Virus record (IMG/VR): IMGVR_UViG_3300029827_000001
Span: 1 to 64,000 of that record
Length of the DNA stretch: 64,000 nt
Origin: a virus
Direction: 5' to 3' (one strand)
This document shows positions 1 through 64,000 of the stretch, piece after piece. The notes below the pieces were generated by a model. The model searched no databases, was not told the DNA's origin, and saw nothing but the letters and a program-made list of their open reading frames with translations. Both the position numbers and the translations under genes were made by a program. How positions within the stretch are numbered: position 1 is the stretch's first letter; each line of letters begins with the position of its first letter.

Positions 1-42
1 ACAACCAACACATTGACGATATACCACTTCTCCCATATTTCC

Positions 43-444
43 TCACTCCTTCAATAACCTGCTCAATAAGATACCATCAAACCCAAGAAAAGAACTCTCC
101 TCTCCTCTAGCATTATGGAGAACTGAAAAGAATAAAGCAGATCTCCGAAACATTAAAACCGACCTTAAAAATTCTTCAAAGCTGTCAAACATAAAAATAT
201 ACACACTATTCTCAAGAACAGTCTTACAGAACTTAAGAGCTTCATTAACAATATGGTCGTCAATTGAAGCATCTGGTTCATGTAGACTCATCATCGCATT
301 AATCTCAAGAAATATAGCCTCATGAACTAAAGTTGAAGATATTCCAAACTCTTGCGAAACAGAATTACAGAATAACTCTGCTTGCGGAAAAAACTCAAAA
401 AAATACTTGCTCATCGAGGCTCCTATCTTTGATATAGAGGCCAT
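43..444 (-). CDS. hypothetical protein
   Basis: ORF in co-oriented cluster. Confidence 0.6.
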   Translation of the reverse strand: MASISKIGASMSKYFFEFFPQAELFCNSVSQEFGISSTLVHEAIFLEINAMMSLHEPDASIDDHIVNEALKFCKTVLENSVYIFMFDSFEEFLRSVLMFRRSALFFSVLHNARGEESSFLGFDGILLSRLLKE

Positions 445-447
445 AGT

Positions 448-873
448 TCATACTCCTTTCCTCATATTCCAAAGCTTCTCAGCACTTGTGGGACTCTTCG
501 CCCAACCACCCTGAGAAGCACAAGATATACATCTATAGTAATAAGCATATGCCTCAAAATCCTCATCCTTACAACCATCTCTGAGTTCTTTATCAAGCAT
601 AGCCTTACCCCCACAAAAAGGACAATTTTTTAAATCTCCCATAACGAGTTCTTTGCCTCCTATACACATTTGCTTTCTCACAAATCTTTTTTCACAGATC
701 TTACAGTTGGGTCCTTTCCTCTTTTCAGATACTAATTCAACAACAGTAGGATAACTTAAAACATACTTTTTACAGAGAGAACATGAAAGTCGGAGATCAT
801 CTGGTCTCCTAACGAATAGATGTCTAACTCTTGATGTAGTAGTATAAGCCCACCCAACTTTTACAGCTCTCAT
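448..873 (-). CDS. Zn-finger protein with C-terminal Lar-like (restriction alleviation) domain
   Basis: LKNCPFCGGKA...YRCISCASQG...AEKLWNMR. ATG at 873 preceded by GGGGGAGGG. Confidence 0.6.
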   Translation of the reverse strand: MRAVKVGWAYTTTSRVRHLFVRRPDDLRLSCSLCKKYVLSYPTVVELVSEKRKGPNCKICEKRFVRKQMCIGGKELVMGDLKNCPFCGGKAMLDKELRDGCKDEDFEAYAYYYRCISCASQGGWAKSPTSAEKLWNMRKGV

Positions 874-891
874 ACCAAACCCTCCCCCTAT

Positions 892-974
892 AAAAAAAGC
901 AGCAACCGAGAGGTCAGACGGGGGCACTCCTCCTTTCTTGGAAAAAAGAGGCAGTCTACCGCCTCGGTTGCTGC
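892..974 (-). terminator. long structured hairpin with U-tail (terminator or ncRNA)
   Basis: GCAGCAACCGAG (899-910) pairs with CTCGGTTGCTGC (963-974). Inner stems present. T7 follows on the minus strand. Confidence 0.6.
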
Positions 975-1000
975 AGAAATTAACTATTGTATCTCTACTT

Positions 1001-1252
1001 TTAGCCTCCCCTTTTTCTCTTCAATCTCAATGATTCCATTCGCAGAAAAACTAAGCAATAACCCACGGCAATACCAAGATATCCATAAACAACAGTCATC
1101 ATAACAAAGTTACCAACGCCAAGATTAGATCGAATAATTCCAATTATAATTGGAGATAAAAGAAGAAGAATAATAAAAAATAAATCTCTCAAAGACCAAA
1201 TCAAAGTAGAGATAGCAGCAAATATAATTATATGGTATGTACCTGGGTGCAT
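1001..1252 (-). CDS. small membrane protein
   Basis: Hydrophobic segments, GGAGG RBS. Confidence 0.7.
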   Translation of the reverse strand: MHPGTYHIIIFAAISTLIWSLRDLFFIILLLLSPIIIGIIRSNLGVGNFVMMTVVYGYLGIAVGYCLVFLRMESLRLKRKRGG

Positions 1253-1267
1253 GTTTAATCTACCTCC

Positions 1268-1528
1268 TTACTTACGATACCAAGGCACATATTTTCCATT
1301 ACTAGAGTTGTCTACTCTAATAATAGACCAATATGGAAACATGACTGATGTAGGAAGTCGTGGATTTCGATCAGCTGGATTCACAACATATGAAAGAGAT
1401 ACTCCTTCCTCCCCATAATATGCTTTTTCTGCCGTAACCCTTCTGACCTCACTACCATCCCAATAAGTTATCACAACCGCTAATGATAACATCATCAAAA
1501 AAGCGACCAGTTTCCTCAACTCGACCAC
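1268..1528 (-). CDS. hypothetical protein with N-terminal hydrophobic segment
   Basis: ORF, GGAGG RBS. Confidence 0.6.
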   Translation of the reverse strand: MVELRKLVAFLMMLSLAVVITYWDGSEVRRVTAEKAYYGEEGVSLSYVVNPADRNPRLPTSVMFPYWSIIRVDNSSNGKYVPWYRK

Positions 1529-1546
1529 CTCCTTTTCTCTTAATTT

Positions 1547-1882
1547 CTAATGATAACCAATTATCTCTGCCAGCGCCATATCAGACCCATCACTAATATC
1601 TTTTAACTTCTCAAGAAAGTCAGGCAAAGAATGTTCAAAATAAAACGAAGCAAAATCAAAACCTTTGACGTCAATAACTTTACTAGCAACAGAAGCAAGA
1701 AATTTTACCCCTTCTTCTCCACCCTCCTTATAAGCATTTGAACCTACCATCAACGAAAAAGCATAGTAGAATTTTCCGTACATATAAATAAAAAAAGGAA
1801 CTAAAGAAGGGTCAATTGAAAGTTCTTCAACTAAAGATGAAGCAAACTCAGCATACTCTTCTCTAATATTTGAAAAATCCAT
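1547..1882 (-). CDS. hypothetical protein
   Basis: Start moved to ATG 1882 (MDFSNIREE), which has an AAGGAGG RBS. Confidence 0.6.
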   Translation of the reverse strand: MDFSNIREEYAEFASSLVEELSIDPSLVPFFIYMYGKFYYAFSLMVGSNAYKEGGEEGVKFLASVASKVIDVKGFDFASFYFEHSLPDFLEKLKDISDGSDMALAEIIGYH

Positions 1883-1892
1883 TTGATCCTCC

Positions 1893-2090
1893 TTATAAAT
1901 CTGATGGTTTTCCAATGCCCGGAAAGTTAAAATCTCCTCTCCTAACAGCTTCTTGGTCAGCTTCAAGAGCTTCTTTAAATTTTGGGTGCTTTCTCTCCTT
2001 TTCTTCACACTCCATACATATATTATCTTCATTGAAATATGACATAATACTCATTCCAGTATCAGTTCCACACCGATCACATTTTGTCAT
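1893..2090 (-). CDS. small Zn-finger protein
   Basis: CDRC...CMEC pairs. Confidence 0.7.
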   Translation of the reverse strand: MTKCDRCGTDTGMSIMSYFNEDNICMECEEKERKHPKFKEALEADQEAVRRGDFNFPGIGKPSDL

Positions 2091-2095
2091 TTCTT

Positions 2096-2374
2096 TTAAC
2101 CCCTTTTATCAATAAAGACATCAATCGAAGCTAACTCCTTGATCATCTTAGTCAAGCGATCCTCATCTTGACCATAAAAAATTATGATCTCCAACCAGTC
2201 AAAACCCAACTCCTTTCCCTTAATAAAAATTGGATCTCCTTCTTTAAGTCTCCTAACATTTTCTTCAGTGATTCCTAAACCAATCAAAGTACTTCTATCT
2301 CCCATTGTAGTAAATTTAATCAATATTATCCTCCTCGCCCCAATTATAAGTATCATACATAAAGCAACAACCAT
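2096..2374 (-). CDS. hypothetical protein (start uncertain)
   Basis: ORF in co-oriented cluster. Confidence 0.55.
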   Translation of the reverse strand: MVVALCMILIIGARRIILIKFTTMGDRSTLIGLGITEENVRRLKEGDPIFIKGKELGFDWLEIIIFYGQDEDRLTKMIKELASIDVFIDKRG

Positions 2375-2573
2375 CTCGATGCCACTTTTTCCAAGGTTCA
2401 GTATACTGAGTGCACCTTAAACTTCCTCTTATTTTCTTCATATATGGACACCTGCGAGGACCCTCTGCGGGACATCTAGGAGTAATCTCGCCAAAAGTTC
2501 TGGGAGCTTCCGTATACTTTATCTCACTAGAATCAAGATCAGGCTTTTTAAATTTTCTAGATTTCTTTGCCAA
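2316..2573 (-). CDS. hypothetical Cys-rich protein
   Basis: ORF with GGAGG RBS. Confidence 0.55.
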   Translation of the reverse strand: MAKKSRKFKKPDLDSSEIKYTEAPRTFGEITPRCPAEGPRRCPYMKKIRGSLRCTQYTEPWKKWHRDGCCFMYDTYNWGEEDNID

Positions 2574-2582
2574 TTCTTCCTC

Positions 2583-2684
2583 CTACCACTTCGCACCAAA
2601 GAGTGGTCCAAGTGCCCAAATAAAAAGAAAAAAGAGGGCAACCATGATCAATGTTTCAATTATATGTCTTTTAAGTGATTTCAT
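2583..2684 (-). CDS. 33-aa membrane peptide (not in ORF track)
   Basis: MKSLKRHIIETLIMVALFFLFIWALGPLFGAKW, AAGGAGGG RBS. Confidence 0.55.
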   Translation of the reverse strand: MKSLKRHIIETLIMVALFFLFIWALGPLFGAKW

Positions 2685-2698
2685 GTTGCCCTCCTTTT

Positions 2699-3307
2699 TT
2701 ACTGAATCTCTTTAACTTTCTCATCCTTCTTCCCATTAGAACCTGTGTCGCCAGGTGACTGAATACCTCCTATGTCTCCCCCACCAATACCAGGACTAGG
2801 ACTACTTATTCCAGGAGAATTAGGATCTACTGGAGGTTTATCTCCAACACCCCCTTTCTCTAGTATGTCCTTAAATTGAGGTGGATTCTGAGGACCAGGT
2901 GTCTCCGGTTTATCTGTAGCTTGAGCGAGTTGAAGTGAACTTTCTTGTTGCCATATTAACCGAATATGTCTTTCTTCAGAGACAGTCATAACTACGTTGT
3001 TGGTATTCGAATCAATTACTATGACCTTTTTTGGATAATAAGCCCACGAAAGGTCGCCAGCAAAATCTAGTCTCTTCTGATTTTCAAGTTTAAAGTAATC
3101 CTCACCGATGTAAATATATACTTCCTTACCCCTAAAAAGAGTATCCTTGATAAGATATTGATAAGGAGATAATCTCTGCTCAACAGTCATAGTATCTGAA
3201 TTTCTAAGAGCACATCCAGGTACTAACATGAGAAGAGTCAGAAAGGATAACGCCAAAATGAGAGACACCAAAATTACTATAATAGGTGATGGTTTTCTAT
3301 CTAACAT
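2699..3307 (-). CDS. putative lipoprotein with Pro/Gly-rich tail
   Basis: Signal ending VPGC, low-complexity C-terminus. Confidence 0.65.
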   Translation of the reverse strand: MLDRKPSPIIVILVSLILALSFLTLLMLVPGCALRNSDTMTVEQRLSPYQYLIKDTLFRGKEVYIYIGEDYFKLENQKRLDFAGDLSWAYYPKKVIVIDSNTNNVVMTVSEERHIRLIWQQESSLQLAQATDKPETPGPQNPPQFKDILEKGGVGDKPPVDPNSPGISSPSPGIGGGDIGGIQSPGDTGSNGKKDEKVKEIQ

Positions 3308-3318
3308 AACCTCCTCCT

Positions 3319-3594
3319 CTAAGATCTAAGAACGACCTCATACTTACAATGTCTTTGACCTTTTCTAATATATGTTTCTGCTAATAAAATCTTGACACCT
3401 AGCGGGACAACCTTCTTACTAAAAAATCTTGCTCTCCTCGACCACTCTTCTGACCATATCTTAATCTGGACAGAAACTAAATCAACCTGTTTCTCTGGAG
3501 GTTCATTATTGTCAACTACAGCAATGAAAACAGGATCTAAATCAGAGAATTTCTCAATAATCTTTTCAGGTAATTTTTTATAAAAACTAGTCAT
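3319..3594 (-). CDS. hypothetical protein
   Basis: ORF, GGAGG RBS. Confidence 0.6.
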   Translation of the reverse strand: MTSFYKKLPEKIIEKFSDLDPVFIAVVDNNEPPEKQVDLVSVQIKIWSEEWSRRARFFSKKVVPLGVKILLAETYIRKGQRHCKYEVVLRS

Positions 3595-4075
3595 GACCTC
3601 CTACCTCCGTAAATCTCGCACCAAAACTTAAACCCATATCTTCAATTTTAACTCTTACATAAGTAGGTCTGACATTCGTAAAATAAGTTACTAATCTCTC
3701 CTCTCCAGGTTTAATTAAGCATGGATAAATACCTTTCTGAGTTACTCGGTCGTTTTCAGTAATTGAAGCATGGATAATCCCAGTAAAAACTTTCTCATCT
3801 CGATTAAGAACGGAGAAATAAACTTTATACCAAGCTTCCCGAATCCTCTTCACTGTTGCAACTCCCATACTCAGATTCATTGGTCTTATAGATTCAGTAA
3901 CTGGTTTAGAAATCTCAATAATCGGGACTTCCCTTGGTTTAACTTTTACTGGATCTAAAAGATAACCAATAAAAGAAATAATAACAAAAACAAATACTAA
4001 AAAGACAAAGATTTGAAGACCAGATAAACTCTTGTCTGCCTCGTATGATGTATACCTCCTATAACGTGGTCTCAT
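3587..4075 (-). CDS. membrane-anchored hypothetical protein
   Basis: One TM segment. Start moved to ATG 4075. Confidence 0.6.
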   Translation of the reverse strand: MRPRYRRYTSYEADKSLSGLQIFVFLVFVFVIISFIGYLLDPVKVKPREVPIIEISKPVTESIRPMNLSMGVATVKRIREAWYKVYFSVLNRDEKVFTGIIHASITENDRVTQKGIYPCLIKPGEERLVTYFTNVRPTYVRVKIEDMGLSFGARFTEVGGHD

Positions 4076-4090
4076 CTTTATTTCCTTTTT

Positions 4091-4172
4091 AAAAAAAGAA
4101 TCCCGCAGATAGGCATAATGTCTGGAAGGGCGCACATCTCCCAAACATTGAAGGAGAGTCCCATCTGCGGGA
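4091..4172 (-). terminator. long structured hairpin with U-tail (terminator or ncRNA)
   Basis: TCCCGCAGAT (4101-4110) pairs with ATCTGCGGGA (4163-4172). G-U extension on minus strand. T-run follows. Confidence 0.55.
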
Positions 4173-4182
4173 AGCTGGTTAG

Positions 4183-4827
4183 TTACAGTGGATCCCCTTG
4201 AGGACTACCATCTGTCCATAAAATTGGACCGACAATCACATTTTCAGTAATTGTCACAATTGGAGCCTTCAAAAGGTAAACTCCTTGAGTATCAGGATCT
4301 TGAAATCTTAAGTTCCCTCCAGCTTTATATAAGTCTATATCAGAGTCAGTCATGCGTGCTGGAAAGAAATAGAGAACTTTCCCTTCTGGAGAATAGACTC
4401 TAATATCAAGTCTTTGATCAAATTTCACATCCCCAGGAGGCATTATCTGATCTGAAGTTACCCCATAGTCAGCTTCGTCAACAACTTCAAGTGCATAACG
4501 ATACTCAAGCGGTTTAGCAATAATAATTGGAGCATCAAGCATTCCCTTCAAGGCATACGTACCCCCATACCGGAGTTTATCTCCATTTAAGAATGCCTGC
4601 TCATCCTCATCCACAACCCATGCTTTAGTATCCGCATGAAAGAATATATGACCTCCCTCAGTCAAACCGTATAGGTCAAACATACGAATACTTCTTGGAT
4701 AGTAGTTTGTGGAAATAGCAACAGTATTTTCATCGGATGCATAAGCATTCCCGTCAGAATTACTTGAGCATCCAAAACAGAATGCTAGAAATGTTATCAA
4801 GCATCCTATAATTAACATCCTCTTCAT
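4183..4827 (-). CDS. putative lipoprotein
   Basis: Signal ending CFGC-SS. Confidence 0.65.
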   Translation of the reverse strand: MKRMLIIGCLITFLAFCFGCSSNSDGNAYASDENTVAISTNYYPRSIRMFDLYGLTEGGHIFFHADTKAWVVDEDEQAFLNGDKLRYGGTYALKGMLDAPIIIAKPLEYRYALEVVDEADYGVTSDQIMPPGDVKFDQRLDIRVYSPEGKVLYFFPARMTDSDIDLYKAGGNLRFQDPDTQGVYLLKAPIVTITENVIVGPILWTDGSPQGDPL

Positions 4828-4926
4828 CGAAGTCCCTCCTTTTTTAAATTATATTGAGCGAGGATACACTTCAAGCCCGGTGCATTTCCCTAGTGCGCCA
4901 CCTCAGAACGAGGTGAAGACCTAACC

Positions 4927-5343
4927 TTATGGTTTTATCGCTCCTGGCGGAGGTTGAATACCCCACCTCATAAAATGTACCAGAGAACGACAGTTATGGA
5001 CAGCTTTTGCATTTGAATTTCTAGAACCATAACAATTCACAGAATAATAATAACCTCCCCCTTTAGTCTCTTTTCTTATAATAAGATAACCAATATTGGA
5101 AGAATTCTCAGGAGGCATAAAAGTTTGAATGGTATCATTCTCAACTTTCTGAACGCTAGTAGAACTGTAATTCACCAACCAGTTAATTGCTCTTGTCCAA
5201 ACTCTCTCCTCATCATCCTTTGACGCATAAAACTGAAAAGGTTCATATTGAATAGTATTAAGATACTTTATCCTTTCCTCTTTCCTTGCTGACGCGCAAC
5301 CTGCTATAACGAATATAAGTAAGATTAACATAAGTTTACGCAT
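4927..5343 (-). CDS. putative lipoprotein
   Basis: Lipobox IAGC. Confidence 0.7.
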   Translation of the reverse strand: MRKLMLILLIFVIAGCASARKEERIKYLNTIQYEPFQFYASKDDEERVWTRAINWLVNYSSTSVQKVENDTIQTFMPPENSSNIGYLIIRKETKGGGYYYSVNCYGSRNSNAKAVHNCRSLVHFMRWGIQPPPGAIKP

Positions 5344-5367
5344 AACATCCTCCTTTTAGTTTTTTAG

Positions 5368-5580
5368 TCACCTCCTCGTTAATATCTTTATTATTATCCA
5401 AAATACCACAATATTAAACCAAAACCAACCAGATAAGAAATATAGAAAAGATGTACCACCCTCAGCAAGATTAGTCCACGTCCATTTCTTTACAGGATGA
5501 TCATCTGGTAGAAGCGGTTTCATTATCCTCGCAATCAACCATGGAAATAAGACAAATATCTTCTTTAGCCATAGTTCCAT
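5368..5580 (-). CDS. small membrane protein
   Basis: Hydrophobic, Trp-rich. Confidence 0.6.
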   Translation of the reverse strand: MELWLKKIFVLFPWLIARIMKPLLPDDHPVKKWTWTNLAEGGTSFLYFLSGWFWFNIVVFWIIIKILTRR

Positions 5581-5774
5581 TACTCTGTCTCCGTGTCTTC
5601 CTCACGTTTAACTTCTCCCACACCAGCTTGAAAAACTCTTCTGCAATCAAAGCAGATAAAAAATATTGGAGTCTTCATTGGAACTGGATCTTTCTCAATT
5701 AATAAGTCAACATATTCTCCACAATATCTGCATATTGACTTATCACTTTTCTGTATTATATAGATAGGTATCAA
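5580..5774 (-). CDS. small Zn-ribbon protein
   Basis: CRYC...CFDC. Confidence 0.6.
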   Translation of the reverse strand: MIPIYIIQKSDKSICRYCGEYVDLLIEKDPVPMKTPIFFICFDCRRVFQAGVGEVKREEDTETE

Positions 5775-5804
5775 AGGAAATCTCCTTCTTAAAAGTGGAG
5801 GACA

Positions 5805-5913
5805 CTCGGGATCGTGGTTCCTAAAACCGTAACATACTCAGGGGATGACTAAGTATTCTGAAGAACAACCACTTTTCCTTTCTTCAGATTTTTTTAGGAT
5901 TTTCGATCCCGAG
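5805..5913 (-). ncRNA. putative structured intergenic RNA (three-way junction)
   Basis: Closing stem CTCGGGATCG/CGATCCCGAG, stem CCTAAAA/TTTTAGG, inner hairpins TCTGAAGAA/TTCTTCAGA and ATACTTAG/CTGAGTAT. Confidence 0.4.
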
Positions 5914-5921
5914 CGATTTGG

Positions 5922-6257
5922 TTAGAGCTTTCTATATTTGGGGGGCTTAAAAATATGCGTTGAGGAGGGTTCCATCGTACCAAGTGGACTCTGACCTTTC
6001 TCATACTTAATCCAAGTATCAGATCCACAAGGTCTCCAGTACTTGTACTCAGTAATAGACTGGGTTTGTGTTTTACCATCAACGATGGATGTACTATCTG
6101 TTGTCTGCATTTTAAACTCAATACAAGCACCGTCATCAACCTGAACTTGAAGCTGATTGCCTGACCCCTTAATTACAATATTCGCACTAGTATAACTAGA
6201 AAATAGAAAAATAGAAATAAGGGGAACTAAAAGTAACATCCTCTTCAATTTAATCAC
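5922..6257 (-). CDS. secreted hypothetical protein
   Basis: N-terminal signal peptide. Confidence 0.6.
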   Translation of the reverse strand: MIKLKRMLLLVPLISIFLFSSYTSANIVIKGSGNQLQVQVDDGACIEFKMQTTDSTSIVDGKTQTQSITEYKYWRPCGSDTWIKYEKGQSPLGTMEPSSTHIFKPPKYRKL

Positions 6258-6709
6258 CTCCTTTCTTCTATGATTTCTGCTTCTTCGACCGGCTCCTTAA
6301 CCGGTTGTAGTATATTAACGTTACTGTGATACTCATACTCCTTTATCCAAATGTGACAATTTTTAAGTTCTTCTTCAAAACCAAACTCTTCCATTATTGA
6401 AGTTAATACTTCTTCTTTTGGTATCGCTCTAGTCCCAGAAATGCTAACAGAAAGGTGTTTAGACAAACCAATAGGATGTTCTTCAATTGAGTAAACTATT
6501 ACAAAATTGAACATACCAACTAGTCGAGACTTATCTTTCTCCAATAAATGGTAACCTCCCTTATCCAGCATGTCTTGTAACTTTTCACTAGTAATAATAT
6601 TTTTTTCAGCATATTTCTTGATATGCTTTATCTCATTTCTTGTATATTCATCAAATATAATCTTTCTTGGACTGGTTCTTCGCTTAAACCTCTTAAGAGC
6701 TTCTGTCAT
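6254..6709 (-). CDS. hypothetical protein
   Basis: ORF, HLSVS motif. Confidence 0.65.
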   Translation of the reverse strand: MTEALKRFKRRTSPRKIIFDEYTRNEIKHIKKYAEKNIITSEKLQDMLDKGGYHLLEKDKSRLVGMFNFVIVYSIEEHPIGLSKHLSVSISGTRAIPKEEVLTSIMEEFGFEEELKNCHIWIKEYEYHSNVNILQPVKEPVEEAEIIEERR

Positions 6710-6914
6710 TTTTCCTTCCCGGTTCTATTGGTTTAAAATCAATACTATCGTATGGATGAGGGTTCTTAATTCGTCCCTCTAAAAATTCTCTCCGTTTCTT
6801 GTCTAATTCCTCATCTCTTTGCTTCTTCAATAAAACATAGTAGATATATCCAAAGATGCAAGAGGCAATAACCACAACCCCTATAATGATAAGGAACTCC
6901 TTCAAAAGGTCCAT
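6693..6914 (-). CDS. small membrane protein
   Basis: Single TM segment. Confidence 0.6.
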   Translation of the reverse strand: MDLLKEFLIIIGVVVIASCIFGYIYYVLLKKQRDEELDKKRREFLEGRIKNPHPYDSIDFKPIEPGRKNDRSS

Positions 6915-6925
6915 AATCTATCCCT

Positions 6926-8368
6926 CTAAAAATCTGAGTTCATTAATTGCTGCATTTCAGTAAATTCTTCTTCTAACTTATCTGCAAAATACAAACTATA
7001 AAATCTTATCATATCATCCTCTATCTTTGACAATGGAATTCCAACCAACCTCTGGCCATCAAAAATATTACAAAAACTGACCCTAGAAATCCTTCCAACA
7101 AAGTAACTTAAAACTTTATGCGGATATAACTTTGTTCTAAAACCATAAAAATTATCCATCTCATTCTGTATATTTATATAGTTGTGAATCCCCTTCAACT
7201 TATATGTAGTTGTCACTGAAGGTTGCTCAAGTGGATAGTAATCAAGCAAAGAAAATAAATTCTTATACTGTCCCTTAAATACCCTCTTAAGCAAACCATT
7301 CAAATATACAGAAAGAACTGCTGCATGCTCAGGAGAAATTGTCTTAAAATGGATATATGGTATATTTGTCAATCTTGACAGAATAGGAAAAACCAAACAC
7401 TCACAAAGAGGTGATACAAACTTTATTTGACCTACTCTGTTCTGAAAATCAACGATTGAACTATCTGAGTTTGTTTTTTCATCGAAAACGGAAATTGTTG
7501 GTCTCTCAATAGAGTTGTATATTTGATCATACGCAATCCCTTTCAACCTACCCAACGTATCGTTATATGAGTAGGTCTTAAGATTATTCACGCTCTGTGA
7601 GTGAATATCTTCAGTTGCAACGGAATCATCATAAATAATTGATCCTTTATAAACTGATCTCAGAAACCACTTCACAGATTCATCAACCACTCCGACAAAA
7701 TAGGTAATCGGATTCCGCCCATCACAAAGAACAAGAATTGAGTTCATAATAAAATTAAATATCTCAATCACATGAACGTCAATTCCCTTTCCTTGTATCA
7801 TTTTGATATAATCCCACATATACCTGTCTGTAAGATTATATCGAAAGGTTTTTGTCTTAATTACATTAAAAATCTTAAAAACAATCTCAGTAGCCAAAAT
7901 GTCATCCGCAAATAAGTTATAAATCTTCTTATGCAATCTATCACTTAACCTCAAATTCTCACTGTTTGAAATAATTGCATATAGTTTTAAGTAGTTTGAC
8001 AACTGAACTATCCTCTGAATCTCATCAGCAGTAAATAAAATTGAAGTCTTCTTTGCCTTTGACTCATCAACAAACTGGTTAAAATCCACGTTTTCTATGC
8101 TCATCGTCATATCTACGTATTTCTTAATCATCGGAACATTCTCAGAAAGGTAAACGTATCTCTTCTCTGGATTACCAATGTACTCAGAAAGAAATTTACC
8201 AAACCAACTATCAAAGTCTTGACCACAGAGAGAAGAAACACTTTCAATAAAAGTCGTAACTACATCAAACTTATTCGTTATTGAAGATGACATTAAGTCA
8301 AGACGAAAGTCACTATCTCCAATAGTGAGAATCCAACTTTTTGAGTCTTCCTGAGTGAAATTTATCAA
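6926..8368 (-). CDS. putative sigma-like promoter-specificity subunit of phage non-virion RNA polymerase (AR9 gp226-like)
   Basis: 480 aa. Central KIFNVIKTKTFRYNLTDRYMWDYIK...NPITYFVGVVDESVKW segment recalls AR9 gp226 (from memory). The cognate AACA-N6-TA motif occurs in the window. Confidence 0.55.
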   Translation of the reverse strand: MINFTQEDSKSWILTIGDSDFRLDLMSSSITNKFDVVTTFIESVSSLCGQDFDSWFGKFLSEYIGNPEKRYVYLSENVPMIKKYVDMTMSIENVDFNQFVDESKAKKTSILFTADEIQRIVQLSNYLKLYAIISNSENLRLSDRLHKKIYNLFADDILATEIVFKIFNVIKTKTFRYNLTDRYMWDYIKMIQGKGIDVHVIEIFNFIMNSILVLCDGRNPITYFVGVVDESVKWFLRSVYKGSIIYDDSVATEDIHSQSVNNLKTYSYNDTLGRLKGIAYDQIYNSIERPTISVFDEKTNSDSSIVDFQNRVGQIKFVSPLCECLVFPILSRLTNIPYIHFKTISPEHAAVLSVYLNGLLKRVFKGQYKNLFSLLDYYPLEQPSVTTTYKLKGIHNYINIQNEMDNFYGFRTKLYPHKVLSYFVGRISRVSFCNIFDGQRLVGIPLSKIEDDMIRFYSLYFADKLEEEFTEMQQLMNSDF

Positions 8369-8883
8369 GATTCCTTCCTCCTCTTGAATTTAGAAATCAC
8401 ATTTTTAAGTGAATTAAGTTTTGATTTTTTCTTTCCAATCTCTTTATCAACTTGTGCTCGTTTGCTAGTACTTGAAAAAATCTTTACCCTACTCTCAAGG
8501 CGATCTCTTTTATACTCAAAGTATAACTGAGCATCAACTGGATCTGTAATCCTGGCAAGAACTTCTCGATCACTCCTAATTAGGGTACAATAATTCAATG
8601 CCCATTCAGAATCAACAATTCTTTCTCTTACATCAGGCAGATCTTCAACATGCTGACAAAACATATAAGCCCACTTTGAAGTCGTGATCATATTTATTAA
8701 ATCTAAATCGAATTCTTTACCATCTTCTTTAAGTTTGAGACACTGGTAATATGCCCATTGAGAAATGGCATCTTCACTAACCCACAACTTGGTCTCACGA
8801 AGCATTGGATAAACATCATCTTCTAACATTCCATATTTCATCATATTCTTACGTTCTTTTGCTTCACGATCTTCATCAGACAT
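8365..8883 (-). CDS. tandem-repeat protein (SxWAxxYC repeats)
   Basis: ~23-aa repeats, paralog of 8885..9235. Confidence 0.7.
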   Translation of the reverse strand: MSDEDREAKERKNMMKYGMLEDDVYPMLRETKLWVSEDAISQWAYYQCLKLKEDGKEFDLDLINMITTSKWAYMFCQHVEDLPDVRERIVDSEWALNYCTLIRSDREVLARITDPVDAQLYFEYKRDRLESRVKIFSSTSKRAQVDKEIGKKKSKLNSLKNVISKFKRRKES

Positions 8884-8884
8884 T

Positions 8885-9235
8885 CTATACCTCCGCTATT
8901 CGTTCAACTATCCTTCCTAGGAGTTTTGGGTAAGCTCCAGAATACTTTTGTGCTTCGGATGGATCTCGCTTAATAAATTTATAATAGTAATATAGCCACT
9001 GCTTCTCAGTAATTTTCTCTCTCATATCTTTATCATCTGAAACATCCTCACAATAAAACGCAGCATACTCGGATTCTCTAATTAGTTGCCTGACTTCTGA
9101 CCGATTACTAACATACTTACAATAGAGGTACGCATACTTTGATCCCTCAATCATTGACCAAACTTCAGGATCATCTTTCACATTACGACAATAATCGAAT
9201 GCCCACCTATCAATATAATCTTGCTCCAACCACAT
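8885..9235 (-). CDS. tandem-repeat protein (SxYAxxYC repeats)
   Basis: ~23-aa repeats, paralog of 8365..8883. Confidence 0.7.
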   Translation of the reverse strand: MWLEQDYIDRWAFDYCRNVKDDPEVWSMIEGSKYAYLYCKYVSNRSEVRQLIRESEYAAFYCEDVSDDKDMREKITEKQWLYYYYKFIKRDPSEAQKYSGAYPKLLGRIVERIAEV

Positions 9236-9294
9236 CCCCTCTCCTCTTTTTTAGTTTAAAAAAAAAACGAAAAAACCACAATCCCATAATCTAT

Positions 9295-9310
9295 TAATTA
9301 ATATATATAG
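9295..9310 (-). promoter_or_regulatory. putative early phage promoter CTATATATATTAATTA
   Basis: One of five copies, each just upstream of a leftward gene cluster. Confidence 0.7.
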
Positions 9311-9347
9311 AAAATCTGCTTAAATAGGAAGGTAATTTTTTGGAAGG

Positions 9348-9881
9348 TTATCCATTGACTGCTTTATCTATCCGAGAGGCAAGAGTATTCCACCATTTTA
9401 ACCATTCATCTTGCTTAGCACATTTATAATACAGAGGTGCAGCACAAATAATTCTAGGTCTCTTCTCAACCCCTATATCCCACCCAGCTCTAGTATTTTT
9501 ATCTCTATTTAATTTCTTTACAACATCATCTGCTTTCTTCTTACTCTCAACACTTGGATCCAAACGAAAACCAACATATGTAGGCCAATCAAGTACCATT
9601 TCTCCGGGAGGACCATGCCCTTCACAGGAAGATCTAGTTTCAATATTTTTTACCCTATTAAGATCATCTAGCCACTTATCTTTCAAATGTTTATCAACAT
9701 AATAATTTTTATAAGGTCTTTCCTCTGTTCCACCAGGAGCCCTACCAGGTCTCCACCCAGGATACTCCTTTCCATGTACTAATTCCCAAGCAAAAGTTGG
9801 AGCAGGTTTCTTTCCTGGTCGCTGACCCCTAATATAATGTTGATCTTGAAGATATTTTAAATATCTTTCAACTATTAACAT
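9348..9881 (-). CDS. hypothetical protein with TxSSCEGH motif, possibly virion-associated
   Basis: TRSSCEGHG, N-terminal VERYLKYLQD tag. Confidence 0.65.
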   Translation of the reverse strand: MLIVERYLKYLQDQHYIRGQRPGKKPAPTFAWELVHGKEYPGWRPGRAPGGTEERPYKNYYVDKHLKDKWLDDLNRVKNIETRSSCEGHGPPGEMVLDWPTYVGFRLDPSVESKKKADDVVKKLNRDKNTRAGWDIGVEKRPRIICAAPLYYKCAKQDEWLKWWNTLASRIDKAVNG

Positions 9882-9898
9882 CCTATCCTCTACCTTTC

Positions 9899-10417
9899 TT
9901 ATTTTAGTACAAACCTTCGCACCATCGCAATAACAATATCCTTATCCATAAAATCTCCTGGACAGGTTTTATCCTTGATATCTGAAACTTCATGGTGAAA
10001 TTTAATTCTATTGGGATTTAAAAGAAACATCTTTAGGAGAGGATTAATTAATCTAAAAGCAAGCACCTCATATAACCTTTTCTCAGGAACTTTAAAATCA
10101 TATGAACCTAGTAAAGCAATATGAATTGCTGAGTTATTAATGTTCGTAGTAATATCACTATAGTCACAAAGAGTCACAAAGGGTCTACAAGTTATAGGAA
10201 CATAATCTTCTTTTATCTTATCTATAACAAAATGATAATTCACATCACCATGCTTTTGCTCTAAAACTTGGTTAAATATACTTTTCATCTGATATTTAGA
10301 ATTATCAACCTTTGCATCAATTGCACCAGGATATTCATCAATCGTATGATGCAGGATAATCCACTTAACCTTTGTACGTCTCATTTTAAGTAGGGATGGT
10401 TTAAGTGGTATCCTCAT
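9899..10417 (-). CDS. N-acetylmuramoyl-L-alanine amidase (Amidase_2/PGRP fold)
   Basis: WIILHHT, YHFVI, IHIALLG, KFHHEV..KTCPG. Confidence 0.85.
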   Translation of the reverse strand: MRIPLKPSLLKMRRTKVKWIILHHTIDEYPGAIDAKVDNSKYQMKSIFNQVLEQKHGDVNYHFVIDKIKEDYVPITCRPFVTLCDYSDITTNINNSAIHIALLGSYDFKVPEKRLYEVLAFRLINPLLKMFLLNPNRIKFHHEVSDIKDKTCPGDFMDKDIVIAMVRRFVLK

Positions 10418-11376
10418 TATGTATCTCTTTCTCCTTGTGGATCAGCTTCCTCAGCAGGTTCTGCTACACCAGAAGGTTGTGAAGCTCCAGTTTGATCCTG
10501 TATTAATGCTCCATCCGAATTAATATTTCCAGTAGCCAAGTCGTTTATATCCTGAAATGCTTGCCTATTCAAACTTCCCCCGGCTCTAATATTAAAATCA
10601 TCTGCAGATTCTTGATTAATATTCGCATCTGAAAGCAGATTCATATCTTCAGTCGAGTCTAAATTAAGTTTAGCTCCAGATTTAATATCAATATTCTCCT
10701 CAGCATATAAAAGAAATGACTTAGAGGTTTTAATAACTATATCCTCTGCAAAATATGCTTGAAGTTTCTGTTCATCTATATCTATATGAAAGAAGTCACC
10801 CTTATAAGTTCTTATAAGGATCTTCTCCTTACCAGTCCTTTCATCAAAGAGTATAGTCGTCTGATTGCCGTCAATCGCATAGACCGAAGCGACGTCGCCA
10901 GAAGGGGGCGATTTAATTTGCCGCTTTTTTCCAGTGATCTCAACTCTCGCATCAAACGGGTCATCCGAGATAACGACACATCTTCCGTCGTGTGATTTGA
11001 AGATGACCCATTTGTGCTCATATTCTGATCCTTCACTTGATTCAGCCTGACATTCAGCTAAAACCTTTGCACTTTCAATATCTAGAGCAGCAAAATAATA
11101 TGGTCGATTTATGTTGCCCGCTTCAAAAAATACCCAAACCCATGACCCCTTCTTTGGTATATAACAAGTACCAGCATAATTCTGTGCTGGATCATCAACA
11201 ATATTTCTTCCACCAGTAGGATTATTAGCTGGGCGTGCCCAAAGTCCAGTATTATCCTGAATAAGTGGCATTATATCCGGAATCCAAACGAGAACTCGCC
11301 CAAACTTCTCAGGATCTCTATTATCTACAACTTTAGCTCTATACATCCCGAGCATAGGGGTTCCTACTTCAGCCAA
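10417..11376 (-). CDS. baseplate hub/spike protein (gp5/VgrG OB-fold)
   Basis: YRAKVVDNRDPEKFGRVLVWIP, IPKKGSWVWVFFEAGNINRPYY, C-terminal beta-repeats. Confidence 0.85.
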   Translation of the reverse strand: MAEVGTPMLGMYRAKVVDNRDPEKFGRVLVWIPDIMPLIQDNTGLWARPANNPTGGRNIVDDPAQNYAGTCYIPKKGSWVWVFFEAGNINRPYYFAALDIESAKVLAECQAESSEGSEYEHKWVIFKSHDGRCVVISDDPFDARVEITGKKRQIKSPPSGDVASVYAIDGNQTTILFDERTGKEKILIRTYKGDFFHIDIDEQKLQAYFAEDIVIKTSKSFLLYAEENIDIKSGAKLNLDSTEDMNLLSDANINQESADDFNIRAGGSLNRQAFQDINDLATGNINSDGALIQDQTGASQPSGVAEPAEEADPQGERDT

Positions 11377-11378
11377 TT

Positions 11379-12272
11379 CTATCTCCCTCTAAAAGCTATT
11401 TTTGCAATCTCTACTATACTACTAAAAGCCTCACTATTATAAGTATGAATAAAAGTAGGAACAATAGTTGAACCTGTCAATGTACTAACTGTTAATACTG
11501 AAATACATCTAGATAAATCCTCAACTGCAGGTATAAAATTTATTGTTAAATGTTTCAAAAGTTTAGCCATAAAAGTATGTTGGTTTATTCCTGGCATAAC
11601 TTTAAAGTCAGATAGTGATTTAATAAAACTTACTATATTCGAGAAGTCATATCTATCTAAATCATCGGTCATGTTTCGTGGATCAAACGTTGCAACAATC
11701 GAAGATCTTCTATATAAATCTTTCTTATTAGCACCAAAGAACGAAGACATAATATAGCAAGTTAGTAAAAACTTTAACTTTGGTATCTCGGTCGCATATG
11801 CTCCAACTAGGCCATACTCCTTCCCAAATAATCTAACAAAGACTGCAAGAAAATAATTTACAAAATTAGCAATATAAGCATCTCTAATTTTTACTTTCCC
11901 AGTTACTAGATCAGAAAACAGAACAGCATAAACGGTTGATGCGTAAATATTTCTAGGATCAACTCTAGACATATCGTCAGTACCAAAAGCTCTAAGATTA
12001 ATAATTTTCCCTTTAGTTTTCTTATTATAAGATGCAGGAAGGTTATACTCAGTAAAACTCACAACATGAATTTTTCTTAACTGGGCGGGGTCTGAGATAA
12101 TCGAAAAAATACCATCCTTTGTAAAATGATTAATTCTTCTCTCAATAAGTTTTAATGTAGCAGCTAGAGTTCGAGGACCATCCTCAATTGAGTTTGCTTT
12201 TACTGTGGATGCTGATATATCAAGAACATTTGGTACATCCCTCAAAAGAGAAAATTTTTCTTTAACAACCAT
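11379..12272 (-). CDS. hypothetical (probable virion) protein
   Basis: 297-aa ORF within structural cluster. Confidence 0.6.
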   Translation of the reverse strand: MVVKEKFSLLRDVPNVLDISASTVKANSIEDGPRTLAATLKLIERRINHFTKDGIFSIISDPAQLRKIHVVSFTEYNLPASYNKKTKGKIINLRAFGTDDMSRVDPRNIYASTVYAVLFSDLVTGKVKIRDAYIANFVNYFLAVFVRLFGKEYGLVGAYATEIPKLKFLLTCYIMSSFFGANKKDLYRRSSIVATFDPRNMTDDLDRYDFSNIVSFIKSLSDFKVMPGINQHTFMAKLLKHLTINFIPAVEDLSRCISVLTVSTLTGSTIVPTFIHTYNSEAFSSIVEIAKIAFRGR

Positions 12273-12275
12273 ATT

Positions 12276-12641
12276 TTACCTTCCAGCACGACTACGATAC
12301 ATTGATAGATATTTATATAATTTGCCTAGCTTCTCCTCCTGACGAGCAATTTTCTTTGCCATCTTTTCACGACACTTCTCGCGATTGTTTGCTTCCTCAC
12401 AATTCGCTACACTCCTTTTCATCTCACCAATTAATCGTCTCATGCCATTTATTTTAATCGAAACTTCACAGATCGACTTGTCTAAACCTTCTCGTCCCTC
12501 ACATGCTCGTTGAGCAGTATTAAGGAAATCTTCATACATCTTCATAGCGGCAGCAGAAAGCATAGCAGCTGTATATTTCGCAACTCGTTCAGTCAAACCT
12601 TCTTGGAGAAAAATTAAGTAACTTTCAATTAAGTCAGTCAT
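12276..12641 (-). CDS. hypothetical helical protein, possibly internal head protein
   Basis: N-terminal LIESYLIFLQE tag. Confidence 0.6.
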   Translation of the reverse strand: MTDLIESYLIFLQEGLTERVAKYTAAMLSAAAMKMYEDFLNTAQRACEGREGLDKSICEVSIKINGMRRLIGEMKRSVANCEEANNREKCREKMAKKIARQEEKLGKLYKYLSMYRSRAGR

Positions 12642-12653
12642 AATTATCCCAAC

Positions 12654-13046
12654 TCACCAGTTAGCAGTTTCTAGATCAGAAACATCTTTCTCTGAAAATT
12701 TATCTTTTATTATATCTACAATTGCTTGAAAAGTAGGTACTACAACTGTCTCAAGGTCAAAATCTTCAGCACAGAATACTCCGTTTACATACATTAACAC
12801 AGGAGCAAGAATAGCAGTTCCATACTCATCATAAGACATATAATCTGGTCTCATCTTGTATTTTGGTTCAAAATTCTTCTGATCTGAATTTCTCAAAAGA
12901 TAATATAAATGTTTCTCCAATGTCCATAAAGATGGAGAAGTGAAAGTAAAAAGGTCATTCTCCGTCACATACCTATCGGCAAAGAAATCAAGATCAATAG
13001 GTAATCTCTTATTATCTTTTGCTTCAATATCAACTAATTCAGGCAT
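12654..13046 (-). CDS. baseplate wedge protein (T4 gp53/LysM-like)
   Basis: YKMRPDYMSYDEYGT...LMYVNG. Confidence 0.65.
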   Translation of the reverse strand: MPELVDIEAKDNKRLPIDLDFFADRYVTENDLFTFTSPSLWTLEKHLYYLLRNSDQKNFEPKYKMRPDYMSYDEYGTAILAPVLMYVNGVFCAEDFDLETVVVPTFQAIVDIIKDKFSEKDVSDLETANW

Positions 13047-13651
13047 TATCTACTCACTCCAGCTGAAACATAATTGTCTCGTGACCACTGACAATTAGAG
13101 TTATTAATGGATAGAAGATAATTGATCCTTTCAGTATCTTCATCATCTAAATAGCTAGAAAGGTTATTAATAAACCAATTATAATCTCCTCTAATCAACT
13201 CAATTGGAATTGTCAAATACCCATTATGAAATTTCTCATGCATGCTCTTTAAGAGAACAGCATACCCTACTCGATTTGCGTAGTGAACTTCGATTGTCTC
13301 CAACGCAATATCATATGTAGAAAACTCTTGCTCTTTTTCAACTTTTCTATTAACCAATGCCTTTACTAACGTATATAGAGAAGGAATATGATGGTGAACA
13401 TCAATAGTTACTTCATCCATCTTTTCCTGAGTTATCATACAACAATTGACTTGTAAGATATCCTTAATATAAGCAGTCCATAAACGATACTCCAAACTAC
13501 GGCGAATTATTGCTTCAACATTTTTTATAAATCTTTTATGCTCAGCTTCAGTTTCAAAATTTCTAATTCTTAAAGATAACCTAAAAGGGTAATGGTCACT
13601 ATATAGCTCCAGTCCCTCAACGTTTGAGCAAATCTCTCTATTTTCCATCAT
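13046..13651 (-). CDS. HNH-like protein
   Basis: CCMIT...IDVHHH...SMHEKFHNG. Confidence 0.5.
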   Translation of the reverse strand: MMENREICSNVEGLELYSDHYPFRLSLRIRNFETEAEHKRFIKNVEAIIRRSLEYRLWTAYIKDILQVNCCMITQEKMDEVTIDVHHHIPSLYTLVKALVNRKVEKEQEFSTYDIALETIEVHYANRVGYAVLLKSMHEKFHNGYLTIPIELIRGDYNWFINNLSSYLDDEDTERINYLLSINNSNCQWSRDNYVSAGVSR

Positions 13652-13663
13652 TTTAAATACCTC

Positions 13664-15484
13664 TTATACAATATCTTCACCCGGCGGTCCTCCAATAATT
13701 ATTGCAGCAGTTATGGCAAATAAACCAATTGTTAAAAAAGCAGGTACAAGCCCAACATTTAATGCCATAGCTGTAAATGCAGTTATAGTGCCCACTCCAA
13801 AAACTGAAGTCATAATAGCTGCAAGTACCTTTTCTGCCTTTATCTGCTTCTGAACATCAGGAGTTCTAAATCTAGTAACAAAAAGCTTTAAGTTATTTCT
13901 AGTTTCAGACATCATATTCTCTTTTACCGAAGACTTAATCGCAATAATAGCAGAAACCGGTTCTACCAATTTACTAGGAAAATTAGGAAGAGAGTTAGAA
14001 ATTACTTTTTTAGATAGTTCATAACTCTTATTAAAATCGGGTATCATCCTTTTCGCAAAATTCTCAACTCTGCTAAAGTTTAACCTTGGAATTTTAGCCT
14101 TATTAAGCACTTCCATAATTTTCTTATCACTTTTGGATTTAACTGCGTTATCCAAATCAGATGAAATTTTCTTCAGAATATTAGGTGAGAACTTCTTAGC
14201 CAAAGAACCTATATCTTCAGTTAAAGGTTCTGCCTTGTATTCCAGAAGATACTTCTCTAACTTTGTTGCTGCCAAACACTCTCCAAATAACTTACTTGAT
14301 TTAGTAGATAACTTAAAGAATGGACTTGATGCTTTTCGAACATCTTCTAGACTCTCATAAACTTTTCCCTGCTCTAACGAGTTATATATAAATGCATATG
14401 GTACAGTGGAACAAAGACCACTAAATTCACGCATACAAAATATTGCTCTCTTATCAACATCATCAGAAATAACAAAAGAGTTCCAACCAAGTTTATAGAG
14501 TTTAGCAATACCTCCAGCCCTTCTGGTAAACTCATCATCAAGATCCATATAACTCAAACAAGTAAAAACTCTATCTCTATGGACAGAGGTATTAAAAATA
14601 ACATCTTGCCTTACATCTCCAGAAAGTGGTTTTCTTCCCAAGAATGGCAATCGACCAACAGTCTTGTACCATAATCCATAAAGACCCCTTACAGTCTTTC
14701 GGTAAACAGAGATACACTGTGCCATCATAAATCCAAGTTGTCTATCACTCATCATTAACTCAGATAATGTCGCATCAGATCTCACCGGAAACGAAATGAC
14801 TTTAACTCCAAGAATACTAGGTCCAAGACGAGTTTCAACCTTTACCCAAGTAGGTTCGGCCGTTACTGACCCTCCAAGATCAGTAGTTCTAATATCTACT
14901 TTAGACCTTTCTCTTCTATCCTTCGCAACCTCACGATCTCTCTCTTCTTTCTCCTTCTGACCTTTTAACTGGTCAAGCTCTTTCTGGGCCCTTTCTAATT
15001 CCCTACTAACATAATCTCTTTGCTTACCTGTATCATTTAATTCTTTACTAAGTTTACGTATCTCTTCTTTATCTTTTCTTTTTTCTGCTTCATCGAGTGC
15101 TCGTTTAATATCTCTCCACTTATTATCAATATCATCAAATTGCTTCTTAGTTCTCTCATAAGTTCTACTTAGATCATCAAACTTCCTCTTTAGTTCTTCA
15201 TACTCTTTCTCATACTTAGATCTAGACCAGCCTGAAGTATCAGAACCTTTCTTTCCTTGCTCTTCAACATAATCCTCAAGAAACATCAACCCCCTATCTT
15301 CCTTTAAACGGAGCTTCATACCAGTACTAAGTTCAATCGACTGCTTTCCATGAGCTTTCGAAGCTCTCATAATCGAATCAAACTCATATATTAAAATATA
15401 TCTCTCTAAAACTTTCGCAATACCAGGTAATGCAGCTGGAGAAACTGCAGAAGAACTTAACATTGGATAAACATAAATAGCCAT
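13664..15484 (-). CDS. large coiled-coil protein with C-terminal TM segments (probable virion protein)
   Basis: Charged coiled coil, LxE-type sites, hydrophobic C-terminus. Confidence 0.55.
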   Translation of the reverse strand: MAIYVYPMLSSSAVSPAALPGIAKVLERYILIYEFDSIMRASKAHGKQSIELSTGMKLRLKEDRGLMFLEDYVEEQGKKGSDTSGWSRSKYEKEYEELKRKFDDLSRTYERTKKQFDDIDNKWRDIKRALDEAEKRKDKEEIRKLSKELNDTGKQRDYVSRELERAQKELDQLKGQKEKEERDREVAKDRRERSKVDIRTTDLGGSVTAEPTWVKVETRLGPSILGVKVISFPVRSDATLSELMMSDRQLGFMMAQCISVYRKTVRGLYGLWYKTVGRLPFLGRKPLSGDVRQDVIFNTSVHRDRVFTCLSYMDLDDEFTRRAGGIAKLYKLGWNSFVISDDVDKRAIFCMREFSGLCSTVPYAFIYNSLEQGKVYESLEDVRKASSPFFKLSTKSSKLFGECLAATKLEKYLLEYKAEPLTEDIGSLAKKFSPNILKKISSDLDNAVKSKSDKKIMEVLNKAKIPRLNFSRVENFAKRMIPDFNKSYELSKKVISNSLPNFPSKLVEPVSAIIAIKSSVKENMMSETRNNLKLFVTRFRTPDVQKQIKAEKVLAAIMTSVFGVGTITAFTAMALNVGLVPAFLTIGLFAITAAIIIGGPPGEDIV

Positions 15485-15501
15485 TTGTATTTTACCTCCG
15501 A

Positions 15502-16422
15502 CTACATAAGAAAGACTGGGGATTTAGCTTCTTCTTTCTTCACTTCCTCTTTATATGGGAGCCTCATCTTTGTAGGATCTTTCTTACAATAATCCATATA
15601 AAGGCAATATTTACATTGATCAGAAGTTGCACCAACCGGATCTGGCACCTTATTCTCAGAAATTGAAGATTGTAAAAGGAGTGAGTTATCAAGGAAGGAC
15701 TTTGCTAAAGTATTATCTAGCGGAAGGTCAAAAGGAAAAATACGCTTAAAATTTCTCGGAACATAAACAAGGGTTATCGTATGTATATCATAATTGTACT
15801 CATTATTAAGAATATATGCATAGATTAACCCCTGGTTATAATCCCTAACCACGTAAGTATTTTTGAACTTCCTATCATCAATTGTCTTAATTTCAATTAA
15901 AAATTCCTCCCTAAGACCATCAACTCTCCCTTTAACTTTATATTTCTCACTTATTACTGTTTTCTCGACTTCTTGAAAGTCATAAAGACTTCCAATAAAC
16001 TCATGAACTGAGTCTCCAACATGATTGATTAGTGATAAATAAGCAAATCTATATTGCTCATTTACATCTATAGAATATCTCTTTCTAACATAGTAACTCT
16101 TTCTAATACAGACAACCAGTTCATTAACCGAGATATATGGCCGGTCATAACTTTGTAATCTCTTAAATTCATCAACTAATCTTGCACGCATAAGGGATTC
16201 AAACTTTTGTAAATCAAAACCCTTAGAACTTGGTACCCCCTTTAACCGAGGCACATCTGAATGAATCTCAACTGAGCATTCTTCAATTAATTTCTTAGTT
16301 TTTTGTTCAATGATTTGTCTACTTCTAATCTCAGCATTCTCTCTCGAACTAACCTCATCTTCAAGAAAATTTTCTAAATAATCAAGCAGCTTAGAATATT
16401 CATGATCTAGATAATTAGGCAT
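15502..16422 (-). CDS. Cas4-like/PD-(D/E)xK exonuclease
   Basis: C..KSYY, GDSVH, GRVDG, IEIKT, Q..YA, CKYCLYMDYC. Confidence 0.85.
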   Translation of the reverse strand: MPNYLDHEYSKLLDYLENFLEDEVSSRENAEIRSRQIIEQKTKKLIEECSVEIHSDVPRLKGVPSSKGFDLQKFESLMRARLVDEFKRLQSYDRPYISVNELVVCIRKSYYVRKRYSIDVNEQYRFAYLSLINHVGDSVHEFIGSLYDFQEVEKTVISEKYKVKGRVDGLREEFLIEIKTIDDRKFKNTYVVRDYNQGLIYAYILNNEYNYDIHTITLVYVPRNFKRIFPFDLPLDNTLAKSFLDNSLLLQSSISENKVPDPVGATSDQCKYCLYMDYCKKDPTKMRLPYKEEVKKEEAKSPVFLM

Positions 16423-16972
16423 CTTCCTGAATTAGCATCGCCTGCTCAACCAAAGAATCTCTGAGAATTTTATACGCATCTTCAATAATTCTACCTTCCC
16501 ACTCGTTCATCTTCTTATACTCAACTGACTCAGAGATAGTCTTTGCAATAAGCAAATTATCAAGAGCTAGACGACTAGCTTTCTCTCGGATTTTCTCCTT
16601 CACTAAAGATTCAATATCAACCTTTTCAGCTTGCTCGATGACTTGCCTTAACTCAGTTTTAATATCCTGACGTCCTTTGCTAGATACAACCAAATTCTCA
16701 CAATTTTTTCTAGCAACTTTTGCACTCTCTCTAGCCATCTTGGCAAGCGCTTTCGAATTGACTGCCTCTTTGATAGGCTGAGGATTATGATCGACCAGTT
16801 TGTATAACTCAATTAACACTGAAAGTAACGCACCTTTAATCGAGGTATACTCATCAACTAGTCCCTCACAACAAACTTCTCGCAGTTTGGCAACTGGTTT
16901 ACCAAAGAGGACGTAGTCAATCGCATAAAAGTTCTCAAGTACCCTAATTTTTGACTCTTTACTTAGTCTCAT
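16415..16972 (-). CDS. hypothetical protein
   Basis: Start ATG 16972 with GGAGG RBS. Confidence 0.65.
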   Translation of the reverse strand: MRLSKESKIRVLENFYAIDYVLFGKPVAKLREVCCEGLVDEYTSIKGALLSVLIELYKLVDHNPQPIKEAVNSKALAKMARESAKVARKNCENLVVSSKGRQDIKTELRQVIEQAEKVDIESLVKEKIREKASRLALDNLLIAKTISESVEYKKMNEWEGRIIEDAYKILRDSLVEQAMLIQEDA

Positions 16973-16988
16973 AATTTTTCCTCCTAAA

Positions 16989-17312
16989 TTAACTCTCACA
17001 AACTGGTTCCTTTGTCCTCACGTTATGAGGTTCATCTTCAATCAACTCCAACGAAACTTTCCTTGTATCACTACAGAAATGTGTATTCTTAATAGCCAAA
17101 GAAATAGTTTTCAATGCATCTATAGTTCTCCCTTTTCTACCAATTATTTTGCCAAAATCTTCTTTCATTACTCTTATTTGAACTATAATAGACTTAGTAG
17201 AAGTTACAATACTAATCTCAACATCTTCTGGATTATCAACTAGTCTTTTTGCTGTTTGTAATATAAACTCCTCAAGCATATCTTTCATTTCTTGAATAGT
17301 ATTATTTTGCAT
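16989..17312 (-). CDS. khpA: KH-domain RNA-binding protein (KhpA family)
   Basis: LVDNPEDV...EDFGKIIGRKGRTIDALKT (GxxG KH loop). Confidence 0.85.
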   Translation of the reverse strand: MQNNTIQEMKDMLEEFILQTAKRLVDNPEDVEISIVTSTKSIIVQIRVMKEDFGKIIGRKGRTIDALKTISLAIKNTHFCSDTRKVSLELIEDEPHNVRTKEPVCES

Positions 17313-17403
17313 TTAACTGCTCCCTCCCAGCATTAGAACGCAAAGGAACTATCAATTTAATTTTATTTTTGTTCTCGACTTCAGATGGCATTGGTCATTT
17401 CAA

Positions 17404-18657
17404 CTAGAAGACTTTTGGATTATATGTCTCAACTATATCCTTTTGAATTGCCTCTTTGACAGCAGTATCAAATGCCTGCTTAAAATCTCCATTCTCGCTA
17501 TACAACTGGGGAGCATCCTTTGTCCTAAATTTCTTGTCCGGTAGAGAAATAAGATAATTCCATGCGCCAGAATTTAGTCTCTTTGTCTCCTTCAAAAATT
17601 CGTAGTTGGTCCAAAAATTACTGAACCCCCTTACGAAATCACCTACAAGTTGAATTTCAACATTAGGTGGAAAGAGTTTATTTTTTACACATTTTGCACT
17701 TGCCTTTATCCCCTCAAATCCATAAGTTTCTGGTTTTAACACCTCCCTTACTTTCATTTCTAATAACTGAAATGCGTTAAACTTAAGAACATTCCCACCA
17801 GGCATATCTTTGTGAGAACTCATAAATTTCAAATCTCTTGGAGTCTGGTAGGGACCCATAGAAATAACATCTCTAAGTTGATTTACTGCAACCAGACAAA
17901 TATTATAACTGCCAATCTTCGATACATACTTAGGAATAAGAATAGAAAATAAACGAGCTTTATAACCAATAACAGAATTTGGATCTTCTGCTTCTCTCTC
18001 TTTTATACTAAGAGTATTGGCAATTGAATCCCATACAACAAACGAAGGAACACTAACAATTTTTTTCTGAAGTTTAAAAATACATAATCCTTCTATAAAT
18101 CTAAAAACTTTCTCAACCGTTATATCTACATAAGGTTTAATCATTGGGTACCTAACTCCAAGATTTGCTAACCTCACTGTTGTAGTTGCCTCTTCAGAAT
18201 CAAGATACGATGCTAGTAACTTTCCTCTATAAATTTTCTGAGCATTGCCCTGTGCCTGCATAGCAAGCATTGACTTCCCGCTTCCGGGTTGACCAACAAT
18301 AATATTTAATGAACCAACAGCAAAACCTCCACCTAAGATTGCATCAAGAATATCAAGTCCCGTTGGAATAACTTGTTTTGTTCCTCGATCTTCAGTAATC
18401 TCAACTTTCTGCTCAAGAAAGGTATTAAACTCCTTATAAAGTGTTACTGCTTCTTCTTCAATTGAACCTATAGCTGGTTCTTCTGTAGTAGGTACTGTAG
18501 ATACAACTGGCGGTTCAGGTGGAGTAGAAGGTATATCGGGGGCAACTTCACCATCAATTTTCACACTATCCATAACTTCTTTAAGATTAATCTGTTCAAC
18601 TTCTGGTTGTCTCTCAGAATTCTTATCTTCGATAGCATCACTTTTTTCTTCTTCCAT
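17404..18657 (-). CDS. recA: RecA/UvsX-like recombinase
   Basis: PTGLDILDAILGGG, GQPGSGKS, YLDSEE, VWDSIA, VNQLR, GGNVLKF, VKNK. Confidence 0.9.
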   Translation of the reverse strand: MEEEKSDAIEDKNSERQPEVEQINLKEVMDSVKIDGEVAPDIPSTPPEPPVVSTVPTTEEPAIGSIEEEAVTLYKEFNTFLEQKVEITEDRGTKQVIPTGLDILDAILGGGFAVGSLNIIVGQPGSGKSMLAMQAQGNAQKIYRGKLLASYLDSEEATTTVRLANLGVRYPMIKPYVDITVEKVFRFIEGLCIFKLQKKIVSVPSFVVWDSIANTLSIKEREAEDPNSVIGYKARLFSILIPKYVSKIGSYNICLVAVNQLRDVISMGPYQTPRDLKFMSSHKDMPGGNVLKFNAFQLLEMKVREVLKPETYGFEGIKASAKCVKNKLFPPNVEIQLVGDFVRGFSNFWTNYEFLKETKRLNSGAWNYLISLPDKKFRTKDAPQLYSENGDFKQAFDTAVKEAIQKDIVETYNPKVF

Positions 18658-18680
18658 CTATCCCTCCGACTTTTAATTTA

Positions 18681-19061
18681 TTACTGATCCGAAGAAATTC
18701 TGTCCTTCTCTCTTTGAGCTTTCTCGACTCTTTCAGCAAGTCGAGATATATCTAACAGACCTTCAAGGTCATCAATAGGTCCAGATATTCTTCTTCTTAT
18801 ATCCATCTCATCCTTTAAGCTCCTAGAAATTTCTTTCCTTATATCAAGCAAACTGTTGAAAAATGCAGTCGCTGTTTTGACTTTCTCTTCAAAAAGGTAC
18901 CTATATCGACTATCAATTTTGTCTGGAAAAATCTTAGCTACTTCATCCTTTATACCTTCAATACTACTTAACATTTCTTTCAAAGCTTCACGATTCTCAC
19001 GATACTCCTCTAGGAGTTCAGCGATCAACGGATCAGCGTTTGGTGAACCACGTTCTGCCAT
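18681..19061 (-). CDS. hypothetical coiled-coil protein
   Basis: ORF in operon. Confidence 0.65.
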   Translation of the reverse strand: MAERGSPNADPLIAELLEEYRENREALKEMLSSIEGIKDEVAKIFPDKIDSRYRYLFEEKVKTATAFFNSLLDIRKEISRSLKDEMDIRRRISGPIDDLEGLLDISRLAERVEKAQREKDRISSDQ

Positions 19062-19222
19062 ACTTCAGGCCTCCAAGCATAGAAGATTTTCCTAGTCTCA
19101 TAAGATATAAGACCATTACATTTTTCACTACAAATATTTAGTAGAAGACAGTTAATACATGGACTAGGATTCTCCCTCTGAAATTCTTCTAGTCTCTTTT
19201 TGCACAAAATTTCCTTTTTCAT
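19025..19222 (-). CDS. small Cys-cluster protein (PCxxCx5Cx3C)
   Basis: SPCINCLLLNICSEKC. Confidence 0.6.
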   Translation of the reverse strand: MKKEILCKKRLEEFQRENPSPCINCLLLNICSEKCNGLISYETRKIFYAWRPEVWQNVVHQTLIR

Positions 19223-19364
19223 CTACTAACTCGCAAGTAAATTGGTGGTCTCTAGTTATAGTTCCTCGGCAAAAGAAATCCTTACTTTTTTTATCAGCAA
19301 ATGGACAAATATCAGAATATAAACAAATTTCATCTGGACCCAGCTTCATTACTAAGCTCCGCAA
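19164..19364 (-). CDS. small Cys-rich protein
   Basis: Four Cys, in operon. Confidence 0.5.
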   Translation of the reverse strand: MRSLVMKLGPDEICLYSDICPFADKKSKDFFCRGTITRDHQFTCELVDEKGNFVQKETRRISEGES

Positions 19365-21097
19365 CTATTATCAGAAAGTGGGCACACTATATCCGACTCG
19401 CTCAAAGAATGGTCTGTCTTTTTCCCATTATCTTTCAAGTACTTAAGCACAGTGTCTCTATCCATTTTATTGTAAATCTGACCATACCTTACTCCATCAA
19501 CATAAACTGTTACTCCCTTCAACTCCTTTATATACTCAAGCAACAAATCACTCAGTTGTTGAGGAGTAGTACCAGCAGGCATATTAATTGTCTTACTCAC
19601 AGCTCCATCAACATATCTCTGAACTGCTGCCTGTATATTAAAATGATCCTTAGGTTCAAGGTCAAAGGAGTCAACAAACCAATCAGGTATCTCTTCGCCA
19701 GATAAAAGAAATTGCTCATATATTGGGTGAACATATATTCTTTCACCAACACGGTCCTTTCTTATATAGGCTTTAGAAAATAAAGGTTCTATACCACTCG
19801 TAACATCAGCCAAAAGAGAAATTGTACCAGTTGGAGCAACTGCCATTCCCGTCACACAACGAGAACCATGATTCTTTATATCTAACCTCAAATCTCCAGG
19901 AAGTTTCCTAACAAATGAAGCATTAACATAATTACTTTTATCAAATTTTGGAAACGCCCCTTTTTCATCTGCAAGTTTTACAAAAGTTCTATATATTGTA
20001 TCCCGAATTGCTCGCATTACTTTCTCAGTTTCTTCTAAAGACTTTTGAGATCCATATCTGAGTTTCTTTGCAAATAAATACTCAGCTAAACCCATAACTC
20101 CTACCCCTATCCTCCTTGAGTTATGAGCTTTTATATCAATCTCTTTCAATGAGTACTTATTAACATCAATAACATTATCTAAAAAACGTACTGCTAACTC
20201 CACCACCCCTTCAAGTTTTTTCCAATTTGTATAGATATTCCCAGTGATAAAATTTGGCAGGACAAGTGAACCCAAATTACAGACGTCATAAGGGGCCAAA
20301 ACAGCTTCTCCACAAGGGTTTGTACCTGAAACCGGATCATAATAATAAGAGTTATTCTTTTTCAAACAATCCCAATTAAGTAACCCTGGTTCAGCACACT
20401 TAATCATATTTGTTATTATCTTATCCCAAATATCTCTAGCTTTCATAGATCCATAAGATCTTTGTTTAAACTTGAATGTCCAATCTTTATCCTGCTCAAC
20501 AGCATAAAGAAATTCTTCATCTATTACTACTGAAATATTAAAATGCGGAAGTTTGCCATGCTCTAGCTTTGCATCTATAAACTCACATACTTCTGGATGA
20601 CTTACTTCTACAGAGGCTAGTGCTGCTGCCCTCCTAGCTCCTCCGCTTTCAATTGTCTCAGCTAGACCATCTGCTGCTTTAATAAAACTAACCAGTCCAG
20701 ATGATCTTCCCCCTTTTCCCAAAATACTATCTCCTTTAGGTCTCAATAAAGAAAAGTTACACCCAACTCCTCCTCCATCAGCCCAAAGAATTAAAGCATC
20801 ATTCATAAACTTAGCAATCTCTTCAATTGAATCACCACAAGGCAAATGATAACAATTAAAAAGTGTCCCTCTTGGTCTACCACAATTCCTCAAAATCCTT
20901 CCAGCGGGGAGAAAATCCCGGTTATAAATCATTTCATAAAAAGAATCAAAATAAAAACTCTGATTCTTTCTTTCAACGCTTGAAATTAAGCGAGCAACCC
21001 GTTGACAACAACCATCCCATGTTTCCCCCTCCATAAAATATCTCGACTCCGCAACTTTTTGTGCATTAGGAGAGAGTGTAACTTTTGTCTTAGCCAT
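19352..21097 (-). CDS. nrdJ: adenosylcobalamin-dependent ribonucleotide reductase (class II)
   Basis: FLPAGRIL, LFNCY, TNPCGE, CNLGSL, APTGTIS, C-terminal Cys pair. No nrdB adjacent. Confidence 0.9.
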   Translation of the reverse strand: MAKTKVTLSPNAQKVAESRYFMEGETWDGCCQRVARLISSVERKNQSFYFDSFYEMIYNRDFLPAGRILRNCGRPRGTLFNCYHLPCGDSIEEIAKFMNDALILWADGGGVGCNFSLLRPKGDSILGKGGRSSGLVSFIKAADGLAETIESGGARRAAALASVEVSHPEVCEFIDAKLEHGKLPHFNISVVIDEEFLYAVEQDKDWTFKFKQRSYGSMKARDIWDKIITNMIKCAEPGLLNWDCLKKNNSYYYDPVSGTNPCGEAVLAPYDVCNLGSLVLPNFITGNIYTNWKKLEGVVELAVRFLDNVIDVNKYSLKEIDIKAHNSRRIGVGVMGLAEYLFAKKLRYGSQKSLEETEKVMRAIRDTIYRTFVKLADEKGAFPKFDKSNYVNASFVRKLPGDLRLDIKNHGSRCVTGMAVAPTGTISLLADVTSGIEPLFSKAYIRKDRVGERIYVHPIYEQFLLSGEEIPDWFVDSFDLEPKDHFNIQAAVQRYVDGAVSKTINMPAGTTPQQLSDLLLEYIKELKGVTVYVDGVRYGQIYNKMDRDTVLKYLKDNGKKTDHSLSESDIVCPLSDNSCGA

Positions 21098-21098
21098 C

Positions 21099-21500
21099 TT
21101 ATTTACCCTCCTTACCCTTAAATAATAAATACGACTCTCCTTTTGTATCTTTAAAAACCGATAAAAAATGATATAGTCCTTTCACCTTCCTCCCCTTGAA
21201 ATCTACTACTATATGCCTCTTAGGTTCGTACTTAAGAATTATACAACTCCCATCATCCCACTTCTTTAAAACCCCAGCACCATAACCGGATTCAATAGTT
21301 CCAGTAAAAAGAGCTTCTTCTTCAGTGTGGTCTGTAGTTCGAGTCACCATTACCCTAGTACCCTCTTTAGTTGGGATTTCCTTTCTGGAAGCAAAAGACA
21401 TCCACATCTTGCTCCTTGGCATTCTAAAACGAACGTCATAATGGAGACCAGCTCTCTTTGCCTTATGTTCCATAATTACAAATCGGCTACTTATGTTCAT
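21099..21500 (-). CDS. stand-alone LigD 3'-phosphoesterase domain
   Basis: FVIMEHKAKRAGLHYDVRF...TDH...GYGAG...WDDG. Confidence 0.85.
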   Translation of the reverse strand: MNISSRFVIMEHKAKRAGLHYDVRFRMPRSKMWMSFASRKEIPTKEGTRVMVTRTTDHTEEEALFTGTIESGYGAGVLKKWDDGSCIILKYEPKRHIVVDFKGRKVKGLYHFLSVFKDTKGESYLLFKGKEGK

Positions 21501-21999
21501 CTTTAAATTCCTCCAAAGCTAAACGAGCGAGACAGTAAGCATCACACAAATTATCATCTTCAAATGTTTCTCCCCATCTTTTATAACACTGTAAAAGCAT
21601 CAAGTTTTTCTTTGCATTTCCATTTTTCGTAACAAACTTTTTCAGAGTTTTTGGTGGGATAATATTTAACTGAATATTATTTTGGAAAAAACTAACTCGG
21701 ATTAGGAAATGAAGTCCAGCAAGTTCAAACAGACGACTGGACTTTGAGAAATAGGCAAGATCTTCAATATATACCTTCTCTAATCTAGGTACTCCCTTTA
21801 TAAATGAAATCCCTTTTAGAATATCTATTAACCTTTGCTCAATAGAAATATCTGAAGTTGTAGAAATCAGTTTTTTCTCAGCTATCTCCCCATTTTCATC
21901 AATTACAACCACTCCAGTTCCAACTAAACTCGGGTCAATGCCAACGAAGTATTTCCCTCCTACTTTACTCATTAGAAAAATCTCCTTAACCGTGATCAA
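21487..21999 (-). CDS. ruvC: RuvC-like Holliday junction resolvase
   Basis: GIDPSLVGTG, IED, PKTLKKFVTKNGNAKK, DNLCDA. Confidence 0.8.
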   Translation of the reverse strand: MITVKEIFLMSKVGGKYFVGIDPSLVGTGVVVIDENGEIAEKKLISTTSDISIEQRLIDILKGISFIKGVPRLEKVYIEDLAYFSKSSRLFELAGLHFLIRVSFFQNNIQLNIIPPKTLKKFVTKNGNAKKNLMLLQCYKRWGETFEDDNLCDAYCLARLALEEFKDEHK

Positions 22000-22720
22000 T
22001 AATTACATTAGGTAGGGCTCCAGCAGTCATCTTTTCAATAATATCTCTTTTCTTTTCCTTACCTTCATCCCCAATTTCAGAACTCAAAGGTATCTCACCA
22101 AATGGTGTCCTGAGAGTGCCATCTCCATATCTCTTCCTAATTCTTCCAATAACAATCATAGTATCAGCAAGAGCCATCTCACAGAACATTACCTGAAACT
22201 CATTCTTTATCCTTCTAAAGTCAGGGGGATGAATACGTTCATATTCAACAGTTACCGTCGAACCAGAGCTTTGAAGAACGGGAGATATTCTTAATTTATT
22301 TGGATGGATAAACTCATGAGTATAATCCCAACTAGAAAACATTTTTACTTGCATTGATACTTCAACAGCTAATGCCCATTCCTTTAACTCCCCATGAGAT
22401 AAAGGACCCAAAGGTGGATGACCATGTAGTATATAATTTCCTTGATCAAAATATACATCAACGACATTTAAGATTTCCAACCCTTCTGGATCATATATAT
22501 AAAACTCATTACTACGACCAGGAACTTTATTCTTTTCTATAGTTAAATTAAGACCAATCCTCTCCATATCAGGAAAGTAATGAGAGTATTCTCGAAGTGT
22601 ATAATTCTTAACATACTCCAAAATCTGATCATCTGTTAACTCTAGAAAATTGAATGGAAAGGCAAGATTATCTTTTATGTATTTTAATACCCTACTCGGA
22701 TTTAACATTGTCGCCTCCAT
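21986..22720 (-). CDS. putative neck/head-completion protein
   Basis: ALAD..IVIGRIRKRYG..LRTPFGEIPL...EG pattern resembling myovirus neck proteins. Confidence 0.55.
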   Translation of the reverse strand: MEATMLNPSRVLKYIKDNLAFPFNFLELTDDQILEYVKNYTLREYSHYFPDMERIGLNLTIEKNKVPGRSNEFYIYDPEGLEILNVVDVYFDQGNYILHGHPPLGPLSHGELKEWALAVEVSMQVKMFSSWDYTHEFIHPNKLRISPVLQSSGSTVTVEYERIHPPDFRRIKNEFQVMFCEMALADTMIVIGRIRKRYGDGTLRTPFGEIPLSSEIGDEGKEKKRDIIEKMTAGALPNVIIDHG

Positions 22721-23846
22721 TAAAATAAATAGTTTCTAAAATATCTCTATCAATAAAAACTCTATTCATTTCTAGAGCTTTCTTCATACTTTCCAATCTA
22801 GCTTGCCTTCTATCAGATAGGATACTCAGAATATGCTCTCTCTTATCAACCATCTCTGTAGATGAAGGATCATCTAACTCTCTTGTTAATAACTCAAAGG
22901 AAACCAATTTCAAATTCTTAGATATTAAATTCCTCTCATTTTCTTCTTTAACTATTTGATTTATATATTTGTTCTTGAAATTTGAGTCACCAAATTGAAA
23001 AATTGGTTGAGAATTAAACACATCATCATAGAGTTTCTCTATTCCTCCTAATAAATCAACTAACTCTCCCAGAAAACTAGCAACTCTCTTCTGACCAATC
23101 CCTTGAACTCCATCAACATCATCTCCAGTATCTCCAACTATTGCCATAGCAAGAGGTAAGTACTCGTCTGGAAAATCATTACTGAATTTCAAGTATTCAT
23201 CCATTACTTTATTTTTCTTTATTATTTTCTTCTTTCTTCCAGACTTGCAAAACATATAAGAATTATCTCCAATACACTGATAAAGATCATGGTCATTTGA
23301 GTAAATAATATGAGCAACATTTGGATTAGTATCAACTAAAGAATTTCTTAGAAGATAATAAGGAATAAAATCAGTTTCAAGATTAGGTACTCTAATCACT
23401 TTAATATTCGGCATCAAATTACACGCACTACTAATCAAAAGAAAATTCTTCTGAACTATCTCTGTAAAAAGTTCTCTTTTTTCCCGTTCCAGACCATAAA
23501 GATCGTCTATTGCTCTTGAGATCTTATACTTCTTGCTAATATTAGTATGATAATAAGATCTTCCAGTTTCAAAAAATATATAAAAATTTATATCTATCTT
23601 TCTCTTGATAGCATATAACTTATGAAAAGATAAAAAAGAAAGAAGAGATTCAAAAACCGCAGTGTTTATATAATTAGACTTCAACGTAGTCTCAACCAAA
23701 TTAACAATCGCATGCTTCATATATAAAGACTGCATATTGTTCTTTAAGTCAAGATAAAGATTCAAAGTATCATAATCAGAATAAGACAAAACTTCATCCA
23801 AAATAGAGTATGTTGGATAATAACTAAGAATTGACGACGGATGCAT
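22692..23846 (-). CDS. 5'-3' exonuclease / RNase H (FEN/PolA N-terminal type)
   Basis: LETDF, SNDHDLYQ, GDTGDDVDGVQGIGQKR (H3TH). Confidence 0.85.
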   Translation of the reverse strand: MHPSSILSYYPTYSILDEVLSYSDYDTLNLYLDLKNNMQSLYMKHAIVNLVETTLKSNYINTAVFESLLSFLSFHKLYAIKRKIDINFYIFFETGRSYYHTNISKKYKISRAIDDLYGLEREKRELFTEIVQKNFLLISSACNLMPNIKVIRVPNLETDFIPYYLLRNSLVDTNPNVAHIIYSNDHDLYQCIGDNSYMFCKSGRKKKIIKKNKVMDEYLKFSNDFPDEYLPLAMAIVGDTGDDVDGVQGIGQKRVASFLGELVDLLGGIEKLYDDVFNSQPIFQFGDSNFKNKYINQIVKEENERNLISKNLKLVSFELLTRELDDPSSTEMVDKREHILSILSDRRQARLESMKKALEMNRVFIDRDILETIYFNGGDNVKSE

Positions 23847-24333
23847 TATTATCTCCCAAAGAATGATATTTTTTTCCAACTTCTATAATTTTTTTATCAA
23901 TCTCATATATTTGTTCTCGAATTTGTCCCAATTCTCTTTCCTTTTTCTTTAATTCTTGTTCTTTAAAGTCTCTTCGTCTGACCAGGTCAACCAACTCAAG
24001 CGGCTGGTTAACCCTCTCATCATCCAGGTAGATTTCCCAATCAACCTTATCTCCAATAAATTTCTTTAAATACTTTATTCTTTTCATATTAGTTTTATGA
24101 GAATCATAGTGTACTTCCCAACCCGCCAGAAGGTTTCCATCCAGATCATAAACATTATACTCAATAAGAGCATACTCAGGTTGACTTTTATTCCAACTCT
24201 CAAGAGACTTTGGAAATTCCACAACAATATCATCTAAACTATCATACTCATATACATCAGTATAAGTACTCTTGCTCTGACAACACCCACACCAATATCC
24301 ATTATGACTTATCTCCTCAATCTTGAAATACAT
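23824..24333 (-). CDS. hypothetical protein
   Basis: ORF in operon, CGCC. Confidence 0.6.
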   Translation of the reverse strand: MYFKIEEISHNGYWCGCCQSKSTYTDVYEYDSLDDIVVEFPKSLESWNKSQPEYALIEYNVYDLDGNLLAGWEVHYDSHKTNMKRIKYLKKFIGDKVDWEIYLDDERVNQPLELVDLVRRRDFKEQELKKKERELGQIREQIYEIDKKIIEVGKKYHSLGDNNASVVNS

Positions 24334-25073
24334 TATTCTTCCTCTAAACTAGATAGAGTAGACCTACAGTATACATTAATATCAATATCAGATATTGCAG
24401 TTGAAATACGATTCAAGCAAGCAGTATCTTCAACATTATACATTGAAAAAACCATATCACCGTCGTGATCAATAACAAACGGAACTGAAACAATATTTGT
24501 AATGGCCTCTAGCTCACGATTAGGTATAATGCCACTTACTAACTTTGCAAACTGATCTTTTGACTGAGTTCGAGTAGTTATAGCAGCCGAACCATTTTCA
24601 AATAAAACCTGAACATTATTTACATTAAAACTAGAAGTAATAATTTTCATCCTATCAGAAATCATCTTCCCAATGGAATGAGTCAAAATAATATCCGACT
24701 CATCAACAGTAAATATACTATTCATTTCTTCATCGGGGATGAACTTATTATCCATAAATTCCAAATTTGGAGAATCAAAACGAATTGAAGAATGCTCATC
24801 CGAAAAAGTAAAATCTCTCTGATTTACAGTTATCTCAACTTCTTGCTCACTAAAGCATTTTAATAAATCTATCTTCTGCTTCAGATTTACCAAGGGAATA
24901 TCTAATCCTGGTATTACACTACTTAAATCCATCTCAAAAATTGCTGATAAGTCATTAGTTCTCTGTCTGATCATTCCATTTCTAATATCTACATCATGAC
25001 ATTCTTCCTTAAGAAGAGAAATACATCTAAGAAATTTTTCGAATTCTTCAGCGCTACGGGTTACAGTAACCAT
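24333..25073 (-). CDS. putative DNA polymerase sliding clamp
   Basis: Acidic ~246-aa alpha/beta protein near primase and clamp loader. Confidence 0.5.
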   Translation of the reverse strand: MVTVTRSAEEFEKFLRCISLLKEECHDVDIRNGMIRQRTNDLSAIFEMDLSSVIPGLDIPLVNLKQKIDLLKCFSEQEVEITVNQRDFTFSDEHSSIRFDSPNLEFMDNKFIPDEEMNSIFTVDESDIILTHSIGKMISDRMKIITSSFNVNNVQVLFENGSAAITTRTQSKDQFAKLVSGIIPNRELEAITNIVSVPFVIDHDGDMVFSMYNVEDTACLNRISTAISDIDINVYCRSTLSSLEEE

Positions 25074-25467
25074 CCATTTCTCCTTTCTTGTTAACTTTCT
25101 TGACAATAACCATATACACAAACTTCTCTTCTTTTACTTCTCTTGAACTGGAAAAATCTATAGTTGTAAAGCATTCCTCAACATTCTCAATCACTTCCAT
25201 AACTCGCTCAGAAATATGTTTACTCCCAACTTCTTTCGAGTTTACAGGGATAGAAAAAAGCATCAGAACAGCATCTTGATCATCAAACTTACAATTAAAC
25301 ATACAGGTATTATTTCCCATCAACTTAAATAAACGATCTTTTGCCGCTGACTTACATAACAGATTATAGTAATCCACTTCTTTAACACTACCTGTATACT
25401 TCGCATCTGAATCAATAGTTGCTTCAAATATCTCTCTCAACTTTTGTCTTACAACTTCTTTTCCCAT
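25054..25467 (-). CDS. hypothetical protein
   Basis: ORF in operon. Confidence 0.65.
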   Translation of the reverse strand: MGKEVVRQKLREIFEATIDSDAKYTGSVKEVDYYNLLCKSAAKDRLFKLMGNNTCMFNCKFDDQDAVLMLFSIPVNSKEVGSKHISERVMEVIENVEECFTTIDFSSSREVKEEKFVYMVIVKKVNKKGEMDGYCNP

Positions 25468-25476
25468 ATCAGTACC

Positions 25477-26484
25477 TCATCTGTCAATCCCTATAACTTC
25501 AAACTGAGGATATAGAGGAGTCATATTAAAATCTTTACGATCTTTCTTTATGCCGTTATAAACAACCGTTAAGCTATTTATATATCTTCCAACGGAATTC
25601 GACATATTCTTATAAAAATCAAGAGTAATATCTTTATCAGATAAGATATATACATCAGGATAAAGAACTCTTTCATTTTTCATTATACTAACAATCAAAG
25701 AAGCATATGAAGTTGAAAACCCACAAGCATATAATCTAGTGTCTTTCTTTATATTTGTAGAGTCAAATATATGTTCTGTGAATATATTAAATATTCCTTC
25801 TGATAGTACAACAGTTTTACCAAATGGACTACCTCCTTTTAACTTATAGTAATCAAGAAACTTCGTTTCATAAAGACTATATTTCCAATGGTTGAATTCC
25901 TGCTTCTCATCAATATTTCTAAAATATAAACGAGTTTGATTTTCAGCTATAAAACATACAAAATTCTCCTGAAGATAATCTCTTAAACGAAATAGAGATG
26001 GACTAACTGGAATCTCATTTATATCTATAAAGTTATTAATATCAAAAACTAAACCTTTAATAGCTTCAAGTCTAACATTTCTAAATTTTAATCTTTGTTT
26101 TACATAAAGAGCTTTAGATTTAAATCTTCCCTCATCTAACTCAGGTCTCTTCAACTTTTTTGCTGGAATAATCTGTTGTCTAACAAGTTTTGTCCTTGCC
26201 TTTTCCTTCTTCTTCATTTCCCCTTCATCAACAAACTGATCCGACAAATCTTTGCCTTCAATCTTCATTACCAATTTTGGTATCAGTCCACTAACATTAC
26301 ATGCTCCATGAAAACAGTGAAAAATTGGTGCTTCTAAAGATATATACATATGATAATGCTTCTTCTGCCTACCATACTCACACCACGGACAACGACAAAT
26401 AATATTAGTTGAAGAGATTTTAATTGGTTCGCCCAATCTATCTCTTAGAAATTGAAGAAAACTATCCTGATAGATTCCAACCAT
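25477..26484 (-). CDS. DNA primase (Zn finger + TOPRIM)
   Basis: CPWC...HCFHGAC, LSEGIFN, SDKD. Confidence 0.75.
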   Translation of the reverse strand: MVGIYQDSFLQFLRDRLGEPIKISSTNIICRCPWCEYGRQKKHYHMYISLEAPIFHCFHGACNVSGLIPKLVMKIEGKDLSDQFVDEGEMKKKEKARTKLVRQQIIPAKKLKRPELDEGRFKSKALYVKQRLKFRNVRLEAIKGLVFDINNFIDINEIPVSPSLFRLRDYLQENFVCFIAENQTRLYFRNIDEKQEFNHWKYSLYETKFLDYYKLKGGSPFGKTVVLSEGIFNIFTEHIFDSTNIKKDTRLYACGFSTSYASLIVSIMKNERVLYPDVYILSDKDITLDFYKNMSNSVGRYINSLTVVYNGIKKDRKDFNMTPLYPQFEVIGIDR

Positions 26485-26665
26485 GTAGAGCCTCTCTATC
26501 TAAAGGTGTTAAAGCTTCAAAACGATCTTCATCAATATAATAAACAGCACTAAGCTTCTCATCATCTAGACACTCAAAGATTACTTTTCTCTCTTCTTCA
26601 TAAACTTTAAGAGCAAAAAGGTAACCATCAATTTTTCTCAGTTCTCTAATACGAATCCAAGTCAT
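26462..26665 (-). CDS. hypothetical protein
   Basis: ORF in operon. Confidence 0.55.
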   Translation of the reverse strand: MTWIRIRELRKIDGYLFALKVYEEERKVIFECLDDEKLSAVYYIDEDRFEALTPLDREALHGWNLSG

Positions 26666-26921
26666 CTAATTTCTTGTAATCTCCACCAGTCATTAAATGG
26701 TCAATCCAATAAACTAGTCCTCTGCCTTCACACTTATCACAATATGAACCATCCCATGCCATATAAGTATTATTACCATCTCTCCACTCTTGAAGACCAG
26801 CTAATCCAGTACCTTTACAGTGCTCACATTTCTCAGTAGCTCCAGGAGGTAATTTCTCAAGTTCTTTATATCTTCTTCTCAAAGCAATCATTCGTTCTGC
26901 AGAATGTCTAACTGCCATCAC
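26646..26921 (-). CDS. DnaJ-type Zn-finger protein
   Basis: CEHCKGTG...CDKCEGRG. Confidence 0.7.
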   Translation of the reverse strand: MMAVRHSAERMIALRRRYKELEKLPPGATEKCEHCKGTGLAGLQEWRDGNNTYMAWDGSYCDKCEGRGLVYWIDHLMTGGDYKKLDDLDSY

Positions 26922-27292
26922 TCATCCCCAAACCAATGCATGTACTCGTCCTCAGTCATCATTATTGGCCAATAATTACCAGACTCAATATCTTTATGAC
27001 TAGAGTCTGAACCAATGTGCCAACCAGACTTGCCACAAGGATATTTTATCCTAATAACTAACCATCTCCACCAATATCTTAATCTTGTATATAAATACCA
27101 ATGAAAGAACCCAAACCATCGTTTCTTAAAATCGTAAGTACATCCGCACTCAGCATATTCAACCCATAACCTCCTTCTACGCGTTGATGCCTGACTAGTA
27201 GTAGGAGATGAAGCACTAGTCGTTGAACTCATTTGTCTCACCTTAGGAAGCAACTGCTTTTCGATAATCCATAAGTACTTTAATGACTTCAT
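26918..27292 (-). CDS. hypothetical Trp-rich protein (start likely downstream, ~27232)
   Basis: ORF in operon. Confidence 0.55.
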   Translation of the reverse strand: MKSLKYLWIIEKQLLPKVRQMSSTTSASSPTTSQASTRRRRLWVEYAECGCTYDFKKRWFGFFHWYLYTRLRYWWRWLVIRIKYPCGKSGWHIGSDSSHKDIESGNYWPIMMTEDEYMHWFGDE

Positions 27293-28226
27293 AGATACAA
27301 CCCATAAAATGCATTGATGGTACTAGACAATTCCCATGACTATTTGAGTATTTATTAATAACTATCTTTGCAGGCATAGGAATTCCCTTTCTAAAAAATA
27401 AATTAGAATACATACTTCTATATTCCAGGTCTCTTTCATTTAACTTTGAGATAATTATATTTACTAATTTGCTTATCTTATGCTGTTGATCTGTCTTTAA
27501 TGCATCAACTATCTCAACAACAGAACTAATTATAACTCTCTCACTCGTTAAAGCAATATCTTTATCTACTTTTAAAGAACCCGTTCTTGAACTTTTTTGT
27601 AGTCTATTAACAATCCTTCTTATATCGGGATAAAAATTATCAATGATAAATTTCAAATCTTCATCAGTATACTTTACTTGCTCACTATCAAGAATCTTCC
27701 TACAATAACTAGCTACAAACTCTATTGGTAACTGTTTAAAAAAATACTCTTGAAATCTGCTTTGAATAGCCTCAGGAAGTTTAGAAATATAATTGCAAGT
27801 CAATACAAATCTTCCAAACTTCTCATACTTCTCAATTATAGACCTTAAAGAATGAAAACTAGCATCTGTTAGATAATCAGCCTCATCAATAAATACCACC
27901 CGAAAAGGATCAGATCCAGCAGGAGGGATTTTTAAGAAAGGTTCAATAACATCTTCAACAAAAGAAATTCCTCTAGTCTTCTTTGACGATCCATTTATCT
28001 CTAACAAGTTATCTCTTGGATTACTAAGAATCCCTTTTTTAGAAACTAAAATTCTAGCAATTGTCGTCTTGCCTCCTCCAGGAGGACCATGAAAAAGAAA
28101 ATTCGCTATATCCCTCTGATTAATACACCTTTTAAAATCTTCTTTATAATCATCAGGTAAAACTAAGTCTTCAATAACTTCTGGTCGATACTTCTCAACC
28201 CATAACCTTCCAAGAATTTTCTCCAT
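27243..28226 (-). CDS. clamp loader AAA+ subunit (RFC small/T4 gp44-like)
   Basis: LWVEKYRP, GPPGGGKTT, IDEADYL, CNY, SRF, PDIRR. Confidence 0.9.
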   Translation of the reverse strand: MEKILGRLWVEKYRPEVIEDLVLPDDYKEDFKRCINQRDIANFLFHGPPGGGKTTIARILVSKKGILSNPRDNLLEINGSSKKTRGISFVEDVIEPFLKIPPAGSDPFRVVFIDEADYLTDASFHSLRSIIEKYEKFGRFVLTCNYISKLPEAIQSRFQEYFFKQLPIEFVASYCRKILDSEQVKYTDEDLKFIIDNFYPDIRRIVNRLQKSSRTGSLKVDKDIALTSERVIISSVVEIVDALKTDQQHKISKLVNIIISKLNERDLEYRSMYSNLFFRKGIPMPAKIVINKYSNSHGNCLVPSMHFMGCIYEVIKVLMDYRKAVAS

Positions 28227-28241
28227 TACGACTCCAAAAAA

Positions 28242-28688
28242 CTAGCAGTGATAACCTTCAACACTATGAAGTAGATGTAGTTGCTTCTGCTTCTCAATAA
28301 AATCTTTTATAATATCGTTTGTTAGTTCTCGCTCGAATGCTCTAACTGCTGTGTGCCCGGTTACTAAATTAGTTGAACCATCTTCTGATGGTTCATGAAA
28401 AAATGGTTCAGATATCTCAATATCTAATCCTCTTATCTGCCTCAAAACTAAAATCTGAAAAGCTGCTGAAGTTGGATCAGTCGCTGCATTAAAAGAAACA
28501 TATAACTTCTTCTCACTAACTTTATAAACTAATATTGAATAATCCGACATAAAAGAATACGCATCTTTATTATTTGGATTGTCTTTAATCTTAACATCTC
28601 CATCATACTCTTCCAGCTTCTCAATAATTTTTTGAACCATCTTAACCATAACATAACTCCCTTTTATTTTTAATTTGTTCCATACCAA
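28242..28688 (-). CDS. hypothetical protein (start likely ~28649)
   Basis: ORF with AAGGGAG RBS. Confidence 0.6.
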   Translation of the reverse strand: MVWNKLKIKGSYVMVKMVQKIIEKLEEYDGDVKIKDNPNNKDAYSFMSDYSILVYKVSEKKLYVSFNAATDPTSAAFQILVLRQIRGLDIEISEPFFHEPSEDGSTNLVTGHTAVRAFERELTNDIIKDFIEKQKQLHLLHSVEGYHC

Positions 28689-28719
28689 AAAAATTCATAC
28701 TCAAGATGATATTAGAACC

Positions 28720-28751
28720 AAAAAAAAGAGTCGAAAAGCAACTCTTTTTTT
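28720..28751. terminator. bidirectional intrinsic terminator-like hairpin
   Basis: AAAAAAAGAGT-loop-ACTCTTTTTTT. Confidence 0.55.
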
Positions 28752-28754
28752 CTG

Positions 28755-28961
28755 TTATGTAGGGTCAAAACGGGACTTTAGTATTTGAAATACCTCATCC
28801 ATTGCGTGTTGTATTTCATCACTAGATATACAACTCCGACCAAAACACACAGAACATATGACAGAACCTATAAACTCCTCACCCTTTATAGAAGCTATAG
28901 GTCGATGACACAAGCTACAAAAAACCACTGTATCATCTGAAGTTATTAAGTTATCCTCCAT
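28755..28961 (-). CDS. small Zn-finger protein
   Basis: CSLC...CSVC. Confidence 0.6.
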   Translation of the reverse strand: MEDNLITSDDTVVFCSLCHRPIASIKGEEFIGSVICSVCFGRSCISSDEIQHAMDEVFQILKSRFDPT

Positions 28962-28991
28962 TATCTACCCCTCTTTTAAAAATCGTGAATT

Positions 28992-29570
28992 CTAAATTTT
29001 AGGTAAAGTAATAGAATTACCCTCTCTACAAGCAGGACAATCTGCTTCATCCCAATCAACAATCTCATGTTGAATAAGAGATATAGTTTCAATATAAGGA
29101 TGTTTCCAATGTGTTCTATTCCATATTGAAAATATACCTGAAATAAAAGCTCCATCCTGCTCCGCTTGTGAGATCAAACCACTAACGGAATTTCCAGTAG
29201 TAATTACATCTTCAATTACAATTAAATCACACTTTGATAATTTAGATACCGATGTTGACCTAAACCTGAATGGATCATTCCAATTATTTACTTTCTCAGC
29301 AATGACAAATTTTAGTCCTAATTTGTATGCCAACATTCCAGCTAAAATCATTCCAGCTTCAGGTGGCCCAGTAATTGTATCAAACTTATACTTAAAGAGA
29401 GAAAGTTGTGTCGCTAATGAGTCAATAACTTTTGTTCTCAATATTTCATCATACAATATCAAATCTTTTTCTACATAACTCAGTGTATGTCTTCCAGAAT
29501 TTAGTAAAAAATGACCATTAAGCACAACTTTCTCAATCAAAAGATCTTTAAGACTTGTCTTTTCGCTCAT
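28992..29570 (-). CDS. pyrE: orotate phosphoribosyltransferase
   Basis: GHFLLNSGRH, PRPP-binding VIEDVITTGNSV, C-terminal CPAC. Confidence 0.8.
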   Translation of the reverse strand: MSEKTSLKDLLIEKVVLNGHFLLNSGRHTLSYVEKDLILYDEILRTKVIDSLATQLSLFKYKFDTITGPPEAGMILAGMLAYKLGLKFVIAEKVNNWNDPFRFRSTSVSKLSKCDLIVIEDVITTGNSVSGLISQAEQDGAFISGIFSIWNRTHWKHPYIETISLIQHEIVDWDEADCPACREGNSITLPKI

Positions 29571-29988
29571 TCCCTTTCCTCACCATATTTTCAACTACAG
29601 ATTTGATAAGTTGCTCATTTAGCATTGGAAAAGAATCAATAAAGTATCTTACAGTTCTAGCTTTACATAAGTCACATCTACTAACTAAATCACACCAAGC
29701 ATCATTTATAGCAAAAGAATTCATTTTGATACCTTTCATCCAGGTATCTAAATAAGGAGTAACATCTTCAAGAGGAGACCGATGATTATACCCTCTATGT
29801 TCCATCTCCTCGACAATTTCATCATGCCTCTTATTCAAATATTGAGGAACGAGAAAATTCTTCTCAATATAACCTCTTACTGATCTCCCTTTCTTAATAT
29901 TTCCGAGAAACTTATGATGCTCAAAATGTTCTCCACGTAAATGTTGTCCACATAATAATCTGGGTGGTAGAAACCATTGTCTCATCAA
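29548..29988 (-). CDS. denV: pyrimidine-dimer DNA glycosylase / endonuclease V family
   Basis: LCGQHLRGEHFEHH...RHDEIVEEMEHRGYNH. Confidence 0.75.
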   Translation of the reverse strand: MMRQWFLPPRLLCGQHLRGEHFEHHKFLGNIKKGRSVRGYIEKNFLVPQYLNKRHDEIVEEMEHRGYNHRSPLEDVTPYLDTWMKGIKMNSFAINDAWCDLVSRCDLCKARTVRYFIDSFPMLNEQLIKSVVENMVRKGNERKDKS

Positions 29989-29995
29989 CCCTCCT

Positions 29996-30259
29996 TTATA
30001 AGTAACGAATAATTAACATTATCAAAAAGTAAGCAAAGATACCAATAACAGGAGAAATGTCTCTTAGGTCTTGGACAAGGGACTTAATTGTTACTACTTT
30101 TCGGTAATACTTACTATACTCAACACAAGTCTCTATGCATATAGGACTAATTATACACTCACAACATGGACTTCTTCCATAAACAAATCTACGAAACCAC
30201 AAAGAGCTTCTCCTTCGCCCTTGTGACCCCAGTATATAACCATCTTCGAAAATAGTCAT
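29996..30259 (-). CDS. small Cys-cluster membrane protein (start uncertain)
   Basis: SPCCECIISPICIETC, C-terminal TM. Confidence 0.55.
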   Translation of the reverse strand: MTIFEDGYILGSQGRRRSSLWFRRFVYGRSPCCECIISPICIETCVEYSKYYRKVVTIKSLVQDLRDISPVIGIFAYFLIMLIIRYL

Positions 30260-31448
30260 CGTCCCAATACCGACTCCTTTCCTCAAATAAAATAACTTTC
30301 TTCCAATCACTCCCCTGAGCTCGGTGAACAGAAATAGCATATCCAAAGTCAAAAAAGTCAACACCATCAAAACCAGTACCTTTTAGACCTGCCTGAATTT
30401 TCTTAAAATCAATATCTCCAAGACTATCTTGATAGTTTTCCTTTCCAAAACAGCAATTATGAACTAAACCATTATAGTTGTCATTATAATCATCCATCTC
30501 AATCGTGGCACTATACATATTTTCAGAAAAAGGCAACAACCACATCAAAGTACCAAGTTGCCCATTCATTACTTTCGTATTATAGTTGTTCTTAAGACAA
30601 ATAAGTCTTTCACCTGGATATGGATCAGCAGAATCGAAACCAATTTTCTTTCTAACCATATTATTTATTAAAACTCTAGACTTATTCATCCCACATAATG
30701 CAATAACTTCATCATTAAAATCAGTTGCCTCAAAAATTTCTCGACATTTCTTCTCATGCCATGAAAGTTTAAAAACACCTGGACTGTGCACTCCATATGG
30801 AATAGCTCCATTATTTCTAACAATCATTGACAAGTTGATAATTGGATTATCCAATGCTTGTCTATGAATCTCCTTTAAAACATAGTTAGGTTTCTTCATA
30901 AGATAAAAATCTTCTCCAACAGGAGGCAATTGACCATGATCGCCAAAAGCTATTATAGGAACTCCATAACTTCCCAGATCACTCCAAATTTCTTTATTAA
31001 TCATTGATGATTCATCAATTATGATCAAATCTCCTGGGATCTCTAGCTTTCTCTTCCAACCATATACAACTTTCTTTCCTGCTTTATCAATTCGATATAT
31101 TGGTTGATACATCAATGAATGTATAGTTCCAATAAAATCAGTATCATATAACGCATCAGCCTCTCGTAACCTTGTAGCAAGTACTGATGTTGCTTTTCCA
31201 GTAAATGCACAAAAAGAAATATCATAACCTCTTCCAATTTTATTATAAATCTCATGTCTTAAGTGTGGGATAAGGTGAGTTTTACCAGTACCAGCGTATC
31301 CTCCAACTAACTTATAATCCTCAGGAATAGCTATTCCCTCAAAATCAGAACCACACACTGCTTGGATATATCTTGGTTTTATCGAATACTTTACCCAACC
31401 AATTAACTCATCTAAAATAAAAGATTGCTCAGAATTTAGATTATTCAC
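30189..31448 (-). CDS. Dda/RecD2-like SF1B helicase
   Basis: GYAGTGKT, TIHSL, IDESSM, GDHGQLPPV, IHRQA, YAISVHRAQGS, LYTGVTRA. Confidence 0.9.
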   Translation of the reverse strand: MNNLNSEQSFILDELIGWVKYSIKPRYIQAVCGSDFEGIAIPEDYKLVGGYAGTGKTHLIPHLRHEIYNKIGRGYDISFCAFTGKATSVLATRLREADALYDTDFIGTIHSLMYQPIYRIDKAGKKVVYGWKRKLEIPGDLIIIDESSMINKEIWSDLGSYGVPIIAFGDHGQLPPVGEDFYLMKKPNYVLKEIHRQALDNPIINLSMIVRNNGAIPYGVHSPGVFKLSWHEKKCREIFEATDFNDEVIALCGMNKSRVLINNMVRKKIGFDSADPYPGERLICLKNNYNTKVMNGQLGTLMWLLPFSENMYSATIEMDDYNDNYNGLVHNCCFGKENYQDSLGDIDFKKIQAGLKGTGFDGVDFFDFGYAISVHRAQGSDWKKVILFEERSRYWDDDYFRRWLYTGVTRAKEKLFVVS

Positions 31449-31701
31449 GATACTCCTCTAGTAATTTAGTTATTTTTACTAACGCATAGCCAAAAAACTT
31501 CTTGGGATCCTTAATCTCCTTTTTCTCAAACTGACTAACAAGTATAGTTTTTAAATCTCCAAAAAATGGATTAAAATCAATTGAAATGCCCGATGAGGTT
31601 TTCTCTTTTGCCATCGGGCATTTCTTACCTGGAATAATTGGATGAAGAAATCCACATTCTGGACATACTTGACCAACAGTAGGAATATCTTTACCAGCCA
31701 T
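31441..31701 (-). CDS. hypothetical Zn-binding protein
   Basis: CPECGFLHP...CP. Confidence 0.6.
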   Translation of the reverse strand: MAGKDIPTVGQVCPECGFLHPIIPGKKCPMAKEKTSSGISIDFNPFFGDLKTILVSQFEKKEIKDPKKFFGYALVKITKLLEEYRE

Positions 31702-31714
31702 TCTCACACCTTTC

Positions 31715-31864
31715 TTAAAAGAACCATTTAATGTACTGACAAATACCAATCGCCCAAGGCACTACTCCAAAAACTATAAAAACAAAAAGTCCACCAAAAA
31801 CTACTACTTTCGAAATAATATCTGACCTTTCTTTTTCCCAGTATCTCACAACTCGTTCAACCAT
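31715..31864 (-). CDS. 49-aa membrane protein (not in ORF track)
   Basis: MVERVVRYWEKERSDIISKVVVFGGLFVFIVFGVVPWAIGICQYIKWFF, AGGAG RBS. Confidence 0.6.
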   Translation of the reverse strand: MVERVVRYWEKERSDIISKVVVFGGLFVFIVFGVVPWAIGICQYIKWFF

Positions 31865-31881
31865 GAGTAACTCCTATTCTT

Positions 31882-31893
31882 TATTTTTTTGTT
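31882..31893 (-). promoter_or_regulatory. putative late-type promoter AACA-N6-TA
   Basis: AACA-AAAAAA-TA just upstream of RBS. Confidence 0.5.
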
Positions 31894-31894
31894 C

Positions 31895-31922
31895 CCTCCC
31901 GGGATATAAGTATCCCGGGAGG
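31895..31922. repeat. perfect 12-bp GC-rich inverted repeat
   Basis: CCTCCCGGGATA-TAAG-TATCCCGGGAGG. Confidence 0.8.
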
Positions 31923-31930
31923 TTCTATAA

Positions 31931-32143
31931 TTATAACCAAATCGAGTTTTCTTCCTTCTTTTGTTCGAAAACCACTCTCGCCGATTTTATATCTGCTCCT
32001 GAGATAAATATTGGATTAGAGCAGAAATTGCAAAAGTATACTCCAATAAGGGCAGTTTTGGACATCTTATTAGTACAGTTGTTACACTCAAACTCAACAT
32101 ACTCCTCACCACTCTTATAGACAATAGTAACATTTTTACTCAT
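31931..32143 (-). CDS. small Zn-ribbon protein
   Basis: CNNC...CNFC. Confidence 0.6.
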   Translation of the reverse strand: MSKNVTIVYKSGEEYVEFECNNCTNKMSKTALIGVYFCNFCSNPIFISGADIKSARVVFEQKKEENSIWL

Positions 32144-32151
32144 AACTCCTC

Positions 32152-32376
32152 CTATCTTTGACCTTTTCTATTAATAACTTTTAAAACTTTCTCAAGAAGA
32201 ACCTTCCATCCATCGTCATAACGATGTTTGATTACATAATCTTTAAAACCCTTGGGATAAACTATTTTATAACTATATATTTTCCTCCTTTCGCTTCGCT
32301 CCTCTAATCTTTGAATATGAATCTGACCAATATTTTCATAATCCACAAACGCATGAATTACTAGCAAATCAACCAC
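32152..32376 (-). CDS. hypothetical protein
   Basis: ORF with RBS. Confidence 0.6.
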   Translation of the reverse strand: MVDLLVIHAFVDYENIGQIHIQRLEERSERRKIYSYKIVYPKGFKDYVIKHRYDDGWKVLLEKVLKVINRKGQR

Positions 32377-32881
32377 CCTCCTTCAAAACTTTAAATTCAA
32401 AAGGACCCAGATTGCCCTTATATACTTCATTGATCAAAAGATTTTCTTGAAGCATAAGATTACTAATAGCCTTCTTATCGTTGGTATACCCAATATGACC
32501 ACTTATATACTCAATAGTCACAATCCTCTCACTATCAGTCACAGGAAAAGTCTTTACTCCCTCTCCACCAATCATACTCGGGATACCGTCGGCAAACTTT
32601 AAACCAGTTTCCTTAGCAATCCGATCTGCAAAAACCTTGTCCCAAATTGGAATAGATATAACTCCCCAATATATCTCTTCCCACTTAAGAACCACAAGTT
32701 GAAAAAGATCATTCTTGAGAGTATCAGGAGGATAATGGCGATACTCTAAGAGAGTACTGAAAAGAGCAAAACCAATCCTACCAGGATGAAGCATACCAAT
32801 TACAAAAAACTTGGTTTCATCTTTGGTCATCTCCTCCAGTTCTCCACTTGCTAGTGGTCTACTTATTTCAGGTTCAGTCAT
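32369..32881 (-). CDS. hypothetical protein
   Basis: ORF with GGAGG RBS. Confidence 0.65.
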   Translation of the reverse strand: MTEPEISRPLASGELEEMTKDETKFFVIGMLHPGRIGFALFSTLLEYRHYPPDTLKNDLFQLVVLKWEEIYWGVISIPIWDKVFADRIAKETGLKFADGIPSMIGGEGVKTFPVTDSERIVTIEYISGHIGYTNDKKAISNLMLQENLLINEVYKGNLGPFEFKVLKEGG

Positions 32882-32899
32882 ATAGCCTCCCGTAAAATT

Positions 32900-34111
32900 T
32901 CAACTTGAAAAGGATCTAAGCTTTTCTCTAAGACTTATCTTGCCATCCTGCTTAATTTGATCTAGTTCAAGTTCTATTTCTGCTAAACGAACATCTTTAG
33001 TAGCTAGATCACTCTCAAGTTGGAGTATCTTCGCATTTTTGTGATCGAGTTCTTCTTTCTTAAGATCAAGTTCTTTCTTAATCTCAGAAAATCCATTAAC
33101 AAATGGTTCCAGTTCCTGAACTTTTTTCTCAAGAGACTTAATAGTATTTTCCCGATCAACCATGTATGCAAACACTTTTTTACCAAGATCAGCGTCAGTA
33201 TAAATTGAGTCTAGTACATGAGTCTCTTGCGTATCTTCTTTGATCTCTTCTATAGGTTCTATGGATTCCTCTTTAGAAATACTATTTGTTGTCATCTTCT
33301 GCTTCTCCTTTATAGAACTCCAGATTTCCTCTAACTTGGGGTCTCTGAATTTAATACTTGTTCTGGGTTGTCCCTCAACTATTCGAGTTTCTCTTTTTTC
33401 ACCTTTAGCCACTTTTCGAAAGAAACTCGAAGTTAGTTCAGTAGGAAGATCTTTTGTGATAAGATAGTGAACCGGCTGTCTAGCTCCTGCTAATTTTACT
33501 CTTTCTAACCCACAATCTGACTGAAATATAGCATTCAGATAATTAGTTACTGTTGATGGTTTTATTTCTAGATTTCTAGCAGATGCGATTACTTCCAAGT
33601 CTTTCCTATTAAATATACTTCTAACTTCCATTTCCAGAAGCATATTATATATAGTTTTATATACGGAATCGGATCGTGCTTTCCACCCAAGAGGTCTTTT
33701 TGATAAAGTTTCACAGACTTCCCTTTTCTTTTCCTCATTATAAATCAGTTTATCTATAGGAAAGTAATTGACCTTTTTGGTTGTAATAACTCCTCTTTCT
33801 TTACGAAGAGCACAGGCTCTATTAAAAATTTGAGAGAAAGAAAGATCTATAGGTATATTTCCAGTTACCCTATAGAAAACTTCAGTAGAACCACTAGGTT
33901 TTAATTTATCTATACCATATCCTGCCTGTATGATATAGTCCAAATAGTTAAAGAGAGTTGATTTTCTAATATTAAAACCTAGATCTACTAGTCTCTGTTG
34001 GAATGTTATTAGCTTAAACGAACACGCATCCATCGACGCCAGATGTACAATGACTGCATCAAATATACTTTTTTTCATATTTAATTTAGACATCTTAAAT
34101 TCTCCTTCCAT
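32900..34111 (-). CDS. putative DNA-binding protein with two winged-helix-like repeats and a coiled coil
   Basis: IRKSTLFNYLDYI and IKPSTVTNYLNAI repeats. Confidence 0.55.
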   Translation of the reverse strand: MEGEFKMSKLNMKKSIFDAVIVHLASMDACSFKLITFQQRLVDLGFNIRKSTLFNYLDYIIQAGYGIDKLKPSGSTEVFYRVTGNIPIDLSFSQIFNRACALRKERGVITTKKVNYFPIDKLIYNEEKKREVCETLSKRPLGWKARSDSVYKTIYNMLLEMEVRSIFNRKDLEVIASARNLEIKPSTVTNYLNAIFQSDCGLERVKLAGARQPVHYLITKDLPTELTSSFFRKVAKGEKRETRIVEGQPRTSIKFRDPKLEEIWSSIKEKQKMTTNSISKEESIEPIEEIKEDTQETHVLDSIYTDADLGKKVFAYMVDRENTIKSLEKKVQELEPFVNGFSEIKKELDLKKEELDHKNAKILQLESDLATKDVRLAEIELELDQIKQDGKISLREKLRSFSS

Positions 34112-34114
34112 CTT

Positions 34115-35407
34115 TTATTTATATACAAACAAGATAGATAACATTGGAGTCGTATCCTGGTATGTAAAAACTTGTACATCAATTACACAACCATAATTTG
34201 AAATAATAGGAATACGCTTATAACAGAATTTTAACTGGGTATGCTCTTGAGAACCCATTGGAATTTTATTTCCAAACAACTTACCTCCATGAAATCCTTC
34301 AAGTTCAGAGTTTAAACCTGAGTCTTGAAATATAGTTTGAAGTACTTTAAATCTTTCTGATGGGCCTCCATCATTTCGAGTAGATACTGTAAAAGTTAGA
34401 AATTTAATGGAGTCAGGCAGAAAGTAAAGTTGAGTTAATATGCATCTTGTTATTATGTTTACCTCCCCTTTTATGGATCCCATTAAATCAAGATCTATAT
34501 ATTGGCAATCTGGAATGATAATATCAGCCAAATCGGCTTTAATAAGGTTTACATTTCCATTAATATAATTTGGACATATTAACGCTTCACTGTAAATTTT
34601 CCGGAATACCCCTTTCTCTCTTTCCACAACATATACCTTATCTGCAACTGTAGAAAATAAGTTTTCAATGTGTCGATTGTAGTCAGGACCAGTTACTGAC
34701 AAACAGCTTATTTTCTGTCCATGTATATATTGCTTAACTGTTGTAAGGAAATGATTCTCTACAAAATCTTTATTTAGTCCTAATTTTGTAAATCTATTGA
34801 TAATTTTTATAGACTTCATCCCAACATTACTGGAAACTGATTTCTTTTTCCTTTTTGACTTTGTACTCTTCTTACCAGTATACCATTTAATGTGATCCTG
34901 AACGAAAAGATCCCATTCTTCTTCCGTTATATCTTTATTGGCGAGAACAAGTCTTTTTGGAAACCGACCTTTACCTGATGCTCTCATCAGATTATTAATA
35001 CCATTGTGTTTAACAATACCCTTCTTGATAGCATAACCGAAAAAGCGATAGAGATAACCTCGGTTCACTTGTTTTTGGACTGGAGTGACCTTCTGGTATG
35101 CCTGCTCAATTTCCAAGAGAACCAGCCCCTGTTTAGACGAGTTTAGAATTGCTGGTAATTTGCTCAAATCCTTCTGCCTTGTTCGCATATGTTCATATTT
35201 ATACCCCTTTTTAGGTCCCTTCTTTTGTAATTCAATCTTCTTCAAAATTTTATATTTACCTCGTCCTATCCTTTCGACATTCCCATTCTCATGAAGTGAG
35301 TAAAAGTAGTTACCAACCATAGCTGGTTTTGAAAAATCCTGAAGTGCTACAGTTTTTCCAACTCTCTCATTCAAAAAATCTCTAACTTCTTGCCTTGTAT
35401 TAATCAT
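34115..35407 (-). CDS. basic N-terminal domain fused to a SAM-methyltransferase-like domain
   Basis: LSVTGPD, VYVVERE, KADL, YIDLDLMG. Confidence 0.45.
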   Translation of the reverse strand: MINTRQEVRDFLNERVGKTVALQDFSKPAMVGNYFYSLHENGNVERIGRGKYKILKKIELQKKGPKKGYKYEHMRTRQKDLSKLPAILNSSKQGLVLLEIEQAYQKVTPVQKQVNRGYLYRFFGYAIKKGIVKHNGINNLMRASGKGRFPKRLVLANKDITEEEWDLFVQDHIKWYTGKKSTKSKRKKKSVSSNVGMKSIKIINRFTKLGLNKDFVENHFLTTVKQYIHGQKISCLSVTGPDYNRHIENLFSTVADKVYVVEREKGVFRKIYSEALICPNYINGNVNLIKADLADIIIPDCQYIDLDLMGSIKGEVNIITRCILTQLYFLPDSIKFLTFTVSTRNDGGPSERFKVLQTIFQDSGLNSELEGFHGGKLFGNKIPMGSQEHTQLKFCYKRIPIISNYGCVIDVQVFTYQDTTPMLSILFVYK

Positions 35408-35430
35408 ATGATACCCCCATATATCTTATC

Positions 35431-35790
35431 TTATATTCTCTCTATTCCAAATGGACTAGCATTAAATCTATGCCTACATTTAGCACACATAATATTAGTA
35501 GACGCACCACCACTAGGTCCTTCAAGAAATTTCTTCCCTCCACAATCTGGACAACAGTTATATTTTCTGGCTATCTCAGTCAACTTATTATCATCTTTCT
35601 CAACCTTATCACATAACTCGGTACAGTTTGCTGCAACTATACATCCCTCACATGGATATATCTCTTTCTCAATTTCAATAACCACATTCGTTGGTTTAAC
35701 CATTTCACAAGTAACATCTGATGAGTGTTCATACCCTTCATCTTTCACCAATCCAAAAAATCTCATAATACTTTGAATAATACTCACCAT
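35431..35790 (-). CDS. Cys-cluster + Zn-ribbon protein
   Basis: PCEGCIVAANCTELC, CPDC...CAKC. Confidence 0.65.
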   Translation of the reverse strand: MVSIIQSIMRFFGLVKDEGYEHSSDVTCEMVKPTNVVIEIEKEIYPCEGCIVAANCTELCDKVEKDDNKLTEIARKYNCCPDCGGKKFLEGPSGGASTNIMCAKCRHRFNASPFGIERI

Positions 35791-36080
35791 ACACTCCCCA
35801 CCCCATAGTTAAAAGTACAGGTATTGCATCTATATACACTACATAATGTTGGAGGAATAGAACCATCAAACCAACGAGTCTCTCCAGTCCCTATAATCTT
35901 TCCTCCACAGTATGCACATAGGTTAGGATACTTATCCTGCATATAATGAATAACCGCCATATTTAACTTTATACAATCTTCATTTTTCATAGTACAAGCG
36001 GTTAATAATAAACATCCTCGGCAAGGCGGTCTATACCTTGCTAACTCTAGTTTGTTTCTCAATCTTTTAAACCATCCCAA
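35784..36080 (-). CDS. Cys-cluster + Zn-ribbon protein
   Basis: PCRGCLLLTAC, CAYC...CNTC. Confidence 0.6.
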   Translation of the reverse strand: MGWFKRLRNKLELARYRPPCRGCLLLTACTMKNEDCIKLNMAVIHYMQDKYPNLCAYCGGKIIGTGETRWFDGSIPPTLCSVYRCNTCTFNYGVGSVW

Positions 36081-36092
36081 AGTTATCTCCTC

Positions 36093-36686
36093 TTAGTAGT
36101 GAATCTTTTCATCTCCTCTTCGATAAATCCTCTGAGTTATTTGAAGATCAAAATTAAAGTAATGACCACAGTTTCTACACTCATAGGCGTCTGGTCCAAC
36201 ACTACCTATCAATCTACGTCTGGCGTCAACTACTAAAAATCTTATATGGTCAAAACGGTTGTGACCACAATCAACACAACATCTCTCAGATATAAACCTT
36301 TCTGTATCAAAATGTCTTTTTTCTTTAACTTCCTCACAAAACTCAGTACAACTTGATATTAGCAAGCATTCTCGACACGGATAAATGGATTCTATTTTCC
36401 TTTTCTTAAACATAAAAAAGATATCAATGATACTTCTATTTAAAAAAGACAATACTAACTCTATTGAATAAAATGCCGCTAGAAATACTAATGCGCTAGT
36501 TTTCTTAATGACCATTGATATTATTATCTGACTTGCAATACTTCCAAACAAACCGAATCTAAAAGCATTAACTCGGTGTCTTCTCCTCTTATTTCTAGCA
36601 ATTATAAGAGGTTCAATAACATCATCAACTAATATATTACTACGTAAAGTCTTTTTCTTAAGCTTAGTTTCCATCCACACCTCCAA
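36093..36686 (-). CDS. membrane-anchored Cys-cluster + Zn-ribbon protein
   Basis: Two TM segments, PCRECLLISSCTEFC, CVDC...CRNC. Confidence 0.65.
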   Translation of the reverse strand: MEVWMETKLKKKTLRSNILVDDVIEPLIIARNKRRRHRVNAFRFGLFGSIASQIIISMVIKKTSALVFLAAFYSIELVLSFLNRSIIDIFFMFKKRKIESIYPCRECLLISSCTEFCEEVKEKRHFDTERFISERCCVDCGHNRFDHIRFLVVDARRRLIGSVGPDAYECRNCGHYFNFDLQITQRIYRRGDEKIHY

Positions 36687-36717
36687 TCAAATAAAATAAA
36701 CAAGCACAGCATTCATA

Positions 36718-36732
36718 AATTAATATATATAG
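36718..36732 (-). promoter_or_regulatory. putative early phage promoter CTATATATATTAATT
   Basis: Copy of repeated motif at the strand switch. Confidence 0.7.
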
Positions 36733-36794
36733 TTTATTGAAAGATGAAAAATTATAAATTTAAACTCGAGCGAGATACTTTTTTGGAATATGGT

Positions 36795-36806
36795 AACAAA
36801 TAAATG
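36795..36806 (+). promoter_or_regulatory. putative late-type promoter AACA-N6-TG
   Basis: AACA-AATAAA-TG ~30 nt upstream of ATG 36837. Confidence 0.45.
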
Positions 36807-36836
36807 ATAGAATTTGATTTTTAAAAAGGAGTCAGT

Positions 36837-37802
36837 ATGAAAGTGAAAATTGAAAGATCAATAAGGCAAGCTCTATCTCCTCATAGATTTGGTTCATGGG
36901 GAGACAACTTTAAATGCTCATCGGCAAATGGATCAAAACCTTCATTTAACATTGATGGTATGCTAATGGTCAATATCATTCATGACCTAATGATTAGTGG
37001 ATACTGGAAATATGAAAATGAAGGTGATATACCAAAAAGTTGGAAAAAAGAAATTGTCTGGAAAAATCGAGAACCAATATATCATAAGAATACTTGTAAT
37101 GATGCTTATGATAGTTTTCTTAAGAACTCAAATGATAAGAGAACTAAAGAATATTCTTACTCTGAGTTGTCAACAAAAATGTACCCATTCCTAAGAGATA
37201 GAATCAGTAGTGCATCATCTTTTAAGAAGACAATTATTAATCTTAGCAACCTAAGGTTTAACTTAAATCTAAGGATAAGATCTGTATATCACTCCAAGAA
37301 AACTCTATATAATAATAAGACTTTTAAAAACTTTACTATTGAGTTTCCTGAAATTGAAACATTCTATCTAAATACAAAAAATAATCCTCCATCTAGTTTA
37401 ATGGACTTTGTGATAGTTGATGAAACAGATTTTAGTCGAGGGGGAATATCTGATCTAAAGTTCTATATAAAACTCCATAATCCATTGATGGCAGTTATGC
37501 GTCAAGGAGCAATGTATATAAACTTTGACTGGATACCAGAAGAAATCTATACTACTAAAATGAATAGTTATAGTAAATTTCTATATATACTGATGCTGGC
37601 GGGAAAAATTAATAAAGAGTATGAGTATACGATATATGAAATAGTTGATAGATTACAATTAAATCCTAATCAAAGCATTAATCAACTTTGTGGTTTAGTT
37701 GAAGGATATCTAGGAAGTCTGGAAAAAAATCAGTTCATAACAGTAAATAAGATAAACGGAAAATTTAAAAATAGAAGGTATTTTATTACTAATAGGAAGT
37801 AA
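36837..37802 (+). CDS. putative replication initiator (Rep_3/winged-helix-like)
   Basis: C-terminal MNSYSKFLYILML...YTIYEIVDRLQL...LGSLEKNQFI resembles the WH2 domain of plasmid Rep proteins. Confidence 0.5.
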   Translation: MKVKIERSIRQALSPHRFGSWGDNFKCSSANGSKPSFNIDGMLMVNIIHDLMISGYWKYENEGDIPKSWKKEIVWKNREPIYHKNTCNDAYDSFLKNSNDKRTKEYSYSELSTKMYPFLRDRISSASSFKKTIINLSNLRFNLNLRIRSVYHSKKTLYNNKTFKNFTIEFPEIETFYLNTKNNPPSSLMDFVIVDETDFSRGGISDLKFYIKLHNPLMAVMRQGAMYINFDWIPEEIYTTKMNSYSKFLYILMLAGKINKEYEYTIYEIVDRLQLNPNQSINQLCGLVEGYLGSLEKNQFITVNKINGKFKNRRYFITNRK

Positions 37803-38111
37803 GAACATTAGTAAGGCAGTAAGTATACTATTTTACTCTGTGAGTGGAATTTAAGGAAAAAAACTACGTTATTTGAGAAAAAATGTATTAAACTAAAATT
37901 GAAATTTAATAACAATTTCATACAATTATAGATCTCAGTTCCCTATATGATTTATGATAATGATTATGAACACTTTGGTATAGATAGCTAGGTTGAGAAC
38001 CTGCTATACCAAAGTGCTTTTGGGCATGCGCCCAGGTTATTAAAGAACAAATTCTTATAGGAAAAATTCAACCTTAATAAATTTATTAAGGTTCAGAAAG
38101 GAGATCAACGA
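37803..38111. other. AT-rich intergenic region with inverted repeats (candidate origin/regulatory region)
   Basis: 13-bp IR 37971-38016, hairpin 38021-38034, perfect 24-bp palindrome 38070-38093, ATGAT repeats. Confidence 0.45.
38046..38057 (+). promoter_or_regulatory. putative late-type promoter AACA-N6-TA
   Basis: AACA-AATTCT-TA upstream of 38112. Confidence 0.5.
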
Positions 38112-40103
38112 ATGTTTAATGGAGATGAAACAATTTGGGTAAATCAAAAGGAATTCCAGTACAAAGATGTAGAGTTTGGATCAGCTTCAATGCTAGATAT
38201 AGCTACTTCAATCAACACGAAAGATTATAAGTACTTCTCTTATGTAACTCTAAATATCTCAATTACTTCAGATTCAGATCGTACAAGAAGAAGCTGTAAC
38301 CTTCAAATTCAAGATGTGAAGAAACTCTTCAACTCATTCAGAGAAGTATCAAAAGATTATGAGGAGGCATATTATAAGAATTCAGAAATCTCTCTCAAGG
38401 TTGGAGATAGATATTTGGAGTTCAAGTATAAAGAGTCAACCTCTGGAACTAGATGTGTGATAATCATAATTGCCTATAGTGAGAATGATTATGGCAGAGT
38501 AATAGTACCATTGGAAGATTTTGAGACAATTATTCATATATTCTCAACTTTCTTTTATGGTTATCAGAACTTTAGGAAAGAGTTAAAAGATCAAATTGTT
38601 AATCATAAGATTGCTGAAACTAACTTATCAATAGAGAGAGGTATAAGGTTACTCCCATCTTCTATTTCAATAGGAGGTATGGAAACTCCAACTTTAGATA
38701 CAGAAACCAAAACTCCTTCTGATGAGCAAGATCTTCTAAAGGACTTTGAGAAACATATAGATGAAAGTCTTGAGAAACCTCTTGAGGAAGAAAAGAAAAT
38801 TCAGGCAGAAGAGAAAATGGAAGTTATTCCAGATATTAATAGTAGTTTTATTAAAGACACCTTGAAGTTAGATTTAGCAAATTATGAAAGAATACTAGTT
38901 GCTGCATCTGGAGAGTATAACTCAACTCAAGCAGTTATAGATAGATTGAAAGAGTCAATGTCCTTACCTAAAGATTTTATGGATCTTCCAGGGATCTCCG
39001 AGAAAGATTATAAGTCAACATTATATATTTCAAGATTCAATTATCTTACAGCATTCAAATTATATATAAGAGATAAAAGTCCAGTTCCCATTTCAATGCC
39101 CCCAATAAAATATAAACCAGATCATTCAAAAGTTCATAGTTCTAACGTTGAGTTAGCATATGATCTTCTTGTTATTAGTGCTTACCTGAAGAATCTGACG
39201 CAAAAGATCGCTCAGAAAAATGCTGATAGTCAGGAGAATAAAGCATTATTCTATTATGCGCATAGATGTTTTACAGATATCTTGTGCTTTAGTTTTCTAG
39301 ATGAAAAAGATGCTGACATTATTAAAAATTGTGTATTAAGTAGATTTCGAGATTATGAAAAAGCTGGTTTCTTTGCTCAATATCAAAACTTATTGTTTGA
39401 GAAAACTTGTACTCCTATAAGTGAGAAAGACATATATAGTTTTCTCGATTTATTAGTTCAGAAAGTACTCCCATCAAAGATGTATGTAGATGACTTTCAT
39501 AGTAAACTTTTTGAAGATCGTTTACTAGTACCACCTTCAAACAATATTAGTTTAGAACAAATAATAAATGAGGTTGTTAAGATTAACGTTCTACATTGTG
39601 TTAATGAACTCAATATTTATGAGGTTGATCTTGCTCAGCTAAATCAAATAATTGATTCTCGAGTTTCTCCGGAAGTATTTGATATTTTGCGAACTCCTAA
39701 AAGTACAAGGAAACAAGTTGAGAAAGTGAAATATACCTCAAATCTTCATTGGTATTTTAATAAGTACAGAGGAGATCTCCCAAAAGGAGAGGGTGATAAA
39801 CTTGTTGAGTACTTTAAAGTATTGGGAGAGAACGATTTTCCATTTAATAACCCTCCAGTTAATTTGGAAGATCTTGATGAAAGGTATGTACGAGCACTAT
39901 ATCATCATAATAACTTAGAGGGAAGTAAGAGAAATTTAGATAGAAATGGTTTTGTTACTTATATTCACGATAGTTGTGATATGACCAAAAGGGATATTCT
40001 TGATAAATATAAAGCAGAAGAAGAATCATCTGAAAAGGGCGAAAGTACTGAACAACCAGCGACCGATGCAGATATATTTAATAATATCTCATGGGATTTA
40101 TAG
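38112..40103 (+). CDS. hypothetical protein with acidic C-terminal tail
   Basis: 663-aa ORF with AAGGAG RBS, ends DIFNNISWDL. Confidence 0.75.
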   Translation: MFNGDETIWVNQKEFQYKDVEFGSASMLDIATSINTKDYKYFSYVTLNISITSDSDRTRRSCNLQIQDVKKLFNSFREVSKDYEEAYYKNSEISLKVGDRYLEFKYKESTSGTRCVIIIIAYSENDYGRVIVPLEDFETIIHIFSTFFYGYQNFRKELKDQIVNHKIAETNLSIERGIRLLPSSISIGGMETPTLDTETKTPSDEQDLLKDFEKHIDESLEKPLEEEKKIQAEEKMEVIPDINSSFIKDTLKLDLANYERILVAASGEYNSTQAVIDRLKESMSLPKDFMDLPGISEKDYKSTLYISRFNYLTAFKLYIRDKSPVPISMPPIKYKPDHSKVHSSNVELAYDLLVISAYLKNLTQKIAQKNADSQENKALFYYAHRCFTDILCFSFLDEKDADIIKNCVLSRFRDYEKAGFFAQYQNLLFEKTCTPISEKDIYSFLDLLVQKVLPSKMYVDDFHSKLFEDRLLVPPSNNISLEQIINEVVKINVLHCVNELNIYEVDLAQLNQIIDSRVSPEVFDILRTPKSTRKQVEKVKYTSNLHWYFNKYRGDLPKGEGDKLVEYFKVLGENDFPFNNPPVNLEDLDERYVRALYHHNNLEGSKRNLDRNGFVTYIHDSCDMTKRDILDKYKAEEESSEKGESTEQPATDADIFNNISWDL

Positions 40104-40114
40104 GAGAATTTTGA

Positions 40115-40726
40115 ATGGGTTTAAGTTTGGGAAAATCCCTTGATCGTTGCTTTAGTATAAGACTACCTATTCTCGATGGTTACTATAATATAGGGATATT
40201 TTTTAACAAGAGGTCAACTTTTTTACTTTTTAAAGTTGACCCCGATTTCCCTAAAGGAGATAGACTCTCTCATGGAATGAAGATAAATATGTTTAAGAAT
40301 ATTGAGTCATCTAAATTCTGTGAGACCTTTTTAAACTTACACAGCTATAGAGGAGACAATCTAGATATCTTAAATCAGTTTGACTCAATCAAAGATGAAT
40401 ATTACTCAGAAATAAACTTTATCTTAAATGAAACAATAGTTCTATCAAAAGTAAGTGTTGGTGATAAGTCTCTATTTGATCAATTAATAATATATGGTTT
40501 TACTCTTTCCGCTTTTCAGTCTGAGATAATCTTTCTCCTAGCTGAAAGGCAAAATATTGTAAAAAGATTAAGCAAGAAAATTGTAAGAACAACTGGAATT
40601 CAAGTTTCGACAACATCTGCCATAGATATGATAAATGAGTTTCATGAGGATTTTAGAACTGGAGGAAAACTAGCAACAAAACCAAGGTTTCCATCAGATG
40701 AAATAATAAAATTAGAGGATGAATAA
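40115..40726 (+). CDS. hypothetical protein
   Basis: ORF with RBS. Confidence 0.7.
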   Translation: MGLSLGKSLDRCFSIRLPILDGYYNIGIFFNKRSTFLLFKVDPDFPKGDRLSHGMKINMFKNIESSKFCETFLNLHSYRGDNLDILNQFDSIKDEYYSEINFILNETIVLSKVSVGDKSLFDQLIIYGFTLSAFQSEIIFLLAERQNIVKRLSKKIVRTTGIQVSTTSAIDMINEFHEDFRTGGKLATKPRFPSDEIIKLEDE

Positions 40727-41943
40727 TGCCAACCAAACCAGATAGATATGAATATACTTTTATACATAATGTTTATGCTCATTTCTTTAGTGATACTGCA
40801 AAGTATTTCTCTGAGCATGTTTGGCCAAGATTTGAGTGGGTAACAATTGGAACATACGATAAAGCTGTTGAGTATATAACAAAGAGGCAACAGGAGCAAA
40901 GGGAAACTGATAAACCGTTGCTTCCTGCTCTTATTCTAAATCCGACTGGTGATTGGAATGTTTCTGACTATGGGGGTAAGCAGTATTGGAGATTTCCAAA
41001 CTTGCAACCTGGAATGGTCGATAAATTATTTGACCCCATATATCAAGATCAGAATGTTTTAATCACTCCAGCTTTTACAAGAATAAGAGGAGATATAGAA
41101 TTAATTATGCTTCTAAACTCCTTTTATGAGTACTGTGATGTTAGAACATTATTTCTTTTAATATTTGGTGGTATGGAGAGAATAATCTATCCTCGATGGT
41201 TTCATAGTTTTATAATTCTTCCAGACGAGCTAATAAACTATAGATATGATAATCCAGTTACTGGACTTTCATATAAATTGGACTGGGACTCAGCAAATGC
41301 TAATCATCAACTAGTAAAAACTACGAACAGGAACGAGTTAGTTGTTCCCTGTCAAATTAGACCATGGTATAAACTAACTTCTATAGGAGATGCCAGTACT
41401 AGATATGGTGGAGATCGACTAGCAGACTGGCGACTTAGTGCTACAATTGAATATGAAGTTGAAATGCCAACTTTTCTTGTTATTAAATCAGATTATCTAG
41501 CTGAAAATATTGAGTGGGAATTAAGGTATGAGTCAGTTTATACAAAGTATCCTGATTATAATAGTGAACTTCCAGGAGACAGGAATTCTTGGAAAAGTCA
41601 TTGGGATTGGAATCTAGATGAAACATCTAGTACTATAATTGAGCTTGAGGATGGACCAGATATAGTTAAGTCAGAGGATTTTAGTTTTAAAACCAGATAT
41701 TTTCATGTGGTGACTACTGCTGAGGCTGACTCGACTTCAAACATTATAATATCCATGCCAGAAGCAATAACTGATGAGAAGCGGCTAATTGTAAATTCTT
41801 ATGATGGTCCACTAAGTTATTGGGATCATTATGAACTTATTGATAGTGGTACTAAGATGGTTATAAAAATACCGGAAGTTAAGTTAAATGAAGGAGATAT
41901 TATAGAACTATACGTTTATGAGGTAACTTATGAAAATCCTTGA
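40726..41943 (+). CDS. putative virion structural (tail/neck completion-like) protein
   Basis: Beta-rich, acidic, LPALILNP. Assignment from context only. Confidence 0.45.
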   Translation: MPTKPDRYEYTFIHNVYAHFFSDTAKYFSEHVWPRFEWVTIGTYDKAVEYITKRQQEQRETDKPLLPALILNPTGDWNVSDYGGKQYWRFPNLQPGMVDKLFDPIYQDQNVLITPAFTRIRGDIELIMLLNSFYEYCDVRTLFLLIFGGMERIIYPRWFHSFIILPDELINYRYDNPVTGLSYKLDWDSANANHQLVKTTNRNELVVPCQIRPWYKLTSIGDASTRYGGDRLADWRLSATIEYEVEMPTFLVIKSDYLAENIEWELRYESVYTKYPDYNSELPGDRNSWKSHWDWNLDETSSTIIELEDGPDIVKSEDFSFKTRYFHVVTTAEADSTSNIIISMPEAITDEKRLIVNSYDGPLSYWDHYELIDSGTKMVIKIPEVKLNEGDIIELYVYEVTYENP

Positions 41944-42490
41944 TAGGTACTTAGAAAGTTTGATAGGTCAAGAGGATAAAGTCCAAGTCGAAGTAAACGT
42001 TGCGGCAGCGGTAATAATGAGACTTGATGACACAGGAAGTCCCGAAGTACTGTTGATTCAAAGAGCCAGAGAAGATCATTGGCCCAGTCACTGGGAATTT
42101 CCTAGAGGAAAATGTGATCAAGGACCAGATGAGAAACTATACCCTTGTTTGAAAAGGGAAATAAAAGAAGAAACTGGACTTGATGTTATCCCTGTTAGGT
42201 TTATAAACAAATTCGAGTATCTGGCAGATGGGGGAACTAGGAGATCAACTCAGTATAACTATTTATGTAAAATGAAAGATCCTGGTCAACCTATTAAGTT
42301 ATCAAAAGAGCATCAAGACTATCGTTGGGTAAGAACTGCTGGAGAAGTTGAGCTTATGGTTAATGCAGGTGAGATGAAGAAGACTCTTGTAAAAGTTTTT
42401 GATTCAGACCATAAAGTAGTAACATATCCTGAGAACGGAGCAACTGAGAAGATTGAAGAATCCATTGAGAAACTATTAGGAAAAATATGA
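41930..42490 (+). CDS. NUDIX hydrolase
   Basis: WEFPRGKCD...LKREIKEETGL Nudix box, SKEHQDYRW. Confidence 0.9.
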   Translation: MKILDRYLESLIGQEDKVQVEVNVAAAVIMRLDDTGSPEVLLIQRAREDHWPSHWEFPRGKCDQGPDEKLYPCLKREIKEETGLDVIPVRFINKFEYLADGGTRRSTQYNYLCKMKDPGQPIKLSKEHQDYRWVRTAGEVELMVNAGEMKKTLVKVFDSDHKVVTYPENGATEKIEESIEKLLGKI

Positions 42491-42957
42491 AACTTATAAT
42501 TAGACAAACTGGATTTTTTCTATCATTAACTGGACTAAAACCATTTAGGACACCTGCAATAGTAGATATTTCAAAAGTAAATCTTAACACTCTCAAACTT
42601 GAATTGAAGCAACAAGGAGTTGGGAAGTATGAGATTTCTGAGGAACCTTATCTTCCCATATCTATAGAACCAGATAAAAAACCAGCGGTTAGTGATAGTT
42701 CAAATAAGTTAAATGAGATACATAAAATGTTGAGTCAATTGTTGTCTAGACAACCAACAGTTGAGCATCATTATCATGCTGCTGTACAAACTTTAGATAG
42801 ATTGGTTGAAGAGAAATCTGAACCTGATATAGAAGAATTTATTCCTGATATTGATCTTGAAGAATTCTCAGATGTTGAACTAGAATATAGAACTGAGAAA
42901 TCTGAAGATGCATTTGGTACAGCAGAAGCATTAAGAAAACTAAAAGGAGATAAATAG
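42487..42957 (+). CDS. hypothetical protein abutting the actin-like gene
   Basis: Acidic C-terminus EEFIPDID...ALRKLK. Stop abuts start of 42958. Confidence 0.65.
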   Translation: MKLIIRQTGFFLSLTGLKPFRTPAIVDISKVNLNTLKLELKQQGVGKYEISEEPYLPISIEPDKKPAVSDSSNKLNEIHKMLSQLLSRQPTVEHHYHAAVQTLDRLVEEKSEPDIEEFIPDIDLEEFSDVELEYRTEKSEDAFGTAEALRKLKGDK

Positions 42958-44046
42958 ATGAGTGATGAGAAGAAAAATGGCATCATCGAAGAACCTGCCA
43001 AGCAACCTCCACCGCCACCTCCAAAGAAAGAAGATAGTAGATTATTTGTAGGTCTAGATTGTGGGACAATGAATATATGTTGTGCTAGGAGTGATAATAA
43101 TGTAGTTAAAATTACTAGAAATGTTTTTCTTCCCTTAAATGATGAGTCGATCTCAATGTCTGAACTATCGAATATCAGCTATGTCAAATCGGATGATAAC
43201 GATTTATTTATTATAGGGGAAGATGCATTTAAATTTGCAAATATATTTGGTCAAGCTGTTTCAAGACCTATGGAGAAGGGACTAATTTCTCCAAAGGAGA
43301 TATCTGCTATTGATGTTCTAACATTAATAATTAGAGATTTAATAGGTCCAATAAAAGGTAAAGATGTATACTGTGCATATAGTATTCCTGCTGAAGCAAT
43401 TGATGAAAGTAGATCTGTTGTTTATCATACGAGAGTATTTGGAAGAATTCTCAGTGCACTTGGTATAAATCATAGACCAGTTAATGAAGGTGCAGCAATC
43501 ATATATTCTGAATGTAGTCAGGAGAGGTTCTCTGGAGTTGGCATATCTTTTGGAGCTGGAATGTGTAACGTTGCAATAATGTATAAAGGTGTAGAAGTAT
43601 TAAAATTTTCAACTTCAAGAAGCGGAGACTATATTGATAATTCTGTGGCTGAGTCTCTTAGTATAGTTCCTAATAGAGTTACCTCTTTAAAGGAAAGAAA
43701 ACTAGATTTAGCTAAGGGATTTGTAGCTGAGAAAGACAAAAAAATTAGGAGAGTTTTGGAAGCAATTGAGTATTACTATAATGCTCTTATAAATTATACT
43801 ATAAAGAAGATAATTAATGAATTTAATGAAAAAGTTGATATTGAAGTTGATGAAAGTTTGCCAGTCATTATATCTGGAGGAACTTCAATGCCAAACGGAT
43901 TCCTGGAACTATTCAAATCTACAATATCTCAATATGAGTTGCCTTTTGGAGTAAGTGAAGTTAGACGAGCAAAAAATCCACTTACTTCAGTTGCAAACGG
44001 TTTACTAGTATTGACACTTGCAGATTTTTCCGGAACAAAAAAATAA
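42958..44046 (+). CDS. actin-like ATPase, volactin-like family
   Basis: GLDCGTMN, GEDAFKFANIF, RPMEKG, NEGAAIIYSE, GISFGAGMCNV, ISGGTSMP, PLTSVANG. Confidence 0.85.
   Translation: MSDEKKNGIIEEPAKQPPPPPPKKEDSRLFVGLDCGTMNICCARSDNNVVKITRNVFLPLNDESISMSELSNISYVKSDDNDLFIIGEDAFKFANIFGQAVSRPMEKGLISPKEISAIDVLTLIIRDLIGPIKGKDVYCAYSIPAEAIDESRSVVYHTRVFGRILSALGINHRPVNEGAAIIYSECSQERFSGVGISFGAGMCNVAIMYKGVEVLKFSTSRSGDYIDNSVAESLSIVPNRVTSLKERKLDLAKGFVAEKDKKIRRVLEAIEYYYNALINYTIKKIINEFNEKVDIEVDESLPVIISGGTSMPNGFLELFKSTISQYELPFGVSEVRRAKNPLTSVANGLLVLTLADFSGTKK
44034..44045 (+). promoter_or_regulatory. putative late-type promoter AACA-N6-TA
   Basis: AACA-AAAAAA-TA just upstream of the GGAGGAG RBS of 44064. Confidence 0.5.
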
Positions 44047-44063
44047 AATAGGAGGAGTTAACA

Positions 44064-44468
44064 ATGAAGCCAGAGAATATGGTAGATCTTATACTAGATG
44101 GAAAGTATAATAAAGTTAAAAAGGCTGAAAAAATTACTGATAGGTTACTAGAGTTTGAAGATGTTGAAACTACAACAGGCACTGATGTTGGAGATTCTTC
44201 TGGTCAACTATCTCCAGTTGATGATCTGAAAGATAAAAGAAAAGAAGACATCGCTGAAAAAATCAATACGGCCTTGAAAGAAGCTGATGAACTTACTGCT
44301 GATGATTTTAAAGACTACTTTGATGACCTCAAGAAGAAGGGTCTGACTGATGAAGATAAACTAAAGGGTATGCTTAGTCGGGCAAAAGAAATTGCGAAGA
44401 AGCAAGGTAAAGAGAATGATAAGCAAGCGGTTATGGGAATTATGCAAGGTTTCATGGGTGGAAAATAA
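44064..44468 (+). CDS. hypothetical charged protein (possible head internal/scaffold protein)
   Basis: LLE/LKE sites, strong RBS. Confidence 0.6.
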   Translation: MKPENMVDLILDGKYNKVKKAEKITDRLLEFEDVETTTGTDVGDSSGQLSPVDDLKDKRKEDIAEKINTALKEADELTADDFKDYFDDLKKKGLTDEDKLKGMLSRAKEIAKKQGKENDKQAVMGIMQGFMGGK

Positions 44469-44494
44469 TCGAATTTTCGAAAGGGGTTTGACAA

Positions 44495-45754
44495 GTGAGG
44501 AAAAGATTAAGGTACTCAGAGCAGCCCGTAGTAAAGGAGATAACGACTTCTGAACTAAAAAGGTTTGGCCTATCAGAAGATTCAGTAAGGTTGGTTGAAA
44601 GAATTGAGGAACTACGATCTGACCCTCCAAATATAATTATTGCTGAGTGTATCAAGACTGCTCACTTCATTCAAAATAAGTTTAAACAGCAAGTAGTAAG
44701 AAAGAAGAATAGATATGTAATGGGTCTCGGAGTCTATGAGCAGCTAAAATTTGAACCAAGATTAAGATCGAAGATTCTGAAACCTGCTAATGTAAAGTTT
44801 AAAAATATATATAGACCATATACTGGTCAAGATCTTGAGGATGAAACTTTACTAGTCTGGAGAACTGGAGGGATAGGAGATCTTCTTTTCATTCAACCAA
44901 ATTTAAATTATCTCAAAGAAATATATCCAACCTGTGAAATAATTCTTGGGTGTGGTCCTCAATATCAAGCAATGGTTGAGGATTGGCCTTCCGTTGATAA
45001 GATTCTAGATCTACCATTTCCATTTCAATATTTAATTCGTTCTGATTATCACGCGGTATTTGAAGGAGTTATTGAAAGATGTAAAGAAGCACAAATTACT
45101 AATGCTTATAACTTGTTTACTAGATGGTTAGGGTTGGATTTACCAAAAGAAAAGCTCCTTCCTAAGCAAACTGTAAAAGCTGATAAAGTTGAAGAATGTA
45201 AAAGAATACTAGAAGATGAATGGAATTTGGAAGGTATAGATTTTATTATAATTCAACTAAGAGCTAGTTCTCCCGTTAGGTCTCCTCGCTTAGGTCTTTG
45301 GGGTGATATAATAAATCGTATAACAAAGAATGACCATGTAGTAATTATTACTGATGCTCCTCATTATGCGAAGGAGATAGATTTTTTAATTGACAAGTTT
45401 ATAAAAGATAAAGACCTTGTGTTTAATTTTGCTCGTCATTCGAAAAGTTTAGATTATACAATTGCTCTCACATCTTTAGCAAAGATGGCAATATCAACTG
45501 ATACTGCGTTGATGCATCTTGCTGCTGCTCTAGATGTTAAGAGTTTTGGAATATATGGACCTTTTCCTGGAGAGATTCGACTTACTACTTATCCAAAAGC
45601 TAGATGGATAAATGTTCAATTACATTGTACTCCATGCTTTTTACATGGTCATAAACCCTGTCCGAACTCAGCATTAGATGGAACCTCTAAGTGTTATGAA
45701 GAGTTGAATTTAGATGAGTTTGCTGAAAAGGTTGAGGAACTCTATAATGATTAA
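44495..45754 (+). CDS. glycosyltransferase family 9-like (heptosyltransferase fold)
   Basis: RTGGIGDLLF, STDTALMHLAAAL..GIYGP, CTPC. Confidence 0.85.
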   Translation: MRKRLRYSEQPVVKEITTSELKRFGLSEDSVRLVERIEELRSDPPNIIIAECIKTAHFIQNKFKQQVVRKKNRYVMGLGVYEQLKFEPRLRSKILKPANVKFKNIYRPYTGQDLEDETLLVWRTGGIGDLLFIQPNLNYLKEIYPTCEIILGCGPQYQAMVEDWPSVDKILDLPFPFQYLIRSDYHAVFEGVIERCKEAQITNAYNLFTRWLGLDLPKEKLLPKQTVKADKVEECKRILEDEWNLEGIDFIIIQLRASSPVRSPRLGLWGDIINRITKNDHVVIITDAPHYAKEIDFLIDKFIKDKDLVFNFARHSKSLDYTIALTSLAKMAISTDTALMHLAAALDVKSFGIYGPFPGEIRLTTYPKARWINVQLHCTPCFLHGHKPCPNSALDGTSKCYEELNLDEFAEKVEELYND

Positions 45755-46577
45755 AATTGCAGTTACTATACGCAATCGACTTGCGATTACAAAAAAATGT
45801 GTAGCTGCGATTAAGAAACACTCAAAAATTCCTCATCAATTATATTTATATAATAACTCTACTAGTCATCTTATAAAAGAACATTTTGAGTATGCATATA
45901 ATCTCTACAGGCAAGGTTTAGTCACTCAGGTAACTTTTAATACAGATGCTAGTACATATAAAGCATTTAGTAAAGCTTCTGCATTAAATGCTTTCGGATT
46001 AGCTCATGAACAAGATCCAAACAAAGACAAATTTTACTACTTAGTATTTCTGGATAATGACGTTATTGTAACTCCAAATTGGGATTCTACTTTATATGAA
46101 GCCTGGAAATTTGTTAATGAAAAGAAATTATCTCATATAAAAGTAGTAGGTCAACTTCCTGGAGGAATAAAAAGTAGAACACCTTTAAAGACTACTGTTG
46201 CTGGATGTAATATGGCAACAGGAAAACTGGGTGGGTCTGGTCTATGGACTGTCAGATCAAATTTCTTTCGAGATGTTGGATTTCTTGAGATAAAAAATCT
46301 TATTGGCCATAATAAACGTCATGATCAGATGTACTGGAGTATAATGAATAGTAAGAATCATGGCAAAGATTATATTCTAGGTGTTAGGAAGAAGATTGGC
46401 TATCACTGTGGATCTTATGCTGGATCCGTATGTAATGTTTTGACAAAATCTGGTAAGAATATAGATAAGAATGAAGCAATAAAATTTGAGTCTCAGGAGA
46501 AATTAATTGAGTCAATGACATTTGAAGAATTTTATGAGAGGATAAGCGAGGATCCAAAACTTCAACGAGGTTGGTAA
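45747..46577 (+). CDS. glycosyltransferase family 2-like
   Basis: LYNNST, VFLDNDVIV. Confidence 0.75.
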   Translation: MIKIAVTIRNRLAITKKCVAAIKKHSKIPHQLYLYNNSTSHLIKEHFEYAYNLYRQGLVTQVTFNTDASTYKAFSKASALNAFGLAHEQDPNKDKFYYLVFLDNDVIVTPNWDSTLYEAWKFVNEKKLSHIKVVGQLPGGIKSRTPLKTTVAGCNMATGKLGGSGLWTVRSNFFRDVGFLEIKNLIGHNKRHDQMYWSIMNSKNHGKDYILGVRKKIGYHCGSYAGSVCNVLTKSGKNIDKNEAIKFESQEKLIESMTFEEFYERISEDPKLQRGW

Positions 46578-47494
46578 TGCAGGAAGCAGTCTTAATGGGT
46601 CCCTTTATTGGGGAGATGGGTTGGGAATTATTAAGGTTTGCTCCAATGCTCCCGTATATGAAGCTAAAGAAATATAAGAATCGAAATATAAAGTATATAA
46701 TCTTTACGAGGCCAGAGAGGTTTGACCTATATGGTGCTTGGGCAGATACTCTAGTGCCTCTTCGTATTGAAAATGACTATTACAAATATAAACCTGAATG
46801 CTTTAGAGCAATTGGTTTTTCAGTCGAGGACTATAAAAAATTAGCCCAACAGTTTAAACTACAATTTTCCAAAAGGTTTAAAATTGTTGAGCATATATTT
46901 CCCAACATAACTAAACCATCATACTTAAGAAAAAATCAATATCCACAAAAGTTAATGGTTTATGATTTTCGACCAAGAAAGTCTAACCGACTTTTGGTTA
47001 GTAAATATGTTCCTAATGATAAACCGGTTATAGTTCTTGGTCCTAGATTTAGGAAAGGGTTTAAAAGAAATTGGCCACATTGGCAGAAATTTTACAATAT
47101 GATTTCTATTAATAGCTGGTTAATGAATAATTTTCACTTTGTTATTTGTGGTAGAGAACCTGAGTATATCCCGGATGAGAAAGAAAGGTTTTTTGATATT
47201 AATAGTATTGAAGAAAGTGAAAGTAGTTCTCTAATTGGACTTACTCTTGAGACAATAAGGCGTTCTATATTAGTAGTTGGATCTCAATCTGCTATACCAA
47301 ATATTGGAATGATTTTAAAAGTTGAAGTACTACAGTGGGGCAATGAACCAAAAGAACATACGAAAACTTATAACGTATTTAATACGAAAGTACACTTCAT
47401 TACTGATAGGCAGTATCAAACAAAACCAGAAAAAGTTATCTCAGAAATGACGAAAATTCTAAAAACTAAACTTCATGAAGGAGTAAAGAAATGA
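46577..47494 (+). CDS. putative GT-B fold glycosyltransferase
   Basis: GPFIGEMGWE, RNWPHW, VGSQSAIP. Confidence 0.6.
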   Translation: MQEAVLMGPFIGEMGWELLRFAPMLPYMKLKKYKNRNIKYIIFTRPERFDLYGAWADTLVPLRIENDYYKYKPECFRAIGFSVEDYKKLAQQFKLQFSKRFKIVEHIFPNITKPSYLRKNQYPQKLMVYDFRPRKSNRLLVSKYVPNDKPVIVLGPRFRKGFKRNWPHWQKFYNMISINSWLMNNFHFVICGREPEYIPDEKERFFDINSIEESESSSLIGLTLETIRRSILVVGSQSAIPNIGMILKVEVLQWGNEPKEHTKTYNVFNTKVHFITDRQYQTKPEKVISEMTKILKTKLHEGVKK

Positions 47495-47772
47495 GTGAAA
47501 ACGTATGGTTAATCTCGAATCGAAGAAGGGTAGATACATTAATCCGACAGTTTGAAGAGTATCGAATGATGGGATCTTATGGAGGAAAAATAAACTTTGG
47601 TGAAGGGATCCTTTTAGTTAGAGGTCTAGTAAATGAACTTGAAAGAGTAAACAAAGAACTAGAAAAGAAAGCGGATGAAGATGTTATTAAGAAACTGAAA
47701 GCCAGAAATGAGATTTTAGAAACAGAAATCAAGCATCTAAAGCAAAAGATACAAAGTTTAAAGGGAGAATAA
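47491..47772 (+). CDS. hypothetical coiled-coil protein
   Basis: ORF with RBS. Confidence 0.6.
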   Translation: MSENVWLISNRRRVDTLIRQFEEYRMMGSYGGKINFGEGILLVRGLVNELERVNKELEKKADEDVIKKLKARNEILETEIKHLKQKIQSLKGE

Positions 47773-47773
47773 A

Positions 47774-48526
47774 ATGGCTCTTCCTATTGACTCAGTCTAC
47801 GCGGGTACTAATGTTAAAATAGCGGACGTACAAGCAAAATATAATGACTGCCTTACTTTATTTCCTGATATTCAAAATCAACTTAATATAGTCTCAGCAA
47901 ATGTAGCATCTATGTATAATGACTCAGTTGATGCAATTAGTACAGAGATAAGTGGTTTACTTGAACAGTATGGTATAAACTGTGCATCTAGAGCATACTT
48001 TGGTCAAGATGCTGATGACTTGATAACTAATAAGTATGATATATATAAGAAGATGCAGAGTGGAGATATATATGGGCCAATTACTAATACATTAGATAGT
48101 ATGCTTGATGAAACTGGTCCCTTTGACTGTAGTATACCAGCAATTGAAGCTTGGGTCAGGAGTCTATTTGATGGACTATCATTTGAGACAGATAGTCGTG
48201 TGGACCTTATGAATACAGTAAAAGATTTTATAAATAGTGCACAAGAATTTTTTGACGATGTAAATCGTGCCTTAGGATTCTTAGGAGAGTGGTTGGGGTG
48301 TGGTGAGCAAATGTTTGGCAACTTTGTTGATCTTGGGCCAGCCATGGAGACATATAATACATATGCTAATGAAACTTTTAGTGCAGTTCAAGATGCAAAA
48401 TCAATAACAGACAATCCAAAAGAAATTTATGACCGGTCAGTAGCACAAACGAAAGAAACATTAGGTTTACAAACAAGAATTGATGATCTTAAAAGTGAGG
48501 CAGATTCAATATTGACTATATTCTAG
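47774..48526 (+). CDS. hypothetical acidic helical protein (probable virion)
   Basis: Precedes PAAR gene. Confidence 0.6.
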   Translation: MALPIDSVYAGTNVKIADVQAKYNDCLTLFPDIQNQLNIVSANVASMYNDSVDAISTEISGLLEQYGINCASRAYFGQDADDLITNKYDIYKKMQSGDIYGPITNTLDSMLDETGPFDCSIPAIEAWVRSLFDGLSFETDSRVDLMNTVKDFINSAQEFFDDVNRALGFLGEWLGCGEQMFGNFVDLGPAMETYNTYANETFSAVQDAKSITDNPKEIYDRSVAQTKETLGLQTRIDDLKSEADSILTIF

Positions 48527-48534
48527 GAGGTAAA

Positions 48535-48837
48535 ATGCCAGCAACTGCATATCTTACGTCCATTGGAGTTGGAACTTGTTGTTGTCATAATGATCCAAAG
48601 TGCAGATCCAAAACTGGGATGATTGTGACTGGTTCTCCAAATAAAGTTACAAATGGGTTACCAAACGCTAGACTCGGTGATTTATTCTTGGGAACTTGTG
48701 GTCATATATCTGTAATGGTAGGAGGATCACCAAATACTTTTGTGAACGGACTACCTCAGTGTAGAACTGGTGATCCTTTTTCAGGATGTATAGTTGGAGT
48801 AATTGTGACTGGTTCTCCAAACTCTATCACTAATTAG
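48535..48837 (+). CDS. PAAR-like spike tip protein
   Basis: TGSPN..NGLPNARLGD, GSPNTFVNGLPQCRTGD, Cys/His. Confidence 0.85.
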   Translation: MPATAYLTSIGVGTCCCHNDPKCRSKTGMIVTGSPNKVTNGLPNARLGDLFLGTCGHISVMVGGSPNTFVNGLPQCRTGDPFSGCIVGVIVTGSPNSITN

Positions 48838-48839
48838 AC

Positions 48840-48865
48840 AAAAAAAGGGAGGTGGGGAACCTCCC
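48840..48865 (-). terminator. intrinsic terminator
   Basis: GGGAGGT/ACCTCCC stem plus T-run on minus strand, at convergent junction. Confidence 0.7.
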
Positions 48866-48888
48866 ATAAATCACCCCACCTGGTTGAG

Positions 48889-49260
48889 TTATGAAGATGC
48901 AGCCTCTTTTGGCCGCTTCTCTTCGAACATAATGACTTTACTCTCATCCACTTTCGGTCTGGTCTTAAATTTCCCTTCTCTTATATCTTTCTTATGCTGC
49001 TTCCACATCTCAATCTTTTCAACTCCGGTATCTAGAAGATCAGCAAAGAAGACTTGAGAATACGAGGATCCACACTGAGGACAAGACAAGTAAGATAGAG
49101 AATTATATGCACATCTACAATTCTCACACATCTTGGCGTTTGTCCAATTAGACACTGCTTCGATGGGAATTTCTCTCTTCTTGACATTGTCTTCATGGAT
49201 AAGAGAATAAACAACTACACCTATCAGTACCCCAACTACTAATACAATTAACGTCTGCAT
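48889..49260 (-). CDS. membrane-anchored Zn-ribbon protein
   Basis: N-terminal TM, CENC...CPQC. Confidence 0.65.
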   Translation of the reverse strand: MQTLIVLVVGVLIGVVVYSLIHEDNVKKREIPIEAVSNWTNAKMCENCRCAYNSLSYLSCPQCGSSYSQVFFADLLDTGVEKIEMWKQHKKDIREGKFKTRPKVDESKVIMFEEKRPKEAASS

Positions 49261-49276
49261 ATCTATCAGCCCCTTT

Positions 49277-49438
49277 CTATTTATTTATACATTTTGGACA
49301 GAGACCAGTTTTCAAGAATTTCTTTATTTCATCCTCATTTACAAACTGGTCTATTGACACATTTGAAAGACACATAGGACAACGTCCTTGCTTGTCTGAT
49401 TGAGATATACTCCTTTTTTGTTTGTTCTTGTCGTTCAT
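49277..49438 (-). CDS. 53-aa Zn-finger protein (not in ORF track)
   Basis: MNDKNK...CPMC...GLCPKC, GGGGAG RBS. Confidence 0.6.
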   Translation of the reverse strand: MNDKNKQKRSISQSDKQGRCPMCLSNVSIDQFVNEDEIKKFLKTGLCPKCINK

Positions 49439-49884
49439 ATTGGATACTCCCCTAAGTGTTCAAGTACCACTTGAGGATTTCCCTTCTTATTCTTCTTTTT
49501 TAGTTCTTTTAGTTCTTCCTCAAGGGGTTCAATCAACCTCTTTCTGACGTGGTTTGTCATCTCATTGAATTGGTCATAGAGATGAGGAGTTCGAGCGATT
49601 ATTTCTTCTTGAAAAGCTTCAACCATCTCTAGCTGGTTTTTCATGTGGTTTATTCTTTTAGACATCTCGGTAGACCCTTTGATGACTTCAATATTTGACT
49701 TTAGTGAGACGTTGGAGCTTTCGAGTACCAGCCTCATCTTTTTATGCATATTGGTCAGTGCAAGTATTAATATGATTAGTAATGTGAAAGAGACAACATT
49801 AAGCACTAGTTGTGTAAGCATAAAACGATGGACTGCTTTTGGTCCTGCTTCTGTAAATTTCTTATACCGTAACATCGTTAACAT
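49435..49884 (-). CDS. membrane-anchored coiled-coil protein
   Basis: TM plus coiled coil. Confidence 0.65.
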   Translation of the reverse strand: MLTMLRYKKFTEAGPKAVHRFMLTQLVLNVVSFTLLIILILALTNMHKKMRLVLESSNVSLKSNIEVIKGSTEMSKRINHMKNQLEMVEAFQEEIIARTPHLYDQFNEMTNHVRKRLIEPLEEELKELKKKNKKGNPQVVLEHLGEYPI

Positions 49885-49897
49885 AGGTGCTCTCCTT

Positions 49898-50209
49898 TCA
49901 CCTAGCTTGCTGTTTTAGTTCTTGAATCTCCTGGTTGCTTAGAGCACGTATTTGTATTACAGTAGCTGATGGTATTGCCAACCACAGACTTCTATGGAAA
50001 TAGTCTCCACCTGGATCCTCCAAGTAGCAATAGACAAAGGTCTCTTCCGGAGAGACTTTAAAATACTGAGTGTTGATGGATTGTATTGCCACCATAAACT
50101 CAGGGTCTCCAGCTCTTCTGTCTTGATTTGGCAACCAGTACTTATAGGTAATATTAAACATAAGTACCAGCATGATGATAAAACCTAAGAATTTCTTCCC
50201 CATTAGCAT
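49898..50209 (-). CDS. membrane-anchored hypothetical protein
   Basis: N-terminal TM, AAGGAGG RBS. Confidence 0.65.
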   Translation of the reverse strand: MLMGKKFLGFIIMLVLMFNITYKYWLPNQDRRAGDPEFMVAIQSINTQYFKVSPEETFVYCYLEDPGGDYFHRSLWLAIPSATVIQIRALSNQEIQELKQQAR

Positions 50210-50218
50210 CCTCCTTAT

Positions 50219-50377
50219 TTATTCATATTTTGGTAGATTTTCTTTCGCATACTCTTTTGCTCTCTCAAAAAGGTCGTCAATGGATTCATGCTCCATTATA
50301 TCGAAGGTTTCCATATGAGTTGCTTTGGTGGTATCAATTATTACTTCAATTCTAAATTGTCTTACTATTTCTGGCAT
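50219..50377 (-). CDS. 52-aa hypothetical protein (not in ORF track)
   Basis: MPEIVRQFRIEV..., AAGGAG RBS, fills gap. Confidence 0.55.
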   Translation of the reverse strand: MPEIVRQFRIEVIIDTTKATHMETFDIMEHESIDDLFERAKEYAKENLPKYE

Positions 50378-50379
50378 CT

Positions 50380-50874
50380 CTATATCTCCTTCCTTCGGAG
50401 TAATAGGAAGACAAAGTCAGTAGTTATTCTAACCTCACTTTTGTTATAACGCCAACCTCCTATCCCTACTCCATATCCTGAAGCTTCATTGACTGTTTCA
50501 CTTCCTAGGAAAAGTACCTGATGAGCACCGTCATGACTTGCAAACTTTAGAATCCGATCCATTACGTCGTTGATGCTACATTTCTTTGGACCCGACATTC
50601 TTATAGTCAAAAATCCAATTGGTTCTAAACCTTCTGGCATTTCTTTGACCAGTTCGCTCTTAGATGTTGGTTCATACTTTCCGCTTAGATCATGTACCAC
50701 AATCAGCGCACAGATCTCATCAGGTTTAACTCCAGATTTCTCAAGTCTTTTAAAAACTTCGAATACTCCTTCTGGTGTACTTTCAAGAACTTCTGGAGAT
50801 TTCTGAGTTTCAGCAAAACAAGTTGTCGAAAACAGGACTAAAACTATCAGTATGACTTGCTTAGAAAAGTTCAT
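50380..50874 (-). CDS. secreted hypothetical protein
   Basis: Signal peptide. Confidence 0.65.
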   Translation of the reverse strand: MNFSKQVILIVLVLFSTTCFAETQKSPEVLESTPEGVFEVFKRLEKSGVKPDEICALIVVHDLSGKYEPTSKSELVKEMPEGLEPIGFLTIRMSGPKKCSINDVMDRILKFASHDGAHQVLFLGSETVNEASGYGVGIGGWRYNKSEVRITTDFVFLLLRRKEI

Positions 50875-50897
50875 AATTTCTTTTCCTCCTTAAAGAA

Positions 50898-51173
50898 CTA
50901 TTTTGATAGGAACTTTCCTTCTCTTGGTAACCTGGTCTGTTCTATAGGGAGGATTGCTATCCCCACTGCATGACCGTATGTTTTACTATTTACAATCCAG
51001 ATAACCACACCCGCTTGTTGATCTATAATTCGGGTTACTATAGATTCATCATCTTTCAAATCGACGTAAAAATCTGAGATGGTTGTTGGGAGTGATGTTG
51101 TTGGTTCAGCATAACATAAACCAGTAGAAAGAAGTAAAACTACTATTAATAAAACTAAAACCTTCGTTTTCAT
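50898..51173 (-). CDS. secreted hypothetical protein
   Basis: Signal peptide, ATG 51173 with GGAGG. Confidence 0.65.
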   Translation of the reverse strand: MKTKVLVLLIVVLLLSTGLCYAEPTTSLPTTISDFYVDLKDDESIVTRIIDQQAGVVIWIVNSKTYGHAVGIAILPIEQTRLPREGKFLSK

Positions 51174-51233
51174 AGTACCTCCTCTATCTTTGACATTCAA
51201 AATTTTAATATAAACCTATCGACTTGTTATTGG

Positions 51234-51249
51234 TAATTAATATATATAG
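51234..51249 (-). promoter_or_regulatory. putative early phage promoter CTATATATATTAATTA
   Basis: Exact copy of repeated motif. Confidence 0.7.
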
Positions 51250-51271
51250 AGTAACTTATATTATCTAAAAG

Positions 51272-51283
51272 AACAAATTAATA
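51272..51283 (+). promoter_or_regulatory. putative late-type promoter AACA-N6-TA
   Basis: AACA-AATTAA-TA upstream of glycosyltransferase operon. Confidence 0.55.
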
Positions 51284-51304
51284 ATTAAAAATGAAAGGAA
51301 TAAT

Positions 51305-52300
51305 ATGAGAATTCTTTTTAACTCAGTGAATTGTGGGTTAGGTAATAATGGCGGGTCTTCAACTATAGTACATTCTGCTAATACCCTTATTGAACTGGGG
51401 CATGACGTTAAAATTATTGATAGCATGAGAAATCAGTTTACTTGGTTTGAGCTAAAGGCAAAACATATAGTCTTAAAAGATCTAAATGATAGTCCAGACG
51501 CAGATGTTGTAATTGCAACTGGTTATAAAACTGTTAGCTCTACCCTTAGGTTGCCAAAAAGGTGTGGGATTAAAGCACATTGGATAAGAGCATGGGAACA
51601 CTGGCAAATGTCAGATGATCAGATTTTTACTAGAGTACTAAACGTTCCAACTATAAAGTTAGTTAATAGTATATGCCTACAAAGGAAACTAGAACAATAT
51701 CAAATTTCTTCCCATATAGTTCGTCCTGGATATGATTTTGGAAAGTTGTATCCTCTAAACTTAAGAAATTATAATAGGGGAGAATTTGTAGTAGGAGCTT
51801 TATACCGAGAAGGAGTTCATGGACAAAGAAAAAGAACCAAATGGTCTCTTGATATTATAAAAGAACTAAAATCAAGAAAAAGAATAAAATTCTGGATGTT
51901 TGGGTCTGAACCAAAACCAAATTTTTCTTTCATTGATAACTATCTGAAATCTCCATCATTCCAGGAGAAGAATGATTTTTATAATAGAGTACATTTATGG
52001 ATTGCTCCTACAATGTCTGAAGGTTTACACTTACCCCCTGCTGAAGCAATGATGACTGAATGTCCGGTTGTTGGTACCAATGCTCAAATGAGTGGTATGC
52101 AAGACTACTTAATTGATAGAGAAACTGGTAGAGTTTCTGGAGATAGTATAAGTTCCTTTAGAGAAACTATCAGAGAAGTTCTTGATGATCCTAAAAGCAT
52201 GGAACAGATGGGAAAAAAAGCTAGGCTAAAAATAGCTGATCTTGGAGATAGAAAAACTAATATGTATCTAATGGTAAACTATTTGAAGAGTTTAATATGA
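51305..52300 (+). CDS. glycosyltransferase family 4
   Basis: GG..TI..AN.L..LGHDV, SEGLHLPPAEAMMTECPVV. Confidence 0.85.
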   Translation: MRILFNSVNCGLGNNGGSSTIVHSANTLIELGHDVKIIDSMRNQFTWFELKAKHIVLKDLNDSPDADVVIATGYKTVSSTLRLPKRCGIKAHWIRAWEHWQMSDDQIFTRVLNVPTIKLVNSICLQRKLEQYQISSHIVRPGYDFGKLYPLNLRNYNRGEFVVGALYREGVHGQRKRTKWSLDIIKELKSRKRIKFWMFGSEPKPNFSFIDNYLKSPSFQEKNDFYNRVHLWIAPTMSEGLHLPPAEAMMTECPVVGTNAQMSGMQDYLIDRETGRVSGDSISSFRETIREVLDDPKSMEQMGKKARLKIADLGDRKTNMYLMVNYLKSLI

Positions 52301-53130
52301 GCGTAAAAATATATAAAGTCAAAGAGATTTTAGATAGCTTAGAGGAATGTATAGTTGAGAGAAAACCTTTCTCTCTAATAAGATTTGGAGATGGAGGGAT
52401 CAAATTGATCCACTCATATTTCTATAGAGATTATAATCAGTTGCTTAAGATATGTAAAAAAGAAGGTCTACCGAATGATAAAGTTGAACATATAATTAGA
52501 CTTTGGGCAAGATATGCAAACGAAGCTGATTTTATTGACTCTCCTCAAGTATATTTCTCTAATAAATTCTGGGGTAAATACAAAAAAGGGTTTATCCACG
52601 CTTCTGATAAAACTTTAATTAGAATGAAAATGTGGAAGGATTTATATCAAAGGGCAGGTATTGATATTCATAAGGTCAAATTCTGTAACCCAGAAGTAAA
52701 TTACTTGATGTGTATAACTATACCTTCTAAAAGAACTATTTTTGAGTTAATGAAAGGTAGAAAAATATGTTGTATAACGTCTTGTCCTGAAGCGATTAAT
52801 AATTTATCAAAGTATAATATTGACGTTGTCAAGATTGTTGGGCACTATGAAAATCAGTTTGAAAATTCTTTCTCAGATGTAGTTAGTGTTATTGAAGGAA
52901 GAGCACTGTTATATGACTTTTGGATGGTTGGTGCTGGAGAACTTGGGAGAATATACTCAGGTTTGATAAAAGCTAGAGGTGGTCGAACTATTGATATGGG
53001 ATTTGTTATTGACTATTGGAAGAATCATGAGATACCAGCACGTCTTGGTGAATTTGTATCTTCTCATCCACTAGATCCTCTGAAATTTGTCTTAACTAAA
53101 TATGGAAATCCCTATGCAGACCATATCTAA
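52297..53130 (+). CDS. GT-D fold-like glycosyltransferase
   Basis: SLIRFGDG, VGAGELG, TIDMG. Confidence 0.7.
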   Translation: MSVKIYKVKEILDSLEECIVERKPFSLIRFGDGGIKLIHSYFYRDYNQLLKICKKEGLPNDKVEHIIRLWARYANEADFIDSPQVYFSNKFWGKYKKGFIHASDKTLIRMKMWKDLYQRAGIDIHKVKFCNPEVNYLMCITIPSKRTIFELMKGRKICCITSCPEAINNLSKYNIDVVKIVGHYENQFENSFSDVVSVIEGRALLYDFWMVGAGELGRIYSGLIKARGGRTIDMGFVIDYWKNHEIPARLGEFVSSHPLDPLKFVLTKYGNPYADHI

Positions 53131-53857
53131 GATTGATATTACAATGACAAGTGTTCTTCGACCTGGAATAGTTAATGAAACGCTTGAGTCATTTTGTAAT
53201 AATCTCTTTACCGAAAAGAGCAGGTATCGCCTAGTAATCAATATTGATCCAGTTGGTGAGAAAGTAAAAGCAAAAGAAGTAGTAAAAGTTTGCCAAAAAT
53301 ACTTTGATGATGTTGTTTATAATATTCCAAACAAACCATCTTTTCCAGCAGCTGTAATATGGACATGGAAAAATTCCAGGTCAGATTGGGTTTTTCACCT
53401 TGAAGATGATTGGAAGATAAATAGTAAAGTTGACATAAATCATATGATCAGCATACTTAATAAGTATAAAGATGTTGCTTGTCTCAGAATGTCAAAACAT
53501 CCTCTTCCTAGGAGAAAGATAATTAAGCTATTTAGATCGAATTATAGTTTTAAACCAGAAGGTTTTTTTATTGGTCAAGATAGAAAAGCTCAGTTTGGAC
53601 TGAATCCTGTACTTATAAGAGGAAAATTCATTAAACGAGCATTACCATATATGGTTACTACTAAGAACCCTGAGAAGCAGTTTAGATATGGCAATGAACT
53701 TCTAAGAGACTTTATTATGAAATGGAGATATGCTATTTATGGAAGACCAGGTCAAGGTGCTCTAGTGGTTGATAACGGATCAAAATGGAGGAAAGATTTT
53801 GGATTTGATAAACCAGACCCAGAGGAGGGTCCGTTTTTAGTATGGAAAAAGAAATAA
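53102..53857 (+). CDS. glycosyltransferase family 2-like
   Basis: TSVLRP, FHLEDDW, LNP. Confidence 0.75.
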   Translation: MEIPMQTISKIDITMTSVLRPGIVNETLESFCNNLFTEKSRYRLVINIDPVGEKVKAKEVVKVCQKYFDDVVYNIPNKPSFPAAVIWTWKNSRSDWVFHLEDDWKINSKVDINHMISILNKYKDVACLRMSKHPLPRRKIIKLFRSNYSFKPEGFFIGQDRKAQFGLNPVLIRGKFIKRALPYMVTTKNPEKQFRYGNELLRDFIMKWRYAIYGRPGQGALVVDNGSKWRKDFGFDKPDPEEGPFLVWKKK

Positions 53858-54609
53858 AATTATTCTGGAGTCGTCAAGATAATAATTTTGGAGATAAATT
53901 ATCTCCTTATATTGTTGGAAAAATATCTAAAAGAAAAGTAAAATATTGTAATTCTCCAACTCCAACTAGAACAGTATATTTGGCTGTTGGAAGTATTTTA
54001 CATCATTTAGGTTCTTCTATGAAATGGTGTGAAATTTGGGGTTCTGGTTTAATGGATCAGAATCATAAATTGTTATCTCCCAAGAAGATTCATGCAGTTA
54101 GAGGTCCACTAACTAGACAATTTCTAATAAGACAGAGTATAAATTGCCCAGACATTTATGGAGATCCAGCTCTTTTATTACCTCGGTTATTTAATCCTGA
54201 CATTGAGAAAAAATATAAAGTTGGTATTGTTCCACACTTCGTCGATCAAAAAGATAACTGGATTGGTATTCAATGTTTAAGAAAAGATGTTTTGTTTATA
54301 GATGTTTATGAACCTGTTGAGAAAGTTATTACTAACATTTTATCTTGTCAAGCAATCCTTTCTAGTTCTCTACATGGTTTAATTGTTGCAGATGCATATA
54401 GAGTTCCATCCTTATGGATTGAACTATCTGGTAAAGTAAAAGGAAAAGGTTTTAAGTTTAGAGATTATCTATTATCTGTTGGAGTTGAACCTTATAAACC
54501 ATATACTCTTGGTCTTCCTTATAGGAGTATTGATGCCCCTTTGAGGTTTGTAAAGAAATATGATCTAAAGATTGATCTGGATAAGCTTTTAGAGAGTTGT
54601 CCATTCTGA
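53842..54609 (+). CDS. polysaccharide pyruvyltransferase
   Basis: NFGDKL, VGSIL, WGSG, AVRGPLT, GDPALL, SSSLHGLIVADAY, FKFRDY. Confidence 0.9.
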   Translation: MEKEIKLFWSRQDNNFGDKLSPYIVGKISKRKVKYCNSPTPTRTVYLAVGSILHHLGSSMKWCEIWGSGLMDQNHKLLSPKKIHAVRGPLTRQFLIRQSINCPDIYGDPALLLPRLFNPDIEKKYKVGIVPHFVDQKDNWIGIQCLRKDVLFIDVYEPVEKVITNILSCQAILSSSLHGLIVADAYRVPSLWIELSGKVKGKGFKFRDYLLSVGVEPYKPYTLGLPYRSIDAPLRFVKKYDLKIDLDKLLESCPF

Positions 54610-54621
54610 GGAGTTACAAAA

Positions 54622-55902
54622 ATGAAAATTACTTTGATATATCTACCTCATCCGTATTTAAAGCAACCAGATGCTCAGGCTCCTTTGGGTATTATGTATC
54701 TGGCATCAGTCATAGAAGAAAATGAATTTGAAGTTGAAATAAAAAATTATTCTTCTTACTTAACATATGAAGCGATTGCTGACCTTAATGAATCTGACTT
54801 TTATGGAATAACAGTAACCAGTTTAGAACTTCCACAAGCAAATAGATTTGCATACCTTATAAAGGAAAAGTTTCCAGAAGCAATTATTGGTTTAGGTGGT
54901 CCCGGAACTTATACAGAAGAGTTTGTTGACTGGTCAGTTGTGGATACTATTTGCAAGGGAGAAGGTGAGATTACTTTTCTTAATATGTTAGAAGATGTAA
55001 GGAATAAGAAACTAAAGAAAATCTACAACGGTCAAATAGTTGATAATCTTGATACAATTCCATTTCCATCAAGAGATTTACTTAAGGATAAGCAAGGAGG
55101 AAATATCTTTGCGTATAACAAAACATATAAAGAAGGAGGTAGTACCGTTCTCTTAACATCTCGTGGATGTCCTTTTAAATGTACTTTCTGCTCAGCTCCC
55201 AAGTTTACTTATAGTAAGAAGGTTCGTCATAGAAGTTCCAAGAATGTTAAACAAGAAATAGAGCATGTCATCCAGAAGTATGGCATAAGGCAATTCAGAA
55301 TTTCAGATGATATGTTTACTGCTAATAGAGATAGAGTCCTAGATTTATGTGATCACTTGAGTTCCCTTGATATAGTATGGAGAATTTCGACTAGAGTTAA
55401 ACCAATTGATTATGAGATGTATAAAATTATGTTTGAATCTGGTTGTCGAGAAGTTTCTTTTGGAATTGAAAGTTTTGACGACGATGTATTAAAAGTTTTA
55501 AGAAAGGGAACTACCTCTAAAGATAATGCTAGAGCATTAGAGATAGCTCATCAAGTTGGAATGAAAAGCAGAGTTTTATTTATGATAAGAACTCCAGGTC
55601 AAACTAAGGAGACAGTTAAAAAGAATATTGAGTGGCTACAGAAAGTTCCATACGATATTATTTGTGTAACTAGTTTTGTTCCCTTACCTGGTTCTGAGAT
55701 ATGGGAAAAACCAGATGAGTTTGGAGTAGAAATTTTATCTAGAAATTTAGATGACTATAATTTTTACTTCTTCGGTTCTTCAGGAGAGAATGAACTAAAA
55801 AATGTAATTAAGATTAAAAACAGAAGTTTGGAAGAGTTTAATGAAGAAACGCAGTATTTTAAGGATTGGATTAAGGCAACTGGTAAATTGAATATTGGGT
55901 AA
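54622..55902 (+). CDS. cobalamin-binding radical SAM enzyme
   Basis: PLGIMYLAS, GGP, GEGE, TSRGCPFKCTFC, FGIES. Confidence 0.9.
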   Translation: MKITLIYLPHPYLKQPDAQAPLGIMYLASVIEENEFEVEIKNYSSYLTYEAIADLNESDFYGITVTSLELPQANRFAYLIKEKFPEAIIGLGGPGTYTEEFVDWSVVDTICKGEGEITFLNMLEDVRNKKLKKIYNGQIVDNLDTIPFPSRDLLKDKQGGNIFAYNKTYKEGGSTVLLTSRGCPFKCTFCSAPKFTYSKKVRHRSSKNVKQEIEHVIQKYGIRQFRISDDMFTANRDRVLDLCDHLSSLDIVWRISTRVKPIDYEMYKIMFESGCREVSFGIESFDDDVLKVLRKGTTSKDNARALEIAHQVGMKSRVLFMIRTPGQTKETVKKNIEWLQKVPYDIICVTSFVPLPGSEIWEKPDEFGVEILSRNLDDYNFYFFGSSGENELKNVIKIKNRSLEEFNEETQYFKDWIKATGKLNIG

Positions 55903-55907
55903 AAAGC

Positions 55908-56603
55908 ATGAGCATACTGAATGAATCTCAAGAGCAACGTGATATAGAACTATCTAAGATAACCAAAATCTCTCTGAAAAAGATTAAATCAATTATACCG
56001 AAAAGTCCTGACTCAATAAGAATTTATGATGGGCAGTCTTCTATTAAAAGTGAAAATGATATTCTATCATTGTATAAAGAGTATAAGTGTTTAGATATTA
56101 TTGCGTACTTAAAAACTTTAATGGTTACTAGTATTGAATCTAGACATCGTGAACTATACTCTCTTATTAGAAAAACTAGTAGAAAAGTGTGCCTAGATTT
56201 TGGAAGTGGAGTTGGAACTCATGCAATTGCTCTATTTGAGAATTCCAATGAAGTTTCTATACTCGATGTCCCAGGGCCTCTTCTTAATTTTACTTTAGAT
56301 CGAGTTAGGTTAAGAGGATTTAATCCAAAGGTTTACTACCATGATTCTCAACTGCCCGATTCATTCTTTGATTTAGTTATTTGTACCGATGTATTAGAAC
56401 ACGTATATGATCCAGTACGAGAGTTAGCAAGAATAACCAATTGCTTAAAGAGATCTGGTATATTACATCTACAAGTCAGTTCAAAGATTAAACCTTCTTC
56501 TGGTCATTTTGAATCTTCAATTAGAAAGTGGAAAATTGAGGGACCTAAGTTTCTTGGTGGTAACTATAAGAAAATTGGTGAAACTATATATAGGAAATTA
56601 TGA
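55908..56603 (+). CDS. class I SAM-dependent methyltransferase
   Basis: LDFGSGVG, FDLVICTDVLEHV. Confidence 0.85.
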   Translation: MSILNESQEQRDIELSKITKISLKKIKSIIPKSPDSIRIYDGQSSIKSENDILSLYKEYKCLDIIAYLKTLMVTSIESRHRELYSLIRKTSRKVCLDFGSGVGTHAIALFENSNEVSILDVPGPLLNFTLDRVRLRGFNPKVYYHDSQLPDSFFDLVICTDVLEHVYDPVRELARITNCLKRSGILHLQVSSKIKPSSGHFESSIRKWKIEGPKFLGGNYKKIGETIYRKL

Positions 56604-57085
56604 TGATTACTGCTAAACTTACTCAGGGGAAAAATTGCTCCATATCTAAAAACGCGCTTATAGGATTTAAGGAACACGGTGGAGAAATTATTCTTGGTAA
56701 CAATGTTGTAATCCGGCATGGAGTGATTCTAAGAACTTGTACTGGTGTAATAAAGATTGGCAATAATACTATTATTAACTATCATTGTATTATGCATGGA
56801 CTTGGTGGAATCACAATTGGTAATGATGTTGTGTTTAGTCCATATGTTCAAATATATGCTCAAAACCATGGAATCTTACCAGATAAGTTAATACGAGAAC
56901 AAAAGAATACTGGTCAGGGAGTCATAATAGGAAATGATGTTTGGATAGGTGCAGGAGCAATTATTACAGATGGAGTAATGGTTCAAACTGGATCTATAAT
57001 AGGTGCAGGTTCAATTGTAACAAAAAATATTGGAAGTTATCAGATATGGGCAGGAAATCCTGCTAGAAAAATTGGAGATAGATAA
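56600..57085 (+). CDS. hexapeptide-repeat acyltransferase (sugar O-acetyltransferase-like)
   Basis: IGNDVWIGAGA, GAGSIVTK, AGNPARKI. Confidence 0.9.
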   Translation: MMITAKLTQGKNCSISKNALIGFKEHGGEIILGNNVVIRHGVILRTCTGVIKIGNNTIINYHCIMHGLGGITIGNDVVFSPYVQIYAQNHGILPDKLIREQKNTGQGVIIGNDVWIGAGAIITDGVMVQTGSIIGAGSIVTKNIGSYQIWAGNPARKIGDR

Positions 57086-57673
57086 TTGAAGAAGTTAAAG
57101 AATATACCAGTTTTGGTAAAGTGGATTCATTGGAGAATGTCGAATTTAGTGAGTGAGTATGAACCTACTAGCATTATTGATATGGGTGGGGTTGGAAGAA
57201 TAAAGAGTTTTGTAAACTGTAAAGTTGTAGATGCAAATCTTAAAGCGGGAATTGATGCAACTAAATTACCATTTAAAGATAACTCATTCGATATATCCTT
57301 ATCAATTAATACTTTAGAGCATATTAAGAATAAAAAGAAATTTCTCTTAGAAGCAATTCGAGTAGCAAAAGTTGCTTCGATACATTGGTTTCCTTATGGA
57401 GCAGGTGCTAAACTAACTGAGAAGTTAAAAAAAGAGCTTGGCCACAAGCACCCCTGTAGTATCCCAGAATATCAGGATATTCTCCCATTTTTAACTGACT
57501 CAAAGACTAGTTGTAAATTTAAAGAATCTATAAGTTGTAAAGATCATTTACTGCTGTTAGCATCTATAAATGAAAAAATGAATAACAGTAAAACATTTGA
57601 GTTTATTGAGAAATACGGAAACGTACCTTATAGTTTTATCTTGTCAGCAGAATATCGAAGAGGTGAAGAATGA
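57086..57673 (+). CDS. class I SAM-dependent methyltransferase
   Basis: IDMGG, DATKLPFKDNSFD, TLEHI. Confidence 0.75.
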   Translation: MKKLKNIPVLVKWIHWRMSNLVSEYEPTSIIDMGGVGRIKSFVNCKVVDANLKAGIDATKLPFKDNSFDISLSINTLEHIKNKKKFLLEAIRVAKVASIHWFPYGAGAKLTEKLKKELGHKHPCSIPEYQDILPFLTDSKTSCKFKESISCKDHLLLLASINEKMNNSKTFEFIEKYGNVPYSFILSAEYRRGEE

Positions 57674-58563
57674 AGATTCTCTATTTTTCGGACGGATATG
57701 CTTGGCATGTTATGGGAACCAAACGCTCGATTTATGAAGAAGTTCAGAAACGGGGTCATGAAGTTATCTATCTTGATAAGGGTTTAGTTTGGAATATACC
57801 ACAACTTATATTTGATCATAATCCGGATCAGATTTGGTTAGTTCATACTGGATTATCTTTCTCGGGACAAGATAGAAAGAAAATAAAAGTACCAATTGTT
57901 GGGTTCGGTTTTAGTGATCCAGTGTATAGAATTATAGACTATAGTATCTTTGATATTTATGTAACTAACCATTTTGAGACATATAAGAAGGTTTCAAAAA
58001 AGATGAAATGTATTTATAACCCAACTGCGTGTGATCTTAAATTTCACCAGAAACTTAGCATTCCAAAAACGACAGATCTCTTAATGATTGGAACTGGAAC
58101 TCATGCTAGGTTTAAGAGTAAGAAAATGAGAATAACATATGTTAATAAACTTAGAAAAGATACAAGTTGGATTGTCACAGCGTATGGAAAAAATTGGCCT
58201 AAGCATATTAGAAATCATGGTCATATTGAAGGTCAAGAATTTCTAGTTGCTATAAATAGCGCAAGATTAGGTTTAGATATCCAAGATGAAGTATCTCCTT
58301 TAGCTCATAGGATGTTTGAATTTGGAGCGTGTGGAGTTCCAGTTATAACCAAACACAGACCAGAAGTCTTAATACATCTTGAAGATGGTAAAGAAATTCT
58401 AACCTATCATAACTATAATGACCTTTTGGAGAAAGTAAATCATTATCTTAATAACCAATCTGAGTTAGAACAAATAAGTACAAATGTATTGGAAAGGTGT
58501 GTGAGAGACCATAATATAAGTAATAGGGTTAATCACATATTGGCAGAACTTCAACGAGGGTAA
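57670..58563 (+). CDS. CgeB-like glycosyltransferase
   Basis: RMFEFGACG, EDGKEI..Y, DHNISNR. Confidence 0.8.
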   Translation: MKILYFSDGYAWHVMGTKRSIYEEVQKRGHEVIYLDKGLVWNIPQLIFDHNPDQIWLVHTGLSFSGQDRKKIKVPIVGFGFSDPVYRIIDYSIFDIYVTNHFETYKKVSKKMKCIYNPTACDLKFHQKLSIPKTTDLLMIGTGTHARFKSKKMRITYVNKLRKDTSWIVTAYGKNWPKHIRNHGHIEGQEFLVAINSARLGLDIQDEVSPLAHRMFEFGACGVPVITKHRPEVLIHLEDGKEILTYHNYNDLLEKVNHYLNNQSELEQISTNVLERCVRDHNISNRVNHILAELQRG

Positions 58564-58566
58564 TAA

Positions 58567-59598
58567 ATGACTAAGGACTTTTGGTTATTTAGAACAAACC
58601 TGAGGCCATTAGAGTATTACCATCAGTATAAGAGCTTAGAAAACTTTGAAAAGAATTGTCATGACTTTTATCTACTAATGGGAATATGGTTTCTTAGAAA
58701 CCACATATACGATAACTTTATTGTCTGGCGACTAAACCCGAAAAGACAGAAATTAGCAGATATTACTTTTAATATAGATGGTAAGAAATTTATCCAGAGA
58801 TGGGTAGATAACTTTAATGAAGTATTCGATTACATCCCACCAAAAATTTCCTTCTTTCGAGGAGGATTCCCTGAGTACTGTAAACTTACAAAAATCAATC
58901 CTGACCATTTTGGGAAGAAACTATACCTCGGTGCTGGCAAAAGAGTCTATCCTCAGCATGGTGGTAACTATGATTTAATACTTTTAGAAAGTGAAAAAGA
59001 TAATCAAAACGAATATAAAACTGCACCTTTCTATAAAACTGCTAATAATGAGATATTTAAACCACTTGGAATGCCAAAAAAATATAACCTATGCTGGATT
59101 TGTAATTTTGCTCAAATAAGGCACAAAGGTCAAGAATTTTTTATAAGTGAGATTTCTAAATCTATTCACTTAAAAGGATTATCTATTGTTCACTTGGGGA
59201 ATAAACCAGAAGATGGGCAAAGAATGTGTAAGAAATATGGAGTTAATAATATTGACTTTGTTGGGTGGGTTGAAAGACCAATTCTAAATGAGTATCTAAA
59301 TTCTAGTTTTTTTGGGGTAGTAACATCAAATGAGCAAGATGGTTGTCCTAGAGTTATAACAGAAATAATGATGTCTGGAGTACCTCTACTATTAAGAAAA
59401 AGAACTAGACTCCTTGACTTCTATAAAAGGTCTGGAGTAATAATATTTGATGATAAAAGTTTAGAAATGAAGATACAGCACGCGATGCATAAGTATCAAG
59501 ATTATAATAATCAAGCGAAAAAAAATGTTGAAGAAAAACTAATCATGGATAAAGTCTGTAATATGAACTTAAATCTATGGAACAACTCAAAAAAATGA
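58567..59598 (+). CDS. GT-B glycosyltransferase (family 1/4-like)
   Basis: HKGQ, DGCPRVITEIMMSGVP. Confidence 0.75.
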   Translation: MTKDFWLFRTNLRPLEYYHQYKSLENFEKNCHDFYLLMGIWFLRNHIYDNFIVWRLNPKRQKLADITFNIDGKKFIQRWVDNFNEVFDYIPPKISFFRGGFPEYCKLTKINPDHFGKKLYLGAGKRVYPQHGGNYDLILLESEKDNQNEYKTAPFYKTANNEIFKPLGMPKKYNLCWICNFAQIRHKGQEFFISEISKSIHLKGLSIVHLGNKPEDGQRMCKKYGVNNIDFVGWVERPILNEYLNSSFFGVVTSNEQDGCPRVITEIMMSGVPLLLRKRTRLLDFYKRSGVIIFDDKSLEMKIQHAMHKYQDYNNQAKKNVEEKLIMDKVCNMNLNLWNNSKK

Positions 59599-59616
59599 GG
59601 GGACCCGACTCCCCTC
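59589..59616 (-). terminator. intrinsic terminator
   Basis: GAGGGGA/TCCCCTC stem plus T-run on minus strand, at convergent junction. Confidence 0.7.
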
Positions 59617-59642
59617 TAATCACGAGTTCACTTCTGATCTCT

Positions 59643-60674
59643 TTAGAAAACCCAGTGATAAACCTTTTTGGCTTTTTCGCTTACCCAGTTATAGGCACCC
59701 GAGAAATAGTTACTTTTCTTTTCCTCTTTGGCCTTGACAGTTCCTTCTGCTTCAGCAGCTCTCTGGATGGCGTCGATGGGCTCATTGTCAATCTTGACCT
59801 TGAAACTGTCTCCCTTTATCACTCCATTTAAGTTCTCAGAGTGAATGACAATCTTTTGCTCATCGGTCTTCCAGAGGATTGAGGCAAAGCGAACAGATTC
59901 CTGGCGGATTGTCAAGTCCCCCTGAACCCAATTTTTGATTGGATCAGGCCATGTTCGCCTATCTGGGTTTGACATAAACGCAAAGCATTTCTTGAGACCC
60001 ATTGATCTCATTTTGTCAATGATAATCTCAAGATCTGTTTCATCCTGACCTTGGAAGTCGGTCCAGAAGACTCTGCCACCTAATGAGTTATAGGCTCTCC
60101 CAACTAGTAAAGAATCGTAACCCCAACTCTTCACCTTATGGGACATATCCTCAATTGCCTTTGATCTCACTTGATCTTTGTAGACGGTTGTAGGAAATAT
60201 CATAGTGAAACCATCTGAATCAGTGATAGTTTCAACGCCGATCAACTCGGGGTTTTTGACGTCTTTGATTCTTTTTGATAAAACGTCAACCAACTGCTTT
60301 TCAAGGTGTTGCTGCTCTGCTGCGTAGTTGATTGCTTTCTTGATTGCTTCAGGTCCAGTCTCATGGAAAATGTATACTCCTGCTATGGTGAAGATCAAAG
60401 CAAGAGAAACTATTGAGTACATAAGGACCCTAATTACATAAGCAAACCCACCTTGAGCTTGTTCCCTCGGTTTTCTGAACAACCGAAAGCTTTTCGGTTT
60501 GTCGACCAACTCTGAAAGTTCCCGACTGACTCTTGATAGATTTTCCTTGATCACTAGTAGTCTCTCCTTGTCCTCGGTGGTTGCGATTCCCTTATTGACT
60601 CTCTCTTCTAATTCTGCGCTTTGACGGAGTAAGGAGACTCGCTCCTCACGAAGTAATTTTTCTTTCTCCTTCAT
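59643..60674 (-). CDS. membrane protein with N-terminal coiled coil
   Basis: One TM segment, AAGGAGG RBS. Confidence 0.7.
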   Translation of the reverse strand: MKEKEKLLREERVSLLRQSAELEERVNKGIATTEDKERLLVIKENLSRVSRELSELVDKPKSFRLFRKPREQAQGGFAYVIRVLMYSIVSLALIFTIAGVYIFHETGPEAIKKAINYAAEQQHLEKQLVDVLSKRIKDVKNPELIGVETITDSDGFTMIFPTTVYKDQVRSKAIEDMSHKVKSWGYDSLLVGRAYNSLGGRVFWTDFQGQDETDLEIIIDKMRSMGLKKCFAFMSNPDRRTWPDPIKNWVQGDLTIRQESVRFASILWKTDEQKIVIHSENLNGVIKGDSFKVKIDNEPIDAIQRAAEAEGTVKAKEEKKSNYFSGAYNWVSEKAKKVYHWVF

Positions 60675-60698
60675 AGTAATATCCTCCTTCTACTTTGG

Positions 60699-60887
60699 TT
60701 AGACTATTTCTTCCCCTCCTGTTTCTGGAATTGCAAAACCCTTAATCACTCTCCATCCATAGGATGGAAAAGCAATTGCTCCAATGATTGTTCCGACAAT
60801 TGATCCTACACAACCTCCTAGAAATGCTAGAGATAAGAGAATCAGTACACACGCCACCACCGCCAGAACATCGAGAACTAGTTTCAC
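60699..60887 (-). CDS. small membrane protein
   Basis: Hydrophobic, RBS. Confidence 0.6.
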   Translation of the reverse strand: MKLVLDVLAVVACVLILLSLAFLGGCVGSIVGTIIGAIAFPSYGWRVIKGFAIPETGGEEIV

Positions 60888-60938
60888 CTTCTATCCTCCT
60901 TCCAAATATTAGTTTTAGATACAATAACTTTATTCCAG

Positions 60939-60954
60939 TAATTAATATATATAG
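60939..60954 (-). promoter_or_regulatory. putative early phage promoter CTATATATATTAATTA
   Basis: Exact copy of repeated motif. Confidence 0.7.
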
Positions 60955-61036
60955 CTTTGGGACAGTAACCAAAGAACTATATGAGACATAAATTTTGGAT
61001 ATGAGAACATATTATAAAAATGAAAGGAGTAGTTTT

Positions 61037-61636
61037 ATGGTAAATTTAGGTCCATTAAAAGAAGATGTGCGAGATCTATTAATTCTTTATAGCGGCGGAG
61101 CAGATAGTCGGTTGATGCTGGAAATCGCTTTTAGAACAAATAGAAAGCCTTATTGTCTACTAATTGATTATGGACAATTACATAAAGAAGAACTAGATTT
61201 TGCTGTTAATCAACTTGACAAACTTAAAGTTCCTTGGCAATTAGTCTCAGTATCAGGTTTACTATATGATAGTGCTTTAACTGGAAGTGGTGAGCAGGGC
61301 ACGTTTGGAAGTAAAGATGAAATTAGTATTTTTCATGTTCCAGGTAGAAATACAATGTTTGCAGGCATTGCACTAGGAGTTGCTGAGAACAAAAGGATCA
61401 GTGAGATTTGGCATGGGGCTGATTTTTCAGATCGTTTAAATCTATTTCCAGATTGTTATCAAGAGTATGCAGTTAAGTTGAATGAATTATTTGCAATTGC
61501 TGGCCCAAGTCCAATTAAATATTTAGTTCCTTTAGCTGGTATGACAAAAGAGATGATACTTGATTTACTAAAAGCATATGGGGTTAATTTAGCTACTATT
61601 TTTTCAGGATATGGAGAGATTCAAGCAGAGTTATAA
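61037..61636 (+). CDS. queC: QueC-like PP-loop protein lacking the C-terminal Zn-binding motif
   Basis: YSGGADS, DYGQ, VPGRN, PDC, MTK. Ends TIFSGYGEIQAEL. Start ATG 61037 with AAGGAG. Confidence 0.75.
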   Translation: MVNLGPLKEDVRDLLILYSGGADSRLMLEIAFRTNRKPYCLLIDYGQLHKEELDFAVNQLDKLKVPWQLVSVSGLLYDSALTGSGEQGTFGSKDEISIFHVPGRNTMFAGIALGVAENKRISEIWHGADFSDRLNLFPDCYQEYAVKLNELFAIAGPSPIKYLVPLAGMTKEMILDLLKAYGVNLATIFSGYGEIQAEL

Positions 61637-61657
61637 GACAAAAAAATAACTGAGAAA

Positions 61658-61688
61658 CAAAAAGGCATTGGTGAAATATGCCTTTTTG
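61658..61688. terminator. bidirectional intrinsic terminator
   Basis: CAAAAAGGCAT/ATGCCTTTTTG between convergent genes. Confidence 0.7.
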
Positions 61689-61714
61689 ACTATCCGTTGA
61701 ATCTAGTGGATAGC

Positions 61715-61891
61715 TTATTCACTACCGAACTTTGATTCCATCATAGCTGAGACAAACAGGTTTAAGCTCTCAGCGATTGCGATCAGAGCAAACTTTATCT
61801 TCTCATTGTCCCTATAGTCAGGACCATCAGACTTTGCTCTGTCGATGTACTTTCTTATTTCTTTTAGTGTGAGCTCTTCTTTAGTGCTCAT
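61715..61891 (-). CDS. 58-aa hypothetical protein (not in ORF track)
   Basis: MSTKEELTLKEIRKY..., GGAGG RBS. Confidence 0.6.
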   Translation of the reverse strand: MSTKEELTLKEIRKYIDRAKSDGPDYRDNEKIKFALIAIAESLNLFVSAMMESKFGSE

Positions 61892-61904
61892 TGTTTCCTC
61901 CTGG

Positions 61905-62462
61905 TTAGAAGGTTCTCCAACGATTGTTTTTCCACATGAGTTGACGGTCGGCCATGATGGTCGTATTCTTTTTCTTAGCTACATTTGCAGCCATCAGACC
62001 GATTGTATCATGAGTAGTGTTAGTAAAAGTGTGACCCAACTCATGAGCAGTAACTATGCCTGAACCCTGCATAGTCGACCTAATGAGAATATACCGACCA
62101 GCATTCTTTGCCATAAAGGGTTTCCCTGGAAGATTCAGGTAACCAATAGCAACGTCATAATCAATCTTCTTCTCAAGTTGCTTCGCTCTCTTTGTGAGTT
62201 GCATCATTATATGGGCACCTGTTTTCTTGTTCCAGTGATACTCTTTAACTGCTACAATCTCAAGCTCCATATAGACCTGACCCTTTATGATATTGGTGGC
62301 ATTTGAAACTGCCTGGTAGATCCGGTCTTGCCTGAACACACCATCTGTCAAAACCAGGACTTTTAAAGTCCGAACTTCGAAACTCTCAGCAAGTACTGGA
62401 CTTGCCAAACTGAGAACTAACACTATGATCAATAGTGATCTTAACATCATTCTTCGTTTCAT
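61905..62462 (-). CDS. secreted zincin metallopeptidase
   Basis: Signal peptide, AHELGHTF..THD..GLM. Confidence 0.75.
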   Translation of the reverse strand: MKRRMMLRSLLIIVLVLSLASPVLAESFEVRTLKVLVLTDGVFRQDRIYQAVSNATNIIKGQVYMELEIVAVKEYHWNKKTGAHIMMQLTKRAKQLEKKIDYDVAIGYLNLPGKPFMAKNAGRYILIRSTMQGSGIVTAHELGHTFTNTTHDTIGLMAANVAKKKNTTIMADRQLMWKNNRWRTF

Positions 62463-62489
62463 GGTATTATCCTCCTTGAAACTATTAGT

Positions 62490-62750
62490 TTATTTCTCTT
62501 TTAGTAACTTCCTTACAAATGGGTAAACTTCATTTATCGTAGTATGGACTCCTGCAACTAGCGCTGCGACTGCTAGTCCTATTCCAAGTATCACGAATGT
62601 CCATGCCAGAAAGTGAGACGAGTGGACGAATGTCCATGAAGTTCTTGAAGCGGTAAACGATAAACCCCCAATACATAGAGCAACTACTAACTGACCAATT
62701 ATTCTCTTTACTTGGTCAATATTTCTTTTTTCAAACTCACTAAGTTTCAT
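62490..62750 (-). CDS. small membrane protein (2 TM)
   Basis: Hydrophobic, AAGGAGG RBS. Confidence 0.65.
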   Translation of the reverse strand: MKLSEFEKRNIDQVKRIIGQLVVALCIGGLSFTASRTSWTFVHSSHFLAWTFVILGIGLAVAALVAGVHTTINEVYPFVRKLLKEK

Positions 62751-62774
62751 TTTAACTACCTCCTTGTTTGAAAC

Positions 62775-63026
62775 TTACTCTGAAAGACTGGGATGTATTA
62801 GTAACTCCCGGCTCTTTTGAGTTATTATATCTCTGTACTTCTTAGAGACTAAGTTTTTGAGATCTTCTGATGACTCAACTTTCTTAACCAATGCCGTTGA
62901 GAGATTTACCATACCTCTCTCTTTAAATCTAGATATTGCTTTTTCAATCTGACTTTGAGGAAGACCCTTTTCCTCAAGGTCTTGTCTCACTAACTCTTCA
63001 ATGAGACACTGTAGGATCTTTTTCAT
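62775..63026 (-). CDS. hypothetical protein
   Basis: ATG 63026 with AAGGAGG. Confidence 0.6.
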   Translation of the reverse strand: MKKILQCLIEELVRQDLEEKGLPQSQIEKAISRFKERGMVNLSTALVKKVESSEDLKNLVSKKYRDIITQKSRELLIHPSLSE

Positions 63027-63081
63027 GATATTACCTCCTTGTAAAGTAGATACCAAGAAACCAAACATTCCGCCCTATCAT

Positions 63082-63097
63082 TAAGTAATATATATAG
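63082..63097 (-). promoter_or_regulatory. putative early phage promoter CTATATATATTACTTA
   Basis: One-mismatch copy of the motif, contains TATATTAC. Confidence 0.65.
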
Positions 63098-63113
63098 TAG
63101 CAAATCTTTATAT

Positions 63114-63500
63114 ATGGTGGTGAAAATGGATCCAACTAAACCTGGAAAAATTATTGGAATTATTGGTACTAGAAGAAGAGATAGATTTAATGACTATAAA
63201 GTAGTTGAGGAAGCATTCTTTAAAGCTTATGAAGAAGGTGATTGGATTTGCTCTGGTGGTTGTCCTCAGGGCGGAGATAGATTTGCTGAAAAGATTGCAA
63301 AGAAGTATGGAATACCAATTCTTATATTTTATCCGGATTGGAAAAAGTTTGGTAGAGGAGCGGGTATTGTAAGAAATACTTATATAGCATTAATGTCTGA
63401 TATTTTGATTGCTTGCGTTGCAGAAGATAGAACTGGTGGATCTGAAGATACCATTGAAAAGTTTGAGAAATATAAGAAAATGGAGGCGGTGTTAGTATGA
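63114..63500 (+). CDS. SLOG-family (DprA/YspA-like) protein
   Basis: IGIIGTR, SGGCPQGGD, AGIVRN..IA..SD, TGGS. Confidence 0.8.
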   Translation: MVVKMDPTKPGKIIGIIGTRRRDRFNDYKVVEEAFFKAYEEGDWICSGGCPQGGDRFAEKIAKKYGIPILIFYPDWKKFGRGAGIVRNTYIALMSDILIACVAEDRTGGSEDTIEKFEKYKKMEAVLV

Positions 63501-64000
63501 AACTAAGAGTATATCTAGGTGGTTATTCTCGTGAATCCAAATACCGAGAACTAGTAAAAAAAGATTATGGGGATAAGATTAACTTTATTGATCCTATTAT
63601 GGTACATAAAGTAGGAGGGACTGACCCTTCGGAGATTCCTCCAGCAGATAAACTTATGATTCTTTCTTGTCATGTTCTCGTTGTATATATTAGAAGAGCT
63701 TCTTTTGGAACACCTATGGAGATAATGTTTGCTCATACACACGGGATACCCGTTATATTAATTGATCCAACAGATGATCAAATTGCTTCAAGAGATATCT
63801 GGGTTTCTTATCATATAGATTTTACATTTGCTTCAATCTCATCTTGCTTCAATTATCTTTTAAGTCATCAATTAGACTATATAGAACAAAAAAATAAAAA
63901 GGAGTCGGTTATGGCAGAACCAAAAGTAAGTACAGTAATTCTAGGAAAACACTATTCTCCGTTTATTATTAGAAAAACAAATAAGTTTGGTTTTCCTCTC
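63497..64000 (+). CDS. nucleoside 2-deoxyribosyltransferase/DNPH1-like domain; ORF runs off window end
   Basis: VYLGG, DKLMILSCHVLV, SFGTPMEIMFAHTHGIPV. No stop before 64000. Confidence 0.7.
   Translation, partial: MKLRVYLGGYSRESKYRELVKKDYGDKINFIDPIMVHKVGGTDPSEIPPADKLMILSCHVLVVYIRRASFGTPMEIMFAHTHGIPVILIDPTDDQIASRDIWVSYHIDFTFASISSCFNYLLSHQLDYIEQKNKKESVMAEPKVSTVILGKHYSPFIIRKTNKFGFPL
63885..63896 (+). promoter_or_regulatory. putative late-type promoter AACA-N6-TA
   Basis: AACA-AAAAAA-TA, then AAGGAG and in-frame ATG at 63911. Confidence 0.5.

Follow-up and report, generated by a model that had tools for sequence, protein, structure and literature searches.

A volactin-family actin gene and its upstream partner, recurring in dozens of huge phages, suggest a phage-built actin cytoskeleton

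Dozens of huge phages carry the same pair of genes, one encoding an actin-like ATPase of the volactin family and the other, upstream of it, a small protein of a new family, which suggests that these phages build an actin cytoskeleton of their own. From family membership, fold, conservation of the pair and a modelled complex, and by analogy with AlpAC and ParMR, we consider it probable that the pair is a two-gene cytoskeletal module, in which an actin filament would be served by a dedicated cargo adaptor. The pair was analysed in the first 64,000 nucleotides (hereafter the window) of record IMGVR_UViG_3300029827_000001, an 86.7-kb piece of a giant bacteriophage genome of marine-sediment origin. 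The record is backed by four DNA runs of one marine-sediment study, and it is rated as jumbo bacteriophage with 28% completeness. An earlier note on this DNA had drawn attention to the two genes, and the ORF list contained both on the + strand at the positions given there (Table 1).

Table 1. Features of the actin gene pair and its surroundings in the window (residue numbers refer to the respective protein; "close relatives" means the alignment of 32 close relatives of the actin)
Feature	Position	Strand	Remarks
NUDIX hydrolase gene	41930..42490	+	Pfam NUDIX, E 7.4e-17; overlaps the partner start by ATGA
Partner (putative adaptor) gene, new family	42487..42957	+	156 aa; from the ORF list; no Pfam, PHROG or NCBIfam match
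Partner N-terminal folded domain, residues 1-52, presumed cargo-binding end	42487..42642	+	AlphaFold pLDDT about 96-97; beta-beta-beta-alpha-beta
Partner helical, coiled-coil-like middle, residues 71-107	42697..42807	+	Helices 71-87 and 92-107; length varies among relatives
Partner C-terminal actin-docking tail (predicted), residues 115-153	42829..42945	+	Holds all confident co-fold contacts
F118-I119-P120 motif of the partner tail	42838-42846	+	Instance of [FY][ILV]P
Terminal amphipathic helix of the partner, residues 143-153	42913-42945	+	Basic
Volactin-family actin-like ATPase gene	42958..44046	+	362 aa; Pfam PF25216, 238.5 bits
Disordered Pro/Lys-rich N-terminal extension of the actin, residues 1-27	42958..43038	+	pLDDT <50 at residues 1-17 and 19-23; variable among close relatives
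Phosphate-1 motif GLDCGT, residues 32-37	43051..43068	+	G32, D34, G36 and T37 invariant in close relatives
Phosphate-2 motif GISFGAG, residues 195-201	43540..43560	+	S197, G199, A200 and G201 invariant in close relatives
Adenosine motif SGGTS, residues 306-310	43873..43887	+	S306, G307, G308 and T309 invariant in close relatives
134-aa charged ORF 3' of the actin gene	44064..44468	+	Homologues only in the nearest relatives (L002-L004 and L020-L022); outside the module

The actin matched the Pfam Volactin model over its full length (E 1.7e-70, profile positions 3-319 of 321, cut-off 35 bits), and a six-frame search of the record gave nearly the same score (238.6 bits). Other actin models scored below their cut-offs: Pfam MreB_Mbl reached 18.7 bits against 27, and the NCBIfam models of BeeR, MamK and MreBH reached 29.4 against 530, 24.9 against 400 and 20.7 against 515, respectively. 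No ParM-type Pfam family was found at E<=0.01, a weak and partial match to the PHROG "partition protein" phrog_691 covered residues 179-351 (E 7e-6), and a phage-clade profile found no PDB sequence at E<=0.01. The likeness to volactin, which the earlier note had put forward, is real and far above chance, with 238.5 bits against 18.7 for MreB. On the Volactin model the phage actins scored 209-260 bits and the archaeal genes 370-420 bits. In a tree of 81 rows, with E. coli MreB as the root, the window actin fell in a viral clade (SH-aLRT 99), apart from the archaeal clade (SH-aLRT 100); the phage actins formed well-supported clades of their own (SH-aLRT 99 and 99), in a tree with an unresolved backbone and a long outgroup branch. 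Judged by its sequence, the window actin is a member of Pfam Volactin but belongs to a subfamily separate from the archaeal cellular volactins. In a collection of 50,697 phage records no match to it exceeded 38% identity.

All sequence motifs that had been quoted for the protein were found in its translation (QPPPPPPKK, GLDCGT, GEDAFKFANIF, RPMEKG, YH, NEGAAIIYSE, GISFGAG, SGGTS and PLTSVANG). The Pro-rich N-terminal extension is present as described, and its residues 1-23 are predicted to be disordered and vary among close relatives. Among 63 family-wide representatives, G36, G201 and G307 were invariant, and D34 and T37 were conserved in at least 90%. The nucleotide-binding motifs of the predicted protein are intact. 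Some relatives carry inteins, which are placed just ahead of the phosphate-2 motif (P0123), and the family member P0214 is a fusion with a polysaccharide co-polymerase kinase of Wzz/GNVR/ParA type.

The structural model of the actin (pLDDT 85.3, pTM 0.83) had an actin fold. Its best Foldseek match in the PDB was the MamK filament 5ljv_A (E 2.2e-14, TM 0.69/0.76, rmsd 3.4), followed by the BeeR filament 8r2n_A, many MreB entries and actin. The top 26 PDB rows were all MamK, BeeR, MreB, actin and Arp structures, EutJ appeared at rank 27, and no Hsp70 or kinase was present in the top 50. In the viral structure library the near matches were mostly Hsp70 homologues with low TM of 0.5-0.6. When the actin identity was checked against a grouping with Hsp70 or kinases, the fold grouped with the polymerising actins MamK, BeeR, MreB and actin. 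The likeness to MamK, BeeR and MreB, the nearest solved structures, is at the level of fold only, with sequence scores far below the cut-offs.

The TAG stop of the partner gene (42955-42957) abuts the ATG start of the actin gene (42958), as the earlier note had stated, and the Shine-Dalgarno sequence AGGAG (42943-42947) lies inside the partner gene. To see how far the two genes travel together, the best 80 of 239 IMG/VR stretches that encode a relative of the actin were examined; among 79 examined contigs with the actin, at least 21 were larger than 200 kb. With an iterative HMM, 63 of 70 distinct viral loci from these best 80 stretches were found to have a homologue of the partner upstream of the actin gene and in the same orientation, so the conservation of the pair in related phages held. 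The gene order was the same in all 63, each on the + strand, and the partner lay within 60 nt of the actin in 31 of them; it is present as a single copy directly 5' of the actin in G000, G005, G007 and G008. Three loci (L005, L007 and L023) have ample upstream sequence, yet are without partner.

The pair was found in two huge-phage lineages that have no other neighbouring gene in common. When 10 neighbour families of clade A were compared with 13 of clade B by hhalign, the only similarity was that of partner to partner. The NUDIX gene is syntenic in clade A loci only, without related neighbour in clade B, and lies outside the conserved module; in place of the 134-aa ORF, the other clade A loci have an unrelated small gene (hhalign probability 3.4%). 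Clade A loci have a GT9 heptosyltransferase-like gene and two further conserved genes downstream of the pair; a large cluster of glycosyl- and methyl-transferase genes lies at 51.3-59.6 kb of the window. We considered a larger conserved module and rejected it, because the neighbours of clades A and B are unrelated and the downstream small gene is not conserved. Since no other neighbour family is related between the two clades, the conserved unit is the pair itself.

The partner consists of a folded N-terminal domain, a helical middle and a C-terminal tail. For the N-terminal domain, Foldseek returned nothing from the PDB at E<=0.001, the ESM Atlas gave no usable match, and the best VIA Z was only 4.0 (ACT-like or coiled-coil rows), with no clear structural neighbour. 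It was not recognisable as a DNA-binding, ribbon-helix-helix or HTH fold. The clade A domains are mildly basic, with a net charge of +1 to +5, and those of clade B are neutral; homology of the domain between the partners of the two clades was not supported. Because of this lack of recognisable fold, of the charge and of the unsupported homology, the cargo may differ between lineages. The middle region had structural matches only to generic coiled coils (Z<=4). Of the whole partner, only the tail is common to the profiles of the two clades (hhalign probability 88.6%, E 2.6e-6, 51 columns): the [FY][ILV]P motif was present in 63 of 67 unique partner sequences, and P120 and L149 are nearly invariant. 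No further protein with the docking tail was found in the 86.7-kb record.

The tail, singled out by its conservation before co-folding, was also the part placed on the actin. Three co-folding runs of partner and actin gave ipSAE of 0.75, 0.75 and 0.74, and the best control gave 0.01. This score is the model's own confidence; 116 of the 157 solved complexes attained the same mark, as did 2 of the 215 mismatched pairs, counts that are approximate because our own alignments were used. The runs shared at least 73% of contacts, with partner pLDDT of at least 61. Confident contacts of the partner were confined to the tail, and its N-terminal domain made no contact with actin. The predicted interface on the actin consists of a helix (177-185), a loop (187-191) and the C-terminal helix (344-357), which by their place in the fold border the cleft that separates subdomains IA and IIA. 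The actin residues of this interface were not more conserved than the rest (0.76 vs 0.77 among close relatives, 0.41 vs 0.47 family-wide). A complex of ParM with a ParR peptide has been solved, so the co-fold pass could partly come from a learned mode of docking into the actin cleft. The idea of the earlier note that the partner is an adaptor fits the modelled complex, in which the conserved tail sits on the actin.

In the mechanism that we propose, the volactin-family ATPase would polymerise, and the upstream gene, translationally coupled to it, would provide its dedicated adaptor. The adaptor would dock on the actin by its tail, with the [FY][ILV]P motif and the terminal amphipathic helix, and the N-terminal domain, at the other end of a helical spacer that varies in length, would be left free to bind a cargo. 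We infer that such filaments would position or move the cargo in the infected bacterium, with an effect on infection; the cargo may be phage DNA or the replication factory, capsids, or a membrane site. Such a module would have its analogues in AlpA-AlpC, ParR-ParM and the PhuZ spindle.

In the ParM-ParR-parC system, the C-terminal helix of ParR docks in the ParM cleft between subdomains IA and IIA. The phage pair resembles it in having an actin and a small adaptor, with a C-terminal helix predicted in the IA/IIA cleft, but differs in the reversed gene order, in the lack of centromere repeats and of a recognisable ribbon-helix-helix domain, and in having no ParM-type Pfam match. The prophage CGP3 of Corynebacterium glutamicum is described as having an adaptor gene, alpA, co-transcribed with and upstream of the actin-like gene alpC; AlpA binds the AlpC filament and connects it with the DNA of the phage, and efficient phage replication is reported to require both genes (PMC4446434; PMC5539076). 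Our pair has the same layout as that described for alpA-alpC (PMC4446434), with the adaptor gene upstream of the actin gene, and here the two genes abut, with the Shine-Dalgarno sequence inside the partner. Unlike AlpA, which binds alpS repeats upstream of its operon, the phage pair had no such repeats found near it; the actin is probably also of another family than AlpC, and CGP3 is a cryptic actinobacterial prophage whereas the present phage is of jumbo lytic type.

Volactin of Haloferax volcanii (VolA, HVO_2015) is reported to form dynamic filaments (PMC10869688). The phage actins match the same Pfam family PF25216 end to end and have the same actin-fold ATPase motifs as VolA, but they fall in separate clades and are set in a bacteriophage and not in a haloarchaeal cell. 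In the two archaeal loci tested, the volactin gene is preceded by that of a DUF7139 membrane protein, which is unrelated to the phage partner. We considered a docking motif shared with this protein, as the tails are alike by eye, but rejected it, because the hhalign probability was 0.2% and a tail-only HMM had no archaeal match at E<=10. PhuZ is described as a tubulin spindle that organises the infected cell in nucleus-forming jumbo phages (PMC13282480, PMC7950403). Like PhuZ, the actin would be a phage-encoded, NTP-driven filament of jumbo phages, but of the actin superfamily where PhuZ is of the tubulin superfamily.

Another use of the actin could be to manipulate the envelope or shape of the host, organising envelope or polysaccharide synthesis or deforming the cell as an MreB- or cellular-volactin-like protein, with the partner as regulator or as membrane tether through its basic amphipathic C-terminus. 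Haloferax volactin is reported as a shape determinant whose filament tips touch the membrane (PMC10869688), and the GT9 gene of clade A, the glycosyl- and methyl-transferase cluster of the window, the polysaccharide co-polymerase kinase fusion in P0214 and the basic helix at the partner's end agree with such a role. However, the glycosyltransferase neighbourhood is limited to clade A, and the clade B pair lies in an unrelated context. The co-fold buries the terminal helix of the partner against the actin, so it would not be free for membrane binding, and no transmembrane segment was predicted, nor any membrane-targeting domain recognised, in either protein of the pair. We regard this explanation as rather unlikely. 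A type II partition system of ParMRC kind, which would maintain the phage genome at low copy number as an episome during a carrier or pseudolysogenic state, with the partner as centromere-binding protein, would account for the modelled ParM-ParR architecture, and the weak phrog_691 match and the classification of one actin-bearing record (G012) as provirus by IMG/VR point the same way. It is quite improbable in our judgement, as the region of 35.5-48 kb had only two- or three-copy repeats at chance level, and the whole window only five short arrays of 2-3 copies each, none near the pair and none of the centromere type. Also, there is no intergenic region 5' of the partner because its start overlaps the preceding gene, its N-terminal domain is not a recognisable DNA-binding fold, the Pfam search gave no ParM-type family, and direct terminal repeats and a lytic gene set like that of T4 or AR9 are present in the complete relatives.

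The protein might also be an ASKHA ATPase that does not polymerise, akin to chaperones, kinases or EutJ, beside an unrelated gene that is simply co-transcribed. Polymerisation of the phage actin is what we infer, and the Hsp70 homologues in the viral structure library and EutJ in the PDB ranking are on this side. Such an ATPase is hardly to be expected given the full-length Volactin match, the 26 leading PDB rows of actin type, and a partner which is conserved with the actin across lineages and predicted to bind it (0.75 vs 0.01).

The phage itself encodes a T4 portal, a baseplate hub, Amidase_2, GH108 with PG_binding_3, DnaB, UvsX and RuvC, and its T4-type portal and peptidoglycan hydrolases indicate that the host domain is Bacteria. 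An archaeal host (Asgard or Thermoplasmatota) was considered, because close homologues with 62-70% identity are present in MAGs named Heimdallarchaeaceae or Thermoplasmatales, and was rejected on the evidence of the Thermoplasmatales-named MAG and of the phage's own genes: contig L008, labelled "Thermoplasmatales", shares synteny with the window over 9 of the 11 queried window proteins, its MAG has in addition a native archaeal-type volactin (405.7 bits), and the phage encodes peptidoglycan hydrolases. Phage contigs mis-binned into archaeal MAGs are thereby flagged, as they could mislead inferences on the archaeal cytoskeleton.

The label phiKZ-like, a term used in the earlier note, fits the phage only in a loose sense. 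In its favour, the complete 277-kb relative G005 has two multisubunit RNA polymerase (msRNAP) beta-like genes (PF00562), as has G008, and G007 has two separate match places; the 86.7-kb record itself had no PF00562 match, nor was msRNAP beta matched in the second pair-bearing lineage, which consists of phages of 360-450 kb. Against it, the portal is T4-type, with only about 29% identity to the AR9 and PBS1 portals. Chimallin (PF25677) was found in none of five actin-bearing records including the complete G005, while the phiKZ positive control was matched, by a model that is narrow (Phikzvirus) and could miss a divergent shell protein. The PhuZ C-domain (PF22334) was found in none of ten actin-bearing records, G005 being one of three complete ones, and Tubulin (PF00091) in none of five, a set overlapping but not identical with that of the chimallin search.

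A wider reading is that huge phages of at least two unrelated lineages, one of about 277 kb with msRNAP genes and one of 360-450 kb without them, PhuZ being undetected in both, build their own actin cytoskeleton. A volactin-family filament with a modular adaptor, made of a conserved docking tail and a lineage-specific cargo domain, would then position the replication compartment or traffic capsids. We offer this reading tentatively and think it somewhat doubtful.

Research on phage cytoskeletons has centred on PhuZ, the tubulin of nucleus-forming jumbo phages. The literature searched yielded no account of volactin-like actins in phages, and the only studied phage actin in it was AlpC, of a cryptic prophage. 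The actin described here is apparently of another family, so far characterised only in a haloarchaeon, and occurs in 239 IMG/VR stretches, and the partner that nearly always precedes it belongs to a new family named in no library. If the two proteins form a filament-and-adaptor machine, self-encoded cytoskeletal organisation would be commoner among huge phages than now thought, and the pair would be a compact two-protein system for the coupling of prokaryotic actins to cargo, to which the 40-residue docking tail offers direct experimental access. If the two-lineage reading is also true, the module would be the actin-based equivalent of the PhuZ spindle, and, since this actin family is known elsewhere from the control of cell shape in archaea, it would imply an old exchange between the cytoskeletons of phages and cells.

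Both ORFs of the gene pair were found at the coordinates claimed in the earlier note, on the + strand, and the actin ATG comes immediately after the TAG stop of the partner gene, as it had described. An AGGAG lies 10 nt 5' of the actin start, within the partner gene, and the start of the partner in turn shares ATGA with the NUDIX gene in front of it. The three genes are thus tightly packed and probably co-translated.

All actin motifs quoted earlier were present in the translation, and the proposed likeness to volactin was confirmed with the Pfam model PF25216 (E 1.7e-70, 238.5 bits against a cut-off of 35), the match spanning profile positions 3-319 of 321. The preference for volactin over MreB also held, since MreB_Mbl gave just 18.7 bits against a cut-off of 27; the NCBIfam models BeeR, MamK and MreBH reached 29, 25 and 21 bits, with cut-offs of 400-530. 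The volactin family is large, with 1015 representatives at E<=0.001, of which 299 remain at E<=1e-30. Among its members are genes on Planctomycetota chromosomes, such as that of locus L110 on an 838-kb contig (220.9 bits), so the bacterial relatives mentioned in the earlier note are real. Residues of the phosphate-1, phosphate-2 and adenosine motifs were invariant across 32 close relatives, and their glycines across 63 family-wide representatives. Relatives of about 700-800 aa (P0123, P0124, P0125 and others) are 54-57% identical to the window actin and match it in two stretches. P0123 is interrupted behind about residue 191 by an intein (Intein_splicing, Hint, HNH), so that the phosphate-2 motif follows it closely; an intein at such a conserved site of the ATPase is consistent with selection acting on a phage gene. 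Three other relatives (P0126, P0134, P0163) have unannotated N-terminal extensions of 160-580 aa.

A maximum likelihood tree (quick method, LG+G4, 81 rows) was made from actin ORFs of 300 to 450 aa, with duplicates collapsed. It separated four groups with strong support: the cellular actins of archaea (100), the viral clade containing the window (clade A, 99), a larger viral clade (clade B, 99) and a small viral clade of loci L005-L007 (100). The backbone among the four groups had no resolution, and the root and backbone are weak with the very long branch of the E. coli MreB outgroup. The window actin lies in a viral clade apart from the archaeal clade; thus the family membership proposed earlier stands, and within the family the protein belongs to a phage subfamily of its own, outside the archaeal clade.

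The AlphaFold model of the actin has an actin fold (pLDDT 85.3, pTM 0.83) with residues 1-23 disordered. Its top PDB neighbour was the MamK filament 5ljv_A (E 2.2e-14, TM 0.69/0.76, rmsd 3.4), and the BeeR filament 8r2n_A, many MreB and then eukaryotic actin and Arps came after it, so the best PDB neighbours of the predicted structure are filament formers. By sequence, the clade profile found no solved structure at E<=0.01. The viral structure library gave no close neighbour (best TM 0.52-0.60), the best rows being unnamed proteins, Bacillus phage G Gp506 and Hsp70 homologues.

The partner had no match in Pfam, PHROG or NCBIfam and no usable neighbour in the ESM Atlas, and its family was defined by our own iterative HMM search against all ORFs of 97 fetched loci. 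The search converged at 79 ORFs (67 unique sequences), all 79 located upstream of an actin gene on the same strand. Counted per distinct viral actin sequence (n=70), the partner is kept in 63 loci, in agreement with the coupling seen by the earlier note. The distance to the actin is within 60 nt in 31 of the 63, and in the others the partner sits 69-2053 nt ahead of the actin, separated from it by one to three genes. Among the misses, upstream sequence amounts to 258 nt in L006, 44 nt in L088, 958 nt in L060 and 2046 nt in L049; in L005, L007 and L023 the partner is truly absent despite ample upstream sequence. The volactin genes of L005-L007, at about 36% identity and with a Pfam score of 260 bits, have different small upstream ORFs, of 113 aa in L005 and 107 aa in L007, the latter with a weak match to the tail HMM (E 0.17). 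Relatives with complete or nearly complete genomes have one copy of the partner, immediately before the actin gene. One 297-kb viral contig, IMGVR_UViG_3300025141_000016, has two different pairs (L093 and L097), one around 128-137 kb and the other where the contig ends; these could be paralogous modules of a single genome, or two related phages could have been joined in assembly.

The partner is missing from all eight archaeal-type loci (L010-L017). In seven of them a same-strand gene of one cluster directly precedes the volactin gene, and its two scanned members (L010, L015) are DUF7139 membrane proteins with hydrophobic N-terminal halves, which may tether the volactin filaments of cells to the membrane. 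They are unrelated to the phage partner by profile.

An independent profile-profile comparison linked the partner families of clades A and B (88.6% probability, E 2.6e-6), with similarity confined to the C-terminal 51 columns, and no other neighbour families of the two clades were related. Two elements make up this tail: an [FY][ILV]P motif, carried by 63 of 67 unique partners (F118-I119-P120 in the window), and, about 20 residues later, an amphipathic helix with a basic end. The partner model has a compact N-terminal alpha/beta domain (residues 1-52, pLDDT about 96), for which structure searches found no clear neighbour, and helices at 71-87 and 92-107, a short one after the motif and a terminal one at 143-153.

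Co-folding of the two full proteins, each given a separate alignment, was the check proposed in the earlier note and predicted binding, with ipSAE of 0.75, 0.75 and 0.74 against 0.01 for the best control. Of 157 solved complexes, 116 attained this mark, as did 2 of 215 mismatched pairs; both counts are approximate here, since the alignments supplied were of our own making. At least 73% of contacts agreed between runs, and the partner pLDDT was at least 61. Confident partner contacts all fell within residues 115-153, the tail already singled out from conservation. The tightest joined the terminal helix (142-150) to actin 183-191 and 348-355, which are the helix after the NEGAAIIYSE strand and the C-terminal helix in the model secondary structure. 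From their place in the secondary structure, these helices probably form the walls of the IA/IIA subdomain cleft, the site at which ParR binds ParM and at which WH2, gelsolin and profilin bind actin. Since a solved structure already shows a peptide in the cleft of a bacterial actin, part of the score may stem from a learned docking mode. The conservation of the actin interface residues was no higher than average. The model supports binding of the partner to the actin, at the level of a prediction.

The window covers the first 64 kb of an 86,762-bp linear IMG/VR virus record with 28% completeness (CheckV), so the full genome should be about 300 kb. The record encodes T4-type portal, baseplate hub with OB domain, PAAR and tape-measure-like proteins; UvsX/RecA, Dda-like helicase, DnaB-type helicase, clamp loader, primase and RuvC; and ribonucleotide reductase and a family-B polymerase fused to a UDG domain. 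Since two peptidoglycan hydrolases (Amidase_2; GH108 with PG_binding_3) are encoded, the gene content indicates a bacterium with peptidoglycan as host. DNA of the record is present in four runs of one marine-sediment study, and no RNA data set was listed as containing it. The top cultured matches of the portal (about 25-29% identity) are AR9, PBS1 and phiR1-37, which are dU-DNA phages; together with the UDG-domain polymerase, the thymidylate-synthase-like gene and QueC, this suggests non-canonical bases in the phage DNA. Two blocks of sugar- or small-molecule-modifying genes encode, among others, transferases (GT9 heptosyltransferase-like, GT1-family, GT-D-like, polysaccharide pyruvyl transferase), a B12-binding radical SAM enzyme, three methyltransferases and a hexapeptide acyltransferase, and their products may modify host envelope, virion or DNA.

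Features of the phage record (L018, locus on the same record)
Feature	Coordinates	Strand	Remark
Lar-like restriction alleviation domain	window 448-927		
Cas4-like/PD-(D/E)XK exonuclease	window 15502-16422		phrog_1706
KhpA-type KH-domain protein	window 16989-17312		
LigD 3'-phosphoesterase domain	window 21099-21500		
Partner ORF	window 42487..42957	+	156 aa
Actin ORF	window 42958..44046	+	362 aa
Sugar-/small-molecule-modifying block	window 44495-47494		
Sugar-/small-molecule-modifying block	window 51305-59598		
QueC	window 60995-61636		
YspA/SLOG-family protein	window 63114-63500		
Family-B DNA polymerase	genome 69940-73197 (L018:6940-10194)		1085 aa, N-terminal uracil-DNA-glycosylase-superfamily domain
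Thymidylate-synthase-like gene	L018:12351-13211		near family-B polymerase

A complete relative, G005 (277,131 bp, direct terminal repeats, rated 100% complete), has an actin 86% identical to that of the window and matches 11 of 11 queried window proteins with order kept. It has two multisubunit-RNAP beta-like genes. Profile searches found no Tubulin, PhuZ C-domain or chimallin match in it; the chimallin model, for which phiKZ served as positive control, is narrow and covers the Phikzvirus type.

The nearest database homologues of the actin (62-70% identity, hundreds of clusters) include Heimdallarchaeaceae-labelled proteins and a contig of a Thermoplasmatales MAG. An archaeal host was rejected. 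This 54.5-kb contig (L008, DAOVGR010000028.1, binned as 'Thermoplasmatales archaeon') is syntenic with the window, 9 of 11 queried proteins matching in the same order, and its MAG has a second, separate volactin of archaeal type (405.7 bits), so such phage contigs are mis-binned and give no evidence of an archaeal host. The Heimdallarchaeaceae-named proteins (P0028, P0055), which share 65-66% identity with the phage actin, probably come from mis-binned phage DNA as well.

The pair is best explained as a filament-plus-adaptor machine, in which the actin would polymerise, the adaptor's tail is predicted to hold on to it, and the adaptor's N-terminal domain, on a spacer of variable length, would hold cargo. 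That the actin is instead a non-polymerising ASKHA protein is unlikely, because its fold neighbours are filament formers and its partner is conserved with it; the top 50 PDB rows contain no Hsp70 or sugar kinase, the grouping the earlier note had named against its own reading, and EutJ appears earliest at rank 27. An action of the pair on host envelope or shape is also suggested, by the glycosyltransferase genes downstream of it in clade A, by the shape role of Haloferax volactin and by P0214, a volactin fused to a polysaccharide co-polymerase kinase; however, clade B retains the pair without the glycosyltransferase neighbourhood. In P0214 (1160 aa) the volactin domain is joined to Wzz, GNVR and a ParA/MinD-type P-loop, which are arranged as in polysaccharide co-polymerase tyrosine kinases; this hints at a link of the actin family to envelope polysaccharide synthesis in some organism.

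The pair has the gene order of alpA-alpC in prophage CGP3, whose adaptor links the phage DNA to filaments and whose two genes both promote replication (PMC4446434; PMC5539076). Unlike classic ParMRC/AlpACS, the pair has no iterated repeats nearby (repeat search) and no intergenic space upstream, and the adaptor N-terminal domain has no recognisable DNA-binding fold, which together argue against the classic arrangement.

In IMG/VR, 239 of 255 pattern-matched stretches encode an actin relative, and the best 80 of the 239 were fetched as 79 contigs, at least 21 of them >200 kb. Five clade B records (363-452 kb, two complete with terminal repeats) showed no msRNAP beta and no PhuZ C-domain match, so the pair occurs in at least two different huge-phage backgrounds. 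A phage collection of 50,697 records gave matches only in two uncultured huge phages (34-38% identity). Full-text search of main texts turned up no publication that describes phage actins of the volactin type; a term search of a 2026 jumbo-phage review gave 'Actinobacteria' as its sole 'actin'-prefixed match, and where the review treats the cytoskeleton its subject is PhuZ (PMC13282480). Actin-plus-adaptor systems are already known as a kind; this one, which is widespread among huge phages, has a different actin family and an adaptor family that is new.

What the first reader, a model, noticed from the sequence alone, without database searches (positions are those of the whole stretch)
51305..59598. 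Ten-gene glycan synthesis and tailoring operon under a late-type promoter
Seen: one contiguous operon encodes five glycosyltransferases (GT4, GT-D-like, GT2-like, CgeB-like, GT-B), a pyruvyltransferase, a B12-binding radical SAM enzyme, two methyltransferases and an acetyltransferase. It is headed by AACA-N6-TA. No flippase, polymerase or sugar-nucleotide synthesis gene is visible. Inference: the locus builds a complex pyruvylated/methylated/acetylated glycan on a cytoplasmic acceptor. Virion protein glycosylation is the most plausible role, and DNA hypermodification is the alternative. Such elaborate tailoring is rarely described in phages.
Basis: partly seen in the sequence, partly recalled or inferred. 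Interest (0 to 1): 0.8.

Follow-up and report, generated by a model that had tools for sequence, protein, structure and literature searches.

The report
Huge-phage modular sugar-coating gene cluster
A very large uncultured phage from marine sediment carries a real ten-gene operon of sugar-transferring and sugar-editing enzymes, part of which is shared with bacterial flagellum-glycosylation islands, so it most likely sugar-coats a protein, though what it coats has not been measured.

Summary
The ten-gene operon at 51305-59598 is real. All ten domain calls hold: ORF3 is a GT-A fold enzyme and ORF2 a GT-D fold enzyme. It is not a misassembly: it is syntenic in a complete 277-kb relative, and single contigs of four runs span it.

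It is the downstream half of a larger conserved locus: GT9, GT-A-like and GT9-like genes at 44495-47494, then GT4, GT-D and ORF3.

The centre of the operon is swapped between close relatives. The acetyltransferase is absent from the 277-kb relative.

ORF3 founds a Pfam-less family that was found almost only in phage contigs.

The pyruvyltransferase, B12 radical SAM, two methyltransferases, acetyltransferase and CgeB-like genes recur as a set (36-67% identity) in many phage contigs and in a few bacterial MAGs. Two of those MAG sites lie in flagellar or flagellin-glycosylation islands.

Best reading (about 0.45): cytoplasmic O-glycosylation of a protein, probably a virion protein.

Rivals are host envelope remodelling, DNA glycosylation and host flagellin. 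The uniformly basic transferases are unexplained.

"AACA-N6-TA" as written is not enriched. It lies in a real 14-nt motif that also heads DNA polymerase and QueC/QueE genes, so "late" is unsupported.

This scan has noted similar phage glycosyltransferase plus radical SAM islands on other DNA.

The parts
44495..45754 (+). GT9 (heptosyltransferase-like) glycosyltransferase, 419 aa; first gene of the conserved upstream module of the locus
   Evidence: Pfam Glyco_transf_9 at 4.5e-9, 36.4 bits against a cut-off of 22. NCBIfam heptosyltransferase II at 4.7e-10, below its cut-off. Co-occurs with the GT4/GT-D/ORF3 core in 10 of 79 viral loci and in L116.
45714..46577 (+). Conserved 287-aa protein, GT-A-like by its sequence motif (LDNDV); not folded here
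   Evidence: No Pfam or NCBIfam hit. The sequence was read. Found in 9 of 79 viral loci, always next to the GT9 gene. The GT-A assignment is an inference from the DxD-like motif only.
46571..47494 (+). Conserved 307-aa protein, probably GT9-like
   Evidence: No Pfam hit. The ESM Atlas's nearest viral clusters are automatically named GT9 family (score 0.99), and one cluster carries PF01075 on 14% of its members (a lead only). Found in 10 of 79 viral loci, and duplicated in L041, L043 and L044.
51237..51249 (+). Upstream motif TTAATATATATAG, 56 nt before the start codon; promoter-like
   Evidence: 4 matches in the window against 0.04 in shuffles. It lies in an 18-nt block identical in the 277-kb relative. 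The same motif precedes the QueC, PolB and QueE-like genes and, in G001, the terminase, baseplate and fibre operons.
51271..51284 (+).
   Evidence: GAACAWAWWWAWAA gives 7 matches against 0.19 in shuffles. In G001 a looser form lies 15-70 nt upstream of 34 of 394 called genes, against about 9.6 expected.
51305..52300 (+). ORF1, GT4-type GT-B glycosyltransferase (331 aa); conserved core
   Evidence: Pfam Glyco_trans_1_4 at 3e-12. 78% identical in G001. Present in 19 of 79 ORF3 loci.
52297..53130 (+). ORF2, GT-D fold glycosyltransferase-like protein (277 aa); conserved core
   Evidence: Pfam PF22882. The AF2 model has pLDDT 91.7. Its only significant PDB matches are 4phr, 4pfx and 5v4a, the DUF1792 GT-D structures. 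RFGDGG stands where dGT1 has RFGDGE.
53102..53857 (+). ORF3, GT-A fold glycosyltransferase of a Pfam-less family found almost only in phage contigs (251 aa); conserved core
   Evidence: No Pfam, NCBIfam or PHROG hit. 201 homologues were found, and none of the 120 listed has a domain. Invariant residues are R20, D49, H99, E101-D102-D103 and N189-R195.
53842..54609 (+). ORF4, polysaccharide pyruvyltransferase-like (255 aa)
   Evidence: Pfam PS_pyruv_trans at 2.9e-11, 44.3 bits against 25.3, covering profile positions 118-277. 78% identical in G001.
54622..55902 (+). ORF5, B12-binding radical SAM enzyme (426 aa)
   Evidence: Pfam Radical_SAM at 7e-26 plus B12-binding, 34.8 bits against 32.1. C183, C187 and C190 are invariant. 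The best NCBIfam match is HpnJ at 2e-42, far below its cut-off. 926 homologues at E<=1e-20.
55908..56603 (+). ORF6, class I SAM methyltransferase (231 aa)
   Evidence: Pfam Methyltransf_11 at 2.7e-10. 53% identical in G001.
56600..57085 (+). ORF7, hexapeptide-repeat O-acetyltransferase-like (161 aa); accessory gene absent from the 277-kb relative
   Evidence: Pfam Hexapep at 1.4e-12. NCBIfam maltose O-acetyltransferase and WcaF-like matches, below cut-off. No tblastn hit anywhere in G001. The junction was aligned.
57086..57673 (+). ORF8, second SAM methyltransferase (195 aa, TTG start)
   Evidence: Pfam Methyltransf_11 at 6e-9, profile positions 50-89 only. 60% identical in G001, where the orthologue starts with ATG.
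57670..58563 (+). ORF9, CgeB-like glycosyltransferase (297 aa)
   Evidence: Pfam Glyco_trans_1_2 at 1.3e-23. 45-48% identical to genes that sit next to the radical SAM gene in bacterial MAGs.
58567..59598 (+). ORF10, GT4-type glycosyltransferase (343 aa); conserved 3' end of the locus
   Evidence: Pfam Glyco_trans_1_4 at 3e-10. 81% identical in G001. Its family is present in 30 of 78 neighbourhood sets.
59597..59616 (.). GC-rich hairpin between the operon and the convergent 343-aa gene; the T-run lies on the minus strand only
   Evidence: Terminator-like site found by scan; sequence read.

Best explanation
The operon is the downstream, partly exchangeable half of a phage locus that assembles and edits an oligosaccharide in the infected cell's cytoplasm, directly on a protein. 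The most likely target is a structural (virion) protein of the phage.

Shown: eight glycosyltransferase-type genes lie at 44495-47494 and 51305-59598, and all their products are soluble. There is a conserved core (GT9, GT-A-like, GT9-like, GT4, GT-D, ORF3) and a swap-prone tailoring centre.

Inferred: the core enzymes start and extend the chain from host-made nucleotide sugars. The CgeB-like transferase adds a sugar. That sugar is then pyruvylated (ORF4), C-methylated or rearranged (B12 radical SAM, ORF5), O- or N-methylated (ORF6, ORF8) and acetylated (ORF7). ORF10 caps or extends the chain. Swapping the centre changes the exposed epitope.
For: 1. All 13 locus proteins lack transmembrane-grade hydrophobic stretches. 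No flippase, polymerase, ligase or priming phosphoglycosyl transferase was found in the operon or its flanks. None was found among the 244 of 262 ORFs of at least 110 aa scanned in the complete relative G001.

2. ORF2 has the GT-D fold. The only solved members are streptococcal enzymes titled DUF1792 / GalT1. That these extend O-glycans on serine-rich adhesins is recalled knowledge.

3. ORF4-ORF9 recur as a gene set at 36-67% identity in cellular MAG contigs.
- In a Phycisphaerae MAG the set abuts FliD and a FHIPEP-family gene.
- In a Deltaproteobacteria MAG it ends a same-strand island of about 48 kb that begins at a flagellin gene. That island holds a 603-aa MptE/Maf-like protein, two GT9 genes, CgeB-like/DUF3880 genes and a second B12 radical SAM.
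- That is 2 of the 3 close cellular contexts with enough flank. The third, in a Pirellulaceae MAG, has no flagellar gene in 20 kb.

4. In another phage-like contig (L178) the module follows directly after a 1058-aa tail protein gene with Phage-tail_3 and Rcc01698_C domains. A tail-protein family is among the recurrent neighbours of ORF3, in 8 of 78 sets.

5. More distant ORF3 loci carry NeuB (18 sets), a CMP-sugar-type cytidylyltransferase (14 sets) and MptE/Maf-like genes (10 sets) out of 78. This is the gene content of flagellin-type protein glycosylation.

6. Three close relatives have three versions of the centre between conserved flanks, as expected for an exposed structure under diversifying selection.

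7. Virus-encoded clusters with glycosyltransferases, a pyruvyltransferase, a methyltransferase and an acetyltransferase decorate Mimivirus fibrils (PMC10117803, passages read).
Against: No acceptor has been identified and nothing has been measured.

In this phage the operon is not inside a structural operon. Its neighbours are QueC, small membrane proteins, a PAAR protein and, further on, PolB.

11 of 13 locus enzymes have pI above 9, against 13 of 60 other G000 proteins of at least 150 aa (Fisher p = 3.6e-5). All 35 close ORF3 relatives are basic. The bacterial flagellar-island homologues are mostly at pI 5.6-6.7. This points to an anionic acceptor or scaffold such as DNA or membrane.

The operon itself has no Maf-like gene.

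ORF2 lacks the acidic residue of the dGT1 D-x-E motif.

Flagellar adjacency rests on two organisms. Among the 80 metagenome loci, only 2 showed a flagellar gene, and both come from the same organism as the Phycisphaerae MAG. Most of those loci are short.
Confidence: 0.45

Rival explanations
1. Remodelling of the host envelope. The soluble transferases extend a host lipid-linked acceptor (lipid A-core or an undecaprenyl-linked oligosaccharide) at the inner face of the membrane. Host MsbA, Wzx or WaaL would export it. The changed cell surface would block superinfection or stop progeny re-adsorbing.
For: - Two GT9 heptosyltransferase-like genes belong to the conserved core.
- G001 also encodes a PfkB kinase and a cytidylyltransferase-like protein, the two domain types of ADP-heptose synthesis (the pathway assignment is inferred).
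- Core-type LPS assembly needs no flippase or polymerase of its own (established knowledge).
- Basic pI is usual for peripheral membrane glycosyltransferases (recalled) and is seen here.
- This is the reading published for glycosyltransferase and rfaE islands of pelagimyophages (PMC7029224, passages read).
- G001 carries OmpA-like, pilin-like and PilZ genes.
Against: - The GT9 matches are weak: the best PDB E-value is 0.016.
- No lipid-carrier gene was found in the phage.
- GT-D, CgeB-like and Maf-associated contexts point to protein acceptors.
- The ORF3 family was found in only 2 of 185,579 species genomes by a pattern-limited scan. Both hits lie on MAG contigs, and L116 carries the full phage locus synteny. 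So it does not look like a borrowed host LPS gene.
Confidence: 0.2
2. DNA hypermodification. Some or all of the transferases build a glycan on a modified base of the phage DNA, such as a hydroxymethyl- or hydroxy-pyrimidine made through the thymidylate-synthase homologue, to defeat host nucleases.
For: - The transferases are uniformly basic.
- The neighbourhood is DNA metabolism. QueC lies 1.4 kb downstream. PolB, a QueE-like gene, a TS-like gene and DnaB lie within 25 kb.
- The operon shares both upstream motifs with PolB, QueC and QueE.
- Phage GT-A and GT-B enzymes are known to put mono- to trisaccharides, including heptose, on 5hmC. Their top PDB match is TarP, as for ORF3 (bioRxiv 10.1101/2023.12.21.572611, abstract and sections 8-9 read).
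- Polyarabinosylated 5-hydroxycytosine depends on TS homologues (PMC13326640, abstract read).
Against: - No TS-like gene lies within +/-10 kb of ORF3 in 0 of 79 viral loci, and QueC does in only 4. The preprint reports that DNA pathways usually cluster.
- No Pfam hit to a dioxygenase or TGT family was returned among the 244 G001 ORFs scanned.
- ORF3 has R20 and an E-D-D motif but not the third motif (EDY/F) described for the DNA GT-A enzymes. It has an invariant NPEKQFR instead (against section 8 of the preprint).
- Eight transferases plus a pyruvate ketal, and nonulosonic-acid genes in relatives, go far beyond any DNA glycan described.
- The TS-like protein keeps the Asn of dUMP-type enzymes, so 5hmC is unlikely.
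Confidence: 0.12
3. Modification of a host protein rather than a phage protein. For example, the phage could re-glycosylate host flagellin or pilin during infection with a flagellin-type kit, to change motility or exclude flagellotropic competitors.
For: The closest cellular contexts of ORF4-ORF9 are flagellar. G001 encodes PilZ-domain and pilin-like proteins.
Against: No Maf-like gene lies in this operon. The host is unknown. No flagellar gene was seen among the G000 ORFs scanned or among the 244 G001 ORFs scanned. The conserved core (GT4, GT-D, ORF3) was found almost only in phage contigs.
Confidence: 0.08
4. Host-derived misassembly, or a bacterial island wrongly joined to phage DNA.
For: Parts of the operon (ORF4-ORF9) have 36-67% identical homologues in bacterial MAGs.
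Against: - Flanks and order are the same in G001 (277,131 bp, terminal repeats, CheckV 100%), G002 and G003 and in L139.
- One Logan contig per run spans 46000-64000 without joints in 4 of 4 runs. These belong to one study and may be the source.
- GC and skew are continuous.
- Phage-specific upstream motifs precede the operon.
Confidence: 0.01

Closest known systems
Flagellin glycosylation islands of bacteria (Maf/MptE-like transferases with sugar-tailoring genes)
   Same: ORF4-ORF9 (pyruvyltransferase, B12 radical SAM, two methyltransferases, acetyltransferase, CgeB-like transferase) have clustered homologues at 36-67% identity. One set lies next to FliD. Another lies in a flagellin-headed island that holds a Maf-like gene and GT9 genes. 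Both systems use soluble cytoplasmic enzymes and have no lipid-carrier machinery.
   Different: The phage operon has no Maf-like gene and no nonulosonic-acid synthesis genes. Its conserved core (GT4, GT-D, ORF3) was found almost only in phage contigs. The phage enzymes are basic whereas the bacterial ones are mostly acidic.
Mimivirus / Megavirinae fibril glycosylation clusters (for example L136-L143 with R132)
   Same: A virus-encoded cluster of several glycosyltransferases with a pyruvyltransferase, a methyltransferase and an acetyltransferase. Gene content is clade-specific and decorates the particle surface (PMC10117803, passages read).
   Different: Those are eukaryotic giant viruses that encode their own nucleotide-sugar pathways, and their glycans have been solved chemically. 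Here there is no sugar-nucleotide gene in the operon, there is a B12 radical SAM, and nothing has been measured. No sequence relationship was tested.
Mycobacteriophage virion glycosylation (Che8, Corndog, Myrna; Freeman et al. 2023)
   Same: Phage-encoded glycosyltransferases, some with methyl- or acetyltransferases, that glycosylate the phage's own capsid and tail tube proteins in the cytoplasm. This is known here only as cited in PMC12619734; the paper itself is not held.
   Different: Those genes sit in or beside the structural operon of 50-160 kb siphophages and myophages of actinobacteria. This locus is larger. It has GT-D, GT9, pyruvyltransferase and B12 radical SAM genes, and it lies between an actin-like gene block and QueC.
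Host recognition cluster / LPS-gene islands of pelagimyophages and cyanomyophages
   Same: Hypervariable islands rich in glycosyltransferases and ADP-heptose (rfaE) genes in large T4-like marine myophages. Their function is inferred, not tested (PMC7029224, passages read).
   Different: Those islands lie among tail-fibre genes and are read as modifying the host O-chain. The glycosyltransferase family most represented there is GT8. The gene families here (ORF3 family, GT-D, B12 radical SAM module) are not described there.
Phage DNA sugar-hypermodification gene clusters (5hmC / 5hoC glycosylation)
   Same: Phage GT-A and GT-B enzymes related to teichoic-acid and LPS enzymes. TarP is their top PDB match, as for ORF3 (preprint section 8). 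Heptose is among the sugars used.
   Different: Those clusters are defined by a neighbouring 5mYOX or thymidylate-synthase homologue and give mono- to trisaccharides. Here no such gene lies within 10 kb in 0 of 79 loci. The third motif of the DNA GT-A enzymes is missing, and the tailoring set is far larger.

Membership tests
GT-D glycosyltransferases (DUF1792, dGT1 type) - ORF2 | GT-D fold | tested here: met
   The AF2 model has pLDDT 91.7. The only 3 PDB chains at E<0.01 are 4phr, 4pfx and 5v4a, with TM 0.50-0.55 over 261-275 columns. Pfam PF22882 scores 39 bits against a cut-off of 27.
GT-D glycosyltransferases (DUF1792, dGT1 type) - ORF2 | Metal-binding D-x-E motif (its role is recalled from the dGT1 structure paper) | tested here: not met
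   dGT1 reads RFGDGE and ORF2 reads RFGDGG. D32 and G33 are invariant in 8 relatives, and position 34 is G in the consensus.
GT-A fold / GT2-like glycosyltransferases - ORF3 | GT-A Rossmann-like fold with a DxD-type acidic motif | tested here: met
   The model has pLDDT 93.9. It matches TarP, SpsA and GnT-I at E 3e-10 to 2e-9. E101-D102-D103 are invariant in 35 sequences.
GT-A fold / GT2-like glycosyltransferases - ORF3 | Match to a curated GT2 sequence model | tested here: not met
   No Pfam, NCBIfam or PHROG family at the thresholds used. None of the 120 listed homologues carries a Pfam domain.
Class B (cobalamin-dependent) radical SAM enzymes - ORF5 | CxxxCxxC cluster motif plus an N-terminal B12-binding domain | tested here: met
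   C183, C187 and C190 are invariant in 19 sequences. Radical_SAM scores 91.8 bits and B12-binding 34.8 bits, both above their cut-offs.
Named B12 radical SAM equivalogs (HpnJ, BchE, PhpK and others) - ORF5 | Score above the curated NCBIfam cut-off | tested here: not met
   The best match is HpnJ at 145.5 bits against a cut-off of 577.6. All 25 rows shown, of 35 families matched, are below their cut-offs.
Polysaccharide pyruvyltransferases (PF04230) - ORF4 | Match above Pfam's gathering score | tested here: met
   44.3 bits against 25.3, but only profile positions 118-277 of 280 are covered.
Phage DNA glycosylation gene clusters (Pyle et al. preprint) | Glycosyltransferase next to a 5mYOX or thymidylate-synthase homologue | tested here: not met
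   A TS-like gene was found in 0 of 79 ORF3 loci within +/-10 kb. In G000 the TS-like gene lies 15.8 kb downstream of the operon. No dioxygenase family was returned among the 244 G001 ORFs scanned.
Phage DNA glycosylation gene clusters (Pyle et al. preprint) | GT-A active-site motifs R...DDD...EDY/F | tested here: inconclusive
   R20 and E-D-D are present. No EDY/F motif was found, and NPEKQFR is invariant instead.
Flagellin-type protein glycosylation island | Tailoring genes clustered with flagellar genes in cellular relatives | tested here: met
   2 of the 3 close cellular contexts with flank: Phycisphaerae (FliD, FHIPEP) and Deltaproteobacteria (flagellin, Maf-like). The Pirellulaceae context has none in 20 kb.
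Flagellin-type protein glycosylation island | Maf/MptE-like transferase in the locus itself | tested here: not met
   No PF01973 hit among the 10 operon proteins or the flanks. Maf-like genes occur in 10 of 78 more distant ORF3 neighbourhood sets.
Mycobacteriophage-type virion glycosylation | Glycan found on capsid or tail proteins | not testable with these tools
   The phage is uncultured and no particle data exist.
LPS / O-antigen type lipid-linked assembly | Priming transferase, flippase, polymerase or ligase genes | tested here: not met
   None was found in the operon and flanks or among the 244 of 262 G001 ORFs of at least 110 aa scanned. Host genes could supply them.

The most novel reading that the evidence does not exclude
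The basic, soluble transferases of this locus work on the phage's own DNA. They would attach to a modified base a branched oligosaccharide, built by up to eight transferases, that is then pyruvylated, C-methylated, O-methylated and acetylated. That would be by far the most elaborate DNA modification known. The cassette swapping between close relatives would then be an arms race with host nucleases rather than with receptors or antibodies.
Probability: 0.1. Interest if true: 0.9.

Novelty: new variant of a known kind. Interest (0 to 1): 0.55.

Why it matters
Phage-encoded glycan clusters are common in large uncultured phages, but almost none has a known product or acceptor. This locus offers three concrete handles.

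1. ORF3 is a compact, highly conserved GT-A family with no Pfam model. It was found almost only in phage contigs: 201 homologues in the protein collection and 79 viral loci.

2. ORF4-ORF9 form a six-gene tailoring module built around an uncharacterised B12 radical SAM subfamily (926 homologues at E<=1e-20). The module moves between many phage lineages and bacterial flagellar glycosylation islands.

3. Close relatives provide natural cassette swaps that say which genes act together.

If the acceptor is a virion protein, huge phages of sediments wear flagellin-like, negatively charged glycans. That would bear on adsorption, on aggregation in sediment and on recognition by hosts.

If the acceptor is DNA or LPS, the finding would be more surprising still.

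The radical SAM reaction on a sugar is of enzymological interest in any case.

Tried and rejected
- Megablast of the operon against 50,697 deposited phage records gave no match.
- tblastn against the same records gave 5 weak hits for the radical SAM (22-27% identity, none covering 80% of the query) and none for the CgeB-like protein. No cultured relative was found this way.
- Single-protein scans found nothing for ORF5, ORF9 and the 343-aa neighbour in viral contigs, nor for ORF5 in genome contigs. Alignments were needed.
- A sample of 401 genomes of the phylum of the Deltaproteobacteria MAG held a close ORF5 homologue (E<=1e-90) only in that MAG itself. More cellular contexts could not be gathered that way.
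- No RNA holder was listed among the public runs, so nothing can be said on expression or timing.
- PADLOC gave only generic radical SAM and methyltransferase domain matches.
- The 343-aa convergent neighbour (59643-60674) was examined as a possible DpdA-type transglycosylase. It has no Pfam, NCBIfam or PDB match, and the Atlas gave no usable hit on a poor model. It is left unassigned.
- A PDB search with the 8-sequence GT-D profile found nothing at E<=0.1. The single sequence found dGT1 at E 0.006.
- The GT9 protein was compared with solved structures to look for a protein-heptosyltransferase relative. Only weak LPS heptosyltransferase matches appeared.
- The sigma-70 consensus scan gave 54 sites against 55.6 expected and is uninformative.
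- Two papers could not be read because they are not held: Cell Rep 10.1016/j.celrep.2024.114631 and PMC10527164. The bioRxiv version of the first was read instead.
- Complex prediction was not used. An enzyme paired with an unknown substrate was not a fit question for it.

Full report
**What the window is.** The window is the first 64 kb of an 86,762-bp viral record that CheckV rates 28% complete. It carries T4-type genes. These include a UvsX-like recombinase, a clamp loader, a Dda-like helicase, ribonucleotide reductase and a baseplate hub in the window. A T4-like portal, a family B polymerase with an N-terminal UDG-like domain and a GH108 lysin lie in the remaining 23 kb. The four public runs that hold the stretch are labelled marine sediment metagenome.

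**The observation.** Ten co-directional ORFs lie at exactly the stated coordinates. Their junctions range from a 29-nt overlap to a 12-nt gap.

Pfam confirms nine of the ten domain calls directly: a GT4-type enzyme, a GT-D-like protein, a pyruvyltransferase, a B12-binding radical SAM, two class I methyltransferases, a hexapeptide acyltransferase, a CgeB-like Glyco_trans_1_2 protein and a second GT4-type enzyme. NCBIfam adds only sub-threshold matches. For ORF5 the best is HpnJ at 145 bits against a cut-off of 578. For ORF7 the best are maltose O-acetyltransferase and WcaF.

ORF3 has no family in Pfam, NCBIfam or PHROGs. I aligned 35 homologues and folded it; the model has pLDDT 93.9. It is a GT-A fold enzyme. 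Its best PDB matches are TarP, SpsA and GnT-I, and its matches among viral models are GT2-like proteins. R20, D49, H99, E101-D102-D103 and N189-R195 are invariant.

I also folded ORF2 with seven relatives; the model has pLDDT 91.7. The only three PDB chains at E<0.01 are the DUF1792 GT-D structures. ORF2 reads RFGDGG where dGT1 reads RFGDGE. So the fold is GT-D, but the acid of the D-x-E motif is missing.

None of the 13 locus proteins has a transmembrane-grade hydrophobic stretch.

**Not a misassembly.** GC and skew are continuous across the operon.

The operon is syntenic, at 71-75% nucleotide identity, in three related viral records. One of them, G001, is 277,131 bp with terminal repeats and is rated complete. 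Nine of the ten proteins are found there at 53-81% identity, in the same order and between the same flanking genes. The three records give identical scores, so they count as one relative.

In each of four runs, a single Logan contig covers 46000-64000 without joints and with at most four differences. All four runs belong to one study, which may be the source of this DNA.

**The locus is larger and modular.** ORF3 has 201 homologues in the protein collection. None of the 120 listed has a domain or a functional name.

An alignment-based scan returned 79 viral loci. A pattern-limited scan of 185,579 species genomes returned two MAG contigs, and L116 carries the full phage locus synteny.

Gene order in the closest lineages shows one long locus:
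- NUDIX, then a volactin-like actin, then GT9.
- A 277-aa protein with a DxD-like motif.
- A 299-aa protein that the ESM Atlas places beside GT9-named viral clusters (a lead only).
- GT4, GT-D, ORF3, a variable cassette and, often, the second GT4.

The independent relatives with this order are G001 and its near-identical records, L041, L043, L044, L045, L047, L049, L055 and L116. Some of them lack individual genes.

In most relatives the upstream module abuts the GT4 gene. In G000 and G001 a block lies between them. It holds a 250-aa protein, a PAAR protein and five small minus-strand genes with hydrophobic N-termini.

By tblastn, the upstream genes co-occur with ORF3 in 9-10 of 79 loci.

**Cassette swapping.** Three close relatives carry three versions of the centre between conserved flanks.
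- G000: radical SAM, MT1, acetyltransferase, MT2, CgeB-like.
- G001: no acetyltransferase anywhere in its genome, and its centre genes are only 53-67% identical, against 73-81% for four of the five flank genes and 68% for ORF3.
- L139: its radical SAM is 84% identical. It then has a 35%-identical methyltransferase, an unrelated 206-aa ORF and an extra CgeB-like gene.

In the wider clade the cassette holds hexapeptide acyltransferases, PIG-L deacetylases, methyltransferases, CgeB-like genes, epimerases and UDP-GlcNAc 2-epimerase.

Across 78 neighbourhood sets (77 loci plus the window), the recurrent neighbours of ORF3 are almost all glycan genes. They include:
- GT4 in 30 sets, GT2 in 21, a methyltransferase in 21 and a hexapeptide acyltransferase in 20.
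- NeuB in 18, an epimerase/dehydratase in 17 and a CMP-type cytidylyltransferase in 14.
- MptE/Maf-like genes in 10 and a tail-protein family in 8.

**The tailoring module has cellular relatives in flagellar islands.** ORF5 belongs to a large, tight subfamily. There are 926 proteins at E<=1e-20, and the best 120 are 56-91% identical. A few are labelled as MAG proteins of Pirellulaceae, Planctomycetota, Deltaproteobacteria and Desulfobacteraceae.

A scan of genome contigs with an alignment gave 11 loci. In four of them the neighbours are homologues of ORF4, 6, 7, 8 and 9 at 36-67% identity.

- In the Phycisphaerae MAG, the radical SAM and a methyltransferase are followed by one 1153-aa protein. 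It fuses CgeB-like, hexapeptide and two GT2 domains. This set lies directly beside FliD and a FHIPEP-family gene.
- In the Deltaproteobacteria MAG, the set ends a same-strand island on a 51-kb contig that begins at a flagellin gene. The island also contains GT2-TPR proteins, two GT9 genes, CgeB-like/DUF3880 genes, a 603-aa MptE/Maf-like protein, a second B12 radical SAM, a pyruvyltransferase and a carbamoyltransferase.
- In the Pirellulaceae MAG, the set lies beside GT2 and GT9 genes, with no flagellar gene in 20 kb.

So two of the three close cellular contexts with enough flank are flagellar.

This is a small sample. Only 1 of 401 sampled genomes of the deltaproteobacterial phylum has a close homologue.

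In 80 metagenome loci, ORF5 is accompanied by MT1 (23), CgeB-like (16), pyruvyltransferase (16), MT2 (15) and acetyltransferase (15). Flagellar genes appear in only two of these loci, and both are the Phycisphaerae organism again. Many of the loci are only a few kb long.

The 9 long loci scanned look phage-like. They carry UDG, RNA ligase, DNA methylases, ThyX and a 5'-3' exonuclease. In L178 the module follows directly after a 1058-aa tail protein gene.

**Reading.** The enzymes are soluble. No lipid-carrier gene was found in the operon, in its flanks, or among the 244 of 262 larger ORFs scanned in the complete relative. ORF2 has the GT-D fold. The tailoring module has flagellar contexts and, in one phage, a tail-protein context. 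The more distant ORF3 loci carry Maf and nonulosonic-acid genes.

All of this fits direct O-glycosylation of a protein in the cytoplasm. For a phage, the natural target is a virion protein.

I put this at about 0.45. The steps from gene content to chemistry are inferred. These cover which sugar is added, what the radical SAM does and which enzyme primes the chain.

**Evidence against, and rivals.** Eleven of the 13 locus enzymes have pI above 9, against 13 of 60 other proteins of at least 150 aa in the same record (Fisher p = 3.6e-5). All 35 close ORF3 relatives are basic. The acceptor-touching transferase families are basic across the phage loci, while the sugar-nucleotide enzymes there are not. 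The bacterial flagellar-island homologues are mostly at pI 5.6-6.7. I cannot explain this. It leans towards an anionic acceptor or scaffold.

- Host envelope (0.2). The GT9-type genes fit this reading, as do the PfkB kinase and cytidylyltransferase-like genes elsewhere in G001. It is also the published reading for pelagimyophage islands (PMC7029224, passages read).
- DNA hypermodification (0.12). The basic pI fits, and so does the DNA-metabolism neighbourhood. QueC is next door. A QueE-like gene, a TS-like gene and PolB lie downstream. FolE2 and QueD are in G001. Known phage DNA glycosyltransferases also resemble TarP and can transfer heptose (bioRxiv 10.1101/2023.12.21.572611, abstract and sections 8-9 read).
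- Against DNA. No TS-like gene lies within 10 kb of ORF3 in 0 of 79 loci. No dioxygenase or TGT family was returned in G001. ORF3 lacks the third motif described for the DNA GT-A enzymes. The TS-like protein keeps the Asn of dUMP-type enzymes.
- A host protein such as flagellin (0.08) is a further possibility.

**The promoter claim.** AACA-N6-TA is at 51272-51283, but the pattern is not enriched: 42 matches against 61 +/- 8 in shuffles.

It is part of GAACAAATTAATAA. The degenerate form GAACAWAWWWAWAA occurs 7 times against 0.19 expected.

A second motif, TTAATATATATAG, lies 22 nt upstream of the first. It occurs 4 times in the window against 0.04 expected. It sits in an 18-nt block identical between G000 and G001.

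In G001, a looser form of the first motif lies 15-70 nt before 34 of 394 called genes, against about 9.6 expected. These include the giant fibre-like ORFs, a baseplate operon and terminase, but also PolB, QueC, QueE, a UvsX-like gene and a ligase.

G001 encodes multisubunit RNA polymerase beta/beta'-like genes, so phage-specific promoters are plausible.

The motif is real. Calling it 'late' is not justified, and no RNA data were available.

**Comparison and novelty.** The closest known systems are:
- bacterial flagellin glycosylation islands;
- the Mimivirus fibril glycosylation cluster, with its pyruvyltransferase, methyltransferase and acetyltransferase (PMC10117803, passages read);
- mycobacteriophage virion glycosylation (Freeman et al. 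2023, seen only as cited);
- the glycosyltransferase-rich host recognition clusters of pelagimyophages;
- phage DNA glycosylation clusters.

This scan has already noted eight other phage glycosyltransferase plus radical SAM islands on other DNA. I did not check those notes and do not count them as support.

My literature searches turned up no description of the ORF3 family, of the ORF4-ORF9 module or of its link to flagellar islands. That covers only the held open-access library. bioRxiv supplements, which may list such clusters, could not be seen.

I file it as a new variant of a known kind.

Noticed in passing
window 48889-51200 (minus strand): Five small ORFs (100-164 aa) with hydrophobic or signal-like N-termini lie between the upstream glycosyltransferase module and the operon in G000 and G001. 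In most relatives the two modules abut directly, so this block looks like an insertion of membrane or secreted proteins.
   Followed up: partly
window 47774-48837: A 250-aa protein and a 100-aa PAAR-motif protein (Pfam 2.2e-9) sit between the two halves of the glycan locus. This is a spike-tip structural gene inside the locus in G000, G001 and L139.
   Followed up: partly
window 60995-61636; G000 73863-74534; G001 72008-72859 and 101878-102297: The phage clade encodes QueC, a QueE-like radical SAM, FolE2 and a QueD/PTPS homologue, which together form a preQ0-type 7-deazaguanine pathway. No TGT/DpdA-like protein was recognised by Pfam in the complete relative.
   Followed up: partly
G000 69940-73197 (beyond the window; L002 9940-13197): The family B DNA polymerase has an N-terminal uracil-DNA-glycosylase-superfamily domain (Pfam UDG 1.6e-14). 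A family A polymerase with the same fusion recurs in 5 ORF3-bearing loci.
   Followed up: no
G000 75351-76214 (L002 15351-16214): A divergent thymidylate-synthase homologue (TIGR03283 at 2.3e-25, below cut-off). It keeps the catalytic Cys context and the Asn of dUMP-type enzymes (PPCLRH ... FPANLAA). It could be a true TS or a dUMP hydroxymethylase.
   Followed up: partly
G001 245-277 kb (L035, L036): The complete relative has a second glycan-related region. It holds a PfkB kinase, a cytidylyltransferase-like protein, three sulfotransferases, cupins, a pectate-lyase-like protein, a SPASM radical SAM, GT1 and GT9-like genes and O-methyltransferases. Across the terminal repeat it adjoins giant fibre-like ORFs of 1287-2781 aa.
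   Followed up: no
G001 81080-87010 and 113878-117972: Two sets of multisubunit RNA polymerase beta/beta'-like genes, as in phiKZ-like jumbo phages (that comparison is recalled). They fit the two phage-specific upstream motifs.
   Followed up: no
window 9298-9310 (+): A perfect copy of the TTAATATATATAG motif lies on the plus strand in a region where all called genes are on the minus strand. It is conserved at the same place in G001 (135731). This may be an orphan promoter or an antisense or small transcript.
   Followed up: no
window 42958-44046: A volactin-like actin gene (Pfam PF25216 at 1.7e-70), already noted by this scan. It is part of the same conserved gene string as the glycan locus in 8 neighbourhood sets, the window included.
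   Followed up: partly
locus proteins, window 45714-59598: The acceptor-touching transferases are systematically basic. In the window locus 11 of 13 have pI above 9, and 35 of 35 close ORF3 relatives do. The neighbouring sugar-nucleotide enzymes and the bacterial homologues are acidic to neutral. This is unexplained.
   Followed up: yes
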